DNA of 64,000 nt. Source: Candidatus Micrarchaeia archaeon (GTDB lineage Archaea; Micrarchaeota; Micrarchaeia; Anstonellales; Bilamarchaeaceae). Every line of letters starts with the position of its first letter. Within the stretch, counting starts at the first letter, position 1. Shown one piece after another: positions 1-64,000 of this stretch. Where the stretch lies: the NCBI GenBank assembly GCA_041653635.1, contig JBAZFC010000001.1, positions 335,426-399,425 on the forward strand, read 5' to 3'. Below the pieces are notes generated by a model. That model had not been told where the DNA came from. It saw only the letters and a program-made list of their open reading frames with translations, and did not search any database. The position numbers were made by a program, and so were the translations under genes.

Positions 1-133
1 TCCGTAAGGCGGCCGTCGCCTCCCCCTATCTCGGTTACATCTTTTCCTTCTATTTGTGCGGCTTCGGCCTCAAACTCAAGAAGATATGGGCTGTTCAGGA
101 AATGCTGGCCGAGCTTTTTGCTCTTCCTTATCA

Positions 134-679
134 TCAACGGCCCCGCCTTATCTGGTCGTGGAATTCTACGCGCTTCAGGAACTCGCTGACCTTTATGCCC
201 ATGGAGAGCATTATCTTCACATACTCAAACCAGACGAGCCATGCGAGCAGGTAATGGACGTCTGGAGGGATTTCCGATTTCCTGGTCTGCCCCTTCGCCT
301 TGCCGTCACGTGAAGTCTCCATCCTTATGCCCTGGCAGGTCTCAGCGTCGTGTGAATTAGCCGGCTTGGAACGCGGGTTTGCGTCATGGGCAGGGGATGC
401 TATGACCTGGGCGCTTGGGCGCGCCTGCTCCTTGGGCGAATTGAGTGCCGGGATGGAGATTGCCTGCGCGTTCGTGTGCATTGCAATCGGCTCCTCCAGA
501 GGCTTCCTCCTGTCTGCTAACCGGATTACCTGCGCAAGCTGGGCATTTGTGCCGCCGCAGCGCGGCTCTTGCAACGGCTCTAGTCTCCTGCCCTGGAACG
601 GGATGATTTTTGCTGGGGGCCTTTCCTGCAGCGCAGTGGCTGTGCTGTAACGCAAATCTCTTGCAGCAGAAACCGCCAT
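134..679 (-). CDS. hypothetical protein (181 aa)
   Basis: ORF on same strand as and downstream of the RecJ-like/RadA genes; AT-rich TATA-like element (minus-strand reading of ~699-712) about 25 nt upstream of the ATG at 679; no recognisable motif; competing + strand ORFs 56..313 and 300..650 look less protein-like. Confidence 0.3.
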   Translation of the reverse strand: MAVSAARDLRYSTATALQERPPAKIIPFQGRRLEPLQEPRCGGTNAQLAQVIRLADRRKPLEEPIAMHTNAQAISIPALNSPKEQARPSAQVIASPAHDANPRSKPANSHDAETCQGIRMETSRDGKAKGQTRKSEIPPDVHYLLAWLVWFEYVKIMLSMGIKVSEFLKRVEFHDQIRRGR

Positions 680-730
680 GAGTGTATTTTCCGGGGAAGG
701 TATAAAAAGCTTATTATGCGCCGCACAACT

Positions 731-2056
731 CTACGGCTTTTGACGTAAAAAATCAGCAAGTGACGTAAGAAACAGGTTTAGGTTTTCTGAAGGGATATTC
801 GCGCCTGCGGCTATCTTGTGGCCGCCTCCCACTCCTCCGGATGCCTTCACTGCCGCAGCCATCGCATTTCCCAGGTTCAATCCGGCGTTTATCTGGGCGC
901 GGGTTCCCCTTGCGGATACTTTTATGGCTTTCCCGTCTTCTGAGGATGCGATGCCTATAATGGGCTTTGGGGAGCCGCCGATTGCCATGCCGCATACTAT
1001 GCCTACTATTGAATCCTCTATCTTATCGCGCGCATCCAGGAAAAGGAAGGGCCCGAAATCCACTATGGATTCCCTTGCGAAGAGGATTCCTTCGCGGATT
1101 CTAGTCTTGTGGAGGCGCAGGAGGTCGGATGCCTCTTTCTCGGCCCATTTTTCCCCGAGGCACACCGCTACTCCTATGTCCGGGCGGCCGTGCCTCCCGC
1201 ATGCGTTGAGCATGGTGGAGAATTCGGAGGCGTCGTATGTTTCGCTGGTCCTTTCTCTTTTTGTGAGGAGGTAGGATTCGCCCACCAGGTTTTGGGAGGC
1301 GTATGCACGCCCCTTTTCCACCAGTAGGTCGGTGAGGGCCGAAACAAGCTTCTTTTTCTCCGCAGCGTTCAGGTCAGAATATGTCCTCCATTTTTCCCCT
1401 TTTTGGACCGGGATTTGCAAATCTGCGAGAAACTTTTCAGTGTTCTGTTCGTTGAAGGAGAGGCCGGGGAGATACGGCTCGTCGGAGTATGCGAGGAACT
1501 GGATTATGGGGCGGGAATATCTTCCGAACATGCGCAGTTCGTTTGCCAATTCTATTTCTCCGCGCTCTTTTCCCTTTTCTATGAGGAGGCGGTTGGCTCC
1601 ACGAAGGGGGTATTGCATGTCGCCTATCGCGCCAACTACTCCGAGGTCGTAATGAGTATCAAATACAAGAGCGGCCGTGCCTGCGGCGCTCAATTCATCG
1701 CCGCCGTCTATTCCGTAAAGAAGGGGATTGATTTGGTGTTTTGTAACATCCTTGGTCTGGTGATGGTCTATTATGAGGACATCGTGCAATTCATTCACTC
1801 TTGGGTTTCCCCCGCCCAAATCAACGAAGATGATTTCCTTTTCATCTTTTAAGGAATCCAATTCCATGTCCCCTAATTTCTTTATGCATATCCTCCTGTG
1901 TTTTTTCCATCCAGCGCGGAAGGCGGATTCAACTATTGCTCCGGAACTTACTCCATCCGCGTCAAGATGATGGACGATGAGGGGATTGGAAAAAGAGAAG
2001 GCGATGCGCCGGGCTTCGGCGCACGCCCCTAAGAATGAAGAAAAATCAAAAGACAT
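731..2056 (-). CDS. DHH-family phosphoesterase, RecJ-like (archaeal RecJ/GAN-type nuclease)
   Basis: 441-aa ORF with DHH signature (LIIDHHQ), Gly-rich DHHA1-like C-terminal region; immediately downstream of radA. Confidence 0.7.
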   Translation of the reverse strand: MSFDFSSFLGACAEARRIAFSFSNPLIVHHLDADGVSSGAIVESAFRAGWKKHRRICIKKLGDMELDSLKDEKEIIFVDLGGGNPRVNELHDVLIIDHHQTKDVTKHQINPLLYGIDGGDELSAAGTAALVFDTHYDLGVVGAIGDMQYPLRGANRLLIEKGKERGEIELANELRMFGRYSRPIIQFLAYSDEPYLPGLSFNEQNTEKFLADLQIPVQKGEKWRTYSDLNAAEKKKLVSALTDLLVEKGRAYASQNLVGESYLLTKRERTSETYDASEFSTMLNACGRHGRPDIGVAVCLGEKWAEKEASDLLRLHKTRIREGILFARESIVDFGPFLFLDARDKIEDSIVGIVCGMAIGGSPKPIIGIASSEDGKAIKVSARGTRAQINAGLNLGNAMAAAVKASGGVGGGHKIAAGANIPSENLNLFLTSLADFLRQKP

Positions 2057-2058
2057 GG

Positions 2059-3039
2059 TTAATCTATCAGCCCGCCCTTGGTGACCTTGAAGACCGTCTC
2101 GCCTTCGGGCATGTTGGGCGAATCCACCAACCTTGCGATCCTCTTTTCCTCCTTGCTCTTGCGCAGGTAGAGGCGGTAGGTCGCGGCGTGGGCAAGGATG
2201 TGCCCTCCAATCGGCATGGTCGGGTCCCCGAAAAGAATCCCCGGGTTGTCCATGACCTGGTTGGTCACATAGATGGCCAGGTTGTACTTGTCCGCGTACC
2301 TCTGCAATGTGTGGATGTGCTTGTTCAGCTTCTGCTGCCTTTCGCCCAAGGCGCCCCTGCCGGCGTAATCGGCGCGGAAGTGGGAGGTGAGGGAGTCCAC
2401 TATTATCAGCTTAATGTTCTCCTTCTCAATCACGTTGCCGGCCTTTTCCACGAGAATCAGCTGGTGGTCCGAGTTCTCTGCCTTAGCAACGAGTATGTTC
2501 TTGAGGACTTCCTGCGGGTCCAGGCCCTGTGCCTCCGCAATCTGGACAATCCTCTCCGGGCGGAAGGTGCTCTCCGTGTCTATGAAGAGGACCTTTGCGG
2601 GCGTGTCGTTGGTCGCAAGCGCCTTCTGCGCATTCACCGCGAGCTGGAAGCCGACCTGGCTTTTTCCGGATGAGAACTTGCCGAAGCATTCCGTAATTGC
2701 CTGGGATTCAACGCCCCCTCCGATGAGGTCGTCAAGGTTCTTTGAGCCGGTTGGAATCCTCTTGATTTCCTTCCTGCGCTCCAGGATTGTGTCCGCGGTT
2801 TCGTAACCGGTTTCAACGGCCTCCTGCGCCACGGTGATCGCCTTTTTCGCGGCCTCCACCCCGAAATCGCCCGCCTCCGCGAGCTCGTGGGGCATTGCCG
2901 CCGCAATCTGGTCCATGCTCGTGTAGCCGGCCTTGCGCAGGCGCTCCGCCGTCGCTTCCCCTATTCCGGGAAGGTCCTCAAACTCCTTAGGGAGCTCATA
3001 TTTCTTCTCTGTTGTCTTCTCTGCCATAAGAACCACCAT
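2059..3039 (-). CDS. radA: DNA repair and recombination protein RadA (RecA/Rad51 family)
   Basis: 326-aa ORF, N-terminal HhH-like region (LPGIGEATAERLRKAGY), Walker A-like GKFSSGKSQ, Walker B-like LIIVDSL, typical RadA length; start may be the second Met (3027). Confidence 0.9.
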   Translation of the reverse strand: MVVLMAEKTTEKKYELPKEFEDLPGIGEATAERLRKAGYTSMDQIAAAMPHELAEAGDFGVEAAKKAITVAQEAVETGYETADTILERRKEIKRIPTGSKNLDDLIGGGVESQAITECFGKFSSGKSQVGFQLAVNAQKALATNDTPAKVLFIDTESTFRPERIVQIAEAQGLDPQEVLKNILVAKAENSDHQLILVEKAGNVIEKENIKLIIVDSLTSHFRADYAGRGALGERQQKLNKHIHTLQRYADKYNLAIYVTNQVMDNPGILFGDPTMPIGGHILAHAATYRLYLRKSKEEKRIARLVDSPNMPEGETVFKVTKGGLID

Positions 3040-3316
3040 CTCTGTCGTTCGGGAATACGAGCAGCCTGAGCTTCCCTATGCCCATGCTGTAATACACGTT
3101 TCCGTTCTTGCTTGTGCGCTTCCACATCCCGCCCACATTCTTGTATATCGTTTTGCCTTCCTTGTCCATTTCCGTCTGGACTATGCGGAAGTCCGGGCGC
3201 GCGCCCACGCTTTCGGTTGGCGCGGATTCCGATTCCTCAGAAGCAGGCTTCTTCCCTTTCTTGGGGTGCTCCTCTATTTCCTCAAATTCCTCCAATTTCT
3301 CTTCCATTTTCTTCAC
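2996..3316 (-). CDS. hypothetical small acidic/basic protein (106 aa)
   Basis: ORF overlapping the radA 5' end by ~30-44 nt; Glu/Lys-rich N-terminus and GGMWKRTSKNGNVYYSMGIGKLRL segment; family not confidently recognised. Confidence 0.35.
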   Translation of the reverse strand: MKKMEEKLEEFEEIEEHPKKGKKPASEESESAPTESVGARPDFRIVQTEMDKEGKTIYKNVGGMWKRTSKNGNVYYSMGIGKLRLLVFPNDRDGGSYGREDNREEI

Positions 3317-3432
3317 CTTTCCCAGAACCCCATATGTGTTCTGTTCTACATGTATATATATGGAGGGATATATTTAAAGCGGGGGAGACCTCTCCGCCAC
3401 TAATGCCAGTAATGGTTTCTATTCGGATAAAT

Positions 3433-4791
3433 CTATTTGAAGAACCACGGCAACAGGTTGGACAGGAAAGCCGCAAGGATTAGATACATCACGAAGTCCG
3501 TGAATTTCTTGTTATGGACGGACAACTCAAGAAGGCGCATCCCGTCAAAGAAGGGAAGCGGGAGGAGATTGACTACGCCTATGATGAAGTTGAGGGAGAA
3601 TGCGAGGACTAATGTCTTGAAGATGAATGACAATAGAGGGTTATTGTATATCGTGAATGGCGCGTAATCCATGGGCAGGTAGGAGATGCCGAAGCCTCCG
3701 GTTGCGTTGATGGTGCGCTGCACTTCTCCATAGTTCGTGGTCAGGTTGATTGTGGAGCTGGGCGCTGTGTAATTTTCCGGGAGGTTCTCCACCTGGATTC
3801 CGTTTATCGCATAGATTATTGTGCCGTTGTCCATCCCCTCCAGCACATACCAGCCGCTCTGCTTGAACGGGCCGGTCACTCCCAGGAAGATGAGGAGGAT
3901 GGCGAAGAAGACTATTGACGAAATTAAATTGGCGGTGGAGCCGGCGACCACCACTCTCTTCTGCACTTCTTTGGATTTGGTGGATAGGCGCTTCTCGTCC
4001 GGCTCAACGAACGCGCCGATTGGGATTATTCCGAAGAATGCCACTCCTGAGGAAAGGATGGGGATTTTTCCAATCACGGAAAGGACTGCGTGCGCGCCCT
4101 CATGCACCACTAGGATTATTATGAGCGCGGCCAGCCCCTCAAACAAAGGTATGTTTATGCCCGGAAGGATGAGTGTGAGGCCGGGTGCGGTTTCGGCTAT
4201 TGCGGTCGTGCCGAATATGAGCGTGGATACAACGGCGCTGATTACGGTGAAGGCGTAGATGAGCAGGGACGCGGTTATGAAGGAGGCGAAGCCGCCCAGA
4301 TAGACGATTGCAAGCACAATGTAGGCCAGCAGGTTGCTGCCCGCCTCGGCTGTGGCCGCCTTTCCGCCGCCTATGGGCATCCCCAGGGTGTAGGAAAGGA
4401 ACGGGAGTATCGTTGGATATACGAAGATGAGGAGGACGGTTATGGTGACTAATGCGGAGAAGATTATGAGGATTTTTTCCCTTACATTCCTCTTGATTAC
4501 GAAGAAGGAGAGCACACCGTAGGCGAGGGCGAGGCCGAAGTCCGCGAACAGGTTCCAGAATTTCTCCCTTTTTGCTAATTCCTTTGCGATGTCTATGCCC
4601 TTCTGCGTCCTGAGGAGGATTAGTCCCCAGTCGCTGTGGAGCTTAGCTATGCGGGAGATTACCTCCCCGGACAATGCAAGTATCGCGATGGAGGCCAGGA
4701 ATTTCAGCGTGGGCGGAAGCTCCGTCTGCACAATCGCCCATATGGCGATGGCTGTGAGGAGTATTACTGCGAACAGCTTCACTTGCTTCAT
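3433..4791 (-). CDS. site-2 protease family (M50) zinc metalloprotease, multi-TM
   Basis: 452-aa polytopic membrane protein with HEGAHA (HExxH) inside a TM segment and C-terminal NLLPLPFFDGMRL (M50 LDG-type motif). Confidence 0.7.
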   Translation of the reverse strand: MKQVKLFAVILLTAIAIWAIVQTELPPTLKFLASIAILALSGEVISRIAKLHSDWGLILLRTQKGIDIAKELAKREKFWNLFADFGLALAYGVLSFFVIKRNVREKILIIFSALVTITVLLIFVYPTILPFLSYTLGMPIGGGKAATAEAGSNLLAYIVLAIVYLGGFASFITASLLIYAFTVISAVVSTLIFGTTAIAETAPGLTLILPGINIPLFEGLAALIIILVVHEGAHAVLSVIGKIPILSSGVAFFGIIPIGAFVEPDEKRLSTKSKEVQKRVVVAGSTANLISSIVFFAILLIFLGVTGPFKQSGWYVLEGMDNGTIIYAINGIQVENLPENYTAPSSTINLTTNYGEVQRTINATGGFGISYLPMDYAPFTIYNNPLLSFIFKTLVLAFSLNFIIGVVNLLPLPFFDGMRLLELSVHNKKFTDFVMYLILAAFLSNLLPWFFK

Positions 4792-4854
4792 TGGGGTGGA
4801 TTTGGGGAAAGGGGATTAAAACACTTTATGTTTTGGTTTGGGGATTTCCTGCAT

Positions 4855-4877
4855 GGATTAAAAGAATAACTGGGAAA
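4855..4877 (+). promoter_or_regulatory. promoter-like motif GGATTAAAAGAATAACTGGGAAA upstream of ORF 4885..5403
   Basis: A/T-rich TATA-like core ~20-27 nt upstream of the ATG; 22/23 identical to 5395..5417. Confidence 0.45.
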
Positions 4878-4884
4878 GGTGCGC

Positions 4885-5403
4885 ATGCAAAGGCAGGATG
4901 TGAAGCCGGAGGCTGGGGTGGCTTCGCAGAGAAGCGGATTCGCTTCCGCGGGCCCTATCGCGGCGGGCATGAGGGTGGTGCAAGCACGCTGCAGGAGAAT
5001 CCTTTTTGTGACCCAGGATCCGAACTTTGAGAGGGGCGGCTTGGAATTTGCGGACATACGATGCGTTCCAGCGAAGGTTACAAACTTTGAGCGTGCATTG
5101 TGGGAAGTGGAAAAGGCAAAGGGGGACGGGCTGGTTGTGGTCGTTGATTGCGCTGATTTTGAGCGGGGGCTCTGGATGTGGAGGCGGGCCACGGAGCTGG
5201 GCGCGTATGTGATTGCCCTGACAAATCCCGGGCTTACCCCTGAGCAGAAGGGGAGATTGCGCGAGGTTGAAGCCGGGCCGATTTTTTTCGCAAGGAGTTT
5301 TGATGGCGGCAGGGATGTGGGATCTGATTTGGATATCGTGCTGCAGTATCTGGGGCCTGATGCCGCATTACAGGCACTCGCGAGGTTCCGAAAGGGATTA
5401 TAA
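4885..5403 (+). CDS. hypothetical protein
   Basis: ORF (track starts at GTG 4879; first ATG 4885) preceded by promoter-like motif GGATTAAAAGAATAACTGGGAAA; the antisense ORF 4788..5468 is Ser/Pro-rich and looks non-coding. Confidence 0.4.
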   Translation: MQRQDVKPEAGVASQRSGFASAGPIAAGMRVVQARCRRILFVTQDPNFERGGLEFADIRCVPAKVTNFERALWEVEKAKGDGLVVVVDCADFERGLWMWRRATELGAYVIALTNPGLTPEQKGRLREVEAGPIFFARSFDGGRDVGSDLDIVLQYLGPDAALQALARFRKGL

Positions 5404-5417
5404 GAATAACTGGGAAA
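5395..5417 (+). promoter_or_regulatory. promoter-like motif GGATTATAAGAATAACTGGGAAA upstream of the MBF1-like gene
   Basis: Second copy; contains the TAA stop of the upstream gene; ATG 8 nt downstream. Confidence 0.45.
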
Positions 5418-5424
5418 TCTGCTT

Positions 5425-5970
5425 ATGGTTGATTGCGACATCTGCGGAAGGAAAGGGGTTTCTTTCATAATAGCGGTGGAGGGCGCGAAGATGGCGGTGT
5501 GCCCCCGCTGCGCCTACCACGGGAAGATACTGCACTCTTTGGAGGGCGGGGAGGGCGAGCATGAGGAATCCCCAGCCAACAAGATTGATTATTCCACGCC
5601 AAAGCAATTCAGGACAGAAGAAGATATAGTGGATGGGTACGGGCGCAGGATTAGGAGGGCGCGGGAGGCCGTGAAGATTTCTTATGAGGAAGTGAATGAG
5701 TACGGGAAGAAGGAGAAGAAGACGCGCGGCATGACGATTGACGAGCTGGCGCGCAAGGCGAATGTGATGGCGTCCTGGCTGGACAGGGTGGAGAATGAGA
5801 GGATTTCGCCTACGATTGCGGAGGCGAAGAAATTGGAGAAGGCGCTTGGGATAAAATTGGTGGAGAAGATTGAGGTTTCGGTTACGCCTACGCTTAAACT
5901 GGGGGGAAGGAATACTGAGCTTACTTTGTTTGACATGGTTGAGATGCAGAAGAAAAAGAAGGAGAAATAA
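5425..5970 (+). CDS. MBF1-like transcriptional regulator (N-terminal zinc ribbon + C-terminal HTH XRE domain)
   Basis: CDICGRKG...CPRCAYHG zinc ribbon followed by TIDELARKANVMASWLDRVENERISPTIAEAKKLEKALGIKL helix-turn-helix; archaeal MBF1 architecture. Confidence 0.65.
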   Translation: MVDCDICGRKGVSFIIAVEGAKMAVCPRCAYHGKILHSLEGGEGEHEESPANKIDYSTPKQFRTEEDIVDGYGRRIRRAREAVKISYEEVNEYGKKEKKTRGMTIDELARKANVMASWLDRVENERISPTIAEAKKLEKALGIKLVEKIEVSVTPTLKLGGRNTELTLFDMVEMQKKKKEK

Positions 5971-7007
5971 TGGGAGTTGATTTGGGCGACCTTGCGGTGA
6001 AGCACAAGGTTGAATTGGAGGAGCTTGCGGGAAAGTGCATAGCGGTAGATGGGATGAATATCCTCTACCAATTCCTTGCGTCCATACGGCAGGAGGACGG
6101 GACGCCCTTAATGGATATGAAGGGACGGGTGACCGGGCATTTATCCGGGTTGTTTTATCGGAGCATTCGGCTTGTTAATGCGGGGCTCAAGCCGGTTTAT
6201 GTGTTTGATGGGCCGCCTCCGGAACTAAAGAGGAAAACTATTGATGAGAGAATAGAGATACGCAGGGAGGCGGAGGAGAAGTGGAAAAAAGCGCTGGCGG
6301 AGGAAAAAGTGGAGGAGGCGAAGAGGTACGCGCAGGGAAGCTCCCGCCTCACTAAAGAGATGGTGGATGAGAGCAAGAGGCTGCTCTCGCTTATGGGGAT
6401 TCCGTGGGTGCAGGCGCCAAGTGAAGGGGAGGCGCAGGGCGCGTACATGGTGAGGGAGGGACTCTGCTATGCTTCTGCGTCGCAGGATTATGATTCACTT
6501 CTTTTCGGTTCTCCTATTTTCCTGAGGAACTTATCCATTACTGGAAAAAGGAAAGTGCCGAAGCAGAACAGGTATATTGATATTGAAATTGAGCGCGTGG
6601 AATTGGAGGAGACGCTGAAGCACCTGGGGGTTACAAGAGAACAATTGATTTTGATTGGGATCCTTATGGGCACGGACTTCAACGAGGGGGTGCGTGGGAT
6701 TGGGCCCAAGACCGGATTGAAAATAGTGAAGGAGCGGGATACGCTGGAGAAGGTGGGGGCGTATCTGAAAAAGGAGAAGGAGTACGAGTTTCCGGAGGAT
6801 GTGGAAAAGGTCTATGATTTCTTCCTGAACCCGCCTGTGAAGAAGCTGGAGGAGATTACTTGGGGAAAGGCGAGCAGGGAAGGAGTGATTGGGCTGCTTG
6901 TGGATGAGCACGACTTCTCGTTGGAGAGGGTGGATAAGGCGCTGGAAGGGATGATGGTGAATGTGAAGGAGACGAGGAACCAAAGAACGTTGGATAAGTG
7001 GTTTTGA
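5970..7007 (+). CDS. fen: flap endonuclease 1 (FEN1)
   Basis: 345-aa ORF; N-terminal XPG-N region (CIAVDGMNILYQFL), acidic catalytic cluster, H3TH-like region (GTDFNEGVRGIGPKTGLKIV), C-terminal PCNA-interaction-like tail; start codon overlaps upstream stop. Confidence 0.9.
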   Translation: MGVDLGDLAVKHKVELEELAGKCIAVDGMNILYQFLASIRQEDGTPLMDMKGRVTGHLSGLFYRSIRLVNAGLKPVYVFDGPPPELKRKTIDERIEIRREAEEKWKKALAEEKVEEAKRYAQGSSRLTKEMVDESKRLLSLMGIPWVQAPSEGEAQGAYMVREGLCYASASQDYDSLLFGSPIFLRNLSITGKRKVPKQNRYIDIEIERVELEETLKHLGVTREQLILIGILMGTDFNEGVRGIGPKTGLKIVKERDTLEKVGAYLKKEKEYEFPEDVEKVYDFFLNPPVKKLEEITWGKASREGVIGLLVDEHDFSLERVDKALEGMMVNVKETRNQRTLDKWF

Positions 7008-7634
7008 TTAGATGTAGATTTTGAGGTATTTGGCTATTTTTCTCTTTAGTAAAGACGTCCTTTTTCCGACGATTTTTGCATTCTTCAGGGCCTTAAGCAG
7101 GGGCTTGGGCTGGAGCTGGTCTTCGGAAAGGTCTAATTCCGTATAAGTGGTCCCAAATTCGTAAGGGTAATGGGAATCGCTTCCCGCTGCCATTAGTTTC
7201 CCTTCCCTTTTGGCGAACTCTTCGGCTTTTTTGTCAAATCTCTCCAAAGAACGGGCGTTGAATACTTCTATTATGTCCGAAGCTTTTCCGTACTCTTCCT
7301 TCATTATTCCGGGGCGGAGCGCATCAAACATGTGCGGGGCGTAGGGAATTGCCCCCTGCGCGCGGAAGGAGTCGAGCGCCTCAAAGAAATCCACTCCCTT
7401 TTTCACCGGCTCATTTACGAAGAGTCCGATGAAGTCGCCCTGGGCGGTCTCTATCTCTTCCCCGGGAATAAAGGGGATACGGAATTTGCGGAATTCCGCG
7501 TGCGCACTTATGTTGTTGTGGTCTGTGATTGCTGGGATTACCCCTGTTTTTTTGGAGAGGGCGGCGAGCTGCCCGGGGGGTATCCTTCCGTCAGAAGAAT
7601 GGGAGGTATGCACGTGGAAGTCAATCCTTAGCAA
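7008..7634 (-). CDS. PHP-domain metal-dependent phosphoesterase
   Basis: N-terminal IDFHVHTSHSSDG motif typical of PHP (polymerase/histidinol phosphatase) domain; 208 aa. Confidence 0.7.
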   Translation of the reverse strand: MLRIDFHVHTSHSSDGRIPPGQLAALSKKTGVIPAITDHNNISAHAEFRKFRIPFIPGEEIETAQGDFIGLFVNEPVKKGVDFFEALDSFRAQGAIPYAPHMFDALRPGIMKEEYGKASDIIEVFNARSLERFDKKAEEFAKREGKLMAAGSDSHYPYEFGTTYTELDLSEDQLQPKPLLKALKNAKIVGKRTSLLKRKIAKYLKIYI

Positions 7635-7905
7635 CCAGGCACCCCTTTTTATCCAATAAGGCGAGCATTTCCTTGAGCAGGACCTTTGCCTCGGCTGATT
7701 CCGCGTCCTTTACTACTATTTTTCCGCTCTGGTATAAAGAGAAGGGCTTTCCCTTGTATGCGACGGAGAGGAAGACCTCGGTGAGGGCGAGGATGTCCGC
7801 TTCGGGAGGAAGGGACTGCTCCGCCTTCTTCAGCTCTATGGTGCCGCGCATGCGCAGCTCGCATGTTTTCGCAGTCACGCACGGTGAAAGGATGATGTAT
7901 TCCAT
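7621..7905 (-). CDS. hypothetical small protein (94 aa)
   Basis: ORF in same-strand string of genes; no recognised motif. Confidence 0.35.
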   Translation of the reverse strand: MEYIILSPCVTAKTCELRMRGTIELKKAEQSLPPEADILALTEVFLSVAYKGKPFSLYQSGKIVVKDAESAEAKVLLKEMLALLDKKGCLVAKD

Positions 7906-7951
7906 AGATGCACTTCTTTTGGATATGGTGCGAATTGGATTAAAAATCCCC

Positions 7952-8515
7952 CTATTCTTTGGAAAGGTTCTTGAAAAAAGCGAGGAGGGACGCCTGGTTG
8001 TTGCCCGAGAATTTGGTGTAGAGCATCAGGCGGCTGAATACGCGGGGCGGGACGCTGTCCACGAGGTCCTCGGCCTTCACCCCGGCATTCTCCTCCACGA
8101 AGCTGATTACCCTCTGCATGTCCTTGGAGGGGGCGCGGCTCTTTTTCATTGAGTATGCTGGGGGGCTTGAGGACTGGATGCTGGAAACCTGGGGCTGGGC
8201 GCTTGCTGGCTTCGCCGCCCTTCCGGATGAGCCGTTGTTTATTGCGCTGACGAGGTCGTGCCCGAGGACGACCATCTTCTCATAAGCCTTCATCCTGTCC
8301 TTTAGGTTTAAAGTGAAAATCTGCGAGAAATCTCCGTTGTGTTGGGAGCGTATGTGGGGAACGTAGGTCCAGATTATCTGCTCCCTGTGGTTCTGCGGGA
8401 GCGCCTGGTAATGGTGGGGCAGCATGGGCACTGGGAATTGCGGTGCGGAGGGGAAGCCGGTTTGCTCCTTCTGGCTCTCCTCCTGCGAACGGGTGTTCTC
8501 GTACCTCAGTATCAT
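7952..8515 (-). CDS. hypothetical protein (187 aa)
   Basis: ORF co-directional with neighbours; Ser/Pro-rich linker in the middle; overlapping + strand ORF 7529..8152 looks like a shadow frame. Confidence 0.35.
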   Translation of the reverse strand: MILRYENTRSQEESQKEQTGFPSAPQFPVPMLPHHYQALPQNHREQIIWTYVPHIRSQHNGDFSQIFTLNLKDRMKAYEKMVVLGHDLVSAINNGSSGRAAKPASAQPQVSSIQSSSPPAYSMKKSRAPSKDMQRVISFVEENAGVKAEDLVDSVPPRVFSRLMLYTKFSGNNQASLLAFFKNLSKE

Positions 8516-8552
8516 GTCGCCACAGTGCAGTTAAAGGTCTAACTTATGTTGT

Positions 8553-9635
8553 TTAAATAGTTTTCTGTCTGGAGAACGGGGCGGACACGGCGTGCATGAG
8601 CAGGGAACTGTCCAGTATGTGGCTTGGCTTGTCCATCTGCTGCTTCTTCGCCAGGTACTCGTCCATTCCGAAAAATGAGAGGAGATTGCCGGCGTGCCTT
8701 ATGCCGGAATCCGGGAGCATTCCATAGAATAAATGGGCGAAGCGGTGCATGCGCAGATCCTTATGGTATAAGGAGCGCCACTCCTTTTCGTATTTTTCAG
8801 GATGGGTGGCGTGCCTGCCCGCGAGCCTTGCGCAGGAGGTGCCGAAATAGACTCCTCCGCCTGTGGTGGATTTCACCTGGCCTGCGGCGTCCCCTGCGAG
8901 GAGGACTGTTTTGCCTCCTTTACGGAGGGAGGTTTTCCTCCTACATTCAAGCGGGATGAGGGCGAAATGGATTCTCCCTTCGGGCTGGAAGCCGGTGAGC
9001 TTTGAGAGTGCCTGTATGGAGGGAAGGGGATTGCCGGGAAGGATGACGCCCGTGCCCATCTCAGCCGTTTCCTCGTCATGGGGGATTAGCCAGCTGAAAA
9101 AACCGGGTGAGAGCTTGTTGGAGAGCCACGCGCGGATGAAATCAGGGTTTTCGCCATCATACTTTACTGCGCAGCGGGCGGTTATGGCGAACCTCTTCAT
9201 CTTGGGGAAACGGAAGCGCCTTGCGACTGAGGAAGTGGGGCCGTCCGCGCCTATTATGCATTCGCCGCGGAACTTTGAGGAAATCCTTTCCCCGCAGGTG
9301 AGCTTCGCCCCTTCGGATTCCGCCTTTTTCGCGAGCGCGGAGTCGAACGAAGCGCGGTCTATCACATAGGCGACGGGCTTCTTTGCATCTATGGTAATCT
9401 CGTGTCCGGCGAAATCAATGATTGCGCCGTGCATAGGGCGGATTGCATGCCTCCTGTAATCTATTATGTCGGAGAGGGACTTGAGGCCGTCCATAGAAAT
9501 GAGGCCCGAGCAGTCCGTGGGCAGGCCGGGGACTAAATGTTCCTCGCTTATTTCCACGTTGTGGCCTTCGCGCAGTGCGGAGATTGCGGCGACGGAGCCG
9601 GCTGGGCCTGCGCCGATGACGTGGACTGAATTCAT
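8553..9635 (-). CDS. FAD-dependent oxidoreductase, geranylgeranyl reductase family
   Basis: Dinucleotide-binding fingerprint VHVIGAGPAGS near the likely true start (Met 33 of the track ORF 8553..9731), IGADG and GDAAG motifs typical of GGR-type flavoproteins. Confidence 0.7.
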   Translation of the reverse strand: MNSVHVIGAGPAGSVAAISALREGHNVEISEEHLVPGLPTDCSGLISMDGLKSLSDIIDYRRHAIRPMHGAIIDFAGHEITIDAKKPVAYVIDRASFDSALAKKAESEGAKLTCGERISSKFRGECIIGADGPTSSVARRFRFPKMKRFAITARCAVKYDGENPDFIRAWLSNKLSPGFFSWLIPHDEETAEMGTGVILPGNPLPSIQALSKLTGFQPEGRIHFALIPLECRRKTSLRKGGKTVLLAGDAAGQVKSTTGGGVYFGTSCARLAGRHATHPEKYEKEWRSLYHKDLRMHRFAHLFYGMLPDSGIRHAGNLLSFFGMDEYLAKKQQMDKPSHILDSSLLMHAVSAPFSRQKTI

Positions 9636-9678
9636 TGTGTGGATTACTGCAAAAGGGTTAATAAAAACGAGACCGGGG

Positions 9679-10683
9679 CTATGTGGGGGTCGGGCCCTCC
9701 GGATGATTTGCAGGTGGAGCTGCCTGTGCATCCGCTGTTGTTGCGGCCGGCTCCGCCTTAAGGCGGCGCTGCTCCTCCAGAATCTGCTCCCTCTTCCTGT
9801 TGTTGCCTGGCTCCAGGATGCCCATCACAAGAGAAACGGTCAGCCATTGGGCAACCGCAGCCAGGATGTATGCAAACACCGGTACCGTCGTTCCCGGTGC
9901 GGCCGTGAAAAACTGGTTGGCAATCTGGTGTACCTGGCCTAATGCGTCTGAATTAGGCTCTACTTCTACAAGGCTGCGGCCTGCCCCCATGAGGTTCGGG
10001 AGGTGGTAGCAAGTAAGCGCCACGAATGCGGCCTTGGAGGCGGATTTCACGAATTCCGCAACCACTTTTACCCTTTCGGTCAGCTTTTCATTGGCGAGCA
10101 CCATTCCTCTTTCAACGGACTCCGCGGCAGCCGTCCAGGCTTTCTTCAGCTGGCGCCATGCCTTGCGGCCCCATACGAATCCCACACCCAATGCTGCGCC
10201 GAGCCCGACTAAAGGAGAGGAAAGCACATCGCTGACAGGTTCAACAGCTGCACGCCAGTTGGTGAAGTTGTCAGTTATTATCCCATATGCGGAGCTGGCG
10301 GGATCCCTGCCATTTGCCAAGTCCCCGATGTTGTCTAATGCCTGGTAGATGAGTGTTGTCCCTGCTGCGCCCACCCCGATCTTCCTGGCCTGGGCCAAGG
10401 TTTTTTTGGTGGCCTCACTCCCTAGCCCTAGTTTATCCAGAAGTTTGCCCAGAAGAGTGATTTTTCCCGCCGGAGGTGCGGGTTGTGGCGCAACCTGCTG
10501 AGCCTGCTGCTGCGGGGCGGCCTGCTTTGGCTCCGCCGGCGTGAGCGATTCAAGAAATCTCTTGGCGAATTCGGGGTTCCTTCTAGCGACCTTAATCAGC
10601 AGTTTGCGCTCGGCATTTGTCATGGCCAAACAGCGCTGGCATACATTAGCACGGTCTCCGGCAAAACTATTTTGGCCCGCCAT
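9679..10683 (-). CDS. hypothetical membrane-associated protein (334 aa)
   Basis: ORF with Gln/Pro/Ala-rich linker, predicted hydrophobic segments; no recognised catalytic motif. Confidence 0.4.
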   Translation of the reverse strand: MAGQNSFAGDRANVCQRCLAMTNAERKLLIKVARRNPEFAKRFLESLTPAEPKQAAPQQQAQQVAPQPAPPAGKITLLGKLLDKLGLGSEATKKTLAQARKIGVGAAGTTLIYQALDNIGDLANGRDPASSAYGIITDNFTNWRAAVEPVSDVLSSPLVGLGAALGVGFVWGRKAWRQLKKAWTAAAESVERGMVLANEKLTERVKVVAEFVKSASKAAFVALTCYHLPNLMGAGRSLVEVEPNSDALGQVHQIANQFFTAAPGTTVPVFAYILAAVAQWLTVSLVMGILEPGNNRKREQILEEQRRLKAEPAATTADAQAAPPANHPEGPTPT

Positions 10684-10809
10684 TAGATAATGACTGCAAA
10701 AGTCTTTTTAAATACTCTTTTTTAACATAAATAAACACTCCTAATCTTTATAAAAGGTTTTATGGGTAAATAGGAATGCTCTTTGGTTAGAAGAGATGCA
10801 CGCCTCAGC

Positions 10810-10903
10810 GCGTAAGGAGTGCGTGCAAAGAATCCCTCTGGTGAAGTCGGGGGAGGTATGATTACCCTAAAGAGAGGAGGGGCGCTCCCCTCTTCTTCTT
10901 GGA
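10810..10903 (+). other. conserved ~95-nt leader element upstream of tRNA-Gly(GCC)
   Basis: Shares blocks GCGTAAGGAGTGCGTGCAAAG, TCCCTC-TG-GTGAAGT-GGG, GGGGCGCTCCCC with the region upstream of tRNA-Thr at the same spacing. Confidence 0.35.
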
Positions 10904-10974
10904 GCGGCCGTAGTCTAGCGGTAGGATTCTAGGTTGCCAATCTAGCGACCCGGGTTCAAATCCCGGCGGCCGCA
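10904..10974 (+). tRNA. tRNA-Gly (anticodon GCC)
   Basis: Cloverleaf read by eye: acceptor GCGGCCG/CGGCCGC, anticodon loop TTGCCAA, T-arm CCGGG-TTCAAAT-CCCGG, discriminator A. Confidence 0.85.
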
Positions 10975-10996
10975 TTTGCTAATCAAATCGAGCAAG

Positions 10997-11380
10997 ATGA
11001 AAACGATGCTAGCTCCGAAAGACCGCAAAAGAGAGAGTTCCGCGAGATATGTGGGGTGCTGCGGCGCTTATTGCAAAACATGCAAGCCATTCATCGAGGG
11101 ATACTGCAAGGGCTGCAAACTGGGTTTTGACACCGGGGAACGGGATATTTCCAAGGCAAAATGCAGGATTAAGCTGTGCTGCTTCAAGGAAAGAAAACTT
11201 CAGACCTGCGCGGACTGCAGGGATTTTTCCTCTTGCATGGTTATTGGGGAGTTCTACAGAAAGAAAGGGCACAAGTACGGGAAGTACAGGCAATCAATCG
11301 AATTCATAAGGAAGAACGGGTATGCAAAGTTCATCGGGCTTGCTGGCAAGTGGAGATGCGCATACGGGAAACTGGAATGA
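10997..11380 (+). CDS. cysteine-rich small protein (DUF3795-like)
   Basis: Track ORF 10976..11380 begins 2 nt after the tRNA so a downstream Met is more likely; many CxxC/CxC pairs (CCGAYCKTCK, CKGCK, CADCRDFSSC). Confidence 0.45.
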   Translation: MKTMLAPKDRKRESSARYVGCCGAYCKTCKPFIEGYCKGCKLGFDTGERDISKAKCRIKLCCFKERKLQTCADCRDFSSCMVIGEFYRKKGHKYGKYRQSIEFIRKNGYAKFIGLAGKWRCAYGKLE

Positions 11381-11430
11381 ACTGGCAATCAGATTTAATA
11401 AAACGTCGGGAGTAGAATAATAACCTCTTA

Positions 11431-11549
11431 GCCGAGGTCACATAACCCGGTAGTGTGCCGGTCTCGAACTGGTTCCAATCCAAAACGGATAGGAGCCGTG
11501 TGAAAACCGGTTCCGCAAGGAATTGCAGGTTCAAATCCTGCCCTCGGCG
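11431..11549 (+). tRNA. tRNA-Ser (anticodon CGA) with ~36-nt intron near position 37/38 and long variable arm
   Basis: Acceptor GCCGAGG/CCTCGGC, discriminator G, anticodon stem CCGGT...ACCGG interrupted by ~36 nt (11469/70..11504/05), variable arm TTCCGCAAGGAATT, T-arm GCAGG-TTCAAAT-CCTGC. Confidence 0.7.
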
Positions 11550-11588
11550 TTCTCTTCTATTTAATAAAATAATGGAAGAGAAAAGAAA

Positions 11589-11686
11589 TGCGTAAGGAGT
11601 ACGTGCAAAGCGTCCCTCCTGTGAAGTGGGAGGGGGTCAGAATGACACCTAAAAATGGGGGGAGCGCCCTCCCCGCGTTTTTGGTT
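11589..11686 (+). other. conserved ~95-nt leader element upstream of tRNA-Thr(CGT)
   Basis: Paralogous to 10810..10903; preceded by TATA-like TATTTAATAAAATAA. Confidence 0.35.
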
Positions 11687-11758
11687 GCCTCGGTAGCTCA
11701 GCGGTAGAGCGCTCGCCTCGTAAGCGAGAGGTCGGGGGTTCAATCCCCCTCCGGGGCT
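11687..11758 (+). tRNA. tRNA-Thr (anticodon CGT)
   Basis: Acceptor GCCTCGG/CCGGGGC (one G-U), D-arm TAGCTCAGCGGTAGAGC, anticodon loop CTCGTAA, T-loop TTCAATC. Confidence 0.8.
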
Positions 11759-11761
11759 TTT

Positions 11762-12442
11762 CTAATTATATGGGTGCGGGCACGCGCCATCCGCGCATCC
11801 GAGGCAGGCGAGCTCGGAATGGCCGTAGTGGGCCGTGGATTCAGGGCTTGGGCACGAGAACTCGTGCAGCGTGGTGCCGTCGCAGTAGTCCTCCTTCAGG
11901 ACCCTTTCCTCTATGGTCCCGTCCGAATAATAGTCCTGGTAGATTATCTGCCCTTTTATGTAGAGGTGGTACGCGCCCCCTCCGTCCGTGTCGTTGCACT
12001 CGCTGCGCACGAGCTCGCGGCTGCACATTCCGCCCTCGCACCCGTTTGCGCACTCATAGGCCGCGTAGCTTATCACATTCCCGTCGCAGTAGAATTCCTT
12101 CAGGTCGGAAGGGCTGAGGCAAACGTCCTCCTCCTGCTGCAGGACAGTGGAATCCGAGCGCAGCACGGCCACGGATTGGGAGAACCTGTCGTCGCCTCCC
12201 TGCTTGTAGCATGAGATGTTCGGCGGGGCCTCGGGTGGCGGCTCGGGCTGGGGAGAGGGCGTTTCATTCACGGCGGGCGGCGCCTGCGCGGGCGCTTCGG
12301 GAGGCGGATGCTGCACCGGTGGGCACAGGTAGGTGCTGTTGGCCACCGAGCCGTCGGGGCATATGTAGGTTATGCTGCGCTGCTGGAGGCAGCCTGCGAA
12401 GACAATAAGGAGAATAAGCGGAATTATTGCGGATAATTTCAT
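11762..12442 (-). CDS. secreted/lipoprotein-like cysteine-rich protein with Pro-rich linker
   Basis: N-terminal signal peptide with lipobox-like AGC (LILLIVFAGCLQ), Pro-rich spacer, repeated YCDG/ECANGCEGG Cys motifs. Confidence 0.5.
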   Translation of the reverse strand: MKLSAIIPLILLIVFAGCLQQRSITYICPDGSVANSTYLCPPVQHPPPEAPAQAPPAVNETPSPQPEPPPEAPPNISCYKQGGDDRFSQSVAVLRSDSTVLQQEEDVCLSPSDLKEFYCDGNVISYAAYECANGCEGGMCSRELVRSECNDTDGGGAYHLYIKGQIIYQDYYSDGTIEERVLKEDYCDGTTLHEFSCPSPESTAHYGHSELACLGCADGACPHPYN

Positions 12443-12562
12443 GACAACCCTTTCAAATTTCTGCTGGAAAATTATTATTCCTATGCCTGCCCCGCAAAAA
12501 ACTCCGGATGCGGCAAGCTTATCTCTTTTTATTATTTAGGTGGCAAATCAACTGGGGGACTC

Positions 12563-13084
12563 ATGCTTACGTACTCTAAGCTCAGGGAGCTGCAACGCGC
12601 CGAGATGCAGAACGCGGAGCTCTCAAAGCTTGAGGACGGCTTCTATGTGGAGCTGAAGGCGTTCCTGGGCGCGAGGGAGGGCGAGGCGAGGTCCACGCAG
12701 AACCTGCTCGTGATGAAGGAATGCGAGAACGTGAAGAGGATAGCGCGGGCGGTCATAAACAAGAGGATGGAGAAGATAGTGCTCGTGTCCATAAGGGGCA
12801 GGGACGAGGTGCCCGGCCTGACGGGCGAGGAGAGGGATTTCCTCTCCAGATTGAGGGGCGTTGTCTCCGAAAGGGAGGCCGCGATGCTCGGAATTGTGGA
12901 GGAAAGGGCCTGCGAGGCGAAGACGGATAATATTAAAAGAATTAAGTTCGTAAAGGATATAAGCCCCTACAAGGGTTTGAACGAGAAAATCTACGGCCCC
13001 TACAAGAGCGGGGAAGAGGCGGAGCTTCCGGGCGAAGAGGCGCAGTGGCTTCTCAAGGAAAAGATGGCGGAACTCCTCCAGTAG
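12563..13084 (+). CDS. GINS-like replication protein (Gins15/Gins51-type), tentative
   Basis: 173-aa helical ORF; N-terminal pattern LRELQRAE...LSKLEDGFY and C-terminal small beta-like domain resemble archaeal GINS A/B domains; assignment from pattern memory only. Confidence 0.4.
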   Translation: MLTYSKLRELQRAEMQNAELSKLEDGFYVELKAFLGAREGEARSTQNLLVMKECENVKRIARAVINKRMEKIVLVSIRGRDEVPGLTGEERDFLSRLRGVVSEREAAMLGIVEERACEAKTDNIKRIKFVKDISPYKGLNEKIYGPYKSGEEAELPGEEAQWLLKEKMAELLQ

Positions 13085-13104
13085 AAAAATAATGGTGATT
13101 TTGA

Positions 13105-13386
13105 ATGGAATTTCCAAAGGAGATTAGGACATACTGCCCGTACTGCAGGAAGCACTCAGTCATGAAGGTGAAGATTGCCAGCAGGGGCAGGGCGAGGGGG
13201 CTCGCCGAGGGCACCAGGAAGCACGAGAGGAGCCTGCACGGGCACGGCGGAAAGAGGAAAGGCAAAAAGACCGTGAAGAAGCAGGGGAAGAGGCAGAAGC
13301 TCATGCTCACGTGCAAGGTGTGCAACAAGAGCGTGGAGAAGGTCCTCCGCGGAAGGACGAAGAAGAAAGTGGAACTGAAGAGATGA
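13105..13386 (+). CDS. rpl44e: 50S ribosomal protein L44e
   Basis: 93-aa basic protein with YCPYCRKH ... CKVCNK zinc-ribbon pairs; conserved archaeal position upstream of S27e. Confidence 0.85.
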   Translation: MEFPKEIRTYCPYCRKHSVMKVKIASRGRARGLAEGTRKHERSLHGHGGKRKGKKTVKKQGKRQKLMLTCKVCNKSVEKVLRGRTKKKVELKR

Positions 13387-13556
13387 GGATTATGGGCAAA
13401 TTCATGAAGGTAAAGTGCGAGTGCGGAAACGAGCAGGTCACGTCCGAGAACGCCGCCACGAGGGTGAAGTGCAGGGTGTGCAACAAGCCGCTCATAGAGC
13501 CGAAGGGCGGGAAGGCGGTCGTCATCGGCGGCACCATAGTGTCGGAGATGGAGTGA
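13383..13556 (+). CDS. rps27e: 30S ribosomal protein S27e
   Basis: FMKVKCECGNEQV...VKCRVCNKPLIEPKGGKA C4 zinc finger; likely start at internal ATG 13383 overlapping rpl44e stop (ATGA). Confidence 0.85.
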   Translation: MRIMGKFMKVKCECGNEQVTSENAATRVKCRVCNKPLIEPKGGKAVVIGGTIVSEME

Positions 13557-14299
13557 TGGTGCAGCTTCCGCGTGAAGGCGAGCTGGCCATTGCCGTAGTG
13601 AAGAAGATAATGCCCTACGGGGCGTTCTGCACGCTTTCCGAGTACGGGGACATAGAGGCGTTCATGCATGTTTCCGAGGTCGCGCCCCGGTGGATAAAGA
13701 ACATACACGAATTCTTGTCGGAGAAGCAGAAGCTCGTCGTGAAAGTCCACAGGGTGGACGCGGCGAAGGGGCAGGTTGACGTTTCCCTGAAAAGGGTGAA
13801 TGAGGACGAGCGGAAGCGCAAGGTGGAGGGCGTAAAAAAAGAAACACGGGCGCTGAAGCTGCTCCAGGTCGCGCTCAAGAATTCAAAGAGCAAGAAGACA
13901 TTTGACGCGCTCAAATCCGAGATAACCGCGGAGTACGGGAACCTTTACGATTTCCTGGAGGCGGCGAGGGACGAGGGCGATGCGGCGTTCGAGGGGCTGG
14001 ACATAGACAAGGCGCTCAGGAAGGAGCTGGAGGGCCTTATCGTAAAATACGTGAAGAAGCCCATCACGCTGATAGCGAAGGTGCTGAAGATTACGTGCTA
14101 CGAGCCGGACGGCATGCAGGTGGTGAAGGGCGTGCTTGAGGGCGCGGACGCGCATTACCTCGGCGCGGGCAGGTACATGCTCAAGCTGGAGACAGAGGAC
14201 CCGAAGGCGGGCGAGAAGGAGATGGGGAAGAAGATAGCGGGGATAGAGAAGGGCCTGAAAGGGAAGGACTGCATATTTTCCGTAGAGGAAGCGAAATGA
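13556..14299 (+). CDS. translation initiation factor 2 alpha subunit (aIF2-alpha)
   Basis: S1-like N-terminal domain (GELAIAVVKKIMPYGAFCTL...MHVSEVA) then helical and alpha/beta domains; true start at Met 48 of track ORF (13556), overlapping S27e stop. Confidence 0.85.
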   Translation: MVQLPREGELAIAVVKKIMPYGAFCTLSEYGDIEAFMHVSEVAPRWIKNIHEFLSEKQKLVVKVHRVDAAKGQVDVSLKRVNEDERKRKVEGVKKETRALKLLQVALKNSKSKKTFDALKSEITAEYGNLYDFLEAARDEGDAAFEGLDIDKALRKELEGLIVKYVKKPITLIAKVLKITCYEPDGMQVVKGVLEGADAHYLGAGRYMLKLETEDPKAGEKEMGKKIAGIEKGLKGKDCIFSVEEAK

Positions 14300-14442
14300 A
14301 AAGGATGGCGAAGTGCGTCGTGTGCGGCGGATACACGATGAAGGCGGCGCATTGCGGCAAAAAAACGAAAATGGCGCACCCTCCGCCTTATAATCCTAAC
14401 GACCGTTATGCTAAGTACAGAAGGGCGGAGAAGGGATTTTGA
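14296..14442 (+). CDS. nop10: ribosome biogenesis protein Nop10
   Basis: 48-aa ORF not in the track (<60 aa): MKRMAKCVVCGGYTMKAAHCGKKTKMAHPPPYNPNDRYAKYRR, zinc-ribbon plus AHPP motif; canonical position after aIF2-alpha. Confidence 0.8.
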   Translation: MKRMAKCVVCGGYTMKAAHCGKKTKMAHPPPYNPNDRYAKYRRAEKGF

Positions 14443-15191
14443 TGATTGAAACGACGATAATTGAAAAACAGGGCGTGGGCAAGCTGAGGAACCCTGTGAT
14501 GGTGACCGGGCTGCCTGGCATAGGGCTGGTCGGGCAGGTTGTAGCAAAGTACATGATAAAGAAACTGAACGGGAAGAAGATAGCGGATTTGTATTCGCCG
14601 CACTTTCCGCACCAGGTGATGATGACCAGCAAGGGCGGCATAAGGCTGCTGAAGAACAAATTCTATCTCATAAAGCTCAAGGAGAGGGACCTCATACTGG
14701 TGGTGGGGGATGTGCAGGCGATAACCGGCAACGGCCAGTATGAAGTGGCGGGCAAGATGCTGGATTACGTGCAGAAGCACAAGGTCAAGACGATAATAAC
14801 GATAGGGGGTTACAGCTCCGGCAAGATGAGCGGGGACAAGAAGGTGTTCGCCGCCTCCAACAACCTCAGGACGATGAACAAATACAAGAACATGTTCGTC
14901 TTCGGGGAGACGAAGGGGTCGATAGTCGGGGTGGCTGGGCTGCTGCCCGCGCTGGCGCTCATACGGGGGATAGACGCGATGTGCGTGATGGGAGAGACGC
15001 ACGGCAGCTATGTGGACCCGTCCGCGGCGAAGGCGGTGCTTGAGAAATTGGCCAAATTGTTCTCCTTCAAGATAGACATGGAGCAGCTTGAGGCGGATGC
15101 GAAGGAGAGGGAGAAGATGATAAAGAAGATAGAGAGCGAGATAGAGAAGCAGGCCGCAGGAGGCAATAAAGACATTACGTACATAAGGTGA
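14442..15191 (+). CDS. proteasome assembly chaperone PAC2-family protein
   Basis: 249-aa ORF in the conserved archaeal L44e-S27e-aIF2a-Nop10-PAC2 gene string; start ATG overlaps Nop10 stop. Confidence 0.65.
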   Translation: MIETTIIEKQGVGKLRNPVMVTGLPGIGLVGQVVAKYMIKKLNGKKIADLYSPHFPHQVMMTSKGGIRLLKNKFYLIKLKERDLILVVGDVQAITGNGQYEVAGKMLDYVQKHKVKTIITIGGYSSGKMSGDKKVFAASNNLRTMNKYKNMFVFGETKGSIVGVAGLLPALALIRGIDAMCVMGETHGSYVDPSAAKAVLEKLAKLFSFKIDMEQLEADAKEREKMIKKIESEIEKQAAGGNKDITYIR

Positions 15192-15195
15192 TGTT

Positions 15196-15429
15196 ATGAA
15201 AGGGCAGGTTTCCGCTGAAATGCTGATATTGCTCGCGGTGGTAATCGCGATTGTCGCGCTCGCTGCGTCGGCCCTGATGAACACTGCGCAGGATAGCCGT
15301 GATGCGGTCACGGACAGGACCAACGACGTGCTGACAAACACCAACGACGTCGCCAACTGCAGGGCGTGCACAACCAATGGAGATTGCGGTAGCGGCGGCA
15401 CATGTACTGACAGGTGTTGCGAGCCTTGA
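15196..15429 (+). CDS. class III signal peptide (archaeal type IV pilin-like) small protein with Cys-rich C-terminus
   Basis: N-terminus MKGQVSAEMLILLAVVIAIVALA matches the archaeal prepilin signal (KGQ cleavage motif + hydrophobic helix); C-terminal CRACTTNGDCGSGGTCTDRCC. Confidence 0.6.
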   Translation: MKGQVSAEMLILLAVVIAIVALAASALMNTAQDSRDAVTDRTNDVLTNTNDVANCRACTTNGDCGSGGTCTDRCCEP

Positions 15430-15797
15430 TGAAGGGCCAGGTGACCGCGGAGTATCTTCTTCTTGTTGCGGTAGGGATTTCACTGCTTGGGATTTCCCTT
15501 GCCGCGCTTTCCACCATAAAAAATGCGGAGGGGACGGTGTATGCGAGGGAGAAGGCGAGGATGGCCGCCGGGGATTTGTCTTCCATTGCTTCTGAGGTTT
15601 GCGCATTGGGGGACGGAAATTCTAGAACCTATTCTTTGGAGAGCGCGGGGCTGGAATGCTCCGGAAATACTATTTCCGTGAGCGTGGGGAATGAGACGGC
15701 TTCTGCGGGCGTGCCGGGATGCGAAGTGGAGTGCGGGGGAGCGCATTCGGGCGGTGTAAGCATAAGGAATTCGCACGGGACTGTGATTATAGGATAG
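15429..15797 (+). CDS. class III signal peptide (archaeal type IV pilin-like) protein
   Basis: Internal start MKGQVTAEYLLLVAVGISLLG (track ORF 15414..15797); ATG overlaps upstream stop; several Cys in mature part. Confidence 0.6.
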   Translation: MKGQVTAEYLLLVAVGISLLGISLAALSTIKNAEGTVYAREKARMAAGDLSSIASEVCALGDGNSRTYSLESAGLECSGNTISVSVGNETASAGVPGCEVECGGAHSGGVSIRNSHGTVIIG

Positions 15798-16320
15798 ATT
15801 TGAGCAGCGGAATGAGTTCATGGTCTTTTTCTGCCCAGATTATGAAGCCATGGCCTTCCATGAGGATTATTTTGCCTTCTTTTGCCTTTGAGGAAACCGC
15901 ATTTGCAAGCTCAGGCGAGCCGTATGGAAGCTTTGGGACGAAAGGTAAGGAAGGTTTCCTTGAGAGCAAGGAATCGCCGTGGAAGTGCAGGATTGCAGAT
16001 GCGGGTACGGAGCGGTAGATAAAGTGGTGCATGAAGGACTCGGAGGAGGGGAGGGCTCCGGAATAGGAAAGGGAGAAATCGCTTTCGTTGACGGAAGCCA
16101 CATATGCGAGGTCCTCCTTCTTCAGGAGGGTGAGCTTGGAACCGGTGCCTTTTATCACAAACCCTTTTCCGCAGAGGACGCTGAGGTTGCCCTCGTTCGC
16201 GGATGGGGAAAGGAGACCCTTAAGGGTTGCATCCATGGCGAGGAGGCGGGAGGCGCATGCGCCTGGGACTCCACCCGGGACTTTTATAGCCCGGAACTTC
16301 ACGCCTTCATACTTTTCCAT
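15787..16320 (-). CDS. class II aldolase/adducin-like protein (tentative)
   Basis: 177-aa ORF with His-containing segment ILHFHGDS; sits next to an MtnA/e2b2-family gene, a context where class II aldolase-fold partners are common; weak assignment. Confidence 0.35.
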   Translation of the reverse strand: MEKYEGVKFRAIKVPGGVPGACASRLLAMDATLKGLLSPSANEGNLSVLCGKGFVIKGTGSKLTLLKKEDLAYVASVNESDFSLSYSGALPSSESFMHHFIYRSVPASAILHFHGDSLLSRKPSLPFVPKLPYGSPELANAVSSKAKEGKIILMEGHGFIIWAEKDHELIPLLKSIL

Positions 16321-17270
16321 AGGGCATCCGGGCTCCGGAATATTCCATTCTCGGTTATATGTGCGGTGACCAGGCGGGAGGGTGTGACGTCAAAGGCGGG
16401 GTTGAGGGCACGGGTGCCTTTCGCATAGATGTGCCTGCCGCCGATTTCAAGCACCTCTTTTTCGTCCCTGTGCTCTATCCGAATTGAGTTTCCGGATTTT
16501 AGGCGGGAGTCAAGAGTGGAGGAGGGGGCGGCGACGTAAAAGGGAATTTTGTGCGCATGCGCAAGCACTGCCAAATCGTAGGTGCCGACTTTGTTTGCGA
16601 AATCTCCGTTCCGGCATATGCGGTCCGCGCCGAGGATTACCAAATCAACCTCGCCCCTTGACATGAGGGAGGCCGCGGCGGAATCCACTACGACCCTATG
16701 TAGGATGTGCATCTTTTTGAGCTCCCAGGAGGTGAGCGCGCCCTGGAAGCGGGGGCGGGTTTCCTTCACCCACACGAAGGGTTTTTTTCCGGATTTGTGC
16801 GCAGCCGCGATTACGCCTAGGGCGGTGCCGTATTTTCCAACTGCGAGCGGGCCGGTATTGCAGTGGGTAAGGACTTTTGCGCCCTTTCCTATCAGCTTCT
16901 TCCCGTGTATGCCCAGCCTCCTGCATTTTTCATAGACGGATTTTTCCCATTCCCTCGCGAGGGGGAGGGGGGGTTTGCGCGCGTAGTTTGCGCGCATGAA
17001 GCGAAGGGCGTTGGCGAGGTCCACCGCGGTGGGGCGGGAGGCGAGGAGGGAATCAAATGCCTGGTTTTCCTTGCCTGCGGTGGCGCCGAGCGCGTAGCCG
17101 TAGGCAGCGGCTACGGAAATGGCTGGGGCGCCGCGGACCACCATATTCTTTATCGCGGCGGAAACCTGTGCATAGGTCTTGCATTTTACCTGCTCTTCTT
17201 TGTAGGGGAGCTTCCTCTGGTCAAGGAGAAATAAGGCGTTGTTGCGGAACGAGATGATTTCCATGGTCAT
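16299..17270 (-). CDS. eIF-2B alpha/beta/delta-like family protein (MtnA / ribose-1,5-bisphosphate isomerase type)
   Basis: Start at internal Met (MTMEIISFRNNALFLLDQRKLPY); motifs GAPAI, THCNTG, ETRPRFQGA, ILGADR typical of the e2b2/MtnA family. Confidence 0.8.
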   Translation of the reverse strand: MTMEIISFRNNALFLLDQRKLPYKEEQVKCKTYAQVSAAIKNMVVRGAPAISVAAAYGYALGATAGKENQAFDSLLASRPTAVDLANALRFMRANYARKPPLPLAREWEKSVYEKCRRLGIHGKKLIGKGAKVLTHCNTGPLAVGKYGTALGVIAAAHKSGKKPFVWVKETRPRFQGALTSWELKKMHILHRVVVDSAAASLMSRGEVDLVILGADRICRNGDFANKVGTYDLAVLAHAHKIPFYVAAPSSTLDSRLKSGNSIRIEHRDEKEVLEIGGRHIYAKGTRALNPAFDVTPSRLVTAHITENGIFRSPDALWKSMKA

Positions 17271-18637
17271 GCGCCCGGTTTTATGAATTCCGCAAATTCG
17301 GGATGCACTTTCCTCAATTCTTCCAGCATTTCCGAAGCCAATTCGCGGATGGTGAAGTGGGCGAATGGCGCGCTCCTTAATCTTATGAACGTGGCGAGCT
17401 CGCGCAGGTTCATGGTCGCGAGGACGCGGCGGTAGTGCGCATTGGTGGCGATGTAGCCAGCTGCGAAGGGATGAGTGGCTTCTATTCTTTGGAAGCATTC
17501 GGCGCTCTCCTTCATCGCCTCTGCGAATTCCTTTTTCATGCCGCATTTTTCAATGTCTTCGGGAACCCTGTAGCCGAGGGAAATGGTGGGCTCCTGGGCG
17601 CTTATAGTCATCATGCGGTGGCGCTTGAACTCGTAATAGGCGCCCTGGTCCATGAGCAGGTCAAAGGTGTAGGTTATGTGCTCCAGTTCGCGGATGGGCT
17701 TGAGGCCTTCCGGGAAGCGGGAGGAGATGGATTTGAACAGCTCCATCGCGCTGGAGGGCTTGGATGATTTAATGTGGGCTAGTGCATCCTCAAATGAGAG
17801 GCCGCTCCACCTATATAAGATGGAAGCGGAGAGGGATTCCAATGCATTTTTGTCGTAGTGGATAAGATGGACGCGCCTGCTGCCTACGGGCGAGGAGAAC
17901 TGATGGAATTGCTTGTGGGTTTCATTCTGGAAATCAACTAATGCAGGGTTTTCCTCCGCCCTCCTGAGGAGTGTGGGGAAGACCTGGGCGCCTGCGCTGC
18001 GGAGCATGGTTCCGGCTTTTCGCACTTCCGCGAGCGGGCTGGAAAGCATCTTTATGAGCGCGTATTCAAGGACGCGCGCGTTCATGGTTATGCCGACGTT
18101 GGCGAGCGTGGAGTTGGGGAGGAGGAAGCGGGCGGAATCCATCGCCATTGTTTTCAATTTTATTTCGTGTGCTTTTTCTTTTCCGGGCTCTGGCTTTGAG
18201 CTGGAGGAATAGAAATCAACAAGAGCGGAAATGGAGCGACCGTAGGTTGTGAAGAGGGAGGAGAGCGCATCCTCATAACCGCGCTGGAGGGGCGTTCCCT
18301 TTATTTCTTCTGGGAGATGGGTGTGCGACTTGTCCAGCTGCTGGTAGCGGGTGGATTTTTCCGTATAAGAACCGAGGCGGTTGGACTCTATGCATTCAAC
18401 CGCAAGGCGGGAGATGTCCTCCGCGGCGAGGTGCGCGACCGCATGCTCGGCGACGCTGGAGTGGCCGTAGCCCACCACCCATTTCTCATGGAATTTGGAT
18501 GAGGATTCGGCGCTCAGCTCCGCGGCTATTTTATCAAAGGGCTCCGGGGAGCGGCTGGTCTTGGCGAACGCGACGGCTGCAACCTCTTCGGAAATCCCTG
18601 TGAGCGGGTATATGCGCATCTCCGGCATGTGAATCAC
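17267..18637 (-). CDS. flavin-dependent thymidylate synthase ThyX-like, tandem-domain form
   Basis: 456 aa; first half has GHSSVAEH and STRY motifs, second half has FKRHRMM (RHR) motif, resembling a duplicated ThyX fold. Confidence 0.55.
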   Translation of the reverse strand: MIHMPEMRIYPLTGISEEVAAVAFAKTSRSPEPFDKIAAELSAESSSKFHEKWVVGYGHSSVAEHAVAHLAAEDISRLAVECIESNRLGSYTEKSTRYQQLDKSHTHLPEEIKGTPLQRGYEDALSSLFTTYGRSISALVDFYSSSSKPEPGKEKAHEIKLKTMAMDSARFLLPNSTLANVGITMNARVLEYALIKMLSSPLAEVRKAGTMLRSAGAQVFPTLLRRAEENPALVDFQNETHKQFHQFSSPVGSRRVHLIHYDKNALESLSASILYRWSGLSFEDALAHIKSSKPSSAMELFKSISSRFPEGLKPIRELEHITYTFDLLMDQGAYYEFKRHRMMTISAQEPTISLGYRVPEDIEKCGMKKEFAEAMKESAECFQRIEATHPFAAGYIATNAHYRRVLATMNLRELATFIRLRSAPFAHFTIRELASEMLEELRKVHPEFAEFIKPGA

Positions 18638-18891
18638 TTAAGTGCGAAATCCTTTGCGAATTTTCCAGCGGGAAAAACCAATCCCGCGGAGCAGCGGACC
18701 GGAAGGTCCATCTCGTTCGCGACCTTGAGCGCCTCTGTGAGCGGAAGGAGTACCTTCTTTTCCGGGACGAGGACCGGGATTTCGCCGAACGCGGTCTTTT
18801 CCTTAATCACTACGAAGGGGTGCAGCTGGAGGATTCCGGCGATGCGGATGTGGGCCTCAGCCCTTCCTTTTTTTATGAGTTCCTTGTTCAT
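18634..18891 (-). CDS. hypothetical small protein (85 aa)
   Basis: ORF whose stop overlaps the ThyX-like start and whose start overlaps the NAD kinase stop (operon-like). Confidence 0.35.
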   Translation of the reverse strand: MNKELIKKGRAEAHIRIAGILQLHPFVVIKEKTAFGEIPVLVPEKKVLLPLTEALKVANEMDLPVRCSAGLVFPAGKFAKDFALK

Positions 18892-19586
18892 GGGACCATC
18901 GCGAACCTTATTTTGCTCTTGTGCCTTTTTACGGAGACCTTGGCGCCCTCTCTCAACTGGACGAGCTGCTGGCCGTCTATGAGGAGGTGGGATGGCTGGG
19001 GGGAAGAGATTATGATTTCCCTGCGCGCATCCACCACCATCGGGTCAAAGGCGCGATGGAAGGGGGCGATTGGGACTATCTCCATCGCATCCAGGGATTC
19101 GTCCATCGCCGCGCCGCCTGCGGAATATGCATAGGCGGTTGAGCCGGTGGGGGTGGAGACGATTACGCCGTCGCCCTCAAAGGAGGCCTGCCTGCCCCCG
19201 ATTGAAACGGAAAGTTCCAGGATGCCGTGGTCCCTTGAGATTACCACGGCGTCGTTTATCGCGAAGCCTACTTCCTTGCCTTCTATGCATACGGAGAGGA
19301 GGATGCGCTCCTCTGCAACGGGATTTTTCAGGAATGCGGAAAGCTTTTCCTTCCAGTTGTGCTGCATGGAGCGGCAGATGTGGCTCTTTTCCCCGCCTAC
19401 CCCGAAGATTGCGCCCTCAAGTTCGTTCTTGTAATAAAGGATGGTGCCGTCGCCGCCAACGGTTATCGTGAGGTCGGCGCCTTTTTCAACCTCCTGCACC
19501 TTCGCGGATTTGAGGAACGCGGAGGCCTCCTTCGCGGTTTTCGCCGCCCAATCCTTGGTTTTGTTGTAGAGTATCTTTGCCTTCAT
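18888..19586 (-). CDS. nadK: NAD kinase
   Basis: GGDGT motif (ITVGGDGTILY), NDAVVISRDHG and DGVIVSTPTGSTAYAYSAGG motifs; start at internal Met MKAKILYNK (track ORF extends to 19664). Confidence 0.8.
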   Translation of the reverse strand: MKAKILYNKTKDWAAKTAKEASAFLKSAKVQEVEKGADLTITVGGDGTILYYKNELEGAIFGVGGEKSHICRSMQHNWKEKLSAFLKNPVAEERILLSVCIEGKEVGFAINDAVVISRDHGILELSVSIGGRQASFEGDGVIVSTPTGSTAYAYSAGGAAMDESLDAMEIVPIAPFHRAFDPMVVDARREIIISSPQPSHLLIDGQQLVQLREGAKVSVKRHKSKIRFAMVP

Positions 19587-19657
19587 TTGATTACCTGCAT
19601 ATTGACGGCGCGCGGGCCGCATGCGCTTATTTGGGAAGTCGGGTTTAAAATAAGTGG

Positions 19658-19975
19658 GTGGCAAACCGGGGCATGGCGGATACGGGGGTTGCCTGTGTTG
19701 TTGGCGTGCTTGCGCTGCTGCTTCTGCAGGGGTGCGCCCAGAGGGAGTGCTTCAAGCCGTGCCACATAGACCTGTACGGGGCGAACGGGTGCGCAGGCAC
19801 CCCGGACGGCGGGCCGCTGGCATGCACAGAGATGTACGCGGCAGGGGACAAGTGCCTGCAATACCTTTCATGCGACGGGTGCAACACCGTGAAGGACCCG
19901 AGGTTTGACGCGTGCGTAAGCTGCTTCAGGAGCTGCACCGGGGGTTTTGAGGACTGCGAGGCGAGATGCGGCTGA
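19658..19975 (+). CDS. small secreted cysteine-rich protein (lipoprotein-like)
   Basis: Signal peptide with LLLLQGC lipobox-like motif then 12 Cys in ~80 residues. Confidence 0.4.
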   Translation: MANRGMADTGVACVVGVLALLLLQGCAQRECFKPCHIDLYGANGCAGTPDGGPLACTEMYAAGDKCLQYLSCDGCNTVKDPRFDACVSCFRSCTGGFEDCEARCG

Positions 19976-20159
19976 GAGGCGCGGTCTTTTAATTTTCTTC
20001 TCTTCGGAATAATGAATACTGCTGTTGAGTAGAGAGCAAGAAAGGGCTTGAGGTTTTTGGGCTCCTTTTTGCGCCGAGCGAACGCTGAGGCGTGAGCGAG
20101 GCAACCCAAAGGCAGAACAATCCGAGCCTGGGGCGAGGATTGTGATGACAAAAAGGAGA

Positions 20160-20230
20160 GCGGCCGTAGTCTAGCGGTAGGATTTTGGCCTTCCAAGCCA
20201 ACGACCCGGGTTCGAATCCCGGCGGCCGCA
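20160..20230 (+). tRNA. tRNA-Gly (anticodon TCC)
   Basis: Acceptor GCGGCCG/CGGCCGC, anticodon loop CTTCCAA, T-arm CCGGG-TTCGAAT-CCCGG, discriminator A; near-identical backbone to tRNA-Gly(GCC) at 10904. Confidence 0.85.
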
Positions 20231-20246
20231 TTTTAGTGGCGAACAA

Positions 20247-20588
20247 TTATTTTTTCTGATTAGAAATGCGCTTTATCTCATGTGCAGCTATGCCCCTAAC
20301 GAATTCGTGAAGGTATACTAACTCTCGAGACTTTCTATTTACCAAATAAGTTTGTGTTTTACCAAATTTCTTATATCTCTTAATAAGACCCCAACCTACT
20401 AATTTAGGTATTGTTCTATACGCACTAGCCTTACCACGTATACCGCTTGTTTTACATATCTCATTTACATCAAATGGATACGGTGGAAGATTCGACACAT
20501 AACCTAAAACGCGCGACATAACAATTGGATTATCATAGAAGATATCTTCTAGCATGCTATGCGCCGCAGATCCATCAATCCTTCTCAT
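20247..20588 (-). CDS. hypothetical winged-helix-like DNA-binding protein in AT-rich island
   Basis: 113-aa basic ORF directly after the tRNA-Gly 3' end; region visibly AT-rich relative to the window. Confidence 0.4.
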   Translation of the reverse strand: MRRIDGSAAHSMLEDIFYDNPIVMSRVLGYVSNLPPYPFDVNEICKTSGIRGKASAYRTIPKLVGWGLIKRYKKFGKTQTYLVNRKSRELVYLHEFVRGIAAHEIKRISNQKK

Positions 20589-20991
20589 ATCATCACAATA
20601 CTACTCAACTAACTTACCTACCAAAGACATTTGTATATTGCCTACATAAAAAAAATGGGGCGGGGGAAATTTCATATCACTTATATATACCAATATATTT
20701 TTAAACATATCCAGATAGAAAAATCTGGAAGTTCTATAGATAATAAGAATTATTTGATTATAAATATTTTAAAATTTTTGTATTTCTATTAAAATTTTGA
20801 TATTTCGACCTGCTCAGGGATAAATTCAATTCTAAATAATCAATAAAACGAGTTTAGGAGATTTCACACATAGATATAAAAAGGAAGTAATTGTATATTG
20901 GAGCAGGTCCTCCCCAAAGAGGATACTGTGGAAGAAAGATGGGGCGGGGGAAACACCCATTTGTTCTCCCACGACGAGGGAAAACCATGAA

Positions 20992-21291
20992 ATGACCGAT
21001 AGAAACTATATCCGAACAGATGGGTGGTATATATGCGGATTACTGTACGACCGGAGAGCAACGTCTCCGGGGAGTGCGGTTAAATTCGAAGACTTCGTCA
21101 GACAAGCGAGCCGGACGGGATACGAGCCCGGATTTCGCGAATCTGTAAGAAGATTAATCCGTAAAGGGGTTATTGCCCAGTTCAGAAAAGGCAATGCCCT
21201 GTGGATATACCTAAACTTGAAGGTCTGGAGGAGGCTCGCTCCTCCATTTTCTTTTTTTGAACGAGTAAATACCCATATAAAGATTTTCTAA
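20992..21291 (+). CDS. hypothetical small basic protein (possible wHTH) in AT-rich island
   Basis: 99-aa ORF; divergent from 20247..20588 across a ~400-bp AT-rich spacer containing direct and inverted repeats. Confidence 0.3.
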   Translation: MTDRNYIRTDGWYICGLLYDRRATSPGSAVKFEDFVRQASRTGYEPGFRESVRRLIRKGVIAQFRKGNALWIYLNLKVWRRLAPPFSFFERVNTHIKIF

Positions 21292-21322
21292 TAATAGGGA
21301 AACGGCTTTTGGGGTAGAATGA

Positions 21323-22420
21323 ATGAACATTCCTAACATCTATAAGGGAGATTACCGGCTCTTGCTCATATTCCCGCTCATACTCGTAGCTTTATCCATA
21401 TATTATCTGCCGGACCTGAAGATGGGCGTGGACTTCAGGGGAGGGACGCTCATTACCCTCCACCTGACGAACCAGCCGGATGCGGCGGCGCTCCAGAGCG
21501 AGCTTTTGGCGAACGGGTTTGACGCGAACGTGAAGGTGTACGAGAGCGAGCTGGGCAGGGTTGCCGAAGTGGAGGTGTCGCAGACCGACCAGATGGTGCG
21601 GGCTGAGGCGCTGAAGAAGGAGTTTGCGGGCCAGCTGGAAAAGGTGGCTTTCCTGGAGGCTGATGCGAACGTAAACGCTTCAAAGGAGGCGGAATACCGC
21701 GCGGAGAGGCGGACGCTGGACGCGATGGCGGACGAGATGTTTGGGCTGGGCGGGCTGAACACCGAGGCGGGGATGTATGACAACCTGAACAGGCTGCAGG
21801 ACAAGTTCAATGAGGCATACATGAGGGTGAACGACATACAGACCGCGCAGGTGATGGAGATAGTGGATAATCATGCGCAGTACAGCAGCAAATCCGCGAC
21901 GACGGTGAGCCCGGCGCTGAGCACGCATTTCCTGGAGAACGCGGGCAGGGTTGTAATAATGTCGGCGCTGCTCAGCGTGGCGCTTGTGTTCTTCTTCTTC
22001 AGGGCGGTCGTGCCCAGCATAGCGGTGATAACGGGCGCGGCATGCGACGTAATCATAGCGATGGGCGCGATGAGCTTCTTCGGGATTCCCCTTACTTTGC
22101 CTTCATTTGCGGCGCTGCTGATGTTGATAGGGTTCTCGCTGGACACGGACGTGCTGCTCACCACTAGATTGGTGAAGAGGAGGGGCGACCCGAGGGAGAA
22201 CGCTTTTGACGCGATGAAGACGGGAATGACGATGAGCTTCTCCGCGATGGTGGCGTTCCTAGTGCTGTTCGCGGTGTCCATGATAACGCACATTGCTGTG
22301 TATTACGAGATTTCGGCGGTCGCGCTGGCGGGGCTGGTGGGCGACGTGTTCGCGACGTGGGGGCTTAACGCAGTGATGGTGCTTTACTATAAGGAGCACA
22401 TGAAGGGAGGTGGCGCCTGA
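21323..22420 (+). CDS. secF: protein-export membrane protein SecF-like (SecD/SecF family)
   Basis: N-terminal TM, GVDFRGGT motif, extracytoplasmic domain, then C-terminal multi-TM bundle. Confidence 0.75.
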   Translation: MNIPNIYKGDYRLLLIFPLILVALSIYYLPDLKMGVDFRGGTLITLHLTNQPDAAALQSELLANGFDANVKVYESELGRVAEVEVSQTDQMVRAEALKKEFAGQLEKVAFLEADANVNASKEAEYRAERRTLDAMADEMFGLGGLNTEAGMYDNLNRLQDKFNEAYMRVNDIQTAQVMEIVDNHAQYSSKSATTVSPALSTHFLENAGRVVIMSALLSVALVFFFFRAVVPSIAVITGAACDVIIAMGAMSFFGIPLTLPSFAALLMLIGFSLDTDVLLTTRLVKRRGDPRENAFDAMKTGMTMSFSAMVAFLVLFAVSMITHIAVYYEISAVALAGLVGDVFATWGLNAVMVLYYKEHMKGGGA

Positions 22421-24060
22421 TGGACCACAAGAAAGTCATTATTGCGCTGGCGCTGCTTTTCGCGGCGGGCATATATGCGTACCCGGTTTTCGCCGGGCTG
22501 GTGCTGATGTGCGCGCTCATACTGTTCGGCGCGCTTTCCCATTTCTGGGAGGGCAGGGAGCTGAAGCTCATCTGCCTTGGCGCAATTATACTGCTCGCGG
22601 GGTTCAACCTCGTGCTGCACGGGATGAAGTTCGGGATAGACTTTAGCGGGGGGACGAGGATTCCCGTGGTGCTGGAGCAGCCGGCGCAGGGCACAGTGAT
22701 GGACGAGATGGTGAATTCCATCAAGAAAAGGGCGTCCGCGTTCGGGCTGACCGAAGTGAAGGTGAGGGCGGTAGGCGACTCGCAGATAAACGTGGAAGTG
22801 CCGAGTTCGGACCCTGAGTTCATCAGGTCCGTGGAGGATATCCTGTCGCAGCAGGGGGTTTATACCGGCGTGGTGGACGGGAAAGCCGCGATGAAGGGTG
22901 AATTCATACTTCCCGGGACCATATACCAGATTTCCGCATCGCAGCTGCAGGGGGAGGACTGGGGCGTGGGATTTTCCGTAAATAGGGCGGGTGCGGAGCT
23001 GTTCGCGAGCGTGGTGAATGGGAAGGCGTATTATCCTGTTTATATGTTCCTGGACAGGCCAAATGATGCGGTTATAGTGGCTTCGTGGGACGAGCTGAAG
23101 GGAACCAGCCAGGTGATTGACAGGGCGGGGATGCTCACCGCGATGAGGAAGGCGCTCGCGCTTGAGGGGAATGATATTGAACTTTATGTTTATGACGGGA
23201 ACCTCAGCGGGATAGAGCCAGGGACGAACCAAACGAAGGCGATAATCTCAAAGGAAATGAATGCGAGCATAGGGCGGGAGCTCCGCGGGCTGGGTTTCAA
23301 TGTGGTTGTGGCGGAGGAGGGGATAACTCCGACGCTCATGTATGGGGAGGACACACAGGAGTACGTGGTGGAAGAATGGCCCGCGGTCGGGCTGCTTTCC
23401 TCACCGAGCCTTTCCCCGGACATAGCCACGGGCATACCTGCGTACAACTTCCGGATTGGAGGGGTTGCGCAGGGGGCAGGGAACGAGAAGGCGCTTTCGG
23501 CGTATGAGAGCGCGAAGAAGATTGAGTCCATATTGAAGGGAGGGGCGCTGCCGGTGCAGATTTCCATAGGTTCAAAGACAGTGATACCTGCGCCGCTGGG
23601 CGAGGAGTTCCTCAGGCTGAGCATAATCGGGCTGGGGCTTTCGCTGATAGCGATTTCGGCGCTTGTTTCATTGCGCTATAGGAAGATGAGCATACTGTTG
23701 CCGATTATAGTGATAAGCTTCTCCGAGATGGTGATACTGCTCTCGGTCATCGGTTCCTTTACGATAGACCTTGCCGCGATGGCGGGCATAATAGCCGCGA
23801 TAGGGGTGGGTGTGGACTCGCAGATAGTCATTACGGATGAATTGCTCAAGAAGGAAGGGTCGCGAGACGAGAAATTGGGGAAGGCGTTTGATATTGTGAC
23901 AACCACGGTCACGGTGGCGGTGTTCGCAATGGTTCCGCTTTTGTTCTCGGGAATGGTGGAAATCATCGGGTTCGCGATTTCAACCATATTGGGGGCGCTG
24001 CTGGGGCTGCTGCTTTCCAGGCCGGCGTATGCCGCCATAGTGGAGGGGATTGGGGACTAG
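22420..24060 (+). CDS. secD: protein-export membrane protein SecD-like (SecD/SecF family)
   Basis: GIDFSGGTRI motif, large extracytoplasmic domain, C-terminal multi-TM bundle; start overlaps secF stop. Confidence 0.75.
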   Translation: MDHKKVIIALALLFAAGIYAYPVFAGLVLMCALILFGALSHFWEGRELKLICLGAIILLAGFNLVLHGMKFGIDFSGGTRIPVVLEQPAQGTVMDEMVNSIKKRASAFGLTEVKVRAVGDSQINVEVPSSDPEFIRSVEDILSQQGVYTGVVDGKAAMKGEFILPGTIYQISASQLQGEDWGVGFSVNRAGAELFASVVNGKAYYPVYMFLDRPNDAVIVASWDELKGTSQVIDRAGMLTAMRKALALEGNDIELYVYDGNLSGIEPGTNQTKAIISKEMNASIGRELRGLGFNVVVAEEGITPTLMYGEDTQEYVVEEWPAVGLLSSPSLSPDIATGIPAYNFRIGGVAQGAGNEKALSAYESAKKIESILKGGALPVQISIGSKTVIPAPLGEEFLRLSIIGLGLSLIAISALVSLRYRKMSILLPIIVISFSEMVILLSVIGSFTIDLAAMAGIIAAIGVGVDSQIVITDELLKKEGSRDEKLGKAFDIVTTTVTVAVFAMVPLLFSGMVEIIGFAISTILGALLGLLLSRPAYAAIVEGIGD

Positions 24061-24061
24061 T

Positions 24062-24077
24062 TGTAACCATGGTTACA
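24062..24077. promoter_or_regulatory. 16-bp perfect palindrome TGTAACCATGGTTACA (copy 1), 16 nt upstream of the thrS ATG
   Basis: Exact palindrome read directly; four copies in the window, all intergenic. Confidence 0.5.
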
Positions 24078-24093
24078 TTACAGGTGTGGGCTC

Positions 24094-25998
24094 ATGAAGG
24101 AACTTATCATACACGCGGACAAGGTTTCCTACGAAACGACAAGGAAAACGAAGGTCGCCGAGGAGATTTCCAAGGAGATGGAAAAGGGCGAGATGAAGGA
24201 CGTAATCTGGGCTCGTATTGCGGTGGAGAAGACGGACGAGGAGGACCTCCCTGGGATTGCGCAGCAGGCGGTTGAGGACCTGATTTCCGTTTCCGACCAA
24301 GTGAAATGCAAGAATGTCATGCTCTACCCGTATGCGCATTTGCTCTTTGGGAGCACACCTTCCTCCCCCGAGGCCGCAATACAGGTGATTAAAGATATAG
24401 AAGGGGCGCTGAAAGAGGAAGGCTTCAACGTGATGAGGGCGCCTTTTGGATATTATAAGAAATTCAAGGTTGATACCAAGGGGCATCCGCTCAGTGAACT
24501 CTCGCGGGTATTCACTCCGGGGATGAAAGCGGAGAAAAAGGAGATGAAGATAAAGAGCGTGGAGACTGAGGAGAAGGTTTCCTCATCCTTGCAGAAGGAG
24601 GCGGGGCTGAAGAGCAGGTTCTATGTTTTGACTCCGGACGGAAAACTTGTTGAGCATGAAAAGTTCAATTACAAGGGGCACGATGGGCTCCAGAAGTTCA
24701 TGACCTATGAGACGAAAAAGGTTCGCGCCTATGAGAAGGAGCCGCCCCACATAAAGATAATGAAGGAACATGAATTTGTGGATTATGAGCCTGGGACGGA
24801 CCAGGGGAACTTCCGCTGGTATCCAAACGGGCGGTTGATTAAGAAAATACTTGAGAAGAGCATAACCGATTTTTGTGTAGATTACGGAGCGATGGAAGTG
24901 GAGACGCCCGTGATGTATGATTTTGAGCACCCTACGCTGAAGAAGTATTTGGATAGGTTTCCTGCAAGGCAGTACGTGGTGCTTTCGGATGACAAGAAAT
25001 TGTTCCTTCGGTTCGCGGCGTGCTTCGGGCAGTTCCTTATGGCTACGGGAATGGTGATTTCGCACAAGCACCTTCCGTTGAAAATGTATGAGCTTACCCG
25101 GTATTCCTTTAGGCGGGAGCAAGGGGGGGAGCTTGCCGGGCTCAAAAGGTTGCGCGCATTCACGATGCCGGATATGCACGCCTTCTGCAGGGACATCCCG
25201 CAGTCGCAGGAGGAATTTGAGAGGCAGCTGGGATTGGGGATGTCGTGGCTGGATTCCGTCGGGTTGTTTGGGGCTGCGGAGATTGGGTTCCGGATAGAGA
25301 CTGCGTTTTATGAGAAGAACAAGGATTGGTACAAGCGGATGGTGAAGAAGATTGGGAAGCCGGTGCTCGTGGAGATGTTCGACGAGAGGTATGCGTATTT
25401 CATTACCAAATTTGAATTCAATTTCATAGATTCCATGGACAAGGCTTCTGCTCTCACTACTGTGCAAATTGATGTGGAGAATGCAGATACTTATGGGATA
25501 CATTATGTGGATGAGGACGGGAGCAAGAAGAAGCCGGTGATTACTCACGCATCCATTTCCGGGAGCCTGGAAAGGGTGGTGTATGCCCTCTTGGAAAAGG
25601 AAGGGATGCAGATGGAGAAAGGGGAGAAGGCGATGCTCCCCCTCTGGCTTTCGCCCACGCAGGTCAGGATTATTCCTATTTCTGAAAAGCATATGGAGTA
25701 TGCGGGGAAACTGTTTTCCTCCTTTGATGGGGTGCGGGCGGACATAGATGACAGGGTGGAAACCCTTGGAAAGAAGATAAGGCAGGCGGAGAAGGATTGG
25801 GTTCCCTACGTTGCGGTTGTGGGGGACAAGGAGATGGAGACCGGGAAATTGGCGATTACGGTTAGGGAAACTGGGCAGAAGAAGGAAATGAAAGCTGAGG
25901 AATTGGCTGCGGAGATTAGAAAGATTACTGAAGGGAAGCCGTTTGAGCAGCTCAGCCTGCCTAAGGAATTATCCTTGAGGCCAATATTCCACGGTTAG
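24094..25998 (+). CDS. thrS: threonyl-tRNA synthetase, archaeal type with N-terminal editing domain
   Basis: 634 aa; archaeal-style N-terminal editing domain, class II aaRS core (FRREQGGELAGLKRLRAFTMPDMHAF), C-terminal anticodon-binding domain. Confidence 0.85.
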   Translation: MKELIIHADKVSYETTRKTKVAEEISKEMEKGEMKDVIWARIAVEKTDEEDLPGIAQQAVEDLISVSDQVKCKNVMLYPYAHLLFGSTPSSPEAAIQVIKDIEGALKEEGFNVMRAPFGYYKKFKVDTKGHPLSELSRVFTPGMKAEKKEMKIKSVETEEKVSSSLQKEAGLKSRFYVLTPDGKLVEHEKFNYKGHDGLQKFMTYETKKVRAYEKEPPHIKIMKEHEFVDYEPGTDQGNFRWYPNGRLIKKILEKSITDFCVDYGAMEVETPVMYDFEHPTLKKYLDRFPARQYVVLSDDKKLFLRFAACFGQFLMATGMVISHKHLPLKMYELTRYSFRREQGGELAGLKRLRAFTMPDMHAFCRDIPQSQEEFERQLGLGMSWLDSVGLFGAAEIGFRIETAFYEKNKDWYKRMVKKIGKPVLVEMFDERYAYFITKFEFNFIDSMDKASALTTVQIDVENADTYGIHYVDEDGSKKKPVITHASISGSLERVVYALLEKEGMQMEKGEKAMLPLWLSPTQVRIIPISEKHMEYAGKLFSSFDGVRADIDDRVETLGKKIRQAEKDWVPYVAVVGDKEMETGKLAITVRETGQKKEMKAEELAAEIRKITEGKPFEQLSLPKELSLRPIFHG

Positions 25999-26645
25999 AA
26001 AGCGCCCGCAAACTCCTGCAGGAACTTCACCGGGTCCTTTGCCTTCACATAGGCGGAGGCGAGGAGCACTCCTTTTGCCCCAAGCTCCAGAGATTTCTTC
26101 ACATCCTCTTTGGTGCTTACTCCTGCGCCGCAGAGGACCTTGACCGCGGAATTTGAGGCGCGGACGGCTTCCACTGTAGAAGTGATTACTTCGGGTTTAG
26201 CTGTGGAAACGGAAATGCCGGAGCCGATGAGTTCGGGTGGCTCAACCGCGATGTAATCCGGGCCAAACTTGGCTAATTCTGCGCACTCCGTGGCGTTCTC
26301 TCCGCAAACCACTGTTTCCAAACCCTGGGTTTTGAGAAGGGAAACGGTCTTGCCCACATTTTCAGTTCCTATCCTGTGCTCGGAGTGGTTTATGAGCGAG
26401 CCTTTTACATTAATGGATTTGAGCGCCTCGGGAATCAAATAGCCCGTGTGCGCGCCCTGCTCAAACGCATCCGTGTGCTGGGCGAACACATCCTTGTACA
26501 TGGAGGATGCACAGTTGAGGTGCGTGGGCGGCGGGCAGACAATTATGCGGACTCCTGTGTCGTGGGAAACCTTTGCCGCCGCATCCGTGAGGGAAAGGCA
26601 ACGCGCGAAGGATGCGGAGTAATTTTTCAGATTAAGGACTATCAT
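25995..26645 (-). CDS. tpiA: triosephosphate isomerase (short archaeal type)
   Basis: 216 aa, N-terminal MIVLNLKNY, catalytic region LINHSEHR, VCGENA, GAGVST motifs. Confidence 0.85.
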   Translation of the reverse strand: MIVLNLKNYSASFARCLSLTDAAAKVSHDTGVRIIVCPPPTHLNCASSMYKDVFAQHTDAFEQGAHTGYLIPEALKSINVKGSLINHSEHRIGTENVGKTVSLLKTQGLETVVCGENATECAELAKFGPDYIAVEPPELIGSGISVSTAKPEVITSTVEAVRASNSAVKVLCGAGVSTKEDVKKSLELGAKGVLLASAYVKAKDPVKFLQEFAGAF

Positions 26646-26668
26646 ATAGACACCTAGTGCAGTAATGG

Positions 26669-27253
26669 ATGGAACAGGTTAATAAACAAAACGGCGAAGA
26701 TTACCTTATGGGGCTTGTAAAAGACATAGAAGAACGGCTGCTGGAGAAGGAAAGGCGGCTGGATTCGCTCATTGTGAAGGAGAGGGAGGCGGTGCGCTTC
26801 TGCTCCAAATCCATAAAGGAGACGCACCTTGGGAACTTTGAGGAGGCGGAAAAATTATTGGGCGAGGCTCGGAAGGTGCTCGCGGAAATGGAAAAGAATG
26901 CGGGCGGGCTGGAGTGGAGGCTGGAGCACCCGAAGGCTGAATATACCGAAGGGATGGTTTATCTTGGGATTGCGCGGGATGGGAAAGTCCTTTCTCAAAA
27001 AGAAGTGGGGGTTGGGGATGAATCCTATTTGGATGGGCTCCTGGATTGCATGGGCGAACTCAAAAGGAGGATGTTTGACCACTTGCGCAAGGGGGAGAGG
27101 AAAGAGGCGGAGAATGATTTTGCATTTATGGAAAAGATATTTGTGGAGGTAGGTCCCCTGTATTTTTCAGGTGCGCTCATGCCGGAACTGAGGAGGAAAC
27201 AGGATGTCGGGCGAGCACAGTTGGAGGACGCACGGGGGAAATTGATTAAATAA
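26669..27253 (+). CDS. hypothetical helical protein (possibly translin-like; unverified)
   Basis: 194-aa ORF rich in Glu/Lys/Leu, predicted all-alpha; no firm motif. Confidence 0.35.
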   Translation: MEQVNKQNGEDYLMGLVKDIEERLLEKERRLDSLIVKEREAVRFCSKSIKETHLGNFEEAEKLLGEARKVLAEMEKNAGGLEWRLEHPKAEYTEGMVYLGIARDGKVLSQKEVGVGDESYLDGLLDCMGELKRRMFDHLRKGERKEAENDFAFMEKIFVEVGPLYFSGALMPELRRKQDVGRAQLEDARGKLIK

Positions 27254-27273
27254 GGAAGGGGAAAATAGATGAG

Positions 27274-28260
27274 GTGTTGATTATGAAGTGGATTGCATTT
27301 GGGTTGGTTCTTTTGCTTATGTTCGGCTGCACGCAGCCGGAAACCCCCGGGACGGGAACTGGAAACGGGACGCAGGGGACGGGAAGCCAGAACACGTCTG
27401 GCCACCTGATAATCGGCGAGGGCGAGGGTACGGTGGTGAGCGAGGGGAGCGCCGGGGAAACCGTGCCTGTTGTAAGATATACGGAAACCCCGAACTCTGA
27501 CATGTATGTGTATTTCTTCAATGTGGGGTATGGCGAGGAACAGGGGGATGCAATCCTCATAAAGAAGGGGGATGTGGACATACTCGTGGATGCCGGGCCC
27601 GTGGAGAAGAGGCAGGACCTGGTCACGATGCTGCTTGAGGCGGGCGTTGATGATTTTGAATTGGTGGTCTCAACCCACGACAACCCTGCGGAGACTGGCG
27701 GGCTGGAATATGTCTCAAACAGGTTCAGGTTCGGCGAGGTCTGGAGGCCGGAGGAGGGAAGCGACAACTACACGGCATACCTGAACTCGCTCGGAGCGGC
27801 GAGCGTCAGGACAGTGGGCGTGGGGGAGAGGAAGCAGATAAACGGGATAAACATAACCGTCCTCAACCCGATAGTCGGGCCTGGAAGGTTCTATGATGTC
27901 AATAACGACGGCATAGTGCTCAAGGTGGAGGACAGGGGCTTGTGCGTGCTATTGACCGGGGACATACTCGGCAGCCAGCAGACGGTCGCCCAGCTGAGCG
28001 GGCCGTGCCAGGTTGTGCAGTGGCCGAACCACGGGATAGGCGCAGGGCTCACAGAGATAAACTACTTCATTGACTACACCGACCCGGAAGTGATAGTGAT
28101 AAGCGGGAGCGCCACGGACTGGACTGATTCCAGGCAGTCCCTGATAAGCGCCGCGCACCTCGGAGGGGTGAGGAACATCACCGTGCTTGAGAATTACAAC
28201 GGGAAGAGCGTGAAGGTGGTGTGGAACGGAGCGAGATACACCGCCGCGGTGCAGCGCTAG
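27274..28260 (+). CDS. secreted lipoprotein with degenerate metallo-beta-lactamase (ComEC-like) fold
   Basis: Signal peptide/lipobox (LLLMFGC), Gly/Thr-rich linker, then DAILIKKGDVDILVDAG ... VVSTHDNPAETGGL pattern resembling the MBL ComEC-type domain but lacking the full HxHxDH motif. Confidence 0.5.
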   Translation: MLIMKWIAFGLVLLLMFGCTQPETPGTGTGNGTQGTGSQNTSGHLIIGEGEGTVVSEGSAGETVPVVRYTETPNSDMYVYFFNVGYGEEQGDAILIKKGDVDILVDAGPVEKRQDLVTMLLEAGVDDFELVVSTHDNPAETGGLEYVSNRFRFGEVWRPEEGSDNYTAYLNSLGAASVRTVGVGERKQINGINITVLNPIVGPGRFYDVNNDGIVLKVEDRGLCVLLTGDILGSQQTVAQLSGPCQVVQWPNHGIGAGLTEINYFIDYTDPEVIVISGSATDWTDSRQSLISAAHLGGVRNITVLENYNGKSVKVVWNGARYTAAVQR

Positions 28261-29972
28261 AACGGGCTGTCTGAGTCGTCAATGTTCGCGGCCGGGGCAT
28301 CCGGCAGCCTCGGCAGTATCGTCCTGGAAAGCCTGCCTGTGGCGAGGTCGTCCAGATGCTCGTCCACCAGGTTAGAGATTATCGGGTTCCTTATGCTGCG
28401 GAGCGATTCCAGCAAGTTCCGGTACCGGTCCGTATGTTCGTATGAGCTGAAGAGGCACAGTGCGAACACTTTCTTGAATGCCTCGCTGTCTTTATAGAGC
28501 CCTTCTGTGGGAGGCGCGGCGAAATCGTAGCGCTCCAGCGCGGTGAGGGCCATTTCACGGATGGGCTCGTTCCCGGACAGGAAATCCAGGCTTTCCAGGA
28601 TTGTCGTGAAGAGCTGTGTTATCTCCCTGGGCCTCCTGCCCACCGCATAGGCTGGCGCGCCGCTGCCTTCGGAGACGCCGTGCCTCATCTTCTGCGCGAC
28701 GAACTCGTGGAGCAGCCCGGCATTTTTCCAGATGGGGCTGTCGGCGCGGGTGCGCGTCCTGAGAATGAGGTAGAAGCTGCGGTCGTCAAGGTAGATGGGA
28801 TTATTGGCCTTGGCCCTATCCTGCGAGATGAGGCCGACATTCCTCGCGAGGGTGGAGCAATACTGCGCTATCTTCTGGTATTCCCCGGCTTCCTTGAGGA
28901 GTAACACGACGAACCGGGAAACGTCCTGCACGTTGAGCTTCCTGTCCATGGTGTCCTTCCTGAGCATCTCCTTGAGGTGCTCAAAGCCTGTGGAGACCCA
29001 CCTCTTTTCAATAAGGCGGTAGAGCATCGTGCGCACCTCTTCATCCCCGAGCACGTTCCTGGCCTTGTCGGTGCCGAGGCCGGCGGCTATGCCTACGCCG
29101 TCTGCGAGAGAAATTTCGCCCTTGTCCAGGAACCCGGAAAGGAGGCGCGGGTCCGTGCAGGCGCAGATGCACCATGCGCAGGCCCTGAGGAATCCGTTCC
29201 TCACGTCAAGTTCGCCCTTCGCCTCGCCCTCGGACGGCGGCGCGGTTGATAGGATGGAACGCACCAGGCGGGCCGTGAAATCCGCCGCTTCCTCTTCTGT
29301 CATGGCGCCCGCGGATTTCAGCTCACCGACCAGGCGCAGGAAATTGTCCGAAACCGTCGCGACCTGGCTGCCGACCTCCGATTCGTTGAGGTACGGCGCC
29401 CTGCCGCCTGAGCACACCATTCCGAGGCTGGATTCTCCGGGCGGGGCCTTCCTCAGGACCGAGAGACCGTCCATCGCGGATTCTATGAATGAATTGAGCA
29501 ACACCTCCTTTGCGGGGTGGTTGAGCCCGTTGAACCACACGTCCAGGCTTTTCTTTATGTCCGGAGTTTCCGGTTCCTTTCTTTTCAGCCTCATTCTCTG
29601 CTGCCAAGGAAACGGAAGGCCCATTTCGTCCCAGAGCATCTTATCTGTTATTGAGGAAGGGCGGGATGGGAGCCCGGTTGGAACTGAGCTTGCTGCCGTG
29701 GGCTGCGGCACCTGTTTGGGCCCCGGCTTTTTTTCCAGGCTAGCAAGATATTCTGAGAGCCGGGTAATCCTCCTCCCATGAGCCAGTGTGGAAGGCCTTT
29801 CTAGGGACCTGGGCGCAGGCGGTGCTGTGAGCGGGGCGGGCGGAGCCGGGGGCTGGAGGGTGGGGACGCGGGATTCAAGCCTCCTCCTGGCTGGCGCTAC
29901 GGGTTCTGGAGGAAGTATCAGCTTCCGTTGGCCCGGGGGCGAACTGCCCCCGTTCCCATTCTGGCCTGCCAT
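28257..29972 (-). CDS. hypothetical protein (~571 aa) with Pro-rich N-terminal region
   Basis: Track ORF extends to 30338 but would overlap glmM; start at MAGQNGNG (29972) is preceded by an AT-rich TATA-like stretch; no recognised domain. Confidence 0.45.
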   Translation of the reverse strand: MAGQNGNGGSSPPGQRKLILPPEPVAPARRRLESRVPTLQPPAPPAPLTAPPAPRSLERPSTLAHGRRITRLSEYLASLEKKPGPKQVPQPTAASSVPTGLPSRPSSITDKMLWDEMGLPFPWQQRMRLKRKEPETPDIKKSLDVWFNGLNHPAKEVLLNSFIESAMDGLSVLRKAPPGESSLGMVCSGGRAPYLNESEVGSQVATVSDNFLRLVGELKSAGAMTEEEAADFTARLVRSILSTAPPSEGEAKGELDVRNGFLRACAWCICACTDPRLLSGFLDKGEISLADGVGIAAGLGTDKARNVLGDEEVRTMLYRLIEKRWVSTGFEHLKEMLRKDTMDRKLNVQDVSRFVVLLLKEAGEYQKIAQYCSTLARNVGLISQDRAKANNPIYLDDRSFYLILRTRTRADSPIWKNAGLLHEFVAQKMRHGVSEGSGAPAYAVGRRPREITQLFTTILESLDFLSGNEPIREMALTALERYDFAAPPTEGLYKDSEAFKKVFALCLFSSYEHTDRYRNLLESLRSIRNPIISNLVDEHLDDLATGRLSRTILPRLPDAPAANIDDSDSPF

Positions 29973-30068
29973 AATTATTATATTAAGGCGGCGCAAGGTT
30001 TTTAAACGACACATAATTACACCAAGAAGCACAAACTTATCTTTAAATGGGCTTCTGGGGAAATTGGA

Positions 30069-31364
30069 TTGATGTTTGGCACTTCTGGTATCAGGGGAAT
30101 CTATGGAAAGGAGATTACTCCTGAGCTTGCGCTCCGGATGGCGAATGCTTTTGCTGAAACAGATGTTTGCATCGGGAGGGATACCCGGGAAAGCGGGGTT
30201 CCCCTTGCTTTTGCCGCGATGGGCGGGGTGCTTGGCTCCGGGCACGACGGAATTGGGCTGGGGATAGTGCCCACTCCGCTTGTTGCGTTTGGGACCATGA
30301 AATACGGCTGCGGAGGCATGATGGTTACCGCCTCCCATAATCCCGCGGAATATAACGGGCTCAAATTCATGAGGAAGGGGCGGGAGATAAGCCGCGCCGA
30401 GGAGAAGCGGGTGCTGGAGAGGTACGGGAGGGGGATGGAATACGGCGCGGAGCCGGGCGAGAGGAGAACGGAAAATGTAATTCCTGATTATATTGAGCTT
30501 GTGAAGAAGAACGTGGATACGAAATTGATTGGGAGGAAAAAACCGAAAGTGGTTGTGGATTGCAACGGGGCAGGCGCGGTGGTTACGCCGTATTTATTGC
30601 GGGAGCTTGGATGCCGTGTGGTATCCCTTAACTGCGAGCTTCGCGGCTTCAACAGGCCTTCGGAGCCGAACAAGGAAAATCTTTCGTGGCTTTCCTCCGC
30701 GGTCAGGGCATGCGGGGCGGATTTCGGGATTGCGCACGACGGGGATGCGGACAGGTGCGCGATTGTTGATGAGCGCGGCGAGCTTCTAAATGCAGACGTG
30801 CAGCTTGCGCTCATGATTGGGGAGGAATTGGCGCAAAAGAAGGGGAAAATCATAAGCTCAGTGGAGAGTTCGCTCATTGTGAAGGAAACGGTGGAGAGGA
30901 GCGGCGGGGAGTTCGTGCTTACTCCGGTTGGGAGCGTGCACGTGAGCGAGGAGATGGAGAAGAGCGGCGCGGTCTTCGGCGGGGAGCCGGCAGGGGAATA
31001 TGTGTTCAGGGGAGGGGTGCTTGTGCCGGATGGAGTTATGGCTGCGGCTAAGTATGTGGAACTATTTTGTGGGAAAGGGAAATTGAGTGCCCTGGCTTCC
31101 AGATTTAAAACAAATCCGATGGCTAGGGAGAAGTTCAGGACTGGGGACAGGAAGAAGGCGATGGAAAAGATAATGGGGACGCTCAGGCTGGACGGGAAAT
31201 TGAATAAGGACGACGGGATTAGGGTAGATGGGGGAGGGTATTGGGTGCTGGTTCGCCCTTCCGGGACGGAGAGCATCATCAGATTGACGGCGGAAGCCAA
31301 GACGAAGGAACTGCTGGACAAGGTTTGCGAAAAGGCGAGAAAGGCGATTAAGGAAGCTGTTTAG
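30069..31364 (+). CDS. glmM: phosphoglucosamine mutase / phosphohexomutase (archaeal GlmM-type)
   Basis: Active-site motif TASHNPAEYNG, metal-binding DGDADR, typical 4-domain length (431 aa). Confidence 0.85.
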   Translation: MMFGTSGIRGIYGKEITPELALRMANAFAETDVCIGRDTRESGVPLAFAAMGGVLGSGHDGIGLGIVPTPLVAFGTMKYGCGGMMVTASHNPAEYNGLKFMRKGREISRAEEKRVLERYGRGMEYGAEPGERRTENVIPDYIELVKKNVDTKLIGRKKPKVVVDCNGAGAVVTPYLLRELGCRVVSLNCELRGFNRPSEPNKENLSWLSSAVRACGADFGIAHDGDADRCAIVDERGELLNADVQLALMIGEELAQKKGKIISSVESSLIVKETVERSGGEFVLTPVGSVHVSEEMEKSGAVFGGEPAGEYVFRGGVLVPDGVMAAAKYVELFCGKGKLSALASRFKTNPMAREKFRTGDRKKAMEKIMGTLRLDGKLNKDDGIRVDGGGYWVLVRPSGTESIIRLTAEAKTKELLDKVCEKARKAIKEAV

Positions 31365-31418
31365 GGCTTGGGCGGGTTTTAGTTAATTTCTTATTCTCTT
31401 GCGCAGGGATAATTACTG

Positions 31419-32645
31419 GTGGATGGGTTGAAAGCAGTAGTTCTAGCAGGCGGGGAAGGCGAAAGGATGCGCCCCATTACATATACGCGGCCAAAGGCGA
31501 TGCTGCAGGTGGCGGGGAAGCCGCTCATCTGGCACGTCCTGTCTAACCTGAAGAAGGCGCGGGTGAAAGAAGCAGTGGTGGTCGTGAAGTACAGGAAGGA
31601 GCAGATAATTGACTACTTATCTAAAGAGAACTTGGGGATGACGATAGAGTTCGCAGTGCAGGGCGAGAAGCACGGGACTGCCGCGGCGATTGAGGCGGCG
31701 AAAGGAAAGGCGGGCGAGGATTTCCTTGTCGTGGATGGGAATAATGTTTGCGATTCTGAGATTTACCGGGATGTGGTTGAGAAGCACGAGGGGGGCAAGA
31801 CGGTCGGGCTGAAGAAGGTGGACAATCCGCATGGATTTGGAATTGCGGAAGTGAAGAATGGTGTGCTTACGGGCATGGAGGAGAAGCCGGAGCATCCTAA
31901 GGGGAATTTAGCCAATATTTCTATTTATGCGTTCAATAAGGGGATTTTTGACGAGATTAAGAAATTGGCGCCGTCCCCGCGCGGGGAATATGAGATTACG
32001 GATGTGTTGAAAGGGGCGCACGTGGTGGAGACCGAGGACTTCTGGATGGATGTAGGATATCCGTGGCACCTATTTACGCTTAATGAGTATCTTCTTGGAA
32101 AAATGGAGGCGAACACGGGGCTGGTGGAAAATTCCACGGTAAAGGGGAAGCTCATAATGGAGGAGGGCGCGGAAGTTGTGGATAGTTTTGTGGAGGGCGC
32201 TTCGTACATTGGGGCGGGGACGAAAATAGGGCCGCATGCGCTCCTTCGCGGCTTCAATTCAATTGGAAGGAACTGCGAGATTGGGGAATCCACTACGGTG
32301 AAGAATAGCATTCTATTTGATGGGGTTAAGGCGAAACATTTGACTTATATTGGAGACAGCGTGGTCGGGGAGGGCGTGAATTTCGGCTCCGGGACGCAGG
32401 TTGCGAATTACAGGTTTGATTCCAGCCATGTGAATGTGCTCACGGAAAAGGGATGGGTGAATTCCGCTAGGAAGAAGCTAGGGGCGATAATCGGGGATGA
32501 GGCCAAGTTCGGGGTTCTCTCCTGCACCATGCCCGGAAAGATGATTGGGAACGGATGCTGGATAGGGAGCGGGGTCACGGTGAACACCAACCTGCGGCCA
32601 GGGCAGAAGATATTCCTCAAGAGCGAGCACACGGTAATAGGGTAG
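31419..32645 (+). CDS. bifunctional sugar-1-phosphate nucleotidylyltransferase / acetyltransferase (archaeal GlmU-like)
   Basis: N-terminal LAGGEGERMRP nucleotidyltransferase signature plus C-terminal hexapeptide-repeat (left-handed beta-helix) region. Confidence 0.8.
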   Translation: MDGLKAVVLAGGEGERMRPITYTRPKAMLQVAGKPLIWHVLSNLKKARVKEAVVVVKYRKEQIIDYLSKENLGMTIEFAVQGEKHGTAAAIEAAKGKAGEDFLVVDGNNVCDSEIYRDVVEKHEGGKTVGLKKVDNPHGFGIAEVKNGVLTGMEEKPEHPKGNLANISIYAFNKGIFDEIKKLAPSPRGEYEITDVLKGAHVVETEDFWMDVGYPWHLFTLNEYLLGKMEANTGLVENSTVKGKLIMEEGAEVVDSFVEGASYIGAGTKIGPHALLRGFNSIGRNCEIGESTTVKNSILFDGVKAKHLTYIGDSVVGEGVNFGSGTQVANYRFDSSHVNVLTEKGWVNSARKKLGAIIGDEAKFGVLSCTMPGKMIGNGCWIGSGVTVNTNLRPGQKIFLKSEHTVIG

Positions 32646-32653
32646 AAGGTGGG

Positions 32654-33394
32654 TTGATACAGCATCTTATCGTCGGAGTGGACCCGGGCGTATACACTGC
32701 TTTTGCGGCATTGAATTTGAAGGGGCAACTGGTCGCCTCTGGATGCGAGAAGGAGGCGAGCGACGAAAGGGTTGTGGAGATAATACGGCACGTGGGCGTG
32801 CCCTCCCTCATTGCGAGCGATGTGACTCCTCCTCCAAGCTTTGTGCAGAAGGTGGCGGCACGGTTCAACGTGCGGCTATCCTACCCTGTGCGGAGCCTTA
32901 CGCAGGAAGAGAAGAAAACCATGGGCGGGTTCATTGACGACGTGCACATACGGGATGCATACGGGGCGGCAATGAAAGCGTATCATATTTATGAGAACCG
33001 GCTAAGGCAGATTGAGGGCATGGATACTGCGCTGGACAAGGACTTATTGAAGCACATGGTGGTGCAGGGATACTCGCTGCATAATGCGGAATTGATGCTG
33101 ACCAGGAAGGAGGAGAAAAGAGTTGGCGCGGACGAAAAGAAGGAAGTGAAGAAGGAGAGTGGAGCGCAGAAGCGGGATGAACGGGTTGCACGGTTGGCAG
33201 AGGAGAATGTTAATTTGAGGAAGGCGTACGAATTGGAGAAGGTGAGGGCGGACGGGCTGGAAACGGAGCTGAAGCGTGCGAGGAATGCCAGGATTGGGGA
33301 AGTGGCGAGGGACTCTGAAGTTAGGCGGCTTAAGGGGCAGTTAGAGAGGGCTGAGAGGTATATATTTTTCCTTAAGAAGAAAAAGAAGGGCTAA
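32654..33394 (+). CDS. RNase H-like fold protein with C-terminal coiled coil (DUF460/COG2433-like)
   Basis: IVGVDPGVYTAFAAL N-terminus (RuvC/YqgF-like start), Lys/Glu-rich coiled coil at C-terminus; probable TTG start at 32654 just after the glmU stop (track ORF 32555 overlaps glmU). Confidence 0.5.
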   Translation: MIQHLIVGVDPGVYTAFAALNLKGQLVASGCEKEASDERVVEIIRHVGVPSLIASDVTPPPSFVQKVAARFNVRLSYPVRSLTQEEKKTMGGFIDDVHIRDAYGAAMKAYHIYENRLRQIEGMDTALDKDLLKHMVVQGYSLHNAELMLTRKEEKRVGADEKKEVKKESGAQKRDERVARLAEENVNLRKAYELEKVRADGLETELKRARNARIGEVARDSEVRRLKGQLERAERYIFFLKKKKKG

Positions 33395-33795
33395 AGCATC
33401 TGCGGAATATCCTGTGCGTTCAATCCCAGATGCATGAATTGCAATTCGGTGAGGGAAACCCATCTTCCCTCCTCGTGCTCCAAACCAAGCTCGTATTTGT
33501 CGGAACTGAGTTCGCCTTTATAGACGATGTAGATGGAGTGCTTTTCTATCCCGTCCTTGTCATAAGTGGCGGAGGTTATGCCCACCAATTTGACGGAATG
33601 GGGGGTGAGCTGGATTTCCTCCCTGCATTCGCGTATTGCGGCGGTGTAGGGGTCCTCCCCCCAGTCCACGCCTCCGCCGGGGAATTCCCAGATGCTGGAG
33701 CCGCGGCGGCGCACTACCAGGAATTTGCCCTGAAAGGATGGGACTAGGTAAGCGTTTATTTCTTGTATTCGCTTATCGTGCTTCTCCTTCCCCAT
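33391..33795 (-). CDS. NUDIX hydrolase
   Basis: Nudix box GGGVDWGEDPYTAAIRECREEIQL. Confidence 0.85.
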   Translation of the reverse strand: MGKEKHDKRIQEINAYLVPSFQGKFLVVRRRGSSIWEFPGGGVDWGEDPYTAAIRECREEIQLTPHSVKLVGITSATYDKDGIEKHSIYIVYKGELSSDKYELGLEHEEGRWVSLTELQFMHLGLNAQDIPQML

Positions 33796-33837
33796 GGGTA
33801 TGGATTGGAGGGAAAGGGATTAAATGATGAGGGAAAC

Positions 33838-34632
33838 TTAGATTGTCCTCTTGGGCACGCGTGGGAACAGGTCCTTCGCCGCGTTCTCGTCCACGAATTC
33901 CAGCGCCTTGTTGCAGAGCGGGCAGCGGAAGGAATAATCTGAAGCTGCGGCGAACTCATACATGCTCTCTGTGCCGCATTTCGGGCAGAAATAGTATTCC
34001 GAGCTTGAGATGTCGCCAGGGGCGGCTTCCTTCAATATCTGCTCCTCCACCCAGCTCTTGGTCTTCTCCATGTTGAGGGACCAGAAATATGAGAACCAGC
34101 CCGTTTCCGCGTCCTTGTAGCGGTTGTACTGGACTATGCCCAGGTTATGGAGGCGGTTGAGCGTGGCGCGCACGTCGCTTATCTTTATCTTGAGCTTCTT
34201 TGCGAGATCGTCGTCAGAGAGTTCCTTGGTGAAAGCGCGCATTATGTCAAGGGCGCTCTCGCCCCCGGAATCCACGAGCATCTGGCGCACGCGCGAATTG
34301 GAAAGGACCGCGTCCAGCTCGGCGTTGAGCTTCGGCTCCGGCGCCTTCTTGGGCATCTTGGGGGACGGCACTGGCTTCTTGAGCCTCGCCTTCACGCCGC
34401 CAATCTTTGGCTTGGACCAGGACTTCACCTGCCTTGCCCTTGAGGAGCTTGCCTTTGCTTTTGAGAACCTTGACCTTGCATTGAGGGGCTTTGCCTTGGA
34501 GAGCCTTGCCCTTGATGGCCTCGCCGCGGCCTTGCGGCTGGAAATAGATTTTTTTGGCTTAGAAACCCTGAGATTCCTTCTGCTGGAGGTCTTTTTTCCC
34601 TTAGAAGGACGGCTGGCCCTTGCTGCCATCAT
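33838..34632 (-). CDS. tfe: transcription factor E (TFE/TFIIE-alpha homolog) with Lys/Arg/Ser-rich N-terminal extension
   Basis: Winged-helix region (residues ~105-190) plus zinc ribbon CPKCG...CPLCN; TATA-like element upstream of ATG at 34632 supports the long form with ~95-aa basic extension. Confidence 0.65.
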   Translation of the reverse strand: MMAARASRPSKGKKTSSRRNLRVSKPKKSISSRKAAARPSRARLSKAKPLNARSRFSKAKASSSRARQVKSWSKPKIGGVKARLKKPVPSPKMPKKAPEPKLNAELDAVLSNSRVRQMLVDSGGESALDIMRAFTKELSDDDLAKKLKIKISDVRATLNRLHNLGIVQYNRYKDAETGWFSYFWSLNMEKTKSWVEEQILKEAAPGDISSSEYYFCPKCGTESMYEFAAASDYSFRCPLCNKALEFVDENAAKDLFPRVPKRTI

Positions 34633-34775
34633 ATCACTTCTATACCTACGCTGAAGTTGTATTTAAAGCTATTGGGGCGCCGACGGTGGGCGACGGCGGC
34701 TGAAGCAGGCTTGCTGGGGTGGGCGGCGGAAACCGGAACCCAGGCAGGCATAAGCTTTTTAGCGCCGGAAGCGAT

Positions 34776-35972
34776 ATGGGATTGATGAGGCCGGACCACT
34801 ATTGCCACATATGCAAGGGCACCCGGAAGATGTGCGGGCTGGACTACTGCCCGCTCCTCAGCAAGCTTGCCGCCATGAGGAGGGGCGCTGAGAGCCTGGG
34901 GAAGAAAACAGTTTTTGGGGGGAGCGCGGAAGTATTTGTCGGGAGTTTCGGGTATCCGTCCGTTTCGTGGGGGCCGGTGGTGCCCCTGCAGGAGTATGCG
35001 GGCGAGCGGGACATATACGAGATGGGGTATGAGAAGATAATAGAACACAGAGTGAATGCGGTGCGCGGGAAGAGGTATGGGGGCATACGGCCCGTGGGGA
35101 AAATCGCTGATGAGACGCAGGATGTGGCGATGAGCGTGCGGCCCGTGGATGTGGAGATGCGGTTTTCCAAGGAGCCGGTTTTTGACATGAAGTTCTCGTC
35201 CGTGGCGCAGCCGATTGGGGCTTCCGGGACGATGAAGGACGTGCGGCTGTGCGAGAACCCTAAAATCCCGAAGAAAGCGGATGAACTATTGCAGGAAAAG
35301 GCGCGGGCGCGGGAGATTGTCACGGAGATGTTTGAGACCGGTTTGGATAATTATTACATTACGAAGGTTTTGTCAGCTGGATTGCTGGGGATGAAAGAAG
35401 ACAGGAAGATGGTGCCCACACGGTGGAGCATCACGGCGACGGACGACATGCTGGGGAAGCACTTGATGGGCAGGGTGCGGGAGTATCCAGAAGTGTCGGA
35501 CTTCTATGTGCTGAGCCATGAATCCCTGTCCAATCATTTTGAGATTCTCGTGATGCCCGGAAAATGGGAGTTTGAGAATTTTGAGGCGTGGTCGCCGGGC
35601 ACGATTTGGACGATGGGCGGCTCGGATTTCCGTGTGAGCGAGGAGCACGAGCTGTTTGAGGGGAGGACCACTTATGCGGATGCGCAGGCAGGGGGGTATT
35701 ATGCGGTTCGGATTGGAGTGCTGGAGTTTCTGGACAGGATAAGGAAGCAGGCGCGGGTGATGTCCATACGGGAAATTTATGAGGGCTACCAGGTGCCGGT
35801 GGGCGTGTTCCAGGTGAGGGAGAATGTGAGGGATGCGACGCTGAGCGTGAGGAAGTATTCTTCACTTTCCGAGGCGCTTGCTTCCATGGGGAGCAGGCTC
35901 CGGAAGGGGATTTCGGCGTATGCGGAAAGGAGCAAAATCCTCACGCAAAGAAGGCTTGATGAGTTTTTCTAG
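34776..35972 (+). CDS. Nre-family (archaeal DNA-repair-associated) protein, tentative
   Basis: ~400-aa ORF with N-terminal Cys cluster (CHICKG...CGLDYCP); family assignment from pattern memory; start uncertain (track ORF from 34719). Confidence 0.4.
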   Translation: MGLMRPDHYCHICKGTRKMCGLDYCPLLSKLAAMRRGAESLGKKTVFGGSAEVFVGSFGYPSVSWGPVVPLQEYAGERDIYEMGYEKIIEHRVNAVRGKRYGGIRPVGKIADETQDVAMSVRPVDVEMRFSKEPVFDMKFSSVAQPIGASGTMKDVRLCENPKIPKKADELLQEKARAREIVTEMFETGLDNYYITKVLSAGLLGMKEDRKMVPTRWSITATDDMLGKHLMGRVREYPEVSDFYVLSHESLSNHFEILVMPGKWEFENFEAWSPGTIWTMGGSDFRVSEEHELFEGRTTYADAQAGGYYAVRIGVLEFLDRIRKQARVMSIREIYEGYQVPVGVFQVRENVRDATLSVRKYSSLSEALASMGSRLRKGISAYAERSKILTQRRLDEFF

Positions 35973-35978
35973 GATTGG

Positions 35979-35996
35979 ATGTAACCATGGTTACAT
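35979..35996. promoter_or_regulatory. 18-bp perfect palindrome ATGTAACCATGGTTACAT (copy 2), ~50 nt upstream of the purF ATG
   Basis: Exact palindrome; about 20 nt upstream of a TATA-like TTTTTAAAAC element. Confidence 0.55.
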
Positions 35997-36045
35997 TTTA
36001 GCCTGGCAAACCTATGTTTTTAAAACAAAAAGGGGAATGTGAAAT

Positions 36046-37464
36046 ATGGAGAAAAGAGAAAGCTGCGGCATAGTCGCTGTGTTATCAAAAAACAACAAGC
36101 CCGTGGCGAATTATATTTACAACGGAATGCTTGCGCTCCAGCACAGGGGGCAGGATGCCGCCGGCATGGCAATCTACGACGGAAAAAAGCTGGTTGAAAA
36201 GAAGGGGCTCGGATTGGTCTCCCGCATATTTTCCGAAAAGGACATGGTGATGAAGGGTGGTATGGGGATTGCGCACACGAGGTACCCGACAACCGACACG
36301 TGCGAAATTGCCGATGTCCAGCCGTCCGTTGTGCAGAAGGCGGGGCTCGCCATTGCGCACAACGGCCACATCGCCAATTATACGGATTTGCGGAAGGAGC
36401 TGGAGAAAAAAGGCGCGAAGTTTGCGGGCACGGTTGATTCCGAAGTTATTGCGCACGTGCTTGCGGATGCGTTTGCTTCTGGGAAGGACATTGAGGGCGC
36501 AGTGAGGCACGCGATGGGCAAGCTGGATGGCTCGTATTCCGTGGTCGCGATAAAGGACGGCGTGCTCTTCGCATTCAGGGACCCGCACGCGATAAGGCCC
36601 TTTGAGCTCGGCGAGAGCGGGGATGCGTATTTTGCCGCATCCGAAACCGTGGCATTTGACATAAACGGGGCGAAGCACGTGGGGACGCTGGGCGGGGGTG
36701 AGATGGCAGTCATAAGCCCTAAGGGATTCCAGAAGAAGATGGTATCGCCATCCACTCATAGGCACTGCATGTTTGAATATGTATATTTCTCAAGGCCGGA
36801 CTCCGTGATAAACAGCGTGGAGGTGCACGAGGCGAGGAGGCGGCTCGGGGCTGCGCTTGCGAGGGAGGCGCCGGTGAAGGCGGACGTGGTCGTGCCGATA
36901 CCGGACACGGCGAGGACGGCTGCGCTTGAGATATCGCGTGTTCTTGGGATACCCTATGAAGAGGGCATAATCAAGAACAGGTATGTGGCGCGCACGTTCA
37001 TCATGCCGGACCAGAAGATGCGCGTGGGCGCGGTCAAGGCGAAATTGAACCCGATAAGGAGCGTTGTGGAAGGCAAAAGCGTAATCGTTGTTGATGACAG
37101 CATCGTCCGGGGGACCACGACCAGGGAGATACTGAAGATGCTTAGGGATGCAGGCGCGAAGGAGATACACATGCGCGTCACGTGCCCGCCGGTGATGCAC
37201 CCGTGTTTCTACGGGGTGGACATGTCCACTTACGAGGAGCTGATTGCCGGCAAGAAAAGCGTGGATGAGATAAGGAAATTCATAGGCGCGGACACGCTGT
37301 ATTATGTTTCATTGGACGGGCTGAAAAAGGCGATAGGGCTGGATCTCTGCACCGGATGCCTGGATGGGGATTACCCGACGGCATACGGAGCTAAGATGGC
37401 GAAGGAGAGGAAGGGCTGCGGAAAGGAAGGAGGAAAGGATTCACATGGCTGTGGCTGCGGTTGA
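36046..37464 (+). CDS. purF: amidophosphoribosyltransferase
   Basis: N-terminal CGIVAV nucleophile motif (Ntn glutamine amidotransferase), PRTase motif VIVVDDSIVRGTT. Confidence 0.9.
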   Translation: MEKRESCGIVAVLSKNNKPVANYIYNGMLALQHRGQDAAGMAIYDGKKLVEKKGLGLVSRIFSEKDMVMKGGMGIAHTRYPTTDTCEIADVQPSVVQKAGLAIAHNGHIANYTDLRKELEKKGAKFAGTVDSEVIAHVLADAFASGKDIEGAVRHAMGKLDGSYSVVAIKDGVLFAFRDPHAIRPFELGESGDAYFAASETVAFDINGAKHVGTLGGGEMAVISPKGFQKKMVSPSTHRHCMFEYVYFSRPDSVINSVEVHEARRRLGAALAREAPVKADVVVPIPDTARTAALEISRVLGIPYEEGIIKNRYVARTFIMPDQKMRVGAVKAKLNPIRSVVEGKSVIVVDDSIVRGTTTREILKMLRDAGAKEIHMRVTCPPVMHPCFYGVDMSTYEELIAGKKSVDEIRKFIGADTLYYVSLDGLKKAIGLDLCTGCLDGDYPTAYGAKMAKERKGCGKEGGKDSHGCGCG

Positions 37465-38986
37465 CCCGAAACTGATGGAAAAGAAAACCGGGATTAAGGA
37501 AGCTGAGATAATCAGGATTCTTACGGAGATAGGGATGCCCACTGAGAGGAAGGACGGGCACCTGGTTGTGGAAATCACGCCGAACAGGCCGGACCTCTTC
37601 CCAATGGAGGGTATGGTGCGGGCGCTGCTCGCGTACAATGGCGGCAAGGCGCCGGAGTACAAGGTGCTGGATGGCGGCTACAAAATGAAGGTTGGAAAAG
37701 GCGTGGAATCCGTCCGCCCGTTCGTGAGGTGCGCGGTCGTGAAGGGCGTGCGTTTTGATGACGAATCAATCAAGGACGCCATGCAGATGCAGGAAAAGCT
37801 CCATGAAACTGTCGGCAGGAAAAGGAAGAAGGTCGCCGTGGGGCTGCACAACCTTGACGCGATAAAGTTTCCGCTTGAGTATGTGGTTGGCGCGGGCGAA
37901 AGATTCGTTCCTTTGGAAACGGGCAAGGAGATGGGGCTCGGCGAGATACTGGATAAGCACCCGAAGGGTGTTGCGTATGCGCACCTGTCCCGTAACGCAA
38001 AGGTCGTGATAAAGGATGCGGAAGGGGTAATTTCCTATCCGCCGATAATAAACAGCGAGAGGACCAAGGTCAACGAGAATACCAATAACTTGCTTATAGA
38101 CGTGACCGGAACCTCGGAGGAAACCGTGGAAGGCGTTCTGAACATTATCGCCACCGCGTTCGCTGATGCTGGCGCAGAAATTTATGCTGTGGAAGCGGGT
38201 GGAAAGAGCCACCCTAATCTGGAGTATAAGAAAATAGCTTATGACGAGGATGAAGTGCGGCGCGTGCTCGGCAAGTCCATCGGGAAGAAGGAGGTGAAGG
38301 AAGCGCTGCAGACGATGGGCTATAAGGTGAAGGGCGAGGTGATTTATGCGCCCCCGTACCGAGTGGACATCATCTCGTTCATAGACGTGATAGAAGACAT
38401 AGCGATAGGGCACGGGTACACGAACTTCACGCCGGAATTGCCGCAGCTGCCGACCATCGGCTCCTGGATACCCGGGGAATCGGACGTGCATGAGATAATG
38501 TGCGGCATGGGCTTCCTTGAGGCGAAGACGTACGTGCTTTCAAACGACAAGCTGCTTGCCGGGACTCCAGACAAGGGGAGGGTAAGGATAGCGAACTCCA
38601 CGAGCGAGGAATTCAATACAGTAAGGACGTCATTGCTGCCGGGACTTCTCGGAACATGCAAGACGAACAAGACGAGAGGCCTGCCGCAGAGGTTCTACGA
38701 ACTGGGAGGCGTCTGGAACGGAAGCGAAGAGAAACGCCTCGGGTTCGTGATGATTGGGGTAGATGCAAAATTCTCAGGCATACAATCTGCGCTACAGACG
38801 TTTGCGAAGGAATGGGGGACCGAGCTTTCATTGAAGCCTGTTGAAGATGCGAGGTTCATAAGCGGAAGATGCTACTCGGTGCATATTGACGGTAAAGAAG
38901 CAGGGGTGATGGGCGAAATCTCCCCGAAAGTGCTTGAGGGATTCGAGCTTGAATACCCGGTCGCTGCCTGTGAAATAAGGGTTTGA
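37442..38986 (+). CDS. pheT: phenylalanyl-tRNA synthetase beta subunit (archaeal)
   Basis: ~515 aa with B3/B4 and B5-like regions and C-terminal class II-like core; start uncertain (37442 or 37475; track ORF from 37364 overlaps purF). Confidence 0.75.
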   Translation, partial: HMAVAAVDPKLMEKKTGIKEAEIIRILTEIGMPTERKDGHLVVEITPNRPDLFPMEGMVRALLAYNGGKAPEYKVLDGGYKMKVGKGVESVRPFVRCAVVKGVRFDDESIKDAMQMQEKLHETVGRKRKKVAVGLHNLDAIKFPLEYVVGAGERFVPLETGKEMGLGEILDKHPKGVAYAHLSRNAKVVIKDAEGVISYPPIINSERTKVNENTNNLLIDVTGTSEETVEGVLNIIATAFADAGAEIYAVEAGGKSHPNLEYKKIAYDEDEVRRVLGKSIGKKEVKEALQTMGYKVKGEVIYAPPYRVDIISFIDVIEDIAIGHGYTNFTPELPQLPTIGSWIPGESDVHEIMCGMGFLEAKTYVLSNDKLLAGTPDKGRVRIANSTSEEFNTVRTSLLPGLLGTCKTNKTRGLPQRFYELGGVWNGSEEKRLGFVMIGVDAKFSGIQSALQTFAKEWGTELSLKPVEDARFISGRCYSVHIDGKEAGVMGEISPKVLEGFELEYPVAACEIRV

Positions 38987-38989
38987 GCA

Positions 38990-39490
38990 TCAGGGCGTCT
39001 TCTTTAGGCGGTCTTTCTTCACATTCCCCTTAGTGGTTTCCGCCGGGATTCCGATAGGCAGGATGCAGACCGGCCTGCCTTGTTCTTGGAATATCCCCTT
39101 CACCTCTTCATCACTGAACGCACCCACCCATACCGCGCCGAGGCCGAGGTCCGTGGCCGCCAATTGCGCATAGCCCGCGGCGAGGGATGCGTCTATTATG
39201 CAGAATAAATTTCCCCGTTCCCCGTATTTCTTTGAGGAAGACGCCGCATCCGCGAAGAAGACGAACACTGCCGGGGCATCGGAAATGAAACCCTGGTTGA
39301 AGGCGGCCTTTGCGAGCTTTTCCTTAGTTTCTTTTTCAGTAACCAGATAGAAATGGTAGCTCTGCAGGTTGCCTGCGGACGGGGCTAGGTTGGCTGCATC
39401 CTTAATTGTGTCTAGCTGCTTCTGCGCGAGGGGCGAGGGCCTAAACAGCCGCGTGCTCTTCCTTTCCCTTATGAGTTTTTGGAATTCCAT
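38990..39490 (-). CDS. nitroreductase family protein
   Basis: 166 aa; N-terminal RERKSTRLF motif and overall nitroreductase-like pattern. Confidence 0.75.
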   Translation of the reverse strand: MEFQKLIRERKSTRLFRPSPLAQKQLDTIKDAANLAPSAGNLQSYHFYLVTEKETKEKLAKAAFNQGFISDAPAVFVFFADAASSSKKYGERGNLFCIIDASLAAGYAQLAATDLGLGAVWVGAFSDEEVKGIFQEQGRPVCILPIGIPAETTKGNVKKDRLKKTP

Positions 39491-39542
39491 GGCTAAACCG
39501 CCAGCATCAAACTATTTAATCGTTTCACCACATATCAATACT

Positions 39543-42500
39543 ATGAACAAGCACCTGATTTTGCTATTTGCTATTTTTGCAGTGGTTGCCATCCAGGCGG
39601 CTTTTGCCGAAGCGCAGACGAGCTATCCGCGCACATGGGAGGATAGCGGATGGGTTGCGAACAACGAGCACATAATGGACCTGGGCTTCTTTGAGATTTG
39701 GTATAGTGTAGAGCCAACAAACAACATCAGCAGGATGGATGTATTGGGGATCATGCTTCCATTCCATGAAAGCTTAGAAGAGGCGGAGCTTGAGCAACTG
39801 TTGCCGGAATGCCACGGCATCGGCTGCAACTCAAGCTCGGAGCTTGAGAGTGCGTTGCGGCATAAGGAATATGCTGATGGCTTGCTGGATTTCGTACGCA
39901 TCGGAAGCGCCGCATCTACATCCCACCCGGCGTATGACGTCGCTTACGAATGGTACCTAATGCACTATGTGGGGGACTGGAAGGATGCCATGGATTGTTC
40001 ACTACGTGCCGTGGAGAAGGAGGGCGCGGAAGTAAACGGCAGGAGGCTCGCTGTAGAGGCGACTATGGAGGAAGTGGCTAGTTCTGGCATATGTGAATCT
40101 AGGTATTCCGGCCCCGCGAACTGGATATGTTATGCGACTGTGGATGATGTGAGGTGCAACAGCAGCGGGCTGGATGATTCAATCCCTGACATGACCTGGT
40201 ACCCGGCATGCATGAGGACGCATTGGGAAACCGAAACGGTGCTTGGGGAGAAGAACGCCAACATGACCGAAAGCTGGGAGGGGGCGCAGGCAAAACTATC
40301 CGAGCTTGAGGCGTATGCCCTAGACTCCAGGGCGCAGGCGACTGTGCTCATTGACTTGATGACTGCGACAGAACTTGATGGGATAACTGTAAGCGCGGAA
40401 ACCAGCGACATCGGTGGGGTTGCGAGCATAAGTGACGAGTATGCGATCATAAAAAAGGAATATGAAAACGGGAATAAAGCAATGGGGGGTGCGGACACAC
40501 AAGCGAACAGCAGGTCGGATGGATGGTATAAGAAAAAATATGACTCTTATTGGGTGGCTGCCACATATTACGACGACATAGTTGTGAATGGCGCTTTGCT
40601 GTTGGAGGACGCGGAAGCGGTCGTGGCGGATTTTGGAGGTGAGGCGCATGCCGCACTGGCACAGGCGCAGCGCAGCACGAGACTGACCGAGGCGGGGCAG
40701 GCACATCTGGTTGAAGCGGAAATTGCATGCAATTTTGCGGACGCGGAAACAAAGCTCGGCGTCCGGTTCGAGCAATACGGGTCGTGTAGGATGCACGCGC
40801 GGCTTGCGCTGGACGGCACGGACATAGAACAGGCTGCTGAATATGAGGCAGCCGTGCTAGAAGTTGAAAAGCTTATCCAAAATGCGACAACTGATGGGAT
40901 AGACACACGTAATGAGCAGGCGCTCTTCACCATTGTAAAGAACATGAAACCCACAGACGCGGTGGAGATTCTCTCAAGAATCAAATCCAGCATACTCGGA
41001 AAGGCAAGGGTGCTGTATGGGGGCCTGCCTGGAGAAAGGGAAGATGCGAAAGCGCTCATAGAGGGTGGGGGTAGCAGCTTCGCTTACATGAATTCCTGGC
41101 TGGAGAGGGAGGATTGCTATTCGGGAAACGACCTTGATTATGATTGCGCAATCGGTAGCCTGAAGATGATGCACAACGGGTACATGAACATTTTCAATGC
41201 GACCGCCGCCCGGGCTGGTGAAGTGGTGGGCAACGCGATGCTGGTTGATTATTATGAGACTACTACCGCCGCCAGCCTTGACGAAGACAGCGAATACACC
41301 TTGGTTGTGCGGGCCAGAAATACCCTGCCGATGGGAGCGGAGAATGCAGTCATATCAGTTCCAGCCGGCGCGGAGATAGGGAAGATGGACCTTGTTGATG
41401 GAGGCGAGCGCGTGAGGACCGTAGCGTACCAGGACGGGGTCGCGACCATACAGCTTGTGCAGGTTTCGGCTGGAGAAGAAGTGGTGCTTGAATTCAAGAA
41501 AGGGTACCGTCCCTGCGTCGCGTCTGGCATCCGCACCAGCGCGGTCGGGGATGCAATAGGCGGCGCAAAGGTGAGCAGGCAGATGAGCCTTGCCTGTTCA
41601 ATGCAGGTGAACTCAATCAATGTTGGTTCGGGTTTTGATTCTGCGGTGCTGGACGGCACGGCCCACGCAGTCACGGACGGAATACTCAAGGCAAGGATAA
41701 CAAAAGGGACGCATTCCCTGGGCATCGTTGAGCATGTTGCAGACGCGTACGGAATGGACAAGAGCACTGAGTTGGTGACTACAGCCGGGACGATGACGAC
41801 AGTTGCATATATGATAGACATCTCTCCAAAAATGGACCTGGACATGGTTCCAGTATGGGTGGATGAGAGTGGCAAGAGCCCTAGATCTATAGATGTTTTT
41901 GGCTATACTGGGGAGCAAATCAAGAATGTGAAGAAGGACGGTACTGGGGTAGTCTATTTTGAGATAAACGGCTTAGAAGCGGACAAGCTGGCTAAGGTGC
42001 GGGTGAGGTACGAATTCTCCAATATCAGCAGCTATGTTGGGGATAGGATTGATGAGTTGGAGGGTGTGAATATGGGCGGCGAGGCGAGGGCGCTCCTGGG
42101 CAATGCGTCAAACCTTTATGCAGCAGGCGATTACGCAGGTGCCCTGGCTGCGCTGCAGAGCACCGAATCCCAGATTGAGAAAGACGCGAAAGCTGCCGTA
42201 AAGGTGGCTGCGAAGGATAGTGAATTGAGAGCAGAAATTTCAGAGAAGGCGGCAGAACTGCGGGGTGCAATCAACATCGGCGAGGATAATGGTGTGGGTA
42301 GCCAATACCTCCCAGAGATGCGTGCAAGGCTCAGTGTATTGGAAGGCGCGCTTGCACAGAACCTGAGTGTGGGAGCGACCTCCAGCCCGCTTGAGGATGT
42401 GGATTTGGGATGGGAAGGAAAAGAAATAACCAAGATACAGAAATATGTCAAGGACAACGAGGCGAAGATAAAAAAGGATTGGATGGCGATTGGTGTTGAT

Positions 42501-43250
42501 GACGCAAACCTGAGCAGCGCCATTTCAGGGCTTGAGGCACAGGGTGCCGTGTTCTCTGGCACTATGACGCTAGAGGATGGAATGCTCGCACTTGCCGCGC
42601 TGGAAAATGCACAGGATGCGCTTGATGCCCTTAAGGTGAGGGAAGGGGCAAAGGATGCGGTAGAGCGTTCAGCACTATCCAATCTTATAGCCGGAGCCAA
42701 TAGTGTGCTTTCCGAATACGAGGATGAGTATTCAGACCTGCCGTCTGGAGACAGCATGCTCTCGCTCTTTGAAAAGAAGCCGAATGAGATAAAGACGCGG
42801 CTGACGGCACTGAACCGCAGCACCAATACTGATGCCGCAATGGTGGAGGCGGCGCAGCTTAAGGCGGACATGGAGAGCGTGCTCGGTTTCCTTAATGGGG
42901 AAGGGCTGCGAATGATTGCTTCTGCCACTGACCTTTACACCGAATCAAAGGCTACGCTGGGGGAGGATGAAAAACAGGATGTGGAAAACTCCCTGGAAAT
43001 GGCCAACGATTACCTTGACAGCGGCAGATTTGTGAAATCCATCCTGGCAAGCGAGAACACAATCAGCAAGTTGAATGGTGCGGAGTCGGTGGATAACGGG
43101 TTACTTGTTCTTGCCCTCACTGCGCTCCTAGTTATTGGTGCCGTGGCGCTATTGCTATTCCGGAAAGGCAATGTTTGGCCATCAGGAAGTGGTAGGAACA
43201 AACCGAGTTTGAGGAAGCTGAAGAAAATTGAGGTTGATGAATTCGACTGA
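39543..43250 (+). CDS. large cell-surface protein (~1235 aa), signal peptide + C-terminal TM anchor; possible S-layer/adhesin
   Basis: Start at MNKHLILLFAIFAVVAIQAAFA (track ORF from 39369 overlaps the nitroreductase gene); C-terminal hydrophobic helix LLVLALTALLVIGAVALLLF followed by basic tail; many N-glycosylation sequons. Confidence 0.6.
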   Translation: MNKHLILLFAIFAVVAIQAAFAEAQTSYPRTWEDSGWVANNEHIMDLGFFEIWYSVEPTNNISRMDVLGIMLPFHESLEEAELEQLLPECHGIGCNSSSELESALRHKEYADGLLDFVRIGSAASTSHPAYDVAYEWYLMHYVGDWKDAMDCSLRAVEKEGAEVNGRRLAVEATMEEVASSGICESRYSGPANWICYATVDDVRCNSSGLDDSIPDMTWYPACMRTHWETETVLGEKNANMTESWEGAQAKLSELEAYALDSRAQATVLIDLMTATELDGITVSAETSDIGGVASISDEYAIIKKEYENGNKAMGGADTQANSRSDGWYKKKYDSYWVAATYYDDIVVNGALLLEDAEAVVADFGGEAHAALAQAQRSTRLTEAGQAHLVEAEIACNFADAETKLGVRFEQYGSCRMHARLALDGTDIEQAAEYEAAVLEVEKLIQNATTDGIDTRNEQALFTIVKNMKPTDAVEILSRIKSSILGKARVLYGGLPGEREDAKALIEGGGSSFAYMNSWLEREDCYSGNDLDYDCAIGSLKMMHNGYMNIFNATAARAGEVVGNAMLVDYYETTTAASLDEDSEYTLVVRARNTLPMGAENAVISVPAGAEIGKMDLVDGGERVRTVAYQDGVATIQLVQVSAGEEVVLEFKKGYRPCVASGIRTSAVGDAIGGAKVSRQMSLACSMQVNSINVGSGFDSAVLDGTAHAVTDGILKARITKGTHSLGIVEHVADAYGMDKSTELVTTAGTMTTVAYMIDISPKMDLDMVPVWVDESGKSPRSIDVFGYTGEQIKNVKKDGTGVVYFEINGLEADKLAKVRVRYEFSNISSYVGDRIDELEGVNMGGEARALLGNASNLYAAGDYAGALAALQSTESQIEKDAKAAVKVAAKDSELRAEISEKAAELRGAINIGEDNGVGSQYLPEMRARLSVLEGALAQNLSVGATSSPLEDVDLGWEGKEITKIQKYVKDNEAKIKKDWMAIGVDDANLSSAISGLEAQGAVFSGTMTLEDGMLALAALENAQDALDALKVREGAKDAVERSALSNLIAGANSVLSEYEDEYSDLPSGDSMLSLFEKKPNEIKTRLTALNRSTNTDAAMVEAAQLKADMESVLGFLNGEGLRMIASATDLYTESKATLGEDEKQDVENSLEMANDYLDSGRFVKSILASENTISKLNGAESVDNGLLVLALTALLVIGAVALLLFRKGNVWPSGSGRNKPSLRKLKKIEVDEFD

Positions 43251-43252
43251 AG

Positions 43253-44752
43253 TCAGAAATCGCCTAGTCGGGACTGCCCTTTAGCCTGCACTGGAGCATC
43301 TTTTTGTATTTTGCTTTCTGGGGAGAACCTCTTCCTTTCCATTTCCTTCTGTAAAGAGAGGAGGATCTCCTTCATCTTCTGTTCCCGTTTCCTTGAGGCC
43401 CAGAAGTAGTATTCATCTCGCGTGGCGCGCGTCATCAGGACATGCACCGAGCCGTCCTTGAACCTGCCTGCGCGGCCCCTGCGTTGTATGGAGCGGATTT
43501 CGCTGGGTATGGGCTCAAAGAATATGACTGAGTCCACTGCTGGGATGTCAAGGCCCTCCTCCCCAATGGAGCTTGCAATCAATATTTTGAACTCATCTTT
43601 CCGGAACGCGTCCATTGTCTCCTCTTGCATCTTCCTTGTGAAGCCGTCCCGCTTGCCCACGAATATCTTTGAGGAAAACCCGTTCGCGTCCAACACCTCT
43701 TTTATCCTTGTTATCTGGTCCCGGTATTGCACGAACAGGATTACCTTGCTGCCTTTCATTGAAGAGAGGAGGGATAGTAATTTCAGGGTTTTGGGGTGGT
43801 CGCCTGCGGATGATAGGATTTTGAATGCAATCACCATCCCCGGGCGTGCCACCAGTGCGGCAGATGTCCTGGAAGCCGAGGATTTCAGTTTTGCGATGTA
43901 ATTCAGCGCAGGGTGCGGCCCTTGTGTCTGCAGCAACTCCTGCAGATGTATTAGGTGTAAAAGGGCGTAATAGTAGGAAAGAAAGGTATATTTTGCTGGG
44001 TGGCGCATCGCCTGCAGCCTGCGGCCGTACAGCATGAATTGTTTCTTTGAAGTTATGGGTGGTTTCTGGTAGCCGTTGCCTAGTTTTTGGGAAAATTCCC
44101 TGATGAGTGTGATTAGTTGGTTGTCGGCTTCCTTCAATTCGGGGGATAAATCCACTGGAATCCACGACGCAGCCAGTTGTTTTGTGTATGGCTGGATTGC
44201 CGCGTCTGTTTCCACCATAATTTCAATGTTGTTTATGTTTAGGTTGGAGAGAACCTCTTTGATCCTTGCCCTGTCCCCACCAGGAGAGGCGGTGAGTGCT
44301 AGGGAAATGCAGTTTTGCGGCAGGCTTCCGGCGATGGGAACGTACGCGTAATCCCCCACTGCACGATGCGCTTCATCAAAAACAGCCAACGAGGTGTTTT
44401 TCGCAGGGTAAATCCCATTCTTCAGGTCGTTTTTGATTGTTTGGGGGGTAGAAACGAATATCTTTGCTGTGTACAGGGCGGCGCGCTTCTTTTCATTAAC
44501 TTCCCCAGTCACTAGGGAGATGTCCTCGGGGCCAACACCTAAAATTTTTTGTATTGTAAGATAGTGCTGCCTGGCCAATGGTTTGGTTGGTGTCAGGAAC
44601 AGGGATTTCCCTACAGAAAATAAGTTTTCTTTTATCAATGCAAGTGCGATGTGTGTCTTTCCAAGGCCAGTTGGAAGGACAACTAAAGTGCTGCCGTTCC
44701 GCTTCACAGATTCCACAATCTGGGACTGGTAGGGTCGCAGGTCTAACTCCAT
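43253..44752 (-). CDS. superfamily-2 DEAD/DEAH-box helicase, Hef/FANCM-like helicase domain without nuclease domain
   Basis: Walker A LPTGLGKT, DEAH box FDEAHRAVGDY, motif VI QRRGRAGR; start at MELDLRPYQ (44752) preceded by AT-rich promoter-like sequence. Confidence 0.75.
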   Translation of the reverse strand: MELDLRPYQSQIVESVKRNGSTLVVLPTGLGKTHIALALIKENLFSVGKSLFLTPTKPLARQHYLTIQKILGVGPEDISLVTGEVNEKKRAALYTAKIFVSTPQTIKNDLKNGIYPAKNTSLAVFDEAHRAVGDYAYVPIAGSLPQNCISLALTASPGGDRARIKEVLSNLNINNIEIMVETDAAIQPYTKQLAASWIPVDLSPELKEADNQLITLIREFSQKLGNGYQKPPITSKKQFMLYGRRLQAMRHPAKYTFLSYYYALLHLIHLQELLQTQGPHPALNYIAKLKSSASRTSAALVARPGMVIAFKILSSAGDHPKTLKLLSLLSSMKGSKVILFVQYRDQITRIKEVLDANGFSSKIFVGKRDGFTRKMQEETMDAFRKDEFKILIASSIGEEGLDIPAVDSVIFFEPIPSEIRSIQRRGRAGRFKDGSVHVLMTRATRDEYYFWASRKREQKMKEILLSLQKEMERKRFSPESKIQKDAPVQAKGQSRLGDF

Positions 44753-44853
44753 ATAAACATAAATTATGAGAAGAGAATATAATGGGAGGGGAGGGTGTGT
44801 TTCCACTAATATATCTTCGTATGATATGATAAATGATATGAATTTAAAGTAAT

Positions 44854-44869
44854 TGTAACCATGGTTACA
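44854..44869. promoter_or_regulatory. 16-bp perfect palindrome TGTAACCATGGTTACA (copy 3), between the Hef-like helicase start and the pepA 3' end
   Basis: Exact palindrome in an AT-rich intergenic region. Confidence 0.5.
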
Positions 44870-45132
44870 TTGTGATTGAATGTTGGTTTATCTATACGAC
44901 ATAAAAACGGCTTTACGGAATTATAACCGAGTCAAACGCGTCTTTTATTACAACCTAAATCGCAGGGGGTTGAACAAATATTACTGGAAAACAAAATCCG
45001 TCCTTGTTGTGCCCGATAATCTAGGGCATGTTGTGGATCCTTTTTTCAAAGAGTACTCAAAATTCCTCATAGTTTACAAAATAAAATGCCGTGAAATAAA
45101 GGAACTGAAATAGTGGAAATGGGGGGCGTCCC

Positions 45133-46617
45133 CTATGATTTTTTATTTTTTGCCCACTCCTTTAAGAAGGTCGCCAGCAGCCGGACCCCCTTGCCCGTAG
45201 GCCCCCTACAAAAATAACCAACACCACCCTCACTTTTCTCAACAGACGCCATATCTAAGTGGACCCAAGGGGTCTTTCCAACAAACTCCTTCAGGAAAGC
45301 CGCGGCGGTTATCGTGCTTGCCTCACCACTCTCACTCCCCATATTCTTCAAGTCAGTGTAATCTCCCTTCACCATTTCAGAATATTCCTTCCAAAGGGGC
45401 AGTTCCCACACCCGCTCCCCAGTTTCAAGCCCGCAGCCATACATCAGTTTCATCGCCCCGTGGTCCGTGCCCAACATCCCCATACCATGCCTTCCGAGCA
45501 CGACCATCATCGCGCCGGTGAGTGTAGCAGCATCAATCATCAAATCTGGTTTTGCCTCAGATGCGTAAGCGAGCGCATCCCCCAGAATCAACCTCCCCTC
45601 CGCGTCCGTATTGAGTACTTCAACACTCTTCCCATTATACATCCTCAACACGTCGCCAGGTTTGGTCGCGCTGCCGCTCGGCATGTTCTCGGTTGCTGGC
45701 ATCAGCACAGTTATCCTCAGAGGCAGCTTCATCTCAGCCACCGCCTTGAGCACCGACAGCACCACCACCGCGCCGGTCTTGTCAAACTTCATCGCGTCCA
45801 TGCCCTTGGACGGCTTTATGCTTATCCCACCACTATCAAACGTTATCCCCTTTCCCACCAGCGCGACGTGCGGCAATTTCTTCCCATCATTATATTTGAG
45901 CTCTACCATGACTGGCTCCCGTGCGCTTCCATACGAGACTCCGAGGATGCCGTTCATTCCCATCCTTTCAAGGTCTCGCCTGCCCAACACCCTGAATTTC
46001 AGCTTATACTCCACAGCCAGCTTGCGGGCGGTTTCGGCCAGCTTCCTGGGCGTCATGAAATTCGCCGGTTCCACATCCACCACCCGCGCATAATTCTGCG
46101 CATCAGTCAGTATCGCACCTTCCTTCACTTCAGCGCTAACATCCAGATTAGAGATTATCGTGAGCTTGCGTATCGCCTTCCCACCCCCATCCTCCTCACC
46201 TTTCTTCTTTTGCTTATATGGAGCCAGCCGCAGGCTCGCGAGCATTATCCCTTCGACCATCGCACGCGCCACATCGTGCTCCGAATGCCTGATTGCGCCG
46301 TAGAAATCCACCCACACCGAAACATCCGCCAGCTTCAGCCCCCTCGCCATCTTGACTATCCTGGCCCCGGAAAGCCGGAAATCCTCCAACTCCACATTTT
46401 TTTCCCTCCCGAAGCCGAGCAATAGCATCCTCTTGTACTTCCTGCCCCGTGCGGGCAGCAGGTAGAGCCTTCCCTTCTCTCCTGAAAAGTCCTTGCCTAC
46501 CCCAGCCTCTTCCAGCTGTGAGTGCACCCATTTCGGGACCTTGCCCCTGAAGCACGGAACCACGAGCATATCCGAGCCCACTCCACCAACATCCTTCCTC
46601 GCGAATTCAACATCCAT
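45133..46617 (-). CDS. pepA: leucyl aminopeptidase (M17 family)
   Basis: M17 signature NTDAEGRLILGDAL, metal ligand context. Confidence 0.85.
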   Translation of the reverse strand: MDVEFARKDVGGVGSDMLVVPCFRGKVPKWVHSQLEEAGVGKDFSGEKGRLYLLPARGRKYKRMLLLGFGREKNVELEDFRLSGARIVKMARGLKLADVSVWVDFYGAIRHSEHDVARAMVEGIMLASLRLAPYKQKKKGEEDGGGKAIRKLTIISNLDVSAEVKEGAILTDAQNYARVVDVEPANFMTPRKLAETARKLAVEYKLKFRVLGRRDLERMGMNGILGVSYGSAREPVMVELKYNDGKKLPHVALVGKGITFDSGGISIKPSKGMDAMKFDKTGAVVVLSVLKAVAEMKLPLRITVLMPATENMPSGSATKPGDVLRMYNGKSVEVLNTDAEGRLILGDALAYASEAKPDLMIDAATLTGAMMVVLGRHGMGMLGTDHGAMKLMYGCGLETGERVWELPLWKEYSEMVKGDYTDLKNMGSESGEASTITAAAFLKEFVGKTPWVHLDMASVEKSEGGVGYFCRGPTGKGVRLLATFLKEWAKNKKS

Positions 46618-46636
46618 CCGAACACCGCCGTTTTCT

Positions 46637-47206
46637 CTACCGCATCCTATTAATCTTCATAGGGTTGCCTTCAGCACGCGAGCCGGCAGGCACGTCCCCA
46701 TTCACGAACGTCATTGCCGAAACGACCGCGCCTTCCCCTATCTCAACGCCCGCGAGCACCGTCGCGTTAGCGCCCACCAGGGCGCCCCTCCCCACCACAG
46801 TCCTGCCGGTGCGAAGTTCATTCTGCAGGAACTCGTGCGCGAGTATCGTCGCGTTGTACCCTATTATGCATTCATCCCCAAGCTCAATCAGCTCCGGGTA
46901 AAAGACATCAAACATCGCCATGAGCCCAACCGCCGCGCCCTTCCCCACTTTCATGCCGGTCATGCGCAGCAGCGCCCTCTTCATCGCGAGCGATGGCGCG
47001 TACCTTGAGAGCTGCACCAACACAAAATTATACACGACCCTTATTGGATTGCGGAACCGCGTCCATTGGTTGAGTGAATTGCTTCCCGAGACTTTCAGGG
47101 ACTTCAGCTTCCTCAAATATCCACCTAGAATTTGGATTCTATATGCTCCACAGCATTCCTGAATATCCTCAGGCCCTCGCCAACCTTCGTGGCGCCGCGC
47201 GTCCAT
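46637..47206 (-). CDS. hexapeptide-repeat acetyltransferase (left-handed beta-helix family)
   Basis: Imperfect hexapeptide repeats (IGYNATIL, VGRGALVGANATVLAGVEIGEGAVV); the ATG at 47206 would overlap purQ by ~80 nt, so the start is uncertain. Confidence 0.55.
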   Translation of the reverse strand: MDARRHEGWRGPEDIQECCGAYRIQILGGYLRKLKSLKVSGSNSLNQWTRFRNPIRVVYNFVLVQLSRYAPSLAMKRALLRMTGMKVGKGAAVGLMAMFDVFYPELIELGDECIIGYNATILAHEFLQNELRTGRTVVGRGALVGANATVLAGVEIGEGAVVSAMTFVNGDVPAGSRAEGNPMKINRMR

Positions 47207-47901
47207 GCCGGATGGTTCGTGAAATGGTTGTACGCCTCCGGGTGCGGCATGAGCCCGAATATCCTGCCGCTCTCATCGCAGATGCCGGCAACACCGCCCA
47301 CCGAGCCGTTCGGGTTGTAAGGATATTCATCAATTTTGCCTTCCGGGCTGACATATTGGCATGCAATCGTGTTCTTGCCGACCATCTCTCCCAAGACTTC
47401 GCGCCCTGACGGTATGAACCTCCCCTCACCATGCCTCACTGGAAGGTCCATGTACGCTATCCCCTTAGTGAAGACGCACGGGCTCTTCTGGTTCATCGCC
47501 AGCCGTACCCACCTATCTTCAAACTTTCCAGACGCATTGTAAGTAAGAGTCACGCGCTGCGTGAAATCCGGCACAGGAAGCAGCCCCATCTTCACCAGCG
47601 CCTGGAAGCCGTTGCATATCCCCAGCACAAGCTTCCCACCCTTCACGAATTCTGAGATTTCCCCGCCAGCCCTGTGCCTCAACCTGTTCGCGAGAACCCT
47701 AGCCGAGCCGAGGTCGTCCCCGAACGAAAAGCCGCCGGGCAGGATGAGCATGTTGTAATCCCGGAGCAGCGACGGAGAGTCGGTCACTTCGCTCACATGC
47801 CTTATGTCTGCCTCGCCCCCCGAGGTGCGCATAGCATACGCGGTCTCATGGGGGCAGTTTATGCCGTACCCATCAAGCACGATGGCCTTCGCCTTCACCA
47901 T
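47125..47901 (-). CDS. purQ: phosphoribosylformylglycinamidine synthase, glutaminase subunit PurQ
   Basis: Class I glutamine amidotransferase pattern: LILPGGFSFGDD, nucleophile GICNGFQAL, LMPHPE near C-terminus; start MVKAKAIVLDG. Confidence 0.85.
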   Translation of the reverse strand: MVKAKAIVLDGYGINCPHETAYAMRTSGGEADIRHVSEVTDSPSLLRDYNMLILPGGFSFGDDLGSARVLANRLRHRAGGEISEFVKGGKLVLGICNGFQALVKMGLLPVPDFTQRVTLTYNASGKFEDRWVRLAMNQKSPCVFTKGIAYMDLPVRHGEGRFIPSGREVLGEMVGKNTIACQYVSPEGKIDEYPYNPNGSVGGVAGICDESGRIFGLMPHPEAYNHFTNHPAWTRGATKVGEGLRIFRNAVEHIESKF

Positions 47902-50876
47902 TTCAACCCCCCGCTCCACGCGTCGCGCAGCTCAAAGACGTCCTCGTTCACAAGTGCGTTGTCGCCGTTCCTCAGCACCACCCGCTTGTCCCCGCGCACC
48001 CTTCCCGCCTTCTTTGTTTTGGTGCCGAACATCATCTTCTCAAACTTGAACGCGTCCTTCTCGCGCACGCTCACAATGAACCTGCCCGCGCTTTCCGAGA
48101 ACAGGAGCGCCGCATCCTCGTCCGTGTCCTTGCTTATCAGCGAAAGGTCCATTTCCGCACCGACCTTGCCGCCCATCGCGCATTCCGCGAAAGCCGCCGC
48201 AAGCCCGCCATCTGAAACGTCGTGCACGCTCCGTATGGTGCCCCGTTCCATCGCCTTGGAAAGCGCGGCATAGAGTTCGGAGTTCTCCTTCACCCTGACC
48301 TTGGGCATCCCCGCGCCCACGCCGCCGTGCAGCTTGAAATATTCGCTCCCGCCCATCTCGTGGTGCGTCGTGCCGAGCACGTAAATGGCGTCCCCGACCT
48401 CCTTGAAGTCCGAGCTCGCTATCTTAGTAACATCCTCAACTTTCCCCACCACGGTGACCAGCAGCGTTGGGTTTATGGAGTGCTTGCTGTCCCCCGAATA
48501 ATAGTCATTCTTCATGCTGTCTTTTCCGGATATTATCGGGGTCCCGTATCCCACTGCCGCATCATGCATCCCCCTCGCCGCCCTCACGAGCTGCGCAAGC
48601 TTGAAGTCCCCATCGGGATTGCGCGGCCCCTTTATCGGGTCGGGCCAGCAGAAATTGTCCAGGCAGGCGAGATAGCCGAACTTCGCCCCGCACGCGATTG
48701 CGTTCCGCACGCCCTCATCCACGGCGTTCATCGCCATGTGGTATGCATCTTCCGTATATCTCGGGCAAACCCCGTGCGCGACCGCCAGCCCGCCGTTCAT
48801 TCCCAATATGGGCCTGAACACGCCGCCGTCCGAAGGGGCGTTCCCCTCCATGAGCGGCTTGAGCGCGCTCCCCCCCTGCACCTCGTGGTCGTACTGCCGT
48901 ATCACCCATTCCTTTGACGCGATGTTCGGGGACGCGAGCAGCGCCTTCAGCGCCTCGCCGTGCTGCATCAGCGGCCTGCCCGGCGGGATAGGCATCCTGT
49001 CCTTCCACACCGCCTTGAGATGCATCTGTGGGACGCCCTCGTGCAGGAATTGCATATCCACATACGCGACAGTGCTCTTTCCGTAGAGGATGTGGAACTT
49101 CCCGCTATCCGTGAATGTCCCCGCTATGCTTGCCTCCACACCATGCTTCTTCGCCAGCTTCTCTATTCCCGGCATCTTTTCCGCCGGCACCGCGAGCGTC
49201 ATCCTCTCCTGCGATTCCGAAAGCAGTATCTCCCACGGGTCCAGCCCGGGGTATTTCAGCGGGCACTTGTCCAGATGGACCTCGCAACCGCCGCTGAGCT
49301 GCGCCAGCTCGCCTATGCTTGAAGAAAGCCCGCCGGCCCCGTCGTCCGTGACCGCTTCGAACAGCCCGAGGTCCCTCGCCTCAAGCACCATGTCTATGAC
49401 TTTTTTCTGTGTTATCGGGTCGCCTATCTGCACCACGCTGCCAGCTATTCCCGTCGTAAGCTGCTGTGAAGAGAAAGTCGCCCCATGAATCCCATCCTTC
49501 CCTATTCTCCCACCGACCATCACCGCAAGGTACCCTGGTTCTATCTTCTTCCTCGCCGTCTCCCTGCCGCCTATCTCGTGCGGCATCATCCCCACCGTTC
49601 CCGCATACACGAGCGGCCTCGCCGTGTAGCATTTCTCAAACACGACCGAGCCATTAACCGTCGGAATCCCGACCATGTTCCCGCCGTGCTCTATACCCCT
49701 CACGACGCCCTTCGCAATCCTCTGCGGATGCAGGCATCCCTTTGGCACATCTTTCTCGTCCAGGTAGCCGAAACACAGCACGTTTATGTTCGCGATGGGC
49801 TTCGCGCCCATACCTGTCCCCAGCACGTCCCTGTTCACGCCGAGTATTCCAGTGAGCGCGCCCCCGTACGGGTCCAGCGCCGAAGGGGCGTTGTGCGTCT
49901 CCACCTTCACCGCGATGTCGTTCTCATGGTCAAACCGGATTATGCCGCCGTTGTCCTTGAACACCGAGACCACGTACGGCTTCCGCACCTCATCCGTTGC
50001 GGAGCGGATGTATGTCTTGAATATGGAATCTATCTTCTCTTCCCTCCCCTCAACTCCTTCACCTTCCTCCGAATAATCTATTTTGGCGTTGAATATCTTG
50101 TGCTTGCAGTGCTCGCTCCAGGACTGCGCCAGGGCCTCCAGCTCAACGTCGGTCGCGCCCTTGCCCAACCCCATTTTTTCCCGTTCCTTCCGCACCGCCG
50201 CCTTGGCGTAGTGCGCCTTTATCTCGCGCATCTCCTCCAGGGAAAGGGCGAGCGTCCGCTCGCGGCTGATTTTCACCAGCTCCTCGTCCGGAACCTGGAG
50301 GTCTATCTCCTCGGCGACCGGGGCATGGTCCAGCTCCACGCGCGGAATGTACGGCTCAAACGCGCCGCTCTCCGGCTCGTAAACCTTCCATGCCTGTATC
50401 ACTTCGTTCGCCAGCAGCTTCTTCGCTATTTCCGCCAGCACGGAATCGTCGTCAAAATCCGCCCTTATCGCATACACCCGCGACGTGTATGCCTCCACCT
50501 CCTTTCCGAGCACGTCCCTTACTCCCTCAACCGCGGTGTTCCCCTCGTTGTCGGTCATCCCGGGTAGGAAGCCCACCTCTATCCTCCAGTAATCAGGATA
50601 GAACGGCGCCTTGAATGAGAACTCCTCGGAAACGGCGTCGGCGAAAAGCTCCTTGCCCAGCTTCTCCATCTCCCCATCCGAAAGTTCGCCGTAGAAATTG
50701 TATGCGCGCACGATGGCGACGTCGGTTGGCTTCACGCCTGCGAGCTCTGCTATCTTCTTTGCCAGAGGGGCGGCGCCGGGGTCTCTAAGGTCGCCTTTTG
50801 GCCTTACCTCTATGCGCCGCGCACCAAGAGGAAGGGGGAGCCCCCCCTTCTCTTTAGGGTAATCATAACCCCCCAT
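47895..50876 (-). CDS. purL: phosphoribosylformylglycinamidine synthase PurL with N-terminal PurS-like extension (PurSL-type)
   Basis: 993 aa; tandem PurM-like/AIRS domains typical of PurL; N-terminal ~80 aa resembles PurS; immediately upstream of purQ. Confidence 0.8.
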   Translation of the reverse strand: MGGYDYPKEKGGLPLPLGARRIEVRPKGDLRDPGAAPLAKKIAELAGVKPTDVAIVRAYNFYGELSDGEMEKLGKELFADAVSEEFSFKAPFYPDYWRIEVGFLPGMTDNEGNTAVEGVRDVLGKEVEAYTSRVYAIRADFDDDSVLAEIAKKLLANEVIQAWKVYEPESGAFEPYIPRVELDHAPVAEEIDLQVPDEELVKISRERTLALSLEEMREIKAHYAKAAVRKEREKMGLGKGATDVELEALAQSWSEHCKHKIFNAKIDYSEEGEGVEGREEKIDSIFKTYIRSATDEVRKPYVVSVFKDNGGIIRFDHENDIAVKVETHNAPSALDPYGGALTGILGVNRDVLGTGMGAKPIANINVLCFGYLDEKDVPKGCLHPQRIAKGVVRGIEHGGNMVGIPTVNGSVVFEKCYTARPLVYAGTVGMMPHEIGGRETARKKIEPGYLAVMVGGRIGKDGIHGATFSSQQLTTGIAGSVVQIGDPITQKKVIDMVLEARDLGLFEAVTDDGAGGLSSSIGELAQLSGGCEVHLDKCPLKYPGLDPWEILLSESQERMTLAVPAEKMPGIEKLAKKHGVEASIAGTFTDSGKFHILYGKSTVAYVDMQFLHEGVPQMHLKAVWKDRMPIPPGRPLMQHGEALKALLASPNIASKEWVIRQYDHEVQGGSALKPLMEGNAPSDGGVFRPILGMNGGLAVAHGVCPRYTEDAYHMAMNAVDEGVRNAIACGAKFGYLACLDNFCWPDPIKGPRNPDGDFKLAQLVRAARGMHDAAVGYGTPIISGKDSMKNDYYSGDSKHSINPTLLVTVVGKVEDVTKIASSDFKEVGDAIYVLGTTHHEMGGSEYFKLHGGVGAGMPKVRVKENSELYAALSKAMERGTIRSVHDVSDGGLAAAFAECAMGGKVGAEMDLSLISKDTDEDAALLFSESAGRFIVSVREKDAFKFEKMMFGTKTKKAGRVRGDKRVVLRNGDNALVNEDVFELRDAWSGGLKW
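50839..50876. repeat. 38-nt exact repeat, copy A (covers the purL start codon and first 12 codons)
   Basis: AGCCCCCCCTTCTCTTTAGGGTAATCATAACCCCCCAT identical to 52610..52647. Confidence 0.8.
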
Positions 50877-50928
50877 AGCGCGTTCTTGTTGGGCAAAATA
50901 TATAACACTTATTTATTGTGCGGGTGGA

Positions 50929-50946
50929 ATGTAACCATGGTTACAT
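50929..50946. promoter_or_regulatory. 18-bp perfect palindrome ATGTAACCATGGTTACAT (copy 4), between divergent purL and the hypothetical gene at 50995
   Basis: Exact palindrome ~20 nt upstream of TATA-like elements on both strands. Confidence 0.55.
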
Positions 50947-50994
50947 AGTGTGTGAAACAGGGTTTTATTAAGATTTCATGGCATAATAAGAGCC

Positions 50995-51900
50995 ATGCAA
51001 TGCGCATTCCACCCAACACTGTTCCACACCGCTCCCGGGATTGGGCGCAGGCTGGGGTTCAGGGGGCGGATGAACATCCTCCAGGCGATGCGCCACTTCA
51101 AGGACAGCATCCCCACGCACGCCGAGTTTGACGAGCTGCTCCATCTCACCCCAGGCAAGACGCCGCGCGCCCTCACCACCAACGCGGGCACCGGCCTGAT
51201 GCACACCGGCACGTTCCTTGCCTATCCCGGCAAGGGCCGCACATTCCCCGGTCTCTTTGAGTACAAGGACCCCCAAACCAGCCTCTGGCTCTGCCTTGAC
51301 ACCAGGTTCTGCAGCGGCAGGTCCGGCATAGCGGTTATCGTGGAAGGGGATTTCACCCTGCATCACAGCGGAAGGAGGATCCAGATTGTCCCCCAGAACA
51401 AGCCCGCGGTGCTTGAGCAATTCCCCCAGTTCCCCAGCTGGTACGGGTACCACCTTTGCAGGAGGCTGCCCGTGCTGAAAGACGGGGTGGAGGACGAATC
51501 CGGGTTCCACCCCGGCCGTTTTTTGCAGCGCATAGAAGGCCCGTGGCTGGGCGCCCTGGCCCGCACCATGAACAGCGGAAACTCAGACGAGAACTACGTC
51601 CATGCATACGGCGGCCCTTCCCTGGACCGCGCGGTGATCGTCTGGGAGTACTACGCCACGGATGCCAAGCCGGAAAACCCAGCGAACCGCAGGGTATTCA
51701 TAATGCCCGGCGATGGCAGGCCCAAAATCATAACCCCAGACCATGCCGTCCGGGGCCCACCCGCAGAATACCTGAAGGCAAAGAACAGGTGGGACCAGGA
51801 CATGATACTCCATGGCATGGACCCGGCGCACTGCCCCCATCCGGGCCCGCCGCCTATGCCCGAACAATACTTGCCTTCCCCGAAGGCAGGCAAGGCATGA
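50995..51900 (+). CDS. hypothetical protein (~300 aa)
   Basis: ORF with balanced composition, TATA-like TTTTATTAAG ~25 nt upstream; antisense ORF 50968..51510 judged a shadow frame; start may be Met 26. Confidence 0.4.
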   Translation: MQCAFHPTLFHTAPGIGRRLGFRGRMNILQAMRHFKDSIPTHAEFDELLHLTPGKTPRALTTNAGTGLMHTGTFLAYPGKGRTFPGLFEYKDPQTSLWLCLDTRFCSGRSGIAVIVEGDFTLHHSGRRIQIVPQNKPAVLEQFPQFPSWYGYHLCRRLPVLKDGVEDESGFHPGRFLQRIEGPWLGALARTMNSGNSDENYVHAYGGPSLDRAVIVWEYYATDAKPENPANRRVFIMPGDGRPKIITPDHAVRGPPAEYLKAKNRWDQDMILHGMDPAHCPHPGPPPMPEQYLPSPKAGKA

Positions 51901-52606
51901 TTTCCGAATCAGGCACGCCCAGCAGTTCCCCAAGCTTTTCCGCCGCCTCCTTCTTCTCCATCTTTCCCGGCACAATCAGCACTTTCTTCCTTATCCACTT
52001 CGCATCTTCAGCGCCAGCGGAAACTCTTCCGTTCTCCTCAATCCCGATTGCGAGCATCAATTTAGTGTTCTTGAGCCACTCCCTCTCGCCCGAAATCGCA
52101 AACCCCCCTGCCCCGACAAATCCGCCCGTCGCATGTTTAGACAGTTGCCCCTTCTTCACCGCATAAACATCAACGCTCGCCATCCTCTTTCCCCACGCCT
52201 TGGAGTACGAGGCCGCAATCGCCGCCGCTTCTTTCTTCTCCTCTTCCGAAGCCCCAACCCCATTTTTCAGAATCGTCGCAGCCGCCCCGCGTATGTCCGC
52301 ATGGAAGAACAAATCCCCATCCTCCATCTTCCCCGCGAGCTTGTCGTTCTGCTGCGCGGTCTTCCCAGCCAGAATGAGCTTTCCCGCATTCGTAAAACTC
52401 CAGTGGAACTCCTCAAACCACTCCCTCTTCCTCGCGACCTTGACCGCCCTCGCCTTCTTTTTCGCCGCCGCGCCCATCCTCTTCTGCGTTTCAGCCATCG
52501 CTACGCGCACGCCCTCCGCCTTCTCCCGCGCCTTCTTTGCCTCCTCATAGTAGCGCGCCGAGTTCTCGTGTATGCTCTTTCCTAGTTGGATGCTTACCTT
52601 AACCAC
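51854..52606 (-). CDS. NFACT-R/DUF814-like protein (tentative)
   Basis: GDLFFHADIRGAAATIL resembles the DUF814 core motif; GTG start per the ORF track; the 38-nt repeat containing an out-of-frame ATG lies immediately upstream. Confidence 0.45.
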   Translation of the reverse strand: MVKVSIQLGKSIHENSARYYEEAKKAREKAEGVRVAMAETQKRMGAAAKKKARAVKVARKREWFEEFHWSFTNAGKLILAGKTAQQNDKLAGKMEDGDLFFHADIRGAAATILKNGVGASEEEKKEAAAIAASYSKAWGKRMASVDVYAVKKGQLSKHATGGFVGAGGFAISGEREWLKNTKLMLAIGIEENGRVSAGAEDAKWIRKKVLIVPGKMEKKEAAEKLGELLGVPDSEIMPCLPSGKASIVRA

Positions 52607-52609
52607 ATT

Positions 52610-52647
52610 AGCCCCCCCTTCTCTTTAGGGTAATCATAACCCCCCAT
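52610..52647. repeat. 38-nt exact repeat, copy B (immediately upstream of the DUF814-like gene)
   Basis: Identical to 50839..50876; on the minus strand it would encode MGGYDYPKEKGGL then run out of frame with the downstream ORF. Confidence 0.8.
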
Positions 52648-52744
52648 CCATTTATTTTTCTACCGATGTATGCCTCCGCCACAATTTTTGATTTTCAAAC
52701 CCCTCCGAAAAAGCTTTATATAGCTTCCTTCCGATTAAGAGCCC

Positions 52745-52990
52745 ATGGCGTACATTGAAACTCTCCTCTCAGACATCCTGGTTACGCTCAAGTCCGTTGG
52801 CGTGTCAGTCTCTCTCCTCCTGATAATCATAGGGGGCCTGGTCTACGGGCTTGCGCAGCTGCAGCCCGGTGACACAAGGGGCAAATGGCAGAACATGGCA
52901 ATCGGCATTTTTGTGGGCGGTGTCGTGATTGCTGCCATAATTGGGGCCGCAGAGCTCATCCAGCTCGTCTCATCCAACCTCCTCACGTGA
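52745..52990 (+). CDS. small two-TM membrane protein (VirB2/CedA1-type pilin-like candidate)
   Basis: 81 aa with two hydrophobic helices separated by a short polar loop (QLQPGDTRGKWQN); first gene of a tight membrane operon. Confidence 0.5.
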   Translation: MAYIETLLSDILVTLKSVGVSVSLLLIIIGGLVYGLAQLQPGDTRGKWQNMAIGIFVGGVVIAAIIGAAELIQLVSSNLLT

Positions 52991-53002
52991 GGGAGTGAAC
53001 AG

Positions 53003-53932
53003 ATGGCCGCGGACCTGACGCTTGCCGGCATCGTAGTAAGCCTATCCATAATACTCTCAGGCCTGCTCATAGGCCTCGGCAAGACCATCGGCTCCAAGCG
53101 CGTTGAGCACTTCGGCGAGGAAGAGCTGGTCCAGTCCGCGATAAACGCCGCCCTCGTGGGCGCCTACGCCGCCATCATCTCTATTGCCAGCGAGGTGAGC
53201 AAGGGAATCGCGGAGGGGCAGACATGCGTCGCCGGCGACGCGCTTGAGAACCTCCAGTGCATCTTCTCCAATTTATCCGCCGACATCTTCCAGCTCCTCA
53301 CCCAGGCAATCAACCTCCACCAGATAGTCTCCTATTACCAGTCCATAACGCTGGAGTTCGCAACCTTCTCCATCCAGCCGATGTCCCACCTCTCATCCAT
53401 CCAGTCCATACTCGGAGGGCAGATTCTCACGCTGCAGGCGCTCCTCACGCTCGCCCAGCTCCAGGTGCAGATACTCGCCTTCTTTGCCCCGCAGCTCCTC
53501 ACCTTCTTCCTCCCGCTCGGCCTCATCTTCCGCTCCTTCTTCTCCACGCGCAAGCTCGGCGGCTTCCTCATCGCGCTCTCCATCGGAATATATCTCTTCT
53601 ACCCCGCGTTCATCCTCATCTTCCCGGCGCCCCAGTTCAACGTCACGGCCGCCAACCTCACCAACCTCACCAACACCTCCCTTTACACCACGGTCCCGAT
53701 ACTTGACCTGAACGACAACTACGCCATCGCCAGCAGGTTCGACAACATGACCACCGGCGACTTCACCGGAGACCTCACGCTCGCCACCCAGCAGATAAGC
53801 GCCTCCATCGCCTCGCTCTCCATGTTCGTGATGCTCGCGCCCCTGTTTTCGCTCCTCATAACAGTCATATTCATAAAGGAGGTCACCGACATATTCGGCG
53901 GTGAATTCTTCTTCGCGGTGAGTTCCCTATGA
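53003..53932 (+). CDS. polytopic membrane protein (VirB6/CedA-like channel candidate)
   Basis: 309 aa, about five hydrophobic helices, extracytoplasmic region with several N-x-S/T sequons; 4-nt overlap with the next gene. Confidence 0.5.
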   Translation: MAADLTLAGIVVSLSIILSGLLIGLGKTIGSKRVEHFGEEELVQSAINAALVGAYAAIISIASEVSKGIAEGQTCVAGDALENLQCIFSNLSADIFQLLTQAINLHQIVSYYQSITLEFATFSIQPMSHLSSIQSILGGQILTLQALLTLAQLQVQILAFFAPQLLTFFLPLGLIFRSFFSTRKLGGFLIALSIGIYLFYPAFILIFPAPQFNVTAANLTNLTNTSLYTTVPILDLNDNYAIASRFDNMTTGDFTGDLTLATQQISASIASLSMFVMLAPLFSLLITVIFIKEVTDIFGGEFFFAVSSL

Positions 53933-54708
53933 TACAGAACCGAATGGTAACCATGATGGCGCTTGCTGGCGGGCTTGCAGCCCTTGTGATGGCGATAGTG
54001 CTGTGGAGCCCGATATTCTCCGCGCTCGCCGGCTTCTTTTTCGCCCTCTCCCTGATGGTCTGGAAATACGGCTACCTCCTGATTCCGTACATAACAAAAG
54101 CCGGACGCATAGTAGAAATCCGCGGCGGCTACGAAATCCCGCCCACCCGCGACTGCATCATAAAAAAATCGGGCAACGGCTTCTACTCCACGAAATTCCT
54201 TGAAATCCGCTATTATGAGAGCACGGTGGACAAGAGCACGCAGGACCGCTCGTCCATGCTCGCCTCGTTTGAGAAGGCGCTCGCCTCGCTCAAGAACACA
54301 GTTAAAATCTCGCTCCTAGTCTCGGAAGTTGACCTCACAAAAGAAATAGACGAGCTGAAGACGCGCAGGAGCTCCGCCGAGAACAAGCGCAGGAAACTCC
54401 CGCCCAACAGCGAGGAGCTCGTCCGCCTTGACCGCGAAATCGCGATGTACAACCGCCAGCTTGAGCGCATCACCCGCGGCGACCGCCCGCTCGTGCTCAC
54501 GTCCTTCGTCTCCACCACCGCATACGGCGTCACTAGGGAGGAGGCGCTCTCCAAGGTGCGCAGGCAGGCGAAGGAGGTCAAGACCATCGTATCCTCCACC
54601 CTTGGCGCGGACGTCGTTGACCTGTTTGACCTTGACATGATAAGGTGCTTCGAATGGGAGTTCTTCCTCCCGCCGGAGGTGGAACAGCTTAAGGATGAGG
54701 TATTCTAG
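53929..54708 (+). CDS. membrane-anchored protein (N-terminal TM hairpin + soluble domain; possible VirB3/VirB4-N-like part)
   Basis: 259 aa; two N-terminal TM helices then charged soluble domain; ends with TAG immediately followed in the same frame by the ATG of the ATPase gene. Confidence 0.5.
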   Translation: MIQNRMVTMMALAGGLAALVMAIVLWSPIFSALAGFFFALSLMVWKYGYLLIPYITKAGRIVEIRGGYEIPPTRDCIIKKSGNGFYSTKFLEIRYYESTVDKSTQDRSSMLASFEKALASLKNTVKISLLVSEVDLTKEIDELKTRRSSAENKRRKLPPNSEELVRLDREIAMYNRQLERITRGDRPLVLTSFVSTTAYGVTREEALSKVRRQAKEVKTIVSSTLGADVVDLFDLDMIRCFEWEFFLPPEVEQLKDEVF

Positions 54709-56145
54709 ATGGATGTGCAGAAGCTCAACGTCTCCGACCTCTCAAAGCGCCTCTTCCTGGTGCATCCCCCAGAGCCCCGCCCCGACTCCCTCATCTCCTC
54801 CGTGAATGAGGGCATATACATCGGCAAGACGCGCTGGCTCAACGTCCCCGTCTTCTGGAACTTCAAGAAGCTGATTAACCCGCACGTCGCCATCGTCGGC
54901 ATAACCGGCTCGGGCAAATCCTACCTCGTGAAAACCTTCCTCACCCGCGCCTCGCTCATCTGGAACTCCAACGCAATAATCCTTGACTGGGTTGGCGAAT
55001 ACGACAAATGGGTGAAGCAGGCTGGGGGCACGGTCCTCCACCTTGGGGAGGAACACCTCAACCTCATGGACCTCGCGGGGCTCACGCCCTCCGAGCGCAC
55101 GAAGCAGATAATGTCCGCCCTGGAAATCCTTCTTGACCTGCACAACTTCCCAGCGGAGCGCAACGACATTGAGGAGGCGATAGAGGACACGTACGCGGGC
55201 GTGAAGAACCCCACCCTCAGCAACGTCGTTGAAATGCTGGAGAAAGGAAGGAAGAAATCCGCGGCGCGCCTGCTCAAGCACTTCACCACCCAGGGCAGCG
55301 ACTTCTTCGCGAAGCCCTCCACGCTCGCGATGGAGAAGCTCACCAACTCCGGGCTCATGTGCATAGACCTGCACTCCCTCCCAACCGAGGAGATGCGCTC
55401 GCTAGCCGGCCTCACAATCCTGCAGTTCCTCAAGGAAAAAATGCGCAGGGAGGAGATGAAGGAGGAGAAGGGCGTCCGCCTCTTCGTCGTGGTTGATGAG
55501 GCGTGGAAGATTGCGAGCGACGAAAGGAGCGACGTCATCACGATAGTGAGGGAGGGGAGGAAATACAACTTCGCCCTCATAGTCGCGTCCCAAAACCCGA
55601 CGGACATGCACAAGACAATCTTCAGCAACGTCGGCACGATGTTCATCCTGCGCCTCATCCTGAGGGAGTTCAAAGACTACGTCCGCCAGTCCCTCAGCTA
55701 CTCGGATTACATAGATTCTGAGATTTCCAAGTTCGGCGTCGGGGACGCCGCAATGAACATGATATTCTCAAAACGCACCAGCGGCTCGCACACCTTCCTG
55801 CTCAACAAGATTGACGGGGAGGAGCCGCTTTTCATTTATGCGCTGGAGGTTGATGGCATGTCTGTTGAGAAGGAAAGGGAACAGTTCTGCAATATGCTCT
55901 ACGAGCTCGGGCTCACGGACGAGCAGATAGGGCTCGTGAAGAACGAGTTTGAGAGGAATGACGGCACTATGGACGCCACCGCGTTCGTGTCGCTGCTGGA
56001 AAAGTTCGGCTATTCGCCCTCGTCAATAATGGGCTTCCTGCGCCAGCTGGAGGTGGACGAGAAGGACATAGTTGAGATATTCTCCCTTGCGAGGAGGAGG
56101 AAGGCCACCAAGGGGCTGGTTGACCTCACCCTTACGGAGGAATAA
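54709..56145 (+). CDS. P-loop ATPase of the VirB4/TraC/CedB/HerA-like (DUF87-type) class
   Basis: Walker A AIVGITGSGKSYLV, Walker B RLFVVVDEAWKIA, downstream IVASQNP. Confidence 0.7.
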   Translation: MDVQKLNVSDLSKRLFLVHPPEPRPDSLISSVNEGIYIGKTRWLNVPVFWNFKKLINPHVAIVGITGSGKSYLVKTFLTRASLIWNSNAIILDWVGEYDKWVKQAGGTVLHLGEEHLNLMDLAGLTPSERTKQIMSALEILLDLHNFPAERNDIEEAIEDTYAGVKNPTLSNVVEMLEKGRKKSAARLLKHFTTQGSDFFAKPSTLAMEKLTNSGLMCIDLHSLPTEEMRSLAGLTILQFLKEKMRREEMKEEKGVRLFVVVDEAWKIASDERSDVITIVREGRKYNFALIVASQNPTDMHKTIFSNVGTMFILRLILREFKDYVRQSLSYSDYIDSEISKFGVGDAAMNMIFSKRTSGSHTFLLNKIDGEEPLFIYALEVDGMSVEKEREQFCNMLYELGLTDEQIGLVKNEFERNDGTMDATAFVSLLEKFGYSPSSIMGFLRQLEVDEKDIVEIFSLARRRKATKGLVDLTLTEE

Positions 56146-56147
56146 TT

Positions 56148-56843
56148 ATGGAAGAGATAATCCGCATAAGCACGAAAAGGAAAAGGCCGCTTAAGCCGCT
56201 GCTCCAGACGCTCGGCTCATTCGGGTTCACGAAGGTGGATTACTCCGACGAGGCCCTCATAATAGAGAAGGTGGAGTCCGAGGACCTGAACGGCAAGCCA
56301 TACCTCTATTACCATCTTGAGCTGCTCAAGGGCGCAATAGTATTCAAATACACCGTGCCGACGCTCGAAAACAAAACGTCGCGCATGCTGGAGATGGGCC
56401 TCCTGCTCATGAACCTCTTCCAGCTCCTCACCGCGTATTACGACGTGCCGGTGCAGGCCGCCTACCCGCTCTATTTCCCGCTGCTCAAATCCCTCTCCGA
56501 GTCCATGGACAAGGAGAAGCTGGAAACGTATTCCGAGCTCAAGGACCTCAGGCAGAAGCACAACTCCCTGGAGCGCAAGTACAACGACCTTGTCCAGGCG
56601 AGCGCGCAGAACGCGCGCATCCTCGTTGAATATGAGAGGAAGAACGAAGACCTCGGCGACAGGGTGAAGAAGCTGGAGGGCGTTGGCGACATGGAGATGC
56701 AGGGCCAGCTATTTGAATGGGTGCGCACCCACGACGGCGAGATAGATGTGCTGGAGTTCTCCCGCCTCAACAACATCGCCGTGGGCAGGGTGGAAGAGGG
56801 CCTTGACGCCCTCATAAAGAACGGGTTCATAAGGAAAAGGTAG
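56148..56843 (+). CDS. hypothetical coiled-coil protein with C-terminal winged-helix-like domain
   Basis: 231 aa; central heptad-like charged region, C-terminal VLEFSRLNNIAVGRVEEGLDALIKNGFI; last gene of the membrane operon (2-nt gap from ATPase). Confidence 0.45.
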   Translation: MEEIIRISTKRKRPLKPLLQTLGSFGFTKVDYSDEALIIEKVESEDLNGKPYLYYHLELLKGAIVFKYTVPTLENKTSRMLEMGLLLMNLFQLLTAYYDVPVQAAYPLYFPLLKSLSESMDKEKLETYSELKDLRQKHNSLERKYNDLVQASAQNARILVEYERKNEDLGDRVKKLEGVGDMEMQGQLFEWVRTHDGEIDVLEFSRLNNIAVGRVEEGLDALIKNGFIRKR

Positions 56844-57009
56844 GGATTGCAATGCCGCCAAAAGAGAAGGAGAAGAAATCCAGCGGGTACCGCTTTGAGA
56901 TGCTCAGGAGGTTCTCCCGCCCGCGCTCCTACATAATCACGCGGCAGTACAAGATGGACATGCTTTCAATCCTTTCCAAGACGATTTCAACCATAATGGG
57001 TGGCAAGCA

Positions 57010-58302
57010 ATGAAGATAGTCCTTGTCGGCTCGGGCGCGAGGGAGCACGCAATCGCGGAGCAGCTTTCCAAGGGCGCCTCCCTCTATTCCATAATGGAAA
57101 AAAGGCACCCCGGCATAATGAAGCTCTCCACCGAATCCCTCATCTGCGACCCCGCGGACAAGGAGGAAGTGGGCGCATGGTGCATAGAAAAAGGGATAGA
57201 CCTCGGCTTCGTAAGCCCGGACGGCCTGCTTGAAAAAGGCGTCTCGGACATGCTCGCATCCGCGGGCATCAAGGTCGCCTCCCCCCTCCGCGCCGCCGCA
57301 CGCATTGAATGGGACAAGGGATACGCGCGCACGCTCCTGCACAAGCACGGCATCTCCGGCCTCCCCAAATTCCTTCTCGTAAAAAATATGGCAGAAGCCG
57401 AAAAATTCCTTTCCGAACTCGGCGACGTTGTCATAAAGCCCGTCGGCCTGACCGGCGGAAAAGGCGTGCGCATAATGGGCGAGCACCTTGAGTCTTCCGA
57501 GGACGCCCTTTCCTACATCTCCGAACTCATAAAGAAGGACGGGCACGCACTGCTCGAAGAAAAATTGGATGGAGAGGAATTCTCCCTCCAGGCGTTCTGC
57601 GACGGCACGCACCTTTCCGCGATGCCCCCGGTGCAGGACCACAAGCGCGCCTTCGTCAATGACGCGGGCCCCAACACGGGCGGCATGGGCTCCTATTCCT
57701 CCGGCCGCCTCCTCCCCTTCATGGAGCTGAAGGATTTGGAGGAGGCGAAATCCATAATGCAGAAGACCGTTGACGCGATGCGCGAGGAGGGCAACCCCTT
57801 CAAGGGCATCCTCTACGGCGGCTTCATGATAACCCGCGGGGGCGTCAAGCTCATAGAATACAACGCCCGCTTCGGCGACCCCGAGGCGATGAACGTGCTG
57901 ATGCTCCTGCGCACCCCGCTCGCCGACATCCTGAAGTCCATTTCCGAGGGCAGCCTGCAGGAGGCGGCGTTCTCCACCAACTGCACCGTGGTGAAATACC
58001 TCGTGCCCGAGGGCTACCCCGGCGCCGGGAAGAAGGATTCAAAAATAGAAGTGGACCAGCGCGCAGTGTGGGACTGCGGCGCCAAGGCATACTACGCATC
58101 CGTCTATGAGAAGGGCGGCTCCATATTCACCACAACCTCCCGCGCCGTGGCTGTGGCCGCGCAGGATGCGGCGCTTGAGCACGCGGAGGAGAAGGCGGAA
58201 TGCGCGACGCGCGCAGTCCACGGCCAGCTCTGGCACCGCCCCGACATCGGGACGCCCGCCCTCGTCCGCAGGAGGGTGGAGCACATGAGGAGGCTGAAAT
58301 GA
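57010..58302 (+). CDS. purD: phosphoribosylamine--glycine ligase
   Basis: 430 aa; MKIVLVGSGAREHA N-terminus, ATP-grasp motifs (VIKPVGLTGGKGV, EEKLDGEEFSLQAF). Confidence 0.85.
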   Translation: MKIVLVGSGAREHAIAEQLSKGASLYSIMEKRHPGIMKLSTESLICDPADKEEVGAWCIEKGIDLGFVSPDGLLEKGVSDMLASAGIKVASPLRAAARIEWDKGYARTLLHKHGISGLPKFLLVKNMAEAEKFLSELGDVVIKPVGLTGGKGVRIMGEHLESSEDALSYISELIKKDGHALLEEKLDGEEFSLQAFCDGTHLSAMPPVQDHKRAFVNDAGPNTGGMGSYSSGRLLPFMELKDLEEAKSIMQKTVDAMREEGNPFKGILYGGFMITRGGVKLIEYNARFGDPEAMNVLMLLRTPLADILKSISEGSLQEAAFSTNCTVVKYLVPEGYPGAGKKDSKIEVDQRAVWDCGAKAYYASVYEKGGSIFTTTSRAVAVAAQDAALEHAEEKAECATRAVHGQLWHRPDIGTPALVRRRVEHMRRLK

Positions 58303-59528
58303 TGCGCGCAAAGGACGCACTGTTGCTGCTCTTGCTCCTCAACCTTTCGTTCTCCGCATACTCCGGCCGCATGGTCGCAACGGTGGAGAAGGAATGGCTC
58401 ATAGAGTCCAACGGCACCCTCCGCAACGTCCTGCTCAACAGCTCCTTCCTTTCCGAATCCCCACACCAGCGCATAACCAGCATGAACACTAGCGACGGCG
58501 AGCTGGTGCGCTACGGCGACGAGGTGCGCCTCATATACCGGGCGGATTCCACGAATCCCCCCAAGCGCATAACCGCCACCGCCACCATTGAAGTTTCCTA
58601 TATGCCCGCGCTCTCCTCAAACCCGCCCCTCACGAACCTTTCATACCAATCCACGGAATTCACAAACTACACCGGAGAGATGGCGCAGTTCTCCGGCGCC
58701 CAGACCTCCTCCTCATCAGGCCAGCTGCATGCCGCCGCAATCCTCACGGACTGGGTCAGCAAGAACGTCCGTTACGACATGGCGTTCTGGGGCAGGGACG
58801 CGCCGGCGCAGGACGTCTGGTCCGGGAGGGGGGCGGTGTGCGTCGGCTACACGCACCTCCTGCTTGCCCTCGCCCGCTCCATAGGGCTTGAGGCCCGCTA
58901 CGTTTCCGGCTACGTGTTTTCCGACGACTGGCAGGAGCATGCATGGGCGGAATTCAACATAGGGGGCCAGTGGGTGGCCGCGGACCCCACGTTCCGCGAG
59001 TTCGCGTTCCTTGACGCCCGCCACATCGCGTCCCGCTATTCGGACGACCAGTCCGGCGCAGTTGACCGCATGTCCGCGCGCGGCGGCGATTTCTCCTTCA
59101 ACTCCATAACCCACGTCCGCATAACCGAGAGCGCGCCGTTCCCCGAACAGGCGACGGCATACGCCGCCTTTGACGGCACGGAATTCACCGTGGCCATCTC
59201 CAACACGCGGGGCACATATTTCACGCCAACCCTTACCGCCACCTTCCCGCCCTACATACACAGGGAGGAGCGCGGCATACTCTTCCTCGCCCCCATGGAG
59301 AGGAAAACGCTCTCCTATTCGCTGGACACCAGTTCGCTAGGCGGTGGCGGCTACTACTCCGTCCCTTATATCATATCCATACAGGGCACGGAGATAAGCG
59401 ACACAATACAGCTCTCCCGCAGCGGTGAACAGCCATCATCCCAGCCGCAGTCAGCCGCATGCCCGGTCACGCTTGCGCTCGTACTATCCTTATTCCTCAC
59501 AATCGCGCGCTACAAACCGAATGTTTAA
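58299..59528 (+). CDS. transglutaminase-like domain protein, secreted and C-terminally membrane-anchored
   Basis: Start MMRAKDALLLLLLLNLSFSA overlaps the purD stop; Cys-His-Asp-like core (GRGAVCVGYTHLLLALARSIG ... HAWAEF); C-terminal hydrophobic anchor. Confidence 0.6.
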   Translation: MMRAKDALLLLLLLNLSFSAYSGRMVATVEKEWLIESNGTLRNVLLNSSFLSESPHQRITSMNTSDGELVRYGDEVRLIYRADSTNPPKRITATATIEVSYMPALSSNPPLTNLSYQSTEFTNYTGEMAQFSGAQTSSSSGQLHAAAILTDWVSKNVRYDMAFWGRDAPAQDVWSGRGAVCVGYTHLLLALARSIGLEARYVSGYVFSDDWQEHAWAEFNIGGQWVAADPTFREFAFLDARHIASRYSDDQSGAVDRMSARGGDFSFNSITHVRITESAPFPEQATAYAAFDGTEFTVAISNTRGTYFTPTLTATFPPYIHREERGILFLAPMERKTLSYSLDTSSLGGGGYYSVPYIISIQGTEISDTIQLSRSGEQPSSQPQSAACPVTLALVLSLFLTIARYKPNV

Positions 59529-59565
59529 ATATTCCCGCAGCAGCACTTATAACATAAGATAAGGT

Positions 59566-60222
59566 GTGACTATGGCCCGCGCAACAAAGGAATCCACACA
59601 GGAAATCGTACATGGCATCAACGACCAGCTGAACTCCATCTTCAACGAGCTCTCATTGATGGCACCGGCCTACTCTTCGCAGAGGACGCAGTTTGAATCC
59701 GATTTCACGAGGATACAGCGCGCGCTCGTCCTTGAATACACTAGGAACCCGCCATCTAAGCTGCCTTCCCCGGAAAATCTGCGCCTGCACCTGCTCGGCG
59801 AAGTAGTGGATAGGGCTACAAACGCGGACCTCAAGGCAGCTGCCGCGCTACTGCCCAACCCCGAGCCCGTTTCCCGCGCGCCCCCGTCCCGGAGCCCGGA
59901 GCCCGCGGCCAGCGTGGCAGAAAGGGAGATGGAGCCAATGCTTATCTCCGCCGTAACCCCCACAACCACCCCCCGCCGCACTTCAGCGCCCACCATTTCA
60001 GAGCTGAGGAGCCAAGGCTACACCAACGTAATAGACGTGCGCTTTGACGAGGAGAACAAGGTGTACCGCTTCGCGTGCAACGACCCGAACCTTGACCTTA
60101 TCGGGATGACGCGCCAGCAGCTCATAGATTATGCGAAGGAGAATCCGTCCGCGCTCAAGATATTTGAAGTGAACTCGCGCGGCTACGCAACAAAGGAAGT
60201 GCGCCCCTCCTCACTGGAGTAA
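59566..60222 (+). CDS. hypothetical protein with Pro/Ser-rich central linker
   Basis: 218-aa ORF; no recognised motif; converges on pcn. Confidence 0.4.
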   Translation: MTMARATKESTQEIVHGINDQLNSIFNELSLMAPAYSSQRTQFESDFTRIQRALVLEYTRNPPSKLPSPENLRLHLLGEVVDRATNADLKAAAALLPNPEPVSRAPPSRSPEPAASVAEREMEPMLISAVTPTTTPRRTSAPTISELRSQGYTNVIDVRFDEENKVYRFACNDPNLDLIGMTRQQLIDYAKENPSALKIFEVNSRGYATKEVRPSSLE

Positions 60223-60966
60223 TCAGGCGCTCTCTATCCTCGGCGCAAGGTAATACACGCTCTTCGCGCCCATTACCTCATATTCCACTTTCAGCGGCCT
60301 GTCCGTCTCAAGGTGCAGCGTGACCGGCGTGCCCGCCTTGCTCGCCCTCACTATGTCCTCAAGGTACTGGAGCGGGAAGGTCGCCCTTGAGCCCTCGTTC
60401 ACCTTCAGCTCCTTCACCTCTTCCGCGTCTTTCTCAAACTCCTCCTTGACTTCCCCTTCATCCCCCTTTATCTCCACCCTGAATTTTCCCTCTTCCAAAA
60501 TGAGCCGTATATGGCTGCTCACGAGCTTCGCGTCCCTGAGCATCTCCTTGAACGCCTCGGAATCCAATCTCACAAAGTTCTTGTACTCTATCTTCGGCTC
60601 CCTCTCCAGCCCGGTGCCAACTTCCATCAGCGGAAGCTTGAACGTCCTTTTTTTCTTCCCTCCCCCGAAAACAATCCTGAGCTTCCCATCCTCAAGCCCG
60701 AGCTCCGCGCTCTCGCCTTTCGCGCCCCTCGCAAGGACCTTGCTGAATCGGTCTATATCCAGCCCAATCTTCCTTTCCTCCTCCAGCGTGTATGTTGAGA
60801 ACGCCTCTTTGGGCATGAAGAATGATATCATGGAAATCTGGGACGGGTCCATCGCCTTGAGCCGGACCCCCTCGTTTGAGACCTCAAAAAGCCCCTCCTC
60901 AACCAGATTGACTATGCTGTCCACCGCATCCTTGAGCGCCGTAGAATCATCTATGACTATTTTCAT
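60223..60966 (-). CDS. pcn: DNA polymerase sliding clamp PCNA
   Basis: 247 aa; two-domain pattern with acidic inter-domain linker; N-terminus MKIVIDDSTALKDAVDSIVNLVEEGLF and C-terminal YYLAPRIE typical of archaeal PCNA. Confidence 0.85.
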   Translation of the reverse strand: MKIVIDDSTALKDAVDSIVNLVEEGLFEVSNEGVRLKAMDPSQISMISFFMPKEAFSTYTLEEERKIGLDIDRFSKVLARGAKGESAELGLEDGKLRIVFGGGKKKRTFKLPLMEVGTGLEREPKIEYKNFVRLDSEAFKEMLRDAKLVSSHIRLILEEGKFRVEIKGDEGEVKEEFEKDAEEVKELKVNEGSRATFPLQYLEDIVRASKAGTPVTLHLETDRPLKVEYEVMGAKSVYYLAPRIESA

Positions 60967-61111
60967 TTAATCCACCCGCGCCTAATATGTCATAAAAGGA
61001 TAATAAACCTTCCCACACCGGGATTCCGGTTTTTCGCCCTTTTTTACGGTGTGGTTTCCCGTGTTCTTAAATAGCATCCCTTTAAAAACATTTTTGGCGA
61101 CAAATACTAAT

Positions 61112-64000
61112 ATGAACATTGATGCTACCCTCCAGGAGTCCCTGCGCAAGCAGAAGAACGAGTATTACGTTGATGAACAGGGCGCGGACGCGCACCTAAA
61201 GCAGTCTGCCAGAAGGGACGCCCTTGATTTCGCCAACATGCACGGCGTTGCGCTCAAATCCAAAGCTGACGCCGAGCAGCTCTTCGCCTACATGAGGACG
61301 GCGCGCACGACCGAGAAAATGCTGAAGAAGGTCGCCAAAAAATTTGACAAGGCGACGCACGAACGCGCCCTTGCGCTCTCCAGGCAGCATCTTTTCTTGA
61401 CCCAGACCGAGGCGGAAGCTTACGAACTCTTCCTGCAGGCGGACTGCGCCCTCAGGGGCGACATGAGCATGCACGTATTCCACGTTTCACATGCGCCCTC
61501 CGCGCGTTTCAGCGATCCCGTTGTTGCCGCGGTAAGGCAGCGTTATTTCGCCAACGGAGTTCCAATCCCGCGCGCCACGCTGATGCAATGGTTCATGGAA
61601 GAGAAGCAATACCAGAAGGACCCATTCCTGTTCGTGATGAAAGCGCTCGGCCGCGAAGTCCAATTCACCGTTCCTGCAGGCGATGGCACCGGAAATCTGT
61701 CCGCCGAGGAGCAGAAGGCACGCTTTGCCGCAATCACCATGCACAAGCTCTCTGCCGAAGGCAACATGCCGCCCGAGCTAATGCATCTTAGCAGGTTGGA
61801 ACAGGCGCATGCGTTCTTTGCCGATGCACGCTATTCACGGCTGGTTTCCAGCGCGACCCCAAAAACTGCAGAAAAGGCAGCGGCAGCCGCGCCCACCGCG
61901 CCGGAAGCCGAGGCCGAACCCAGGCAATCCGAGCCCTCCTCCGGATTCCTTAAGGCGAAGGAGCTCATAGGCAAGGCGGCGGACGAATTCAGGAAGGCCC
62001 GCGACGACAGGCTGAAGGCGGAAGAGGCGCGTGCAATCAAAAGTGCGTTCCCAGCGCTCATGGGGATGCTCAGGAAATCACTGTCCGCCGCAATGGGCAA
62101 GGACGTCTCCGCAGAGGAAGCCACCGAGCTCATTGTGGACGGGCCGAAGAACAAGGACGGCTTCGCCACAGGGAGGAAAGGCCTTCTGGAGATGTTTGAG
62201 GCATACCAGCCCATGGCCATACAGATGGCGGACATGCTGGCGATTGCAGTCGGGAAGGAAAAGGCGAAGCTTGAGGCGAAACGCACCAACAAGTATCCCG
62301 AGAAAAAGGCTGGCCTGGACGCATGGGAGATGGTGAAGCAGATGCCGTCCGTGCTGGCGGACGTGAACAGCAGGTTCGGCGCGTCAAACAAGGCGCAGCG
62401 CACGGACATGGACAGCGCGGTCGCCCAGGAGGACGCGATAAACCACGTACGCGGCCACCCCAGTGAAGTTGAAACCCCCGGACAGGCAATGGAGCTGTTC
62501 ACGCGCCTGCGCTGGGAGCGGCAGGTGGAAAGGCGGGTGGGGCACCGCATCACCGACAGGCTGATACCATACGATTTATCGCAGAAACTGAAGGAGGCGT
62601 TGCTTCAGGACGAGAAGCTCAGGGCACAGAAGGGATTCGCATCCGTAGATGAGGAGATTGCCTGGCACGTCTCATTTTTCAGTAAGAAAGGCGCGGGCTA
62701 CCCGGTGCAGCTCGTCGCCCACATGCGCCACAATGAGGGCGTGATTACACCCAAAGTATATGATGACGTCATGCGCAGGCTCGCGGTTGAGAACCCCGCA
62801 ATTTCCAACGAGGCCGAGCTCTTTGATTTCATAAGGAGGTCATGGAAGGTCAAGGCGGTTGAGCGCGTCTCCTTCCTCACCTCCAATGGCCTGCTCAGCA
62901 CCCCAGCCGGCGAGAGGGCGCTCAAAAGTATGCTCGCGGACGAGGAGCTGGCGAAGAAGGGCGATTTCTTGACCCCAAACGAGGAACTGGCCAGGTACGG
63001 TGATGCATGCCGCGAACTGAACGAGCCATATCCGGCAAAGCTTGTGCTGCACCTTTGGCAGGAGGGCGGCCGCATAACCCAGGAAGTGCATGGGGCGGCG
63101 CTCATGAGGATAATCCAGGAGAAGCTCGCATTCAAAGACGGCGACGAATTCGGCAGGTTCGTTGAGGTGGTGCGCGAGCACGTGGCTTCGCCCGACTTCG
63201 CGGACCGGAAGGGTTACAACGGCGCATTCGGCGCCACAGTAATGGCGCCCGCAGTGACCGATGATTCCGGCCTGCTTGCCGTAAGGGGAAGAGGCAGCAT
63301 GCCTTGCCCGGCGCCGAATCCTGCGAAGCCCGCAGCTGACAAAGCAGGTGCAGGCCCCGCGGCAGATGCCGCAAAGGCAGCTGTAGCTGAACCGGAGAGG
63401 ACAAGGACCGAGAAGATTGAGCCACTGAAAGACACCGCTGAGCAAGATGTCCCAATTGATTTGGTTGCTGCAAGACTTAAGGCAGCGGGCACTCCAGAAG
63501 GCGCACCCGCCGCACCGCAGGCATTCGCAGTGCCGGCCGCGCCTCCGTCCGTTGACATGGATACGTTCAAGACAACTTTACATCGCGCCCCGGTGCTGCC
63601 CGCACCGCCCGCAGCCTCTGCCCAGCCGGAAACCGTTGCAAAGCCCGGAACCGCGGCTCAGCCGGCGAGTACGGAAGCACTGCCGACCTTAGAGTCAGCC
63701 GTTCCGCCGGAGGTCATCGCCGCAAGCGCCTCGCTGCACACGGACATGCCGCCACTGCTGAGGGAGTTTGTAGACCGCGTTGACGAAGCACGCACCGCTG
63801 GCACTCTGGCATTCACAGTTCATGAAGAGCCGAAAGACGACCTTCCTGGTTTTGAGCCGGAACTGCCGGAGGGAGCTCCGGAAGTTGCAGCCACCGCCGC
63901 GGATCCTGAAGCAGAAGCCGCGGAAGGAGAGGAAGGAGAGAGAGAAACAATTTACGGCGCCCCTCCGGAAGAGCTTGTCGCACAGGCGGCGGGCGAGACC
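61112..64000 (+). CDS. large hypothetical protein, 3'-partial (at least 963 aa, runs off window end)
   Basis: Hand translation from ATG 61112 found no stop to position 64000; absent from the ORF track presumably because it lacks a stop; Ala/Pro-rich low-complexity region after ~residue 700; minus-strand ORFs in this region are Ser/Ala/Arg-rich shadow frames. Confidence 0.55.
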   Translation, partial: MNIDATLQESLRKQKNEYYVDEQGADAHLKQSARRDALDFANMHGVALKSKADAEQLFAYMRTARTTEKMLKKVAKKFDKATHERALALSRQHLFLTQTEAEAYELFLQADCALRGDMSMHVFHVSHAPSARFSDPVVAAVRQRYFANGVPIPRATLMQWFMEEKQYQKDPFLFVMKALGREVQFTVPAGDGTGNLSAEEQKARFAAITMHKLSAEGNMPPELMHLSRLEQAHAFFADARYSRLVSSATPKTAEKAAAAAPTAPEAEAEPRQSEPSSGFLKAKELIGKAADEFRKARDDRLKAEEARAIKSAFPALMGMLRKSLSAAMGKDVSAEEATELIVDGPKNKDGFATGRKGLLEMFEAYQPMAIQMADMLAIAVGKEKAKLEAKRTNKYPEKKAGLDAWEMVKQMPSVLADVNSRFGASNKAQRTDMDSAVAQEDAINHVRGHPSEVETPGQAMELFTRLRWERQVERRVGHRITDRLIPYDLSQKLKEALLQDEKLRAQKGFASVDEEIAWHVSFFSKKGAGYPVQLVAHMRHNEGVITPKVYDDVMRRLAVENPAISNEAELFDFIRRSWKVKAVERVSFLTSNGLLSTPAGERALKSMLADEELAKKGDFLTPNEELARYGDACRELNEPYPAKLVLHLWQEGGRITQEVHGAALMRIIQEKLAFKDGDEFGRFVEVVREHVASPDFADRKGYNGAFGATVMAPAVTDDSGLLAVRGRGSMPCPAPNPAKPAADKAGAGPAADAAKAAVAEPERTRTEKIEPLKDTAEQDVPIDLVAARLKAAGTPEGAPAAPQAFAVPAAPPSVDMDTFKTTLHRAPVLPAPPAASAQPETVAKPGTAAQPASTEALPTLESAVPPEVIAASASLHTDMPPLLREFVDRVDEARTAGTLAFTVHEEPKDDLPGFEPELPEGAPEVAATAADPEAEAAEGEEGERETIYGAPPEELVAQAAGET

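What the first reader, a model, noticed from the sequence alone, without database searches (positions are those of the whole stretch)
35979..35996. Perfect 18-bp palindrome ATGTAACCATGGTTACAT upstream of purF: candidate operator of a purine regulon
Exact 18-bp palindrome ~50 nt upstream of the purF ATG and ~20 nt upstream of a TATA-like element. The identical 18-mer occurs upstream of purL (50929..50946) and the 16-bp core occurs at two more intergenic sites. Palindromes of this size are classic dimeric transcription-factor sites (the E. coli PurR box is a 16-bp palindrome); its presence at two purine-biosynthesis promoters suggests a shared regulator. No archaeal purine-regulon operator of this sequence is known to me.
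Basis: partly seen in the sequence, partly recalled or inferred. Interest (0 to 1): 0.75.

Follow-up and report, generated by a model that had tools for sequence, protein, structure and literature searches.

The report
Conserved promoter palindrome of Micrarchaeota
The 18-bp palindrome is real and is a strictly conserved promoter element found in at least 27 species of tiny DPANN archaea (Micrarchaeota), sitting just upstream of the TATA box of nucleotide-synthesis, DNA-replication and some translation genes, and always next to one small orphan gene that may encode the protein that binds it.

Summary
There are four copies of TGTAACCATGGTTACA in 64 kb (0.05 expected by chance), all intergenic, at thrS, purF, a 77-aa ORF/helicase pair, and purL plus a 301-aa orphan.

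The window comes from a Micrarchaeota (DPANN) archaeon. A scan of 185,579 species genomes found the exact 18-mer at least 92 times in 27 Micrarchaeota MAGs, against about 35 single chance hits elsewhere. 95 of 96 sites are intergenic and their flanks are unrelated, so this is not a MITE.

These genomes use leaderless promoters with the TATA box at -26. The core most often ends 36-43 nt before the ATG, directly upstream of BRE/TATA, which is an activator-type position.

The target genes go beyond purine synthesis:
- Purine: purF, purL, purN, purP, purE.
- Pyrimidine: pyrD, carB.
- DNA: DNA ligase, primase PriL, a helicase.
- Translation and other: thrS, hisS, TBP.

So "purine operator" is only partly right.

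The one constant target is the 77-aa basic orphan protein, which has a Cas2-like ferredoxin fold. All 19 distinct homologous loci carry TGTAAC-N4-GTTACA between the TATA box and the start codon, or over the start codon. This makes it the best, but unproven, candidate for an autoregulated binding protein.

No literature match for the motif was found.

The parts
35979..35996 (.). Palindrome copy 2 (ATGTAACCATGGTTACAT). It starts 7 nt after the nre stop and ends 49 nt before the purF ATG.
   Evidence: The orthologous purF promoters of 8 of 10 relatives keep it.
36017..36026 (+). TATA-like box of purF (TTTTTAAAAC), about 25 nt before the ATG, which indicates a leaderless or near-leaderless mRNA.
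   Evidence: The genome-wide TATA peak is at -27..-25.
36046..37464 (+). purF (amidophosphoribosyltransferase), followed by pheT.
   Evidence: Pfam GATase_6/7 + Pribosyltran.
50929..50946 (.). Palindrome copy 4 (ATGTAACCATGGTTACAT) in the divergent promoter region. It lies 52 nt (53 from the 16-bp core) from the purL ATG on the - strand and 48 nt (49 from the core) from the ATG of the 301-aa orphan ORF on the + strand.
   Evidence: Kept in L080, L048, L037 and L091.
47895..50876 (-). purL with an N-terminal PurS-like region (993 aa), followed by purQ (47125-47919). TATA-like AAAATATATAAC lies at 50896-50907.
   Evidence: Pfam AIRS, AIRS_C, FGAR-AT_linker, PurS. GATase_5 for the next gene.
50995..51900 (+). 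301-aa orphan ORF divergent from purL. TATA-like TTTTATTAAG lies at 50963-50972.
   Evidence: No Pfam or NCBIfam hit. Only 6 homologous clusters. The ortholog in L080 keeps the site at the same 49-nt distance.
44853..44870 (.). Palindrome copy 3 (TTGTAACCATGGTTACAT). It lies between the TATA-like ATTTAAAG (44842-44849) and the ATG of the 77-aa ORF, which is a repressing or autoregulatory position. It is also upstream of the divergent helicase gene.
44880..45113 (+). 77-aa basic orphan protein with a Cas2-like ferredoxin fold. It is the constant companion of the palindrome and the candidate cognate DNA-binding factor.
43253..44806 (-). DEAD/ResIII helicase divergent from the 77-aa gene. The gene caller starts it at 44752.
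24061..24078 (.). Palindrome copy 1 (TTGTAACCATGGTTACAT). It starts 1 nt after the secD/F-like stop codon and ends 15 nt (16 from the core) before the thrS ATG, with no TATA box in between.
   Evidence: The same arrangement occurs in L022, L119 and L070.
24094..25998 (+). thrS (archaeal threonyl-tRNA synthetase with editing domain).
   Evidence: Pfam tRNA-Thr_ED, tRNA-synt_2b, HGTP_anticodon.
44800..44810 (-). Left arm (ATTAGTGGAAA on the - strand) of an 11-nt inverted repeat that brackets the 77-aa gene cassette.
45109..45119 (+). Right arm (AATAGTGGAAA) of the same inverted repeat. It overlaps the TAG stop of the 77-aa ORF and is followed by a GGGGGGCGTCCCC hairpin and a T-run.

Best explanation
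The palindrome is the binding site of a sequence-specific, dimeric DNA-binding protein that is specific to Micrarchaeota (DPANN archaea). The half-sites are TGTAAC and GTTACA, 4 bp apart; the 16-bp core is invariant and the 18-bp form is the consensus.

These organisms transcribe mostly leaderless mRNAs with a TATA box centred about 26 nt before the ATG. At most target genes the core occupies about -39 to -54, directly abutting the upstream edge of BRE/TATA. In the window's purF and purL promoters it sits about 10 bp further upstream. A bound factor there would touch TFB/TBP, so the most likely effect is activation or promoter-boundary setting.

The genes carrying it form a plastic regulon centred on nucleotide supply and DNA synthesis: purF, purL-purQ, purN, purP, purE, pyrD, carB, a nucleotide-kinase-like gene, DNA ligase, primase PriL and a helicase. 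It also includes some translation and basal-transcription genes: thrS, hisS, a Pelota-like gene and TBP.

At one gene, the 77-aa basic Cas2-like orphan (window 44880-45113), the site lies between the TATA box and the start codon, or on the start codon. That is the classical archaeal auto-repression geometry. This gene is the only target present in every lineage examined. I infer, at about 0.45 probability, that it encodes the binding protein.

What is shown: sequence, conservation, positions, gene content, and the gene-site linkage. What is inferred: protein binding, the direction of regulation, and the identity of the factor. The stated confidence refers to the core claim, a protein-bound cis-regulatory promoter element of a broad nucleotide and DNA-synthesis regulon.
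For: Enrichment:
- 4 copies in the window against 0.01-0.05 expected.
- At least 92 exact copies in 27 species-level Micrarchaeota MAGs with GC 41-58%. The roughly 35 other hits are single chance hits in unrelated bacteria.

Position:
- 95/96 sites are intergenic, against 14/34 chance hits that lie inside long open frames.
- TATA-like hexamers peak at -27..-25 from the ATG in 400 non-target genes, so promoters are leaderless.
- The core-to-ATG distance peaks at 36-43 nt (21 sites), with almost none at 20-35 nt. An AT-rich box lies 11-16 nt after the core.

Phylogenetic footprint:
- The purF, purL, thrS, ligase, purP, purN and hisS promoters of different species keep the exact 16-mer while the flanks are unalignable.

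Targets:
- Identified by Pfam.

Gene-site linkage:
- All 19 distinct loci encoding a homolog of the 77-aa protein have TGTAAC-N4-GTTACA directly upstream or over the ATG. This holds down to 28-33% identity, and includes symmetric centre variants such as TGTAACTATAGTTACA.
- At least 9 distant family members begin with MVT or VTMVT, which is the translation of the palindrome.
- In L122 and L125 the purF promoter lacks the site, while the 77-aa gene keeps it.

The candidate protein:
- It has 17 K/R against 6 D/E, and invariant K19, R20, F22, Y23 and Y24 on helix 1.
- No HTH-type regulator is found among the site-adjacent genes.
Against: - No binding or expression data exist. The organisms are known only from metagenomes.
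- The motif is far sharper than a typical transcription-factor site: 96 exact copies against 4 one-mismatch and 1 two-mismatch copies in 644 kb. That sample was selected on exact matches.
- A few sites have no promoter to serve. L033, L086, L105 and L097 lie between convergent gene ends, and L013 is intragenic.
- At thrS the site is 4-16 nt from the ATG with no TATA box nearby.
- Whole genomes could not be scanned, so an unlinked regulator cannot be excluded.
Confidence: 0.75

Rival explanations
1. This is a purine-specific repressor operator. A purine-sensing repressor would bind the palindrome and shut off pur genes, as E. coli PurR does.
For: Purine genes are the largest single class of targets: purF in 8 or more species, purL in 5, purP in 3, purN in 2 and purE in 1. 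The site is a 16-18 bp perfect palindrome.
Against: - At least half of the annotated targets are not purine genes. They include ligase, PriL, a helicase, thrS, hisS, TBP, pyrD, carB, GT2 and orphans.
- purD in the window has no site.
- At pur promoters the site lies upstream of BRE/TATA and does not overlap TATA or the TSS.
- Some relatives have purF or purL without it.
Confidence: 0.1
2. The bound factor, or the DNA itself, acts as a transcription-unit boundary element. It would work as a roadblock or insulator at gene ends in a very compact genome rather than as a gene-specific regulator.
For: - About 30 of 96 sites start within 7 nt of the stop codon of the upstream gene. The nre and secD stop codons even lie inside or against the palindrome.
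- Several sites sit between convergent gene ends.
- The motif is over-specified for a small regulon.
Against: - Many sites lie between divergent starts, with no gene end nearby.
- There is a sharp preferred distance to the downstream TATA/ATG.
- Only 8 or fewer sites per MAG were found, far fewer than the number of gene boundaries.
- The targets are functionally enriched.
- As RNA the hairpin is weak, at -4.4 to -7 kcal/mol with z from -0.3 to -2.2.
Confidence: 0.08
3. This is a REP/RAYT-like or MITE-like selfish system. The 77-aa ferredoxin-fold protein would be a nuclease or transposase-like enzyme, and the palindromes would be its dispersed substrates. Its own gene would form a cassette bracketed by inverted repeats.
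For: - The copies are exactly identical.
- The gene is flanked by an 11-nt inverted repeat.
- L130 shows a concordant change in both arms of that repeat.
- L090 looks like a cassette that has lost its gene.
- The ferredoxin-like fold is shared with Cas2, VapD and HUH enzymes, and Asp7 at the end of strand 1 is conserved.
Against: - The dispersed element is not the flanking repeat.
- No conserved flanks or target duplications are seen.
- Copy number is low.
- Copies occupy orthologous promoters across species with about 50% protein identity, so they are old and vertically inherited.
- There is a fixed distance to the TATA box.
- No HUH or catalytic Tyr signature is evident, and there is no Pfam hit.
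- The cassette is syntenic in most genomes.
Confidence: 0.05
4. This is a chance or compositional artefact.
For: None beyond the existence of about 35 single hits in unrelated bacteria, which is the number expected by chance.
Against: Chance expectation is 0.01-0.05 in the window. There are at least 92 copies in 27 small genomes of one phylum.
Confidence: 0.01

Closest known systems
E. coli PurR / pur box (LacI family) and the related cre-type operators TGTAAGCGCTTACA
   Same: It is a perfect or near-perfect 14-16 bp palindrome bound by a dimer. It is found at several purine-biosynthesis promoters. The half-site TGTAA(C/G) resembles LacI-family half-sites (from my own knowledge, not tested).
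   Different: The promoter is archaeal. The centre is CATG with 2 extra bp rather than a central CG. The site lies upstream of BRE/TATA rather than over the core promoter. The regulon extends to DNA replication, pyrimidine and tRNA-synthetase genes. No LacI-type gene was seen near any site.
Thermococcales glycolytic motif (TGM) bound by TrmBL1/Tgr, and Ptr2/Lrp-type upstream activating sites of Methanocaldococcus
   Same: It is an archaeal palindromic site whose position relative to BRE/TATA differs between gene classes. In those systems, upstream means activation and downstream of TATA means repression (established knowledge). Both geometries occur here: upstream at the metabolic and replication genes, and between TATA and ATG at the 77-aa gene.
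   Different: The sequence and lineage differ. No TrmB or Lrp protein is implicated. The motif is invariant over 16 bp across 27 species. The regulatory outcome is untested.
Cas2 (CRISPR adaptation protein) and VapD
   Same: The predicted fold of the 77-aa candidate binder is closest to Cas2 (Foldseek probability 0.99, TM 0.55-0.62). It has a strand-1 YDI/YDL motif with a conserved Asp and a KSV motif in strand 2. Cas2 dimers bind duplex DNA non-specifically (established knowledge).
   Different: There is no Pfam Cas2 match and no cas1 or CRISPR array nearby. The protein has 3 strands rather than 4-5. It is a stand-alone gene whose own promoter carries the palindrome. Sequence-specific DNA binding has never been shown for this fold class.
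REP elements with RAYT transposase (REPtron)
   Same: These are short palindromes scattered in intergenic regions, together with a small ferredoxin-fold protein gene bracketed by inverted repeats.
   Different: Here the bracketing repeat (AATAGTGGAAA) is not the dispersed palindrome. Copy number is low, positions are orthologous and promoter-phased, and there is no HUH-Y motif.

Membership tests
PurR-type (LacI family) purine operator | 16-bp palindrome matching ACGCAAACGTTTGCGT with a central CG | tested here: not met
   The sequence is TGTAACCATGGTTACA with centre CATG. The consensus is recalled from established knowledge.
PurR-type (LacI family) purine operator | The site overlaps the core promoter or TSS so that binding represses | tested here: not met
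   At pur genes the site is upstream of the TATA box, with the core ending 36-69 nt before the ATG on leaderless promoters.
PurR-type (LacI family) purine operator | The regulon is restricted to purine or nucleotide metabolism | tested here: not met
   Ligase, PriL, a helicase, thrS, hisS, TBP, GT2 and orphans also carry the site.
PurR-type (LacI family) purine operator | A LacI-family regulator is encoded in the genome | not testable with these tools
   Only 8-kb blocks around sites and one 64-kb window were available. None of the roughly 70 site-adjacent proteins scanned has a LacI or HTH domain.
Archaeal transcription-factor binding site with position-dependent action (TGM/TrmBL1-like logic) | A dyad-symmetric motif recurs in promoters of a functionally coherent gene set and is conserved at orthologous promoters | tested here: met
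Archaeal transcription-factor binding site with position-dependent action (TGM/TrmBL1-like logic) | Defined placement relative to BRE/TATA: upstream at one gene class, downstream of TATA at another | tested here: met
   The modal core position is -39..-54 at 21 genes. At the 77-aa gene the site lies between TATA and ATG, or over the ATG, in most homologous loci; in L122 and L131 it instead abuts the TATA box from upstream.
Archaeal transcription-factor binding site with position-dependent action (TGM/TrmBL1-like logic) | Specific binding by a protein and an effect on transcription | not testable with these tools
   This needs EMSA or DAP-seq and in vitro transcription or transcriptomics.
MITE / REP-type dispersed repeat | Copies share sequence beyond the core (terminal repeats, target duplications) | tested here: not met
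   Flank composition is near-random from position +2 outward in 95 sites. The four window flanks are unrelated.
MITE / REP-type dispersed repeat | High copy number without positional bias, and non-orthologous positions between relatives | tested here: not met
   8 or fewer copies were found per MAG (lower bound). 95/96 are intergenic and promoter-phased. Orthologous promoters share the site.
RNA hairpin / intrinsic terminator | A stable stem significantly better than shuffled sequence, followed by a T-run | tested here: not met
   -4.4 to -7.0 kcal/mol. z is -0.3 to -0.6 for three copies and -2.2 for one. There is no consistent T-run.
Cas2 family (for the 77-aa protein) | Sequence match to Cas2 profiles | tested here: not met
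   No Pfam or NCBIfam hit at E of 10 or lower for 18 members. No PDB sequence hit.
Cas2 family (for the 77-aa protein) | Ferredoxin-like fold with a conserved Asp at the end of strand 1 | tested here: inconclusive
Cas2 family (for the 77-aa protein) | Encoded next to cas1 or a CRISPR array | tested here: not met
   No cas gene occurs in any of the neighbourhoods.

The most novel reading that the evidence does not exclude
The 77-aa Cas2-like protein is itself the sequence-specific, autoregulated transcription factor that reads the palindrome. That would be a new class of archaeal DNA-binding regulator built on a Cas2/ferredoxin-like fold. It would control a phylum-wide nucleotide-supply and DNA-replication regulon in host-dependent DPANN archaea, and could act as the switch that couples their growth to nucleotide availability.
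Probability: 0.4. Interest if true: 0.88.

Novelty: new member of a known kind. Interest (0 to 1): 0.7.

Why it matters
To my knowledge, almost nothing is known about gene regulation in DPANN archaea, and most are uncultured. My literature searches found no mention of this motif and no Micrarchaeota regulon.

This element gives a concrete and testable regulon. One 16-bp word, invariant across at least 27 species, links purine and pyrimidine synthesis with DNA ligase, primase, a helicase and some tRNA synthetases. It sits at a fixed place on leaderless promoters.

It also names a single small orphan protein as the candidate regulator. That protein can be made recombinantly and tested by gel shift without culturing the organism. 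If it binds, it defines a new DNA-binding fold class. If it does not, the palindrome is a ready affinity bait for finding the real factor.

Tried and rejected
- **Helical phasing:** I tested site-to-ATG distances beyond the modal class for 10.5-bp periodicity. The result was not significant (p=0.81 at 10.5 bp; p=0.19 taking the best of 9.5-11.5 bp), so no phasing claim is made.
- **RNA hairpin or terminator:** the hairpins are weak and mostly no better than shuffled sequence.
- **Known RNA families:** Rfam finds only four tRNAs in the window and nothing at the sites.
- **Longer repeat around the core:** none was found.
- **Isolated half-sites in the window:** none are noteworthy, and TGTAACC occurs only in the four copies.
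- **Family assignment of the 77-aa protein:** Pfam, NCBIfam and a PDB profile search gave nothing. Longer family members have only low-complexity or spurious extensions. The viral fold library gave only unnamed hits. The afdb50 library was not available.
- **Orphan targets:** the 301-aa orphan and the 240-aa zinc-ribbon protein have no informative homologs.
- **A classical HTH regulator next to a site:** none was found among about 70 scanned proteins.
- **Failed look-up:** the window protein 8553-9731 is not on record.
- **Literature:** six searches found neither the motif nor a Micrarchaeota regulon.

**Caveats**
- It returned fixed 8-kb blocks, so copy numbers are lower bounds.
- The scarcity of mismatched variants is partly due to that selection.
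- Gene calls in the loci are from my own ORF script.

Full report
**1. Observation**

The 18-mer ATGTAACCATGGTTACAT is present exactly at 35979-35996 and 50929-50946. TTGTAACCATGGTTACAT, with the 16-bp core exact, is at 24061-24078 and 44853-44870. No other copy with up to 3 mismatches exists in the 64-kb window. Dinucleotide shuffles give 0.01 matches for the 18-mer and 0.05 for the 16-mer, and never 4.

All four copies are intergenic:
- Copy 1 starts 1 nt after the stop of a SecD/F-like gene and its core ends 16 nt before the thrS ATG.
- Copy 2 starts 7 nt after the stop of nre and ends 49 nt before the purF ATG. TTTTTAAAAC lies 20 nt after it.
- Copy 3 lies between a DEAD/ResIII helicase on the - strand and a 77-aa ORF on the + strand, 9 nt before the ORF's ATG (10 from the core).
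- Copy 4 lies between purL (PurS-fused, followed by purQ, - strand) and a 301-aa orphan ORF.

**2. Source and distribution**

The genes are archaeal: Nre, the archaeal ThrRS editing domain and TFIIE-alpha. The same purF protein occurs on metagenome contigs.

I scanned one genome per species, 185,579 species in all, for the exact pattern WTGTAACCATGGTTACAW.
- About 83 loci come from Candidatus Micrarchaeota or Micrarchaeia MAGs. This phylum is now named Microcaldota, in the kingdom Nanobdellati.
- The remainder are single hits in unrelated bacteria. About 35 such hits are expected by chance.
- The Micrarchaeota loci hold 92 core sites in 27 assemblies, up to 8 per assembly, with GC from 41 to 58%. 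These counts are lower bounds.

The element is therefore neither a peculiarity of one genome nor a high-copy repeat. It is a word conserved across a phylum-level lineage.

**3. Position**

Of 96 sites (92 plus the window's 4), 95 are intergenic. Only L013 lies inside a real gene, a large helicase-like ORF. By contrast, 14 of the 34 chance hits in other organisms lie within long open frames.

Flanks beyond the core are unrelated between sites. This excludes a longer mobile repeat.

In 400 genes of these loci that have no site, TATA-like hexamers peak sharply 25-27 nt before the ATG: 109 in that bin against about 20 background. These organisms therefore use mostly leaderless mRNAs.

For genes whose start faces a site, the distance from core edge to ATG peaks at 36-43 nt (21 sites). 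There are almost no sites at 20-35 nt, and there is a broader shoulder at 47-55 nt. An AT-rich box lies 11-16 nt after the core, and an A/C-rich BRE-like stretch lies between them. The core thus occupies about -39 to -54, immediately upstream of BRE/TATA.

In the window's purF and purL promoters the site sits about 10 bp further upstream. Both TATA boxes are 25-26 nt before their ATGs. I tested for 10.5-bp phasing of the remaining distances and found none.

**4. Target genes**

I clustered the flanking ORFs and scanned them against Pfam. The genes whose start faces a site, with the number of species where counted, are:
- Purine synthesis: purF (8 or more), purL (5), purP (3), purN (2), purE.
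- Pyrimidine and nucleotides: pyrD, carB, a nucleotide-kinase-like protein.
- DNA replication and repair: DNA ligase (3), primase PriL (2), the helicase (7 or more).
- Translation and basal transcription: thrS (4), hisS (2), a Pelota-like gene, a diphthamide-synthase-like gene, TBP, and one tRNA gene.
- Other: GT2 (2), an Fe-hydrogenase-like protein (2), a 240-aa multi-zinc-ribbon protein (4), a 206-aa membrane protein (2), the 301-aa orphan (2) and a few singletons.

Nucleotide synthesis and DNA synthesis together account for about half of the annotated targets. That is far above their share of a roughly 1000-gene genome, but the set is clearly wider than purines.

Membership is also plastic:
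- purF lacks the site in L122 and L125.
- purL lacks it in L056.
- purD in the window has none.

Where the site is present at orthologous promoters, the 16-mer is identical while the surrounding intergenic sequence has diverged beyond alignment. This is a classical phylogenetic footprint.

**5. The constant companion**

The 77-aa ORF at 44880-45113 belongs to an orphan family:
- It has 17 clusters in a 5.8-billion-protein index.
- It has 70 representatives at 50% identity in an exhaustive profile search of 1.84 billion proteins.
- Nearly all members are stand-alone proteins of about 75-105 aa, and none has a Pfam or NCBIfam hit.

Every distinct locus I could examine that encodes a homolog, 19 in all, carries TGTAAC-N4-GTTACA directly at the gene.
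- In the core clade the exact palindrome lies 2-10 nt before the ATG, with a TATA-like box immediately upstream of it.
- In L124 (55% identity) there is a degenerate copy 16 nt upstream.
- In L129 and L130 (33% and 28% identity) TGTAACTATGGTTACA overlaps the start codon, so the protein begins MVT.
- In L122 and L131 (47% and 32% identity) a symmetric centre variant, TGTAACTATAGTTACA, abuts the TATA box.
- At least nine distant family members start with MVT or contain VTMVT, which is the in-frame translation of the palindrome.

The linkage follows the small gene and not its neighbours. In L122 and L124 the helicase is not adjacent.

A site between the TATA box and the start codon is the usual archaeal auto-repression geometry (established knowledge). 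The only universally conserved target of a regulator is typically its own gene. These two points make the 77-aa protein the best candidate for the binding factor.

Other properties of the protein:
- It is very basic, with 17 K/R against 6 D/E.
- It has a nearly invariant N-x-x-K-R-x-F-Y-Y motif on helix 1 and a TKS motif before strand 2.
- The AlphaFold2 model is confident (pLDDT 92) and shows a beta-alpha-beta-alpha-beta ferredoxin-like domain.
- Foldseek ranks Cas2 first (probability 0.99, E 5e-3, TM 0.55-0.62).

There is no recognised DNA-binding motif, so the assignment remains an inference, which I put at about 0.4-0.45. No HTH-type regulator appeared among about 70 site-adjacent proteins. 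Whole genomes could not be searched.

**6. What does not fit**

- The motif is unusually sharp. There are 96 exact cores against 4 one-mismatch and 1 two-mismatch copies in 644 kb. That sample was selected on exact matches, but the window and the protein-fetched contigs show the same pattern.
- A handful of sites (L033, L086, L105, L097) lie between convergent gene ends where there is no promoter.
- About 30 sites begin within 7 nt of an upstream stop codon. The nre stop codon often lies inside the palindrome, and nre stays linked to the site even when the downstream gene changes between purF, purL and carB.
- At thrS the site is 4-16 nt from the ATG with no TATA box nearby.

These features suggest that the bound factor may also act as a roadblock or boundary element. 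I keep that as a rival or additional role.

As RNA the palindrome is a weak hairpin, at -4.4 to -7 kcal/mol, and Rfam finds nothing there.

**7. Comparison with known systems**

Formally the element resembles bacterial pur boxes and LacI-type operators, which are 14-16 bp palindromes with TGTAA-like half-sites. It fails every testable membership criterion for them (see the membership table).

Functionally it is closest to archaeal position-dependent sites such as the Thermococcales TGM/TrmBL1 system and Ptr2/Lrp upstream activating sites. It shares their logic but not their sequence or their regulator family.

A REP/RAYT-like reading is prompted by the 11-nt inverted repeat that brackets the 77-aa gene. 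It is contradicted by orthologous, promoter-phased positions and by low copy number.

The motif string returned no paper, and searches on Micrarchaeota or DPANN regulation found nothing relevant.

**8. Verdict**

The palindrome is a genuine, deeply conserved archaeal cis-regulatory element present at purine promoters. It is most likely an upstream, activator-type or boundary site of a broader nucleotide-supply and DNA-synthesis regulon in Micrarchaeota, not a purine-specific operator.

As a kind of thing, a transcription-factor site, it is known. As an instance it is new and unusually clean, and it points to a testable, possibly new type of regulator.

Noticed in passing
window 44800-44810 (-) and 45109-45119 (+); same in L056, L069, L073, L108, L122, L125, L127, L128, L130 and others: An 11-nt inverted repeat (ATTAGTGGAAA / AATAGTGGAAA) brackets the 77-aa gene cassette. 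The right arm overlaps the TAG stop and is followed by a GGGG..CCCC hairpin and a T-run. There are 33 hits in 721 kb against 2.8 expected, almost all at fixed distances from the palindrome. L130 shows a concordant change in both arms (TTGCCACTATT / AATAGTGGCAA). The L129 arms are imperfect. Function is unknown: it could be a second operator, an RNA motif or an inverton-like repeat.
   Followed up: partly
L090:1037-1200: The left repeat arm, the palindrome and the right arm are present with only about 38 nt between palindrome and right arm. This looks like a cassette that has lost the 77-aa gene, next to a tRNA gene.
   Followed up: no
all Micrarchaeota loci (400 genes): TATA-like hexamers peak sharply 25-27 nt upstream of start codons. 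This implies that leaderless mRNAs are the rule in this lineage.
   Followed up: yes
window 47895-50876 (-): purL is 993 aa with a PurS-like region at its N-terminus (weak Pfam PurS hit at residues 98-165). It appears to be a fused PurS-PurL, followed by purQ.
   Followed up: no
window 39369-43250 (+): A 1235-1293-aa ORF with no Pfam family lies next to the helicase. It is syntenic in L126, L127 and L128 (1223-1229 aa, also without a family).
   Followed up: no
window 11431-11549 (+): Rfam calls a 119-nt tRNA (42.8 bits) that ARAGORN does not report. It is probably an intron-containing tRNA.
   Followed up: no
L013:6870-6885: This is the only truly intragenic copy of the palindrome. It lies inside a large helicase-like ORF, where it encodes D-V-T-M-V-T-K.
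   Followed up: partly
L009, L014, L104, L106 (e.g. L014:5288-6013 -): A 240-aa protein with several CxxC zinc-ribbon motifs and a long K/E-rich tail is a recurrent target. The site lies 38-41 nt before its ATG in four species. It has no family assignment.
   Followed up: partly
L041:1934-2242 (-) and L034:5901-6000: A TBP gene (site 65 nt upstream) and a tRNA gene (site, then 24 nt, then TATA) are also preceded by the palindrome.
   Followed up: no
L037, L048, L091, L095, L105, L010, L086 (nre 3' ends); window 35970-35996: The nre gene ends inside or within 7 nt of the palindrome in 11 loci, whatever gene follows (purF, purL, carB or a convergent gene). The nre-palindrome linkage seems older than the linkage to any one downstream gene.
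   Followed up: partly

What the first reader, a model, noticed from the sequence alone, without database searches (positions are those of the whole stretch)
44854..44869. Palindrome copy in the AT-rich region upstream of the Hef-like helicase gene
Fourth copy of TGTAACCATGGTTACA lies 48-100 nt upstream of the helicase start (44806 or 44752) and downstream of the convergent pepA 3' end. Together with the thrS copy this shows the motif is not restricted to purine genes, so either the putative regulon is broader (nucleotide/DNA metabolism) or the palindrome is a dispersed structural repeat.
Basis: seen in the sequence. Interest (0 to 1): 0.45.

Follow-up and report, generated by a model that had tools for sequence, protein, structure and literature searches.

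The report
Micrarchaeota promoter operator beside Cas2-like gene
The 16-base palindrome is a real regulatory DNA site conserved across a whole phylum of tiny archaea (Micrarchaeota); this copy lies in the core promoter of an overlooked 77-residue Cas2-like gene that may encode the protein that binds it.

Summary
TGTAACCATGGTTACA occurs four times exactly in the window (0.05 expected) and has no near-copies. It is not a mobile repeat, because only one W base on each side is conserved.

Most of these are intergenic, and some sit at orthologous promoters.

Genes here are mostly leaderless, with the TATA box at -32 to -25 from the ATG.
- **Target promoters.** At many targets the palindrome ends 37-38 nt before the ATG, 7-10 nt upstream of TATA. 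Targets include purE/N/P/L/F, carB, DNA ligase, primase PriL, helicases and tRNA synthetases.
- **The 44854 copy.**

This basic protein has a Cas2-like fold, no Pfam or NCBIfam match, and is known only from Micrarchaeota. In 50 of 66 non-redundant loci from across the family, its gene carries TGTAAC-YATR-GTTACA in its own core promoter.

Best reading: an operator of a nucleotide and DNA-metabolism regulon, repressing the small gene here. That gene's product is the leading but unproven candidate binder. Binding and the direction of regulation are inferred.

The parts
44854..44869 (.). 16-bp perfect palindrome TGTAACCATGGTTACA (family consensus W-TGTAAC-YATR-GTTACA-W). Inferred operator in the core promoter of the 77-aa gene.
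   Evidence: exact, 4 copies against 0.05 expected. (the palindrome columns are invariant in 10 species apart from one central base, while the surrounding spacer diverges). (same placement in 50 of 66 family loci).
44843..44848 (+). TATA box (TTTAAA) of the 77-aa gene, 5 nt upstream of the palindrome. The predicted transcription start is about 44872, so the palindrome spans roughly -19 to -4.
   Evidence: AAA core invariant; TTTAAA in 7 of 10 species. (TATA hexamers peak at -32 to -25 from the ATG in 247 genes). The start-site position is inferred from archaeal promoter geometry (PMC4158304).
44880..45113 (+). 77-aa basic protein (pI 9.9) with a Cas2-like ferredoxin fold, from a family known only in Micrarchaeota. 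It is the conserved primary target of the palindrome and the candidate binder.
   Evidence: about 180 homologues, 12 invariant residues. (third-codon-position changes dominate). (AF2 pLDDT 92.6). (best Foldseek hits are Cas2, probability up to 1.0). (no Pfam or NCBIfam match). (74 clusters among 1.8 billion representatives).
43253..44752 (-). Hef-like SF2 helicase without the nuclease domain. It is the divergent neighbour of the 77-aa gene; the palindrome is 101 nt upstream of its ATG.
   Evidence: DEAD/ResIII/Helicase_C. (NF010337 Hef, E 6e-142, model positions 16-528 of 781, below the family cut-off). (the divergent pairing is conserved in at least 15 loci at 43-89% identity).
24062..24077 (.). 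Sister copy in the secD-thrS intercistronic gap, 1 nt after the secD stop and 16 nt before the thrS ATG.
   Evidence: conserved in 3 species; no TATA box nearby.
35980..35995 (.). Sister copy 7 nt after the nreA stop and 50 nt upstream of the purF ATG, about 20 nt upstream of the purF TATA box.
   Evidence: nreA-site-purF or nreA-site-purL in 5 other loci.
50930..50945 (.). Sister copy between divergent purL(-purS fusion) (53 nt away) and a 301-aa unknown gene (49 nt away).
   Evidence: Searches show purL keeps a site in distant lineages with centres TATG and CATA.

Best explanation
The palindrome is a protein-binding operator, one of roughly 10-60 per genome, that defines a Micrarchaeota-wide regulon for nucleotide synthesis, DNA replication and repair, and some translation genes. 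A symmetric dimer reads the two TGTAAC half-sites across a YATR centre. The 44854 copy lies between the TATA box (44843-44848) and the start of a leaderless or near-leaderless 77-aa gene. A bound dimer there would block RNA polymerase recruitment and repress that gene. At most other targets the site lies just outside the core promoter, 7-10 nt upstream of TATA. That is the position from which archaeal regulators usually activate through TFB or TBP, although blocking of the BRE is not excluded. The most likely binder is the product of the 77-aa gene itself: a basic protein with a Cas2-like fold, acting as a negatively autoregulated regulator. Shown here: the motif statistics, its phyletic restriction, its promoter geometry, the gene content around it, the reality and fold of the small gene, and the gene-site linkage. 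Inferred: that a protein binds it, the direction of regulation, and the binder's identity. My estimates are about 0.85 that it is an operator and about 0.45-0.5 that the 77-aa protein is the binder.
For:: there are 4 exact copies against 0.05 expected. Of 124 listed exact hits in 185,579 species genomes, 76 lie in about 25 Micrarchaeota assemblies; about 139 hits are expected by chance in all 596 Gb, and about 0.006 in roughly 25 Mb of Micrarchaeota DNA; only a W base on each side is conserved, and at 70 of 80 sites no called ORF spans the palindrome; 14 of 81 downstream genes have the palindrome edge exactly 37-38 nt from the ATG, with a TATA box 7-10 nt after the palindrome. TATA hexamers peak at -32 to -25 from the ATG in 247 genes, which indicates leaderless transcripts. 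Locus L101 has a symmetric 37/16/37 divergent promoter; targets include purE, purN, purP, purL, purF, carB, DNA ligase, PriL, Hef-like and Lhr helicases, ThrRS, HisRS, Pop5, aCPSF-like, TBP and proteasome alpha; sites persist at orthologous positions in species about 75-85% identical in DNA, while the spacers around them diverge; of 66 non-redundant loci encoding the 77-aa family, 50 carry TGTAAC-N4-GTTACA at 10/12 or better upstream, and 47 of those are within 45 nt of the ATG. This includes the most divergent members (L211, L212). Centres are CATG, TATA, CATA or TATG and tend to match among the sites of one locus (L121, L123-L127, L155); the protein family has the same phylum restriction as the motif; the protein is basic and has a confident Cas2-like fold. 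Asn16, Lys19, Arg20, Tyr23 and Tyr24 are invariant or nearly invariant; a helical-wheel argument of my own places them on the exposed face of helix 1. Established knowledge: Cas2 dimers lie on about 20 bp of duplex DNA in Cas1-Cas2 complexes. Archaeal regulators repress when bound between TATA and the start site and activate when bound upstream of BRE/TATA (PMC4158304).
Against: Nothing here tests binding. No sequence-specific transcription factor with a Cas2 fold is known. Asp7, at the position of the Cas2 metal-binding Asp, is invariant, which fits a nuclease as well as a regulator. Sixteen of 66 family loci lack a site upstream of the gene, and about 120 kb from most of those lineages contain no motif at all, although helix 1 is conserved in them. 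The motif is nearly all-or-none: 81 exact half-site matches against 1 with one mismatch. That is stricter than typical transcription-factor sites. The thrS copy has no TATA box near it. The gene set is enriched for nucleotide and DNA functions but is mixed, also holding a glycosyltransferase, an epimerase, Fic and membrane proteins. My gene calls in the fetched loci are crude.
Confidence: 0.5

Rival explanations
1. The site is the same operator and regulon, but it is bound by a conventional, still unidentified regulator (wHTH, RHH or similar) encoded elsewhere. In this reading the 77-aa Cas2-like protein is only the most conserved target. It could be a nuclease or effector, perhaps working with the nuclease-less Hef-like helicase, that is kept tightly repressed.
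For: The fold is Cas2-like and the Cas2-type Asp7 is invariant. The divergent pairing with a Hef-like helicase lacking its nuclease domain is conserved. Some lineages keep the protein but show no motif in about 120 kb. No Cas2-fold transcription factor is known.
Against: No recognisable transcription-factor gene recurs next to the sites in about 150 loci; the only wHTH found belongs to a lineage-specific toxin-antitoxin-like pair. The motif and the 77-aa family share the same narrow phyletic range. The site stays in this gene's core promoter across the whole family, which is the usual signature of an autoregulated regulator.
Confidence: 0.33
2. The palindromes are parS- or KorB-like loading sites for a chromosome-organising or partition protein, not gene-specific operators.
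For: The site is a 16-bp perfect palindrome conserved almost without degenerate copies across a phylum. From my own knowledge, it resembles bacterial parS (TGTTNCACGTGAAACA) in form. Four copies cluster within 27 kb in the window.
Against: The spacing to TATA boxes and start codons is strict, the gene set is coherent, the site sits in the core promoter of one small gene, and sites are spread over long contigs. No ParB was looked for.
Confidence: 0.06
3. The palindrome is a REP- or MITE-like selfish repeat, spread or homogenised by the adjacent Cas2-like nuclease.
For: The copies are identical, the central tetranucleotide tends to be uniform among the sites seen together in one locus, and a nuclease-fold gene sits next to one copy.
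Against: There is no flank conservation, no terminal repeats or target duplications, and the unit is only 16-18 bp. Copies sit at orthologous promoter positions in species with diverged DNA, and purL keeps its site while the centre changes. The fixed 37-38 nt spacing does not fit a mobile repeat. Only 7 single, chance-level hits occur in viral contigs.
Confidence: 0.04
4. The palindrome acts as an RNA or single-strand hairpin, for example as a terminator, a processing site or an attenuator.
For: It can form a 6-bp stem with a 4-nt loop, and all centre variants lie in the loop. The thrS copy is intercistronic.
Against: The fold is weak (-4.4 kcal/mol, z = -0.34, 71 of 200 shuffles fold at least as well). 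There is no T-run and no Rfam match. Most copies lie upstream of a TATA box or in divergent intergenic regions, where they would not be transcribed. One-sided half-site variants such as TGTATC...GTTACA break the stem without compensation.
Confidence: 0.02

Closest known systems
Thermococcales glycolytic motif (TGM, TATCAC-N5-GTGATA) bound by TrmBL1/Tgr, and Halobacterium TrmB (TACT-N7-8-GAGTA), as reviewed in PMC4158304
   Same: All are lineage-specific palindromic operators of an archaeal metabolic regulon. Each sits upstream of BRE/TATA at some promoters (activation) and between TATA and the start site at others (repression, as for MDR1 and Phr). Autoregulation occurs, and Halobacterium TrmB also controls purine genes.
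   Different: The sequence and spacing are unrelated. No TrmB-family gene is linked to the sites. The regulon centres on nucleotide and DNA metabolism, the motif is far less degenerate, and the phylum is DPANN Micrarchaeota.
Bacterial PurR (LacI family) PUR box, ACGCAAACGTTTGCGT
   Same: Both are 16-bp perfect palindromes in front of pur and pyrimidine genes, and PurR is autoregulated.
   Different: PurR is bacterial and depends on a LacI-type HTH with a central CG step (my own knowledge). No LacI-family protein was seen here. In bacterial genomes the exact Micrarchaeota 16-mer occurs only as isolated hits, one per locus.
LexA SOS or Cheo box (GAAC-N4-GTTC) regulon
   Same: Both have a hexamer-N4-hexamer palindrome. 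The most conserved site is in the regulator's own promoter, and targets include DNA repair helicases and ligase-type functions.
   Different: There is no LexA homologue and no evidence of damage induction. Biosynthetic pur genes dominate the targets. Many sites are in an activator-type position.
Cas2 (CRISPR adaptation protein) and the VapD-type Cas2-like fold, for the 77-aa protein
   Same: The fold is a beta-alpha-beta-alpha-beta ferredoxin-like one. Cas2 chains are the best Foldseek hits (probability up to 1.0, 17-21% identity). The N-terminal strand ends in an invariant Asp, and the size is about 80 aa.
   Different: The Pfam and NCBIfam Cas2 models do not match. No cas1 or CRISPR array is nearby. 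The family is single-copy and phylum-wide, is regulated by its own palindrome, and has a conserved Asn/Lys/Arg/Tyr stripe on helix 1.
parS/ParB and the KorB operators of plasmid RK2
   Same: These are also near-invariant perfect palindromes in several exact copies, and KorB operators sit at defined distances from promoters (my own knowledge).
   Different: The sites here are tied to TATA boxes of chromosomal metabolic genes, and no ParB-family gene has been identified.

Membership tests
Archaeal transcription-factor operator with position-dependent action | Non-coding, promoter-proximal location | tested here: met
   At 70 of 80 sites in Micrarchaeota loci and the window, no called ORF spans the palindrome. 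Sites lie 7-10 nt upstream of TATA or between TATA and the ATG.
Archaeal transcription-factor operator with position-dependent action | Fixed register relative to BRE/TATA and the start site | tested here: met
   There is a peak of 14 of 81 genes at 37-38 nt from the ATG. TATA hexamers lie at -32 to -25 from the ATG in 247 genes.
Archaeal transcription-factor operator with position-dependent action | Conservation at orthologous promoters while the surrounding spacer diverges | tested here: met
Archaeal transcription-factor operator with position-dependent action | Functionally coherent target set | tested here: inconclusive
   Six pur/pyr families and four DNA replication or repair families occur among about 32 downstream families, but many targets are unrelated or of unknown function.
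Archaeal transcription-factor operator with position-dependent action | Demonstrated binding of a regulator and an effect on transcription | not testable with these tools
   This needs EMSA or footprinting and in vitro transcription, or transcriptomics.
TrmB-family TGM regulon | TATCAC-N5-GTGATA or TACT-type motif with a TrmB-family regulator | tested here: not met
   The motif here is TGTAAC-YATR-GTTACA. No TrmB-family hit occurred among the site-adjacent proteins scanned.
MITE or transposon terminal inverted repeat | Conserved flanks, paired ends, target-site duplication, transposase | tested here: not met
   Flanks are unconserved beyond one W base. Copies are single and lie at orthologous positions.
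REP element with RAYT | Many imperfect palindromes, mostly at gene 3' ends, with a Y1-transposase gene flanked by REPs | tested here: not met
   Copies are few, exact and promoter-phased. The adjacent gene has a Cas2-like fold, not a Y1 transposase fold.
Intrinsic terminator or structured RNA | Stable hairpin, T-run or covariation, or membership of an Rfam family | tested here: not met
   -4.4 kcal/mol, z = -0.34. No Rfam match. Half-site changes are not compensated.
parS/ParB partition site | Perfect 16-bp palindrome, few copies near the origin, ParB encoded in the genome | tested here: inconclusive
   The palindrome form and exactness are met. The promoter phasing argues against it. Origin position and a ParB gene were not tested.
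Cas2 (for the 77-aa protein) | Cas2 ferredoxin-like fold | tested here: met
Cas2 (for the 77-aa protein) | Match to Cas2 sequence models | tested here: not met
   No Pfam or NCBIfam hit for the protein or for 51 family members. A profile search of 1.8 billion representatives returned only 74 clusters, nearly all short proteins of family size.
Cas2 (for the 77-aa protein) | Genomic association with cas1 or a CRISPR array | tested here: not met
   No cas genes occur in the annotated neighbourhoods. No CRISPR-like array occurs in the window.

The most novel reading that the evidence does not exclude
A Cas2-fold protein family has been exapted in Micrarchaeota into a sequence-specific, negatively autoregulated transcription factor. 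As a dimer it reads WTGTAAC-YATR-GTTACAW and acts as the master regulator coupling purine and pyrimidine synthesis with DNA replication and repair genes in these reduced-genome DPANN archaea. This would be a new structural class of archaeal transcription factor and the first defined regulon in the phylum.
Probability: 0.42. Interest if true: 0.8.

Novelty: new member of a known kind. Interest (0 to 1): 0.62.

Why it matters
Almost nothing is known about gene regulation in DPANN archaea, which are mostly uncultured. I found no paper describing this motif.

This motif gives three usable results:
- It defines a sharp, easily searchable phylum-wide regulon that links nucleotide supply to DNA replication and repair.
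- It reveals a conserved small gene that gene-level reading missed.
- It nominates one 9.5-kDa protein and one 18-bp DNA as a binding pair that can be tested in vitro without culturing the organism.

If the Cas2-like protein is the binder, a CRISPR adaptation fold has been turned into a transcription factor. If it is not, the pairing of a tightly repressed Cas2-like protein with a Hef helicase lacking its nuclease domain becomes a lead in DNA repair.

Tried and rejected
- **Mobile element or terminal repeat.** Rejected, because the flanks are not conserved.
- **RNA hairpin, terminator or known RNA family.** Rejected.
- **CRISPR association of the Cas2-like gene.** Rejected: no array in the window and no cas genes in the annotated neighbourhoods.
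- **Virus link.** Only 7 single hits in IMG/VR, at chance level.
- **Sequence homology of the 77-aa protein.** Pfam, NCBIfam and PDB-sequence searches gave nothing. The BFVD fold search gave only unnamed hits. afdb50 was unavailable.
- **Domain fusions that might reveal function.** Longer homologues carry only low-complexity or miscalled N-terminal extensions.
- **A wHTH gene flanked by two palindromes in L059.** It is a lineage-specific toxin-antitoxin-like pair with no relatives in the other loci.
- **Covariation between protein residues and the central tetranucleotide or half-site variants.** No clean correlation; close relatives differ in the centre.
- **Spurious ORFs next to sites in L037, L038 and L098.** These overlap a tRNA-Ala/Trp/Ala cluster.
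- **Origin of replication at the helicase upstream region.** Not supported; only a single ORB-like box is present.
- **Literature.** Searches for the motif, for Micrarchaeota promoters, and for Cas2-like regulators found nothing relevant.

Full report
**Observation.** The sequence at 44854-44869 is TGTAACCATGGTTACA. The window holds four exact copies, at 24062, 35980, 44854 and 50930. No further site appears even when 3 mismatches are allowed. Shuffles expect 0.05 copies. An alignment of the four copies with 80-nt flanks shows conservation only of the palindrome and the adjoining base.

**Surroundings in the window.** Pfam places the copies in four contexts:
- between secD and thrS;
- between nreA and purF;
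- between a purL(-purS fusion) and a 301-aa unknown gene;
- between an SF2 helicase (43253-44752, minus strand) and the region upstream of an M17 aminopeptidase.

The helicase matches the Hef model over model positions 16-528 of 781, so it lacks the nuclease domain. Orthologues are 493-499 aa, which makes ATG 44752 the likely start rather than GTG 44806.

**Phyletic distribution.** Of these, 76 sites lie in 68 loci from about 25 Micrarchaeota-type assemblies. The other 48 are isolated hits, one per locus, in unrelated bacteria. Chance predicts about 139 sites in all 596 Gb, and about 0.006 in roughly 25 Mb of Micrarchaeota DNA. Several loci are orthologous to parts of the window at 74-86% DNA identity and carry the palindrome at the same place. 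The window therefore comes from a Micrarchaeota (DPANN) genome; contig L121 is 100% identical to it over the 77-aa and helicase proteins.

**Anatomy of the sites.** Across the Micrarchaeota sites, the only conserved flank is A or T at position -1 (94%). At 70 of 80 sites no called ORF spans the palindrome.

These genomes are largely leaderless. In 247 genes with at least 50 nt of upstream spacer, TATA-like hexamers pile up at -32 to -25 from the ATG. Against that frame the palindrome is strongly phased:
- 14 of 81 downstream genes have its edge exactly 37-38 nt from the ATG.
- A TATA box follows 7-10 nt after the palindrome and lies about 24 nt before the ATG.
- Locus L101 has a symmetric 37-16-37 divergent promoter (purE and Pop5).

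The site therefore occupies about -38 to -53, just upstream of the BRE.

**Downstream genes.** The genes behind the sites are:
- nucleotide synthesis: purE, purN, purP, purL, purF, carB;
- DNA replication and repair: ATP-dependent DNA ligase, primase large subunit, Hef-like and Lhr helicases;
- translation and RNA processing: ThrRS, HisRS, Pop5, a beta-CASP nuclease;
- other named genes: TBP, proteasome alpha;
- a tail of unrelated or unknown genes.

purL keeps a site in distant lineages where the centre of the palindrome has changed to TATG or CATA.

**This particular copy.** Ten species were aligned across the helicase/77-aa intergenic region. The palindrome is invariant except for one central base. 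A TATA box lies 5 nt upstream of it; its AAA core is invariant, and the full TTTAAA (44843-44848) is present in 7 of the 10. The ATG follows 4-10 nt downstream. With TATA centred near -26/-27, the start site falls at about 44872. The palindrome then covers roughly -19 to -4. This is the position from which MDR1, Phr and TrmBL1/Tgr block RNA polymerase recruitment (PMC4158304).

**The 77-aa gene is real.**
- About 180 homologues exist, all from Micrarchaeota-type sources, with no Pfam domains.
- Twelve residues are invariant.
- Third-codon-position changes dominate between species.
- The AF2 model has pLDDT 92.6.
- A profile search of 1.84 billion representative proteins finds only 74 clusters.

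**Linkage of the gene and the site.** I fetched loci with the protein family as the query rather than the motif. Of 66 non-redundant loci with at least 60 nt upstream, 48 have TGTAAC-N4-GTTACA at 11/12 or better and 2 more at 10/12. In 47 of these 50 the palindrome ends within 45 nt of the ATG. Two layouts occur:
- TATA - palindrome - 2 to 13 nt - ATG (32 loci);
- palindrome abutting the TATA box (15 loci).

Both overlap core promoter elements, unlike the sites at biosynthetic genes. The linkage holds in loci where the helicase is not the neighbour (L117, L119). It also holds in the most divergent family members (L211, and L212 with one half-site mismatch).

The centre of the palindrome is YATR: CATG 21, TATA 18, CATA 10, TATG 4. 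It tends to be the same among the sites of one locus. In these 572 kb only about 12 sites lie away from the gene, so the gene's own promoter is the most conserved location of the motif.

**Mechanism.** I conclude that the palindrome is an operator read by a symmetric dimer. The small gene is repressed through it. The pur, replication and repair promoters are controlled from a position just outside the core promoter. The strict register there favours activation by contact with TFB or TBP, as for Ptr2, TFB-RF1 and TrmBL1 (PMC4158304). Occlusion of the BRE cannot be excluded.

**Who binds it.** The best candidate is the 77-aa protein, for four reasons:
- Its promoter carries the site across the whole family.
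- Its phyletic range equals that of the motif.
- No conventional regulator gene recurs beside the sites.
- A helical-wheel argument of my own places an invariant Asn16/Lys19/Arg20/Tyr23/Tyr24 stripe on the exposed face of helix 1, and Cas2 dimers are known to sit on about 20 bp of duplex DNA.

Four points count against it:
- No Cas2-fold transcription factor is known.
- Asp7, the Cas2 metal-binding position, is invariant.
- Some lineages keep the protein but show no motif in about 120 kb.
- Nothing here tests binding.

**Rivals.**
- An unidentified conventional regulator, with the Cas2-like protein as a repressed effector, perhaps partnering the nuclease-less Hef helicase. That pairing is conserved in at least 15 loci.
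- A parS/KorB-like organising site, suggested by the near absence of degenerate copies: 81 exact, 1 with one mismatch, and 9 with two mismatches against 14-20 in shuffles.
- A REP-like selfish repeat.
- An RNA hairpin (-4.4 kcal/mol, z = -0.34; no Rfam match).

The promoter phasing, the orthologous conservation and the uncompensated half-site variants argue against the last three.

**Comparison with what is known, and novelty.** The logic matches archaeal dual-function operators such as the TGM with TrmBL1/Tgr and Halobacterium TrmB, which also touches purine genes. In content it recalls bacterial PurR and LexA regulons. The sequence, the phylum, the regulon and the associated protein are different. 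Literature searches found no description of the motif or of a Micrarchaeota regulon. I file it as a new member of a known kind (a cis-regulatory operator and its regulon). There is roughly a 0.4 chance that it also reveals a new class of transcription factor built on the Cas2 fold.

Noticed in passing
window 44791-44808 (minus strand): A conserved block TAGTGGAAACACACCC(C/T)C lies just upstream of the helicase's own TATA box (GAATATAA, 44775-44782) and is almost invariant in 10 species. Its core GTGGAAAC resembles, from my memory, the archaeal origin recognition box (ORB). Only one copy is in the window, so it is more likely the site of a second regulator than an origin.
   Followed up: partly
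L173:1655-1670 and L200:9531-9546: In two distant lineages a second exact palindrome (TGTAACTATAGTTACA) lies inside the Hef-like helicase coding sequence at the same codons (about aa 76-81, encoding IVTIVTG). This is in addition to the copy in the shared promoter region.
   Followed up: partly
window 24062-24077; L030, L094: The thrS copy sits 1-3 nt after the secD stop codon and 13-17 nt before the thrS ATG, with a GGTG Shine-Dalgarno between and no TATA box nearby. This is conserved in three species. It does not fit the promoter-phased pattern and may act as a roadblock or internal control in a secD-thrS transcript.
   Followed up: partly
window plus 67 Micrarchaeota loci (541 kb): The motif is nearly all-or-none: 81 exact half-site matches, 1 with one mismatch, and 9 with two mismatches (fewer than the 14-20 in shuffles). 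This is far more information than a genome of about 1 Mb needs to specify a binding site.
   Followed up: partly
window 43253-44752 (minus strand): The 'Hef-like' protein is helicase-only. It matches positions 16-528 of the 781-position Hef model at 474 bits, below the 610-bit family cut-off, so the XPF-type nuclease domain is absent. It is conserved as the divergent neighbour of the Cas2-like gene.
   Followed up: partly
window 39369-43250 (plus strand): A 1293-aa ORF ending 3 nt from the helicase 3' end has no Pfam or NCBIfam match at all.
   Followed up: no
window 50995-51900 (plus strand); L112:1427-2362: A 301-aa protein of unknown function (no Pfam or NCBIfam match) shares the palindrome with purL from the opposite side (49 nt away). 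It is conserved at 35% identity in a related species.
   Followed up: no
L200:6615-9773 (minus strand): The Hef-like helicase of this lineage carries an intein with a LAGLIDADG endonuclease domain.
   Followed up: no
L037:2490-2720, L098:1000-1320, L038:1785-2155: Downstream of a conserved tRNA-Ala/Trp/Ala cluster, the palindrome is followed by about 90 nt of almost invariant non-coding sequence. A TATA box and a small zinc-ribbon-like ORF come next. This may be a non-coding RNA or a long regulatory region.
   Followed up: partly
L059:3349-4172: Two palindromes bracket a lineage-specific pair of small genes: a 94-aa wHTH protein and a 122-aa RelE/ParE-like protein. The pair looks like a toxin-antitoxin module inserted into a regulated intergenic region.
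   Followed up: partly
window 44809-44842: An AT-rich stretch with short direct repeats (TATGATATGATAAATGATATGAA) lies between the ORB-like block and the TATA box. It is conserved in the window's close relatives but not in more distant species.
   Followed up: no
L055:1934-2242 (minus strand): In one genome a TBP gene lies 65 nt downstream of a palindrome, so a general transcription factor may be a regulon member.
   Followed up: no

What the first reader, a model, noticed from the sequence alone, without database searches (positions are those of the whole stretch)
50839..52647. 38-nt exact repeat: purL start codon region duplicated upstream of the DUF814-like gene
AGCCCCCCCTTCTCTTTAGGGTAATCATAACCCCCCAT occurs at 50839..50876 and 52610..52647. 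On the minus strand copy A is the first 38 nt of purL (ATG GGG GGT TAT GAT TAC CCT AAA GAG AAG GGG GGG CT, MGGYDYPKEKGGL). Copy B sits immediately 5' of the GTG-initiated DUF814-like ORF; there its ATG opens a 17-codon frame (MGGYDYPKEKGGLMWLR-stop) that is offset by one frame from the downstream ORF. Options: a recent duplication or gene conversion, a shared translation-initiation/leader element, a short upstream ORF, or a frameshifted true N-terminus of the downstream gene.
Basis: seen in the sequence. Interest (0 to 1): 0.6.

Follow-up and report, generated by a model that had tools for sequence, protein, structure and literature searches.

The report
Dispersed hairpin repeat hits two genes
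The 38-base repeat is real: it is two copies of a small, hairpin-forming repeat that occurs many times in this tiny archaeon and its relatives, mostly pressed against tRNA genes. Here it has landed in the first codons of purL and just ahead of a neighbouring gene without breaking either one.

Summary
The exact 38-nt repeat is confirmed and is not an assembly artefact. It is not a private duplication of the purL start. Both copies belong to a dispersed, structured repeat of about 53-57 nt: G-run, conserved 19-mer UAUGAUUACCCUAAAGAGA, 14-bp G/C hairpin, CUCUUGG. The family is multi-copy in this Micrarchaeota (DPANN) genome, with 4 copies in the window. The exact 19-mer hit 85 stretches of public DNA, about 80 of them Micrarchaeota-type element copies.

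Relatives keep the same gene order but lack both copies. purL gained 42 nt in frame straight after its native ATGGGGGG, adding 14 residues. The NFACT-R (DUF814) gene gained 76 nt between its promoter and its start codon. That insertion holds a copy cut off in the hairpin loop and is flanked by TGTGG, which duplicates the GTG start.

NFACT-R homologues all start at the GTG position, so the frameshifted-N-terminus idea fails. In the collected DNA, 25 of 61 tRNAs have a copy ending within 8 nt of their 5' end. The hairpin shows compensatory changes and many G-U pairs, which points to the sense strand.

No Rfam family, viral contig or paper matched. How the element spreads is unknown. A mirror symmetry of the purine arms, compatible with a triple helix, remains unexplained.

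The parts
50839..50876 (-). 38-nt repeat copy A: the first 38 nt of purL
   Evidence: Exact match. The translation begins MGGYDYPKEKGGL.
50824..50876 (-). Complete short-form element (53 nt) inside purL codons 1-18: G-run, P2 hairpin GGUUA-UGAU-UACCC, P3 hairpin AAGAGAAGGGGG/CCCCCUUC(C)UCUU, tail UGG
   Evidence: Covariance model R1 scores it at 73.7 bits, E = 1.6e-22, full length. The predicted fold is -25.2 kcal/mol.
50827..50868 (-). Net 42-nt in-frame insertion in purL relative to three relatives; the boundaries are uncertain by a few nt
   Evidence: Alignment A6: relatives read ATGGGGGG(A/C)(A/G)A(C/T)GC...ATAGAGG with nothing in between. Their purL is 979 aa against 993 aa here.
47895..50876 (-). 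purL (PurS-fused FGAM synthase II), 993 aa, followed by purQ
   Evidence: Pfam AIRS, AIRS_C, FGAR-AT_linker and PurS.
52610..52647 (-). 38-nt repeat copy B: an element copy cut off in the P3 hairpin loop, with the 3' arm missing
   Evidence: Exact match. Model R1 scores it at 26.7 bits with the P3 region deleted.
52603..52678 (-). 76-nt lineage-specific insertion in the NFACT-R leader. It consists of 31 nt of unknown origin (CGGAGGCATACATCGGTAGAAAAATAAATGG), copy B, AA, and the second copy of the 5-nt direct repeat TGTGG. The first TGTGG lies at 52679-52683.
   Evidence: Alignment A5 against L002, L003 and L004; the two GTGs are 76 nt apart. The 31-nt piece has no match in the window or in the fetched loci, other than the same-organism contig L039.
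51854..52606 (-). NFACT-R (DUF814) gene, 250 aa, GTG start
   Evidence: Pfam NFACT-R_1, E = 4.3e-23. There are 349 homologues, and the close ones are 248-264 aa with the same N-terminus.
52608..52682 (-). Candidate uORF that starts at the ancestral-position GTG: VAEAYIGRKINGWGVMITLKRRGG-stop. Its TAA ends 1 nt before the working GTG.
   Evidence: Translation. Translation in the cell is inferred, not shown.
52594..52647 (-).
10811..10902 (+). Long-form element copy ending 1 nt before tRNA-Gly(GCC) at 10904-10974. It contains the exact 19-mer at 10857-10875.
   Evidence: model R1 scores 10848-10902 at 72 bits; fold.
11590..11684 (+). Long-form element of the second class (spacer UCAGAAUGACACCUAAAAAU) ending 2 nt before tRNA-Thr(CGU) at 11687-11758
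   Evidence: model R1 scores 11629-11684 at 45.8 bits. The fold is -40.2 kcal/mol, z = -2.74.
50995..51900 (+). Conserved 301-aa ORF of unknown function between the two repeat copies; it converges on NFACT-R and overlaps it by 47 nt
   Evidence: No Pfam hit. A counterpart of 248-304 aa sits at the same position in the relatives.

Best explanation
The two 38-mers are the shared 5' part of two copies of a small dispersed structured repeat. The repeat is multi-copy in this Micrarchaeota genome and its relatives.

The unit is about 53-57 nt. It consists of:
- a purine (G) run;
- a 19-nt core, UAUGAUUACCCUAAAGAGA, which holds a small hairpin P2 and the foot of the main stem;
- a 14-bp G/C-rich hairpin P3 whose top and loop vary;
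- a fixed tail, CUCUUGG.

A long form carries a further module of about 45 nt on the 5' side (GCGUAAGGAG...GUGAAGU).

Shown: both copies at this locus are insertions specific to this lineage, in an otherwise conserved gene neighbourhood.
- In purL, a complete unit sits directly after the native ATGGGGGG. It adds 42 nt with no stop codon, so PurL gains 14 N-terminal residues ahead of its PurS-like domain.
- At NFACT-R, a 76-nt insertion lies between the promoter and the start codon. It carries a copy truncated in the hairpin loop. It is flanked by the direct repeat TGTGG, so the GTG start was duplicated and a start codon stays next to the ORF.

Inferred:
- The element acts on the sense strand as a stable RNA hairpin. 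Its home context is the transcribed 5' leader, or a co-transcribed small RNA, of particular tRNA genes.
- From that context the 3' domain gets copied to other sites close to transcription starts. The step is unknown. At purL, the identity between the element's 5' end and the native ATGGGGGG suggests joining guided by microhomology.
- Copies persist only where expression survives. At purL the insertion is in frame. At NFACT-R the start codon is duplicated, and a 24-codon uORF from the old start ends 1 nt before the new one, which would allow reinitiation.
- The two local copies share a very recent common source, because they are identical even in loop bases that differ between other copies.
For: Repeat and ORFs.

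Ancestral gene order (81-aa gene, NFACT-R, unknown ORF, purL, purQ, hexapeptide protein, M17 peptidase) in relatives at 91%, 85% and 82% NFACT-R identity.

Clean insertions of 42 nt and 76 nt relative to those relatives.

A third exact 19-mer upstream of tRNA-Gly and a diverged copy upstream of tRNA-Thr.

Exact 19-mer hits: 39 metagenome stretches and 46 stretches in GTDB species genomes. Almost all are Micrarchaeota MAGs, with up to about 16 hits per MAG. Nine stretches repeat contigs or the window itself.

Model R1 finds exactly 4 copies in the window. It finds further copies without the exact 19-mer in other loci.

P3 hairpin: 94.3% of cells paired in 56 distinct copies. Four pairs show changes on both sides (GC to AU in 16, 11, 8 and 4 sequences). 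One pair is G-U in 24 of 56 copies, which would be an A-C mismatch on the other strand.

tRNA linkage: 25 of 61 tRNAs in the collected DNA have a copy ending within 8 nt upstream on the same strand, and 6 have one abutting the 3' end on the opposite strand. The same isoacceptors recur across MAGs.

Presence/absence differences: purL and NFACT-R here against relatives. Conversely, MAG258 (L078) has a copy directly upstream of a tRNA that matches the intron-containing tRNA at 11431, and the window has none there.

Independent assemblies support all junctions.
Against: - No transposase, recombinase or reverse transcriptase was linked to the family.
- The ends of the unit are not inverted repeats of each other.
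- A direct-repeat footprint is seen at one site only (TGTGG at NFACT-R), and none is evident at purL.
- 31 nt of the NFACT-R insertion have no identified source.
- The 19-mer is very strongly conserved, and copies are kept upstream of the same tRNA isoacceptors in different MAGs. This fits a host function as well as, or better than, selfish mobility.
- There are no transcript data, so RNA-level action, a leaderless purL mRNA and use of the uORF are inferences from sequence geometry.
- Loci were collected through an exact 19-mer. Copy counts, the tRNA fraction and the apparent conservation of the core are therefore biased.
Confidence: 0.8

Rival explanations
1. Purely local event. The first 38 nt of purL, after it had acquired the element, were copied 1.77 kb away into the NFACT-R leader by template switching or gene conversion. 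The family context would be irrelevant for copy B.
For: Copies A and B are identical over 38 nt. The identity covers the ATG prefix and the loop-proximal GGGGGGGCT, which differ between other copies. The two copies are only 1771 nt apart.
Against: ATG-GGGGGG prefixes are common in the family: TTGATGGGGGG, GTGATGGGGGG and others occur in about 12 independent copies. The ATG therefore need not come from purL. The copy in L055, from the closest relative (STC_97), differs from copy A by a single base, so a shared master copy elsewhere is equally possible. The 31 nt upstream of copy B do not come from the purL region.
Confidence: 0.35
2. The shared sequence is a functional cis-regulatory leader that couples expression of purL and NFACT-R, for example a common binding site for a protein or small RNA at the 5' ends of both mRNAs.
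For: Both copies lie at the 5' end of their gene in the sense orientation. The family as a whole sits at the 5' ends of transcription units.
Against: Relatives with the same two genes lack the sequence at both sites. Copy B lacks the hairpin that is the conserved feature of the family. The other copies sit by unrelated genes and tRNAs, with no purine or ribosome-rescue theme.
Confidence: 0.1
3. The point of copy B is a short upstream ORF, either the reader's 17-codon frame or the 24-codon frame from the ancestral GTG. It would control NFACT-R translation.
For: Both frames are open. The 24-codon frame starts at the start codon that keeps the ancestral promoter spacing and ends 1 nt before the working GTG, a geometry typical of termination-reinitiation. 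A rough estimate puts the chance of an open 24-codon frame ending exactly there at 1-2%.
Against: The uORFs are absent from all relatives, so they are a by-product of the insertion and not a conserved device. There is no evidence of translation. Other copies of the family are not associated with such frames.
Confidence: 0.15
4. Assembly artefact or alternative topology. The true chromosome would join the NFACT-R upstream flank directly to purL through one repeat copy, and the 1771-bp unit would be a separate circle or a mis-join.
For: A k=31 de Bruijn graph cannot tell the two topologies apart. The Logan contig ends inside the repeat on both sides.
Against: JGI contig L023 reads through copy A from the purL body into the intergenic region and on through NFACT-R. 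Contig L039 reads from the upstream flank through copy B into the 2 nt specific to the NFACT-R side. The same gene order is found in four or more related assemblies that have no repeat at all.
Confidence: 0.03
5. The repeats are attachment sites or a long target duplication flanking a recently inserted 1.77-kb cassette (NFACT-R plus the unknown ORF).
For: The repeats are direct and flank a discrete segment.
Against: The segment and its neighbours are in the same order and orientation in relatives that lack the repeats. There is no integrase in the segment.
Confidence: 0.01
6. Copy B is the frameshifted true N-terminus of the NFACT-R protein.
For: An ATG lies 41 nt upstream of the GTG, in another frame.
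Against: There are 349 homologues. The close ones are 248-264 aa and begin MKV(S/A)IELGKSIHEN, aligned with the GTG start. The upstream sequence is an insertion that relatives lack.
Confidence: 0.01

Closest known systems
Bacterial REP/BIME-type repetitive extragenic palindromes and terminator-like repeats such as pneumococcal SPRITE (named in review PMC10969869)
   Same: Short (tens of nt) G/C-rich imperfect palindromes. They are multi-copy, mostly intergenic and strand-specific, and differ in presence between related genomes. The second class here even ends in hairpin plus UUUUU, like a terminator.
   Different: This family is archaeal (DPANN). It has no GTAG-type 5' tetranucleotide and no RAYT-type transposase has been identified. 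It has a long invariant single-stranded core, and its 3' end abuts tRNA gene ends with near-nucleotide precision.
Rickettsia palindromic elements (RPEs), which insert in frame into protein-coding genes (PMC10969869, sections 4.1-4.2)
   Same: The purL copy is an in-frame insertion of a palindromic repeat that adds a peptide segment to an essential metabolic enzyme without disrupting it.
   Different: RPEs are about 150 bp and many of them are intragenic. Here only the purL copy, out of about 90 examined, is convincingly inside a gene, and it lies at the extreme N-terminus.
Correia elements and other MITEs that carry promoters or sit immediately upstream of genes (PMC10969869)
   Same: A small non-autonomous repeat concentrated just upstream of genes, able to reshape 5' leaders.
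   Different: The termini are not inverted repeats, there is no consistent target duplication, and no partner transposase is known. The TAAAGAGA stretch is unlikely to be the tRNA promoter, because its distance to the tRNA varies from 23 to 119 nt while the distance from the element's 3' end to the tRNA stays within 8 nt.
MALAT1/MEN-beta 3' end: a triple helix directly upstream of a tRNA-like structure that RNase P cleaves (PMC8457004, PMC4836648)
   Same: As a working analogy only. A structured element with triple-helix potential ends exactly where RNase P would cut a downstream tRNA, so the cut would create a 3' end buried in a helix.
   Different: The MALAT1 triplex is U-A-U and has been solved experimentally. 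Here the triplex would be a purine-motif G-G-C/A-A-U type, inferred from mirror symmetry alone. No RNA data exist and there is no homology.

Membership tests
MITE (miniature inverted-repeat transposable element) | Terminal inverted repeats at the two ends of the unit | tested here: not met
   The ends are (N)GGGGGGU... and ...CUCUUGG. The only inverted repeat is the internal P3 hairpin.
MITE (miniature inverted-repeat transposable element) | Target-site duplication of fixed length flanking each copy | tested here: inconclusive
   A 5-nt TGTGG flanks the NFACT-R insertion. None is evident at purL. Only these two filled/empty pairs could be aligned to the base.
MITE (miniature inverted-repeat transposable element) | Multi-copy, non-coding, present or absent between related genomes | tested here: met
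MITE (miniature inverted-repeat transposable element) | A cognate autonomous element or transposase with matching ends | not tested
   No whole genome was available. The fetched loci were not screened for transposases.
REP / RAYT system | Imperfect palindrome of 20-40 nt preceded by a conserved GTAG-like tetranucleotide, plus a RAYT gene in the genome | tested here: inconclusive
   A palindrome is present. No GTAG precedes it: the stem foot is preceded by CCCUAAAG. Presence of a RAYT gene was not tested.
IS200/IS605-derived palindrome-associated elements | Subterminal hairpins, no terminal inverted repeats, no target duplication, insertion 3' of a fixed tetra- or pentanucleotide | tested here: inconclusive
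   The hairpin and the lack of inverted termini fit. The bases 5' of the G-run are heterogeneous (TTGAT, AAATC, AATGC, GCTAT and others), so no single target emerges. This lead comes from recalled knowledge of IS608/ISDra2, not from a test.
Any Rfam RNA family | Covariance-model score at or above the family's gathering threshold | tested here: not met
   Only tRNAs pass in the whole window. Nothing relevant appears at E up to 10 over 10600-11800.
Box C/D sRNA | C box RUGAUGA and D box CUGA forming a K-turn | tested here: not met
   The nearest strings are AUGAUUA and GUGAAGU, there is no CUGA, and no Rfam C/D family hit was found.
Integrated element bounded by att direct repeats | The segment between the repeats is absent from empty-site relatives, and an integrase is nearby | tested here: not met
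   The segment is ancestral and in conserved order. No integrase domain was found.
Intrinsic-terminator-like repeat | G/C hairpin directly followed by an oligo-U run | tested here: inconclusive
   The second class ends ...GCGUUUUUGG. The main class ends UUCCUCUUGG, with no U5 run.

The most novel reading that the evidence does not exclude
The family is a previously undescribed tRNA-linked structured RNA of DPANN archaea. The long form would be transcribed from its own promoter. RNase P cleavage at the abutting tRNA would create its 3' end. The 5' purine arm would fold back onto the P3 hairpin as a purine-motif triple helix (G-G-C, A-A-U, U-A-U) that buries that 3' end, an archaeal analogue of the MALAT1 triple helix with mascRNA.

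The mirror symmetry that suggests this holds in the same register in five sequence subfamilies. The same fold, as RNA or single-stranded DNA, might also guide copying of the 3' domain to new sites next to purine runs such as the ATGGGGGG of purL.
Probability: 0.12. Interest if true: 0.85.

Novelty: new variant of a known kind. Interest (0 to 1): 0.55.

Why it matters
For annotation: short exact repeats at gene starts in DPANN genomes can be copies of this element. They can lengthen predicted proteins (PurL by 14 residues), create spurious small ORFs and break short-read assemblies. Two public assemblies end at or within a few tens of nt of copy B.

For biology: genomes of about 1 Mb are expected to be stripped of repeats. 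This lineage nevertheless keeps several to more than a dozen copies per MAG of a structured unit of about 55 nt, welded to the ends of particular tRNA genes.

If the element is a transcribed leader or small RNA, it points to an unstudied layer of tRNA expression or RNA stabilisation in Micrarchaeota. If it is mobile, it is a new kind of small archaeal repeat with tRNA-end targeting.

The locus also shows two distinct ways in which a gene survives an insertion at its start: staying in frame, and duplicating the start codon.

The two direct copies 1.77 kb apart are a ready substrate for deletion of NFACT-R and the purL promoter.

Tried and rejected
- Rfam at gathering threshold over the window, and at E up to 10 over the tRNA cluster: only tRNAs.
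- Viral contigs scanned with both core motifs: nothing.
- Literature searches on Micrarchaeota or DPANN with repeats, MITEs, tRNA leaders and RNase P: no description of this element.
- Exact-protein look-up of the 301-aa ORF: not on record.
- BLAST of the 31-nt filler and the NFACT-R upstream region against the window and all fetched loci: no source found.
- In-frame insertions in other genes: 13 of 90 copies lie in open frames of at least 50 codons on both sides. Their translations look like spurious or antisense frames, and several overlap tRNA contexts, so they were rejected.
- TAAAGAGA as the tRNA TATA box: rejected as the main role. Its distance to the tRNA varies (23-32 nt, and 67-119 nt in variants with extra modules) while the 3' end of the element keeps its distance.
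- A degenerate leader before tRNA-Gly(UCC) at 20160 has an AAAAAGGAGA stretch right next to the tRNA. The model did not detect this, and the resemblance is by eye.
- Alternative Watson-Crick pairing of the 5' purine arm with the P3 pyrimidine arm: possible only through many G-U pairs in two subfamilies, so not supported.
- P1 pairing of the purine arm with an upstream C-rich stretch: predicted in the two window long forms, but the C-rich stretch is missing in many long forms.

Full report
**1. Observation**

The 38-mer AGCCCCCCCTTCTCTTTAGGGTAATCATAACCCCCCAT is present exactly at 50839-50876 and 52610-52647. There are no further matches at up to 3 mismatches, and none is expected by chance.

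On the minus strand, copy A is the start of a 993-aa ORF (47895-50876). This ORF has AIRS, AIRS_C, FGAR-AT linker and PurS domains, so it is purL, and a GATase_5 gene (purQ) follows it. Copy B ends 3 nt before the GTG at 52606 of a 250-aa NFACT-R/DUF814 ORF. The ATG of copy B opens MGGYDYPKEKGGLMWLR-stop in another frame.

**2. Not an artefact**

Three independent assemblies of the same organism support the structure.
- JGI contig L023 equals window 46240-52586 (99.97% identity) and reads through copy A with both flanks.
- JGI contig L039 equals 52608-57996 (100% identity). It contains copy B, its upstream flank and the two bases (AA) that distinguish the B junction from the A junction.
- Logan contig L001 (k=31) equals 50848-52639 with one SNP. 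It stops 29-30 nt inside the repeat at each end, as a de Bruijn graph does at a 38-nt repeat.

**3. Organism and neighbourhood**

The NFACT-R protein has 349 homologues. The nearest are labelled Candidatus Micrarchaeota or "ainarchaeum". One 100%-identical protein is recorded on a 1.03-Mb JGI contig. An intron-containing tRNA fits an archaeon.

In relatives at 91% (L002, MAG STC_97), 85% (L003) and 82% (L004-L007) NFACT-R identity, the gene order is the same: 81-aa gene, NFACT-R, an unknown convergent ORF of 248-304 aa, purL, purQ, hexapeptide protein, M17 peptidase. The 1.77 kb between the repeats is therefore ancestral. It is not an inserted cassette.

**4. Both copies are lineage-specific insertions**

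*purL.* In the relatives purL is 979 aa and begins ATGGGGGG(A/C)(A/G)A(C/T)GC...ATAGAGG, giving MGG(N/D)A(R/C)RIEVRP. In the window, 42 nt lie between ATGGGGGG and the conserved continuation, giving MGGYDYPKEKGGLPLPLGARRIEVRP. The leading ATGGGGGG of copy A is therefore native purL sequence.

A TATA box, TTATATAT, is centred about 25 nt upstream of the ATG. By the usual archaeal promoter geometry (my knowledge), the purL mRNA should be leaderless, which would put the element at its extreme 5' end. There is no in-frame ATG, GTG or TTG between the ATG and the conserved RIEV, so the 14 extra residues are presumably translated. This is an inference.

*NFACT-R.* In the relatives the start codon lies 19-32 nt after the shared divergent TATA (AGCTATATAAAGCT). 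The window has 76 extra nt:
- 31 nt with no match in the window or in the fetched loci, other than the same-organism contig L039;
- the 38-mer;
- AA;
- all flanked by the direct repeat TGTGG, which contains the GTG start.

The upstream GTG (52682) keeps the ancestral promoter spacing. It opens a 24-codon frame whose TAA ends 1 nt before the working GTG. That geometry would allow termination-reinitiation, but this is inferred and untested.

NFACT-R homologues all begin MKV(S/A)IELGKSIHEN at the position of the working GTG. This rules out a frameshifted N-terminus.

**5. The 38-mer belongs to a family**

A 19-mer inside it, TATGATTACCCTAAAGAGA, recurs at 10857-10875, 28 nt before tRNA-Gly(GCC). 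The similarity extends through a G/C hairpin to ...CTTCTTGG, one base before the tRNA. A diverged version lies in the same place before tRNA-Thr(CGU).

Scanning public collections for the exact 19-mer gave:
- 39 stretches in JGI metagenomes;
- 46 stretches in GTDB species genomes;
- none in viral contigs.

Six hits are chance matches. Three are in bacterial MAGs, and three metagenome hits lack the rest of the element. Nine stretches repeat contigs or the window itself. The remainder are Micrarchaeota, with several hits per MAG: about 16 in DeMMO3_23, 9 in MAG258, 7 in USDE_metabat.57 and 3 in STC_97.

A covariance model of the 3' domain (R1) finds exactly four copies in the 64-kb window:

| Location | Coordinates | Score |
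|---|---|---|
| purL | 50824-50876 | 73.7 bits |
| before tRNA-Gly | 10848-10902 | 72 bits |
| before tRNA-Thr | 11629-11684 | 45.8 bits |
| NFACT-R leader (hairpin deleted) | 52603-52647 | 26.7 bits |

The model also finds copies without the exact 19-mer in other loci.

**6. Anatomy**

*Short form (about 53-57 nt).* It consists of a purine run, P2 (GGUA-UGAU-UACC), CU, P3 (AAAGAGA + G-rich arm / loop / C-rich arm + UC(C)UCUU) and GG.

*Long form.* It adds GCGUAAGGAGUACGNGCAAAG...GUGAAGU on the 5' side. An A/T-rich box often lies 20-25 nt upstream of that module. This was seen by eye. At tRNA-Thr in the window, TTTAATAAAA is centred about 25 nt before GCGUAAGG.

*Support for P3.* In 56 distinct copies, 94.3% of cells pair. 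Four pairs change on both sides (GC to AU in 16, 11, 8 and 4 sequences). No shuffle reaches the observed covariation score, and sliding the partners lowers pairing to 54-74%. The alignment was fitted to the model and the copies are related, so these numbers lean towards the structure.

One pair is G-U in 24 of 56 copies, and others are occasionally G-U. These would be A-C mismatches on the opposite strand. The constraint therefore acts on the strand that is sense to the downstream gene.

*Support for P2.* It is weaker (79.5% of cells paired). However, the second class replaces GGGUA-UGAU-UACCC with GGGUC-AGAAU-GACCC, which keeps the pairing.

*Variants.* Some copies carry an extra structured hairpin inserted exactly after the 19-mer. 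Others carry a module of about 50 nt in the P3 loop.

**7. Context**

Of 61 tRNAs in all collected DNA, 25 have a copy ending within 8 nt upstream on the same strand. Six have a copy whose 3' end abuts the tRNA 3' end on the opposite strand.

The same isoacceptors recur across MAGs. For the upstream type these are Thr-CGU, Pro-UGG, Gly-GCC, Gly-UCC and Ser-GCU; for the opposite-strand type, mainly Leu tRNAs. Some positions are thus retained over long periods, even though the subfamily found at a given tRNA differs between genomes.

This sample is biased because it was collected through the 19-mer. Even so, the chance of landing within 35 nt of a tRNA 5' end in a 1-Mb genome is about 0.2%. The calculation assumes about 45 tRNAs.

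All four window copies are in the sense orientation at the 5' end of a gene. Apart from purL, no copy is convincingly inside a gene.

**8. Mirror arms (unexplained)**

In every subfamily, the purine run left of the spacer, read leftwards, equals the purine arm of P3, read rightwards. The register is the same each time.

| Subfamily | Left arm | Right arm |
|---|---|---|
| a | GGGGGGU | AGGGGGG |
| b | GGGGGGAGG | GGAGGGGG |
| c | GGAAGGGGGG | GGGGGGAA |
| second class, variant 1 | GGGAGGGGG | GGGGGAG |
| second class, variant 2 | GGGGGAGGG | GGGAGGG |

Pairing each left arm with its own right arm gives 39 matches out of 45. This is the unique best of 120 permutations; the mean is 31.2, and a direct-repeat reading gives 29.

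Mirror purine arms next to a purine-pyrimidine hairpin are what an intramolecular purine-motif triple helix would require. That statement rests on my knowledge of triplex rules. The pattern conflicts with the last 2-3 G of the arm also being drawn into P2. It is imperfect within subfamily c and does not hold in register in the variants with inserted modules. I report it as an observation with one candidate reading.

**9. Interpretation**

What is there is settled with good confidence: two recent insertions of one dispersed structured repeat at the 5' ends of two adjacent genes, each in a form that leaves the gene expressible.

How the family works is inferred. Three things favour a transcribed 5' leader or co-transcribed small RNA as the home context:
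- the strand-specific hairpin;
- the fixed abutment to tRNA ends, with variable internal length;
- the promoter-like boxes before long forms.

Presence/absence differences, nested variants and truncated copies show that the 3' domain gets copied to new sites. The enzyme is unknown. The element's 5' end coincides with the native ATGGGGGG of purL, which hints at microhomology-guided joining.

Copies A and B are identical even in loop bases. A one-base-different copy exists in the nearest relative (L055). A and B therefore derive from each other or from one master copy.

**10. Known relatives and novelty**

By behaviour, the nearest known things are bacterial REP/BIME and SPRITE-type palindromic repeats, Rickettsia palindromic elements (for the in-frame purL case) and promoter-proximal MITEs such as Correia (review PMC10969869). 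The family fails the MITE criterion of terminal inverted repeats and lacks the REP tetranucleotide. It matches no Rfam family, and no paper describing it was found.

I class it as a new variant of a known kind. A minority reading is a tRNA-linked, triplex-capped RNA, analogous to the MALAT1 3' end (PMC8457004, PMC4836648). That would be considerably more interesting if experiments bore it out.

Noticed in passing
window 24062-24077, 35980-35995, 44854-44869, 50930-50945: The perfect 16-bp palindrome TGTAACCATGGTTACA occurs four times exactly (0.05 expected), always in intergenic DNA. The copy about 55 nt upstream of the purL ATG is conserved, as TGTAACCAT(A/G)GTTACA, upstream of purL in three relatives. 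It may be a transcription-factor operator or a second dispersed repeat.
   Followed up: partly
window 52608-52682 (minus strand): The ancestral-position GTG of NFACT-R now opens a 24-codon uORF (VAEAYIGRKINGWGVMITLKRRGG) whose stop ends 1 nt before the working GTG at 52606. The 5-nt repeat TGTGG flanking the insertion is what duplicated the start codon.
   Followed up: yes
loci L009, L016, L024, L036, L037, L040, L043, L051, L052, L054, L058, L070, L072, L086, L088, L091 (element copies): Some copies carry an extra hairpin module inserted exactly after the 19-mer. It has a conserved loop GAU(A/G)UAU and a stem that changes with full compensation (UUUGCCUUU..AAAGGCAAA against UUCGGUC..GAGCGAA). 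Other copies (L042, L045, L049, L066, L081, L085) carry a module of about 50 nt in the P3 loop. This could be nested insertion or an expansion segment.
   Followed up: partly
window 10811-11758: A tRNA cluster, Gly(GCC), a small Cys-rich ORF, an intron-containing tRNA (11431-11549) and Thr(CGU), has long-form elements before the first and last tRNA only. ARAGORN's default run missed the intron-containing tRNA, but Rfam found it. In MAG258 (L078), the matching intron-containing tRNA has a short-form element directly upstream.
   Followed up: partly
window 20090-20159: The sequence upstream of tRNA-Gly(UCC) looks, by eye, like a degenerate long form (GCGTGAGCGAGGCAACCCAAAGG...GGGGCGAGGATTGTGATGACAAAAAGGAGA) that lacks the P3 hairpin and runs straight into the tRNA. 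The model did not detect it. In other MAGs the same isoacceptor has an intact element.
   Followed up: no
window 50995-51900 (plus strand): A 301-aa ORF with no Pfam domain keeps its position in relatives (248-304 aa). It converges on NFACT-R and overlaps its 3' end by 47 nt. Its exact sequence is not on record in the contig index.
   Followed up: no
loci L012, L019 (952-1004), L027/L084: Composite arrangements occur upstream of one tRNA. The 5' part of a second-class element is followed by ...CAAUUGAU and then a complete main-class short form. This suggests insertion of one element into another, or recombination between classes.
   Followed up: no
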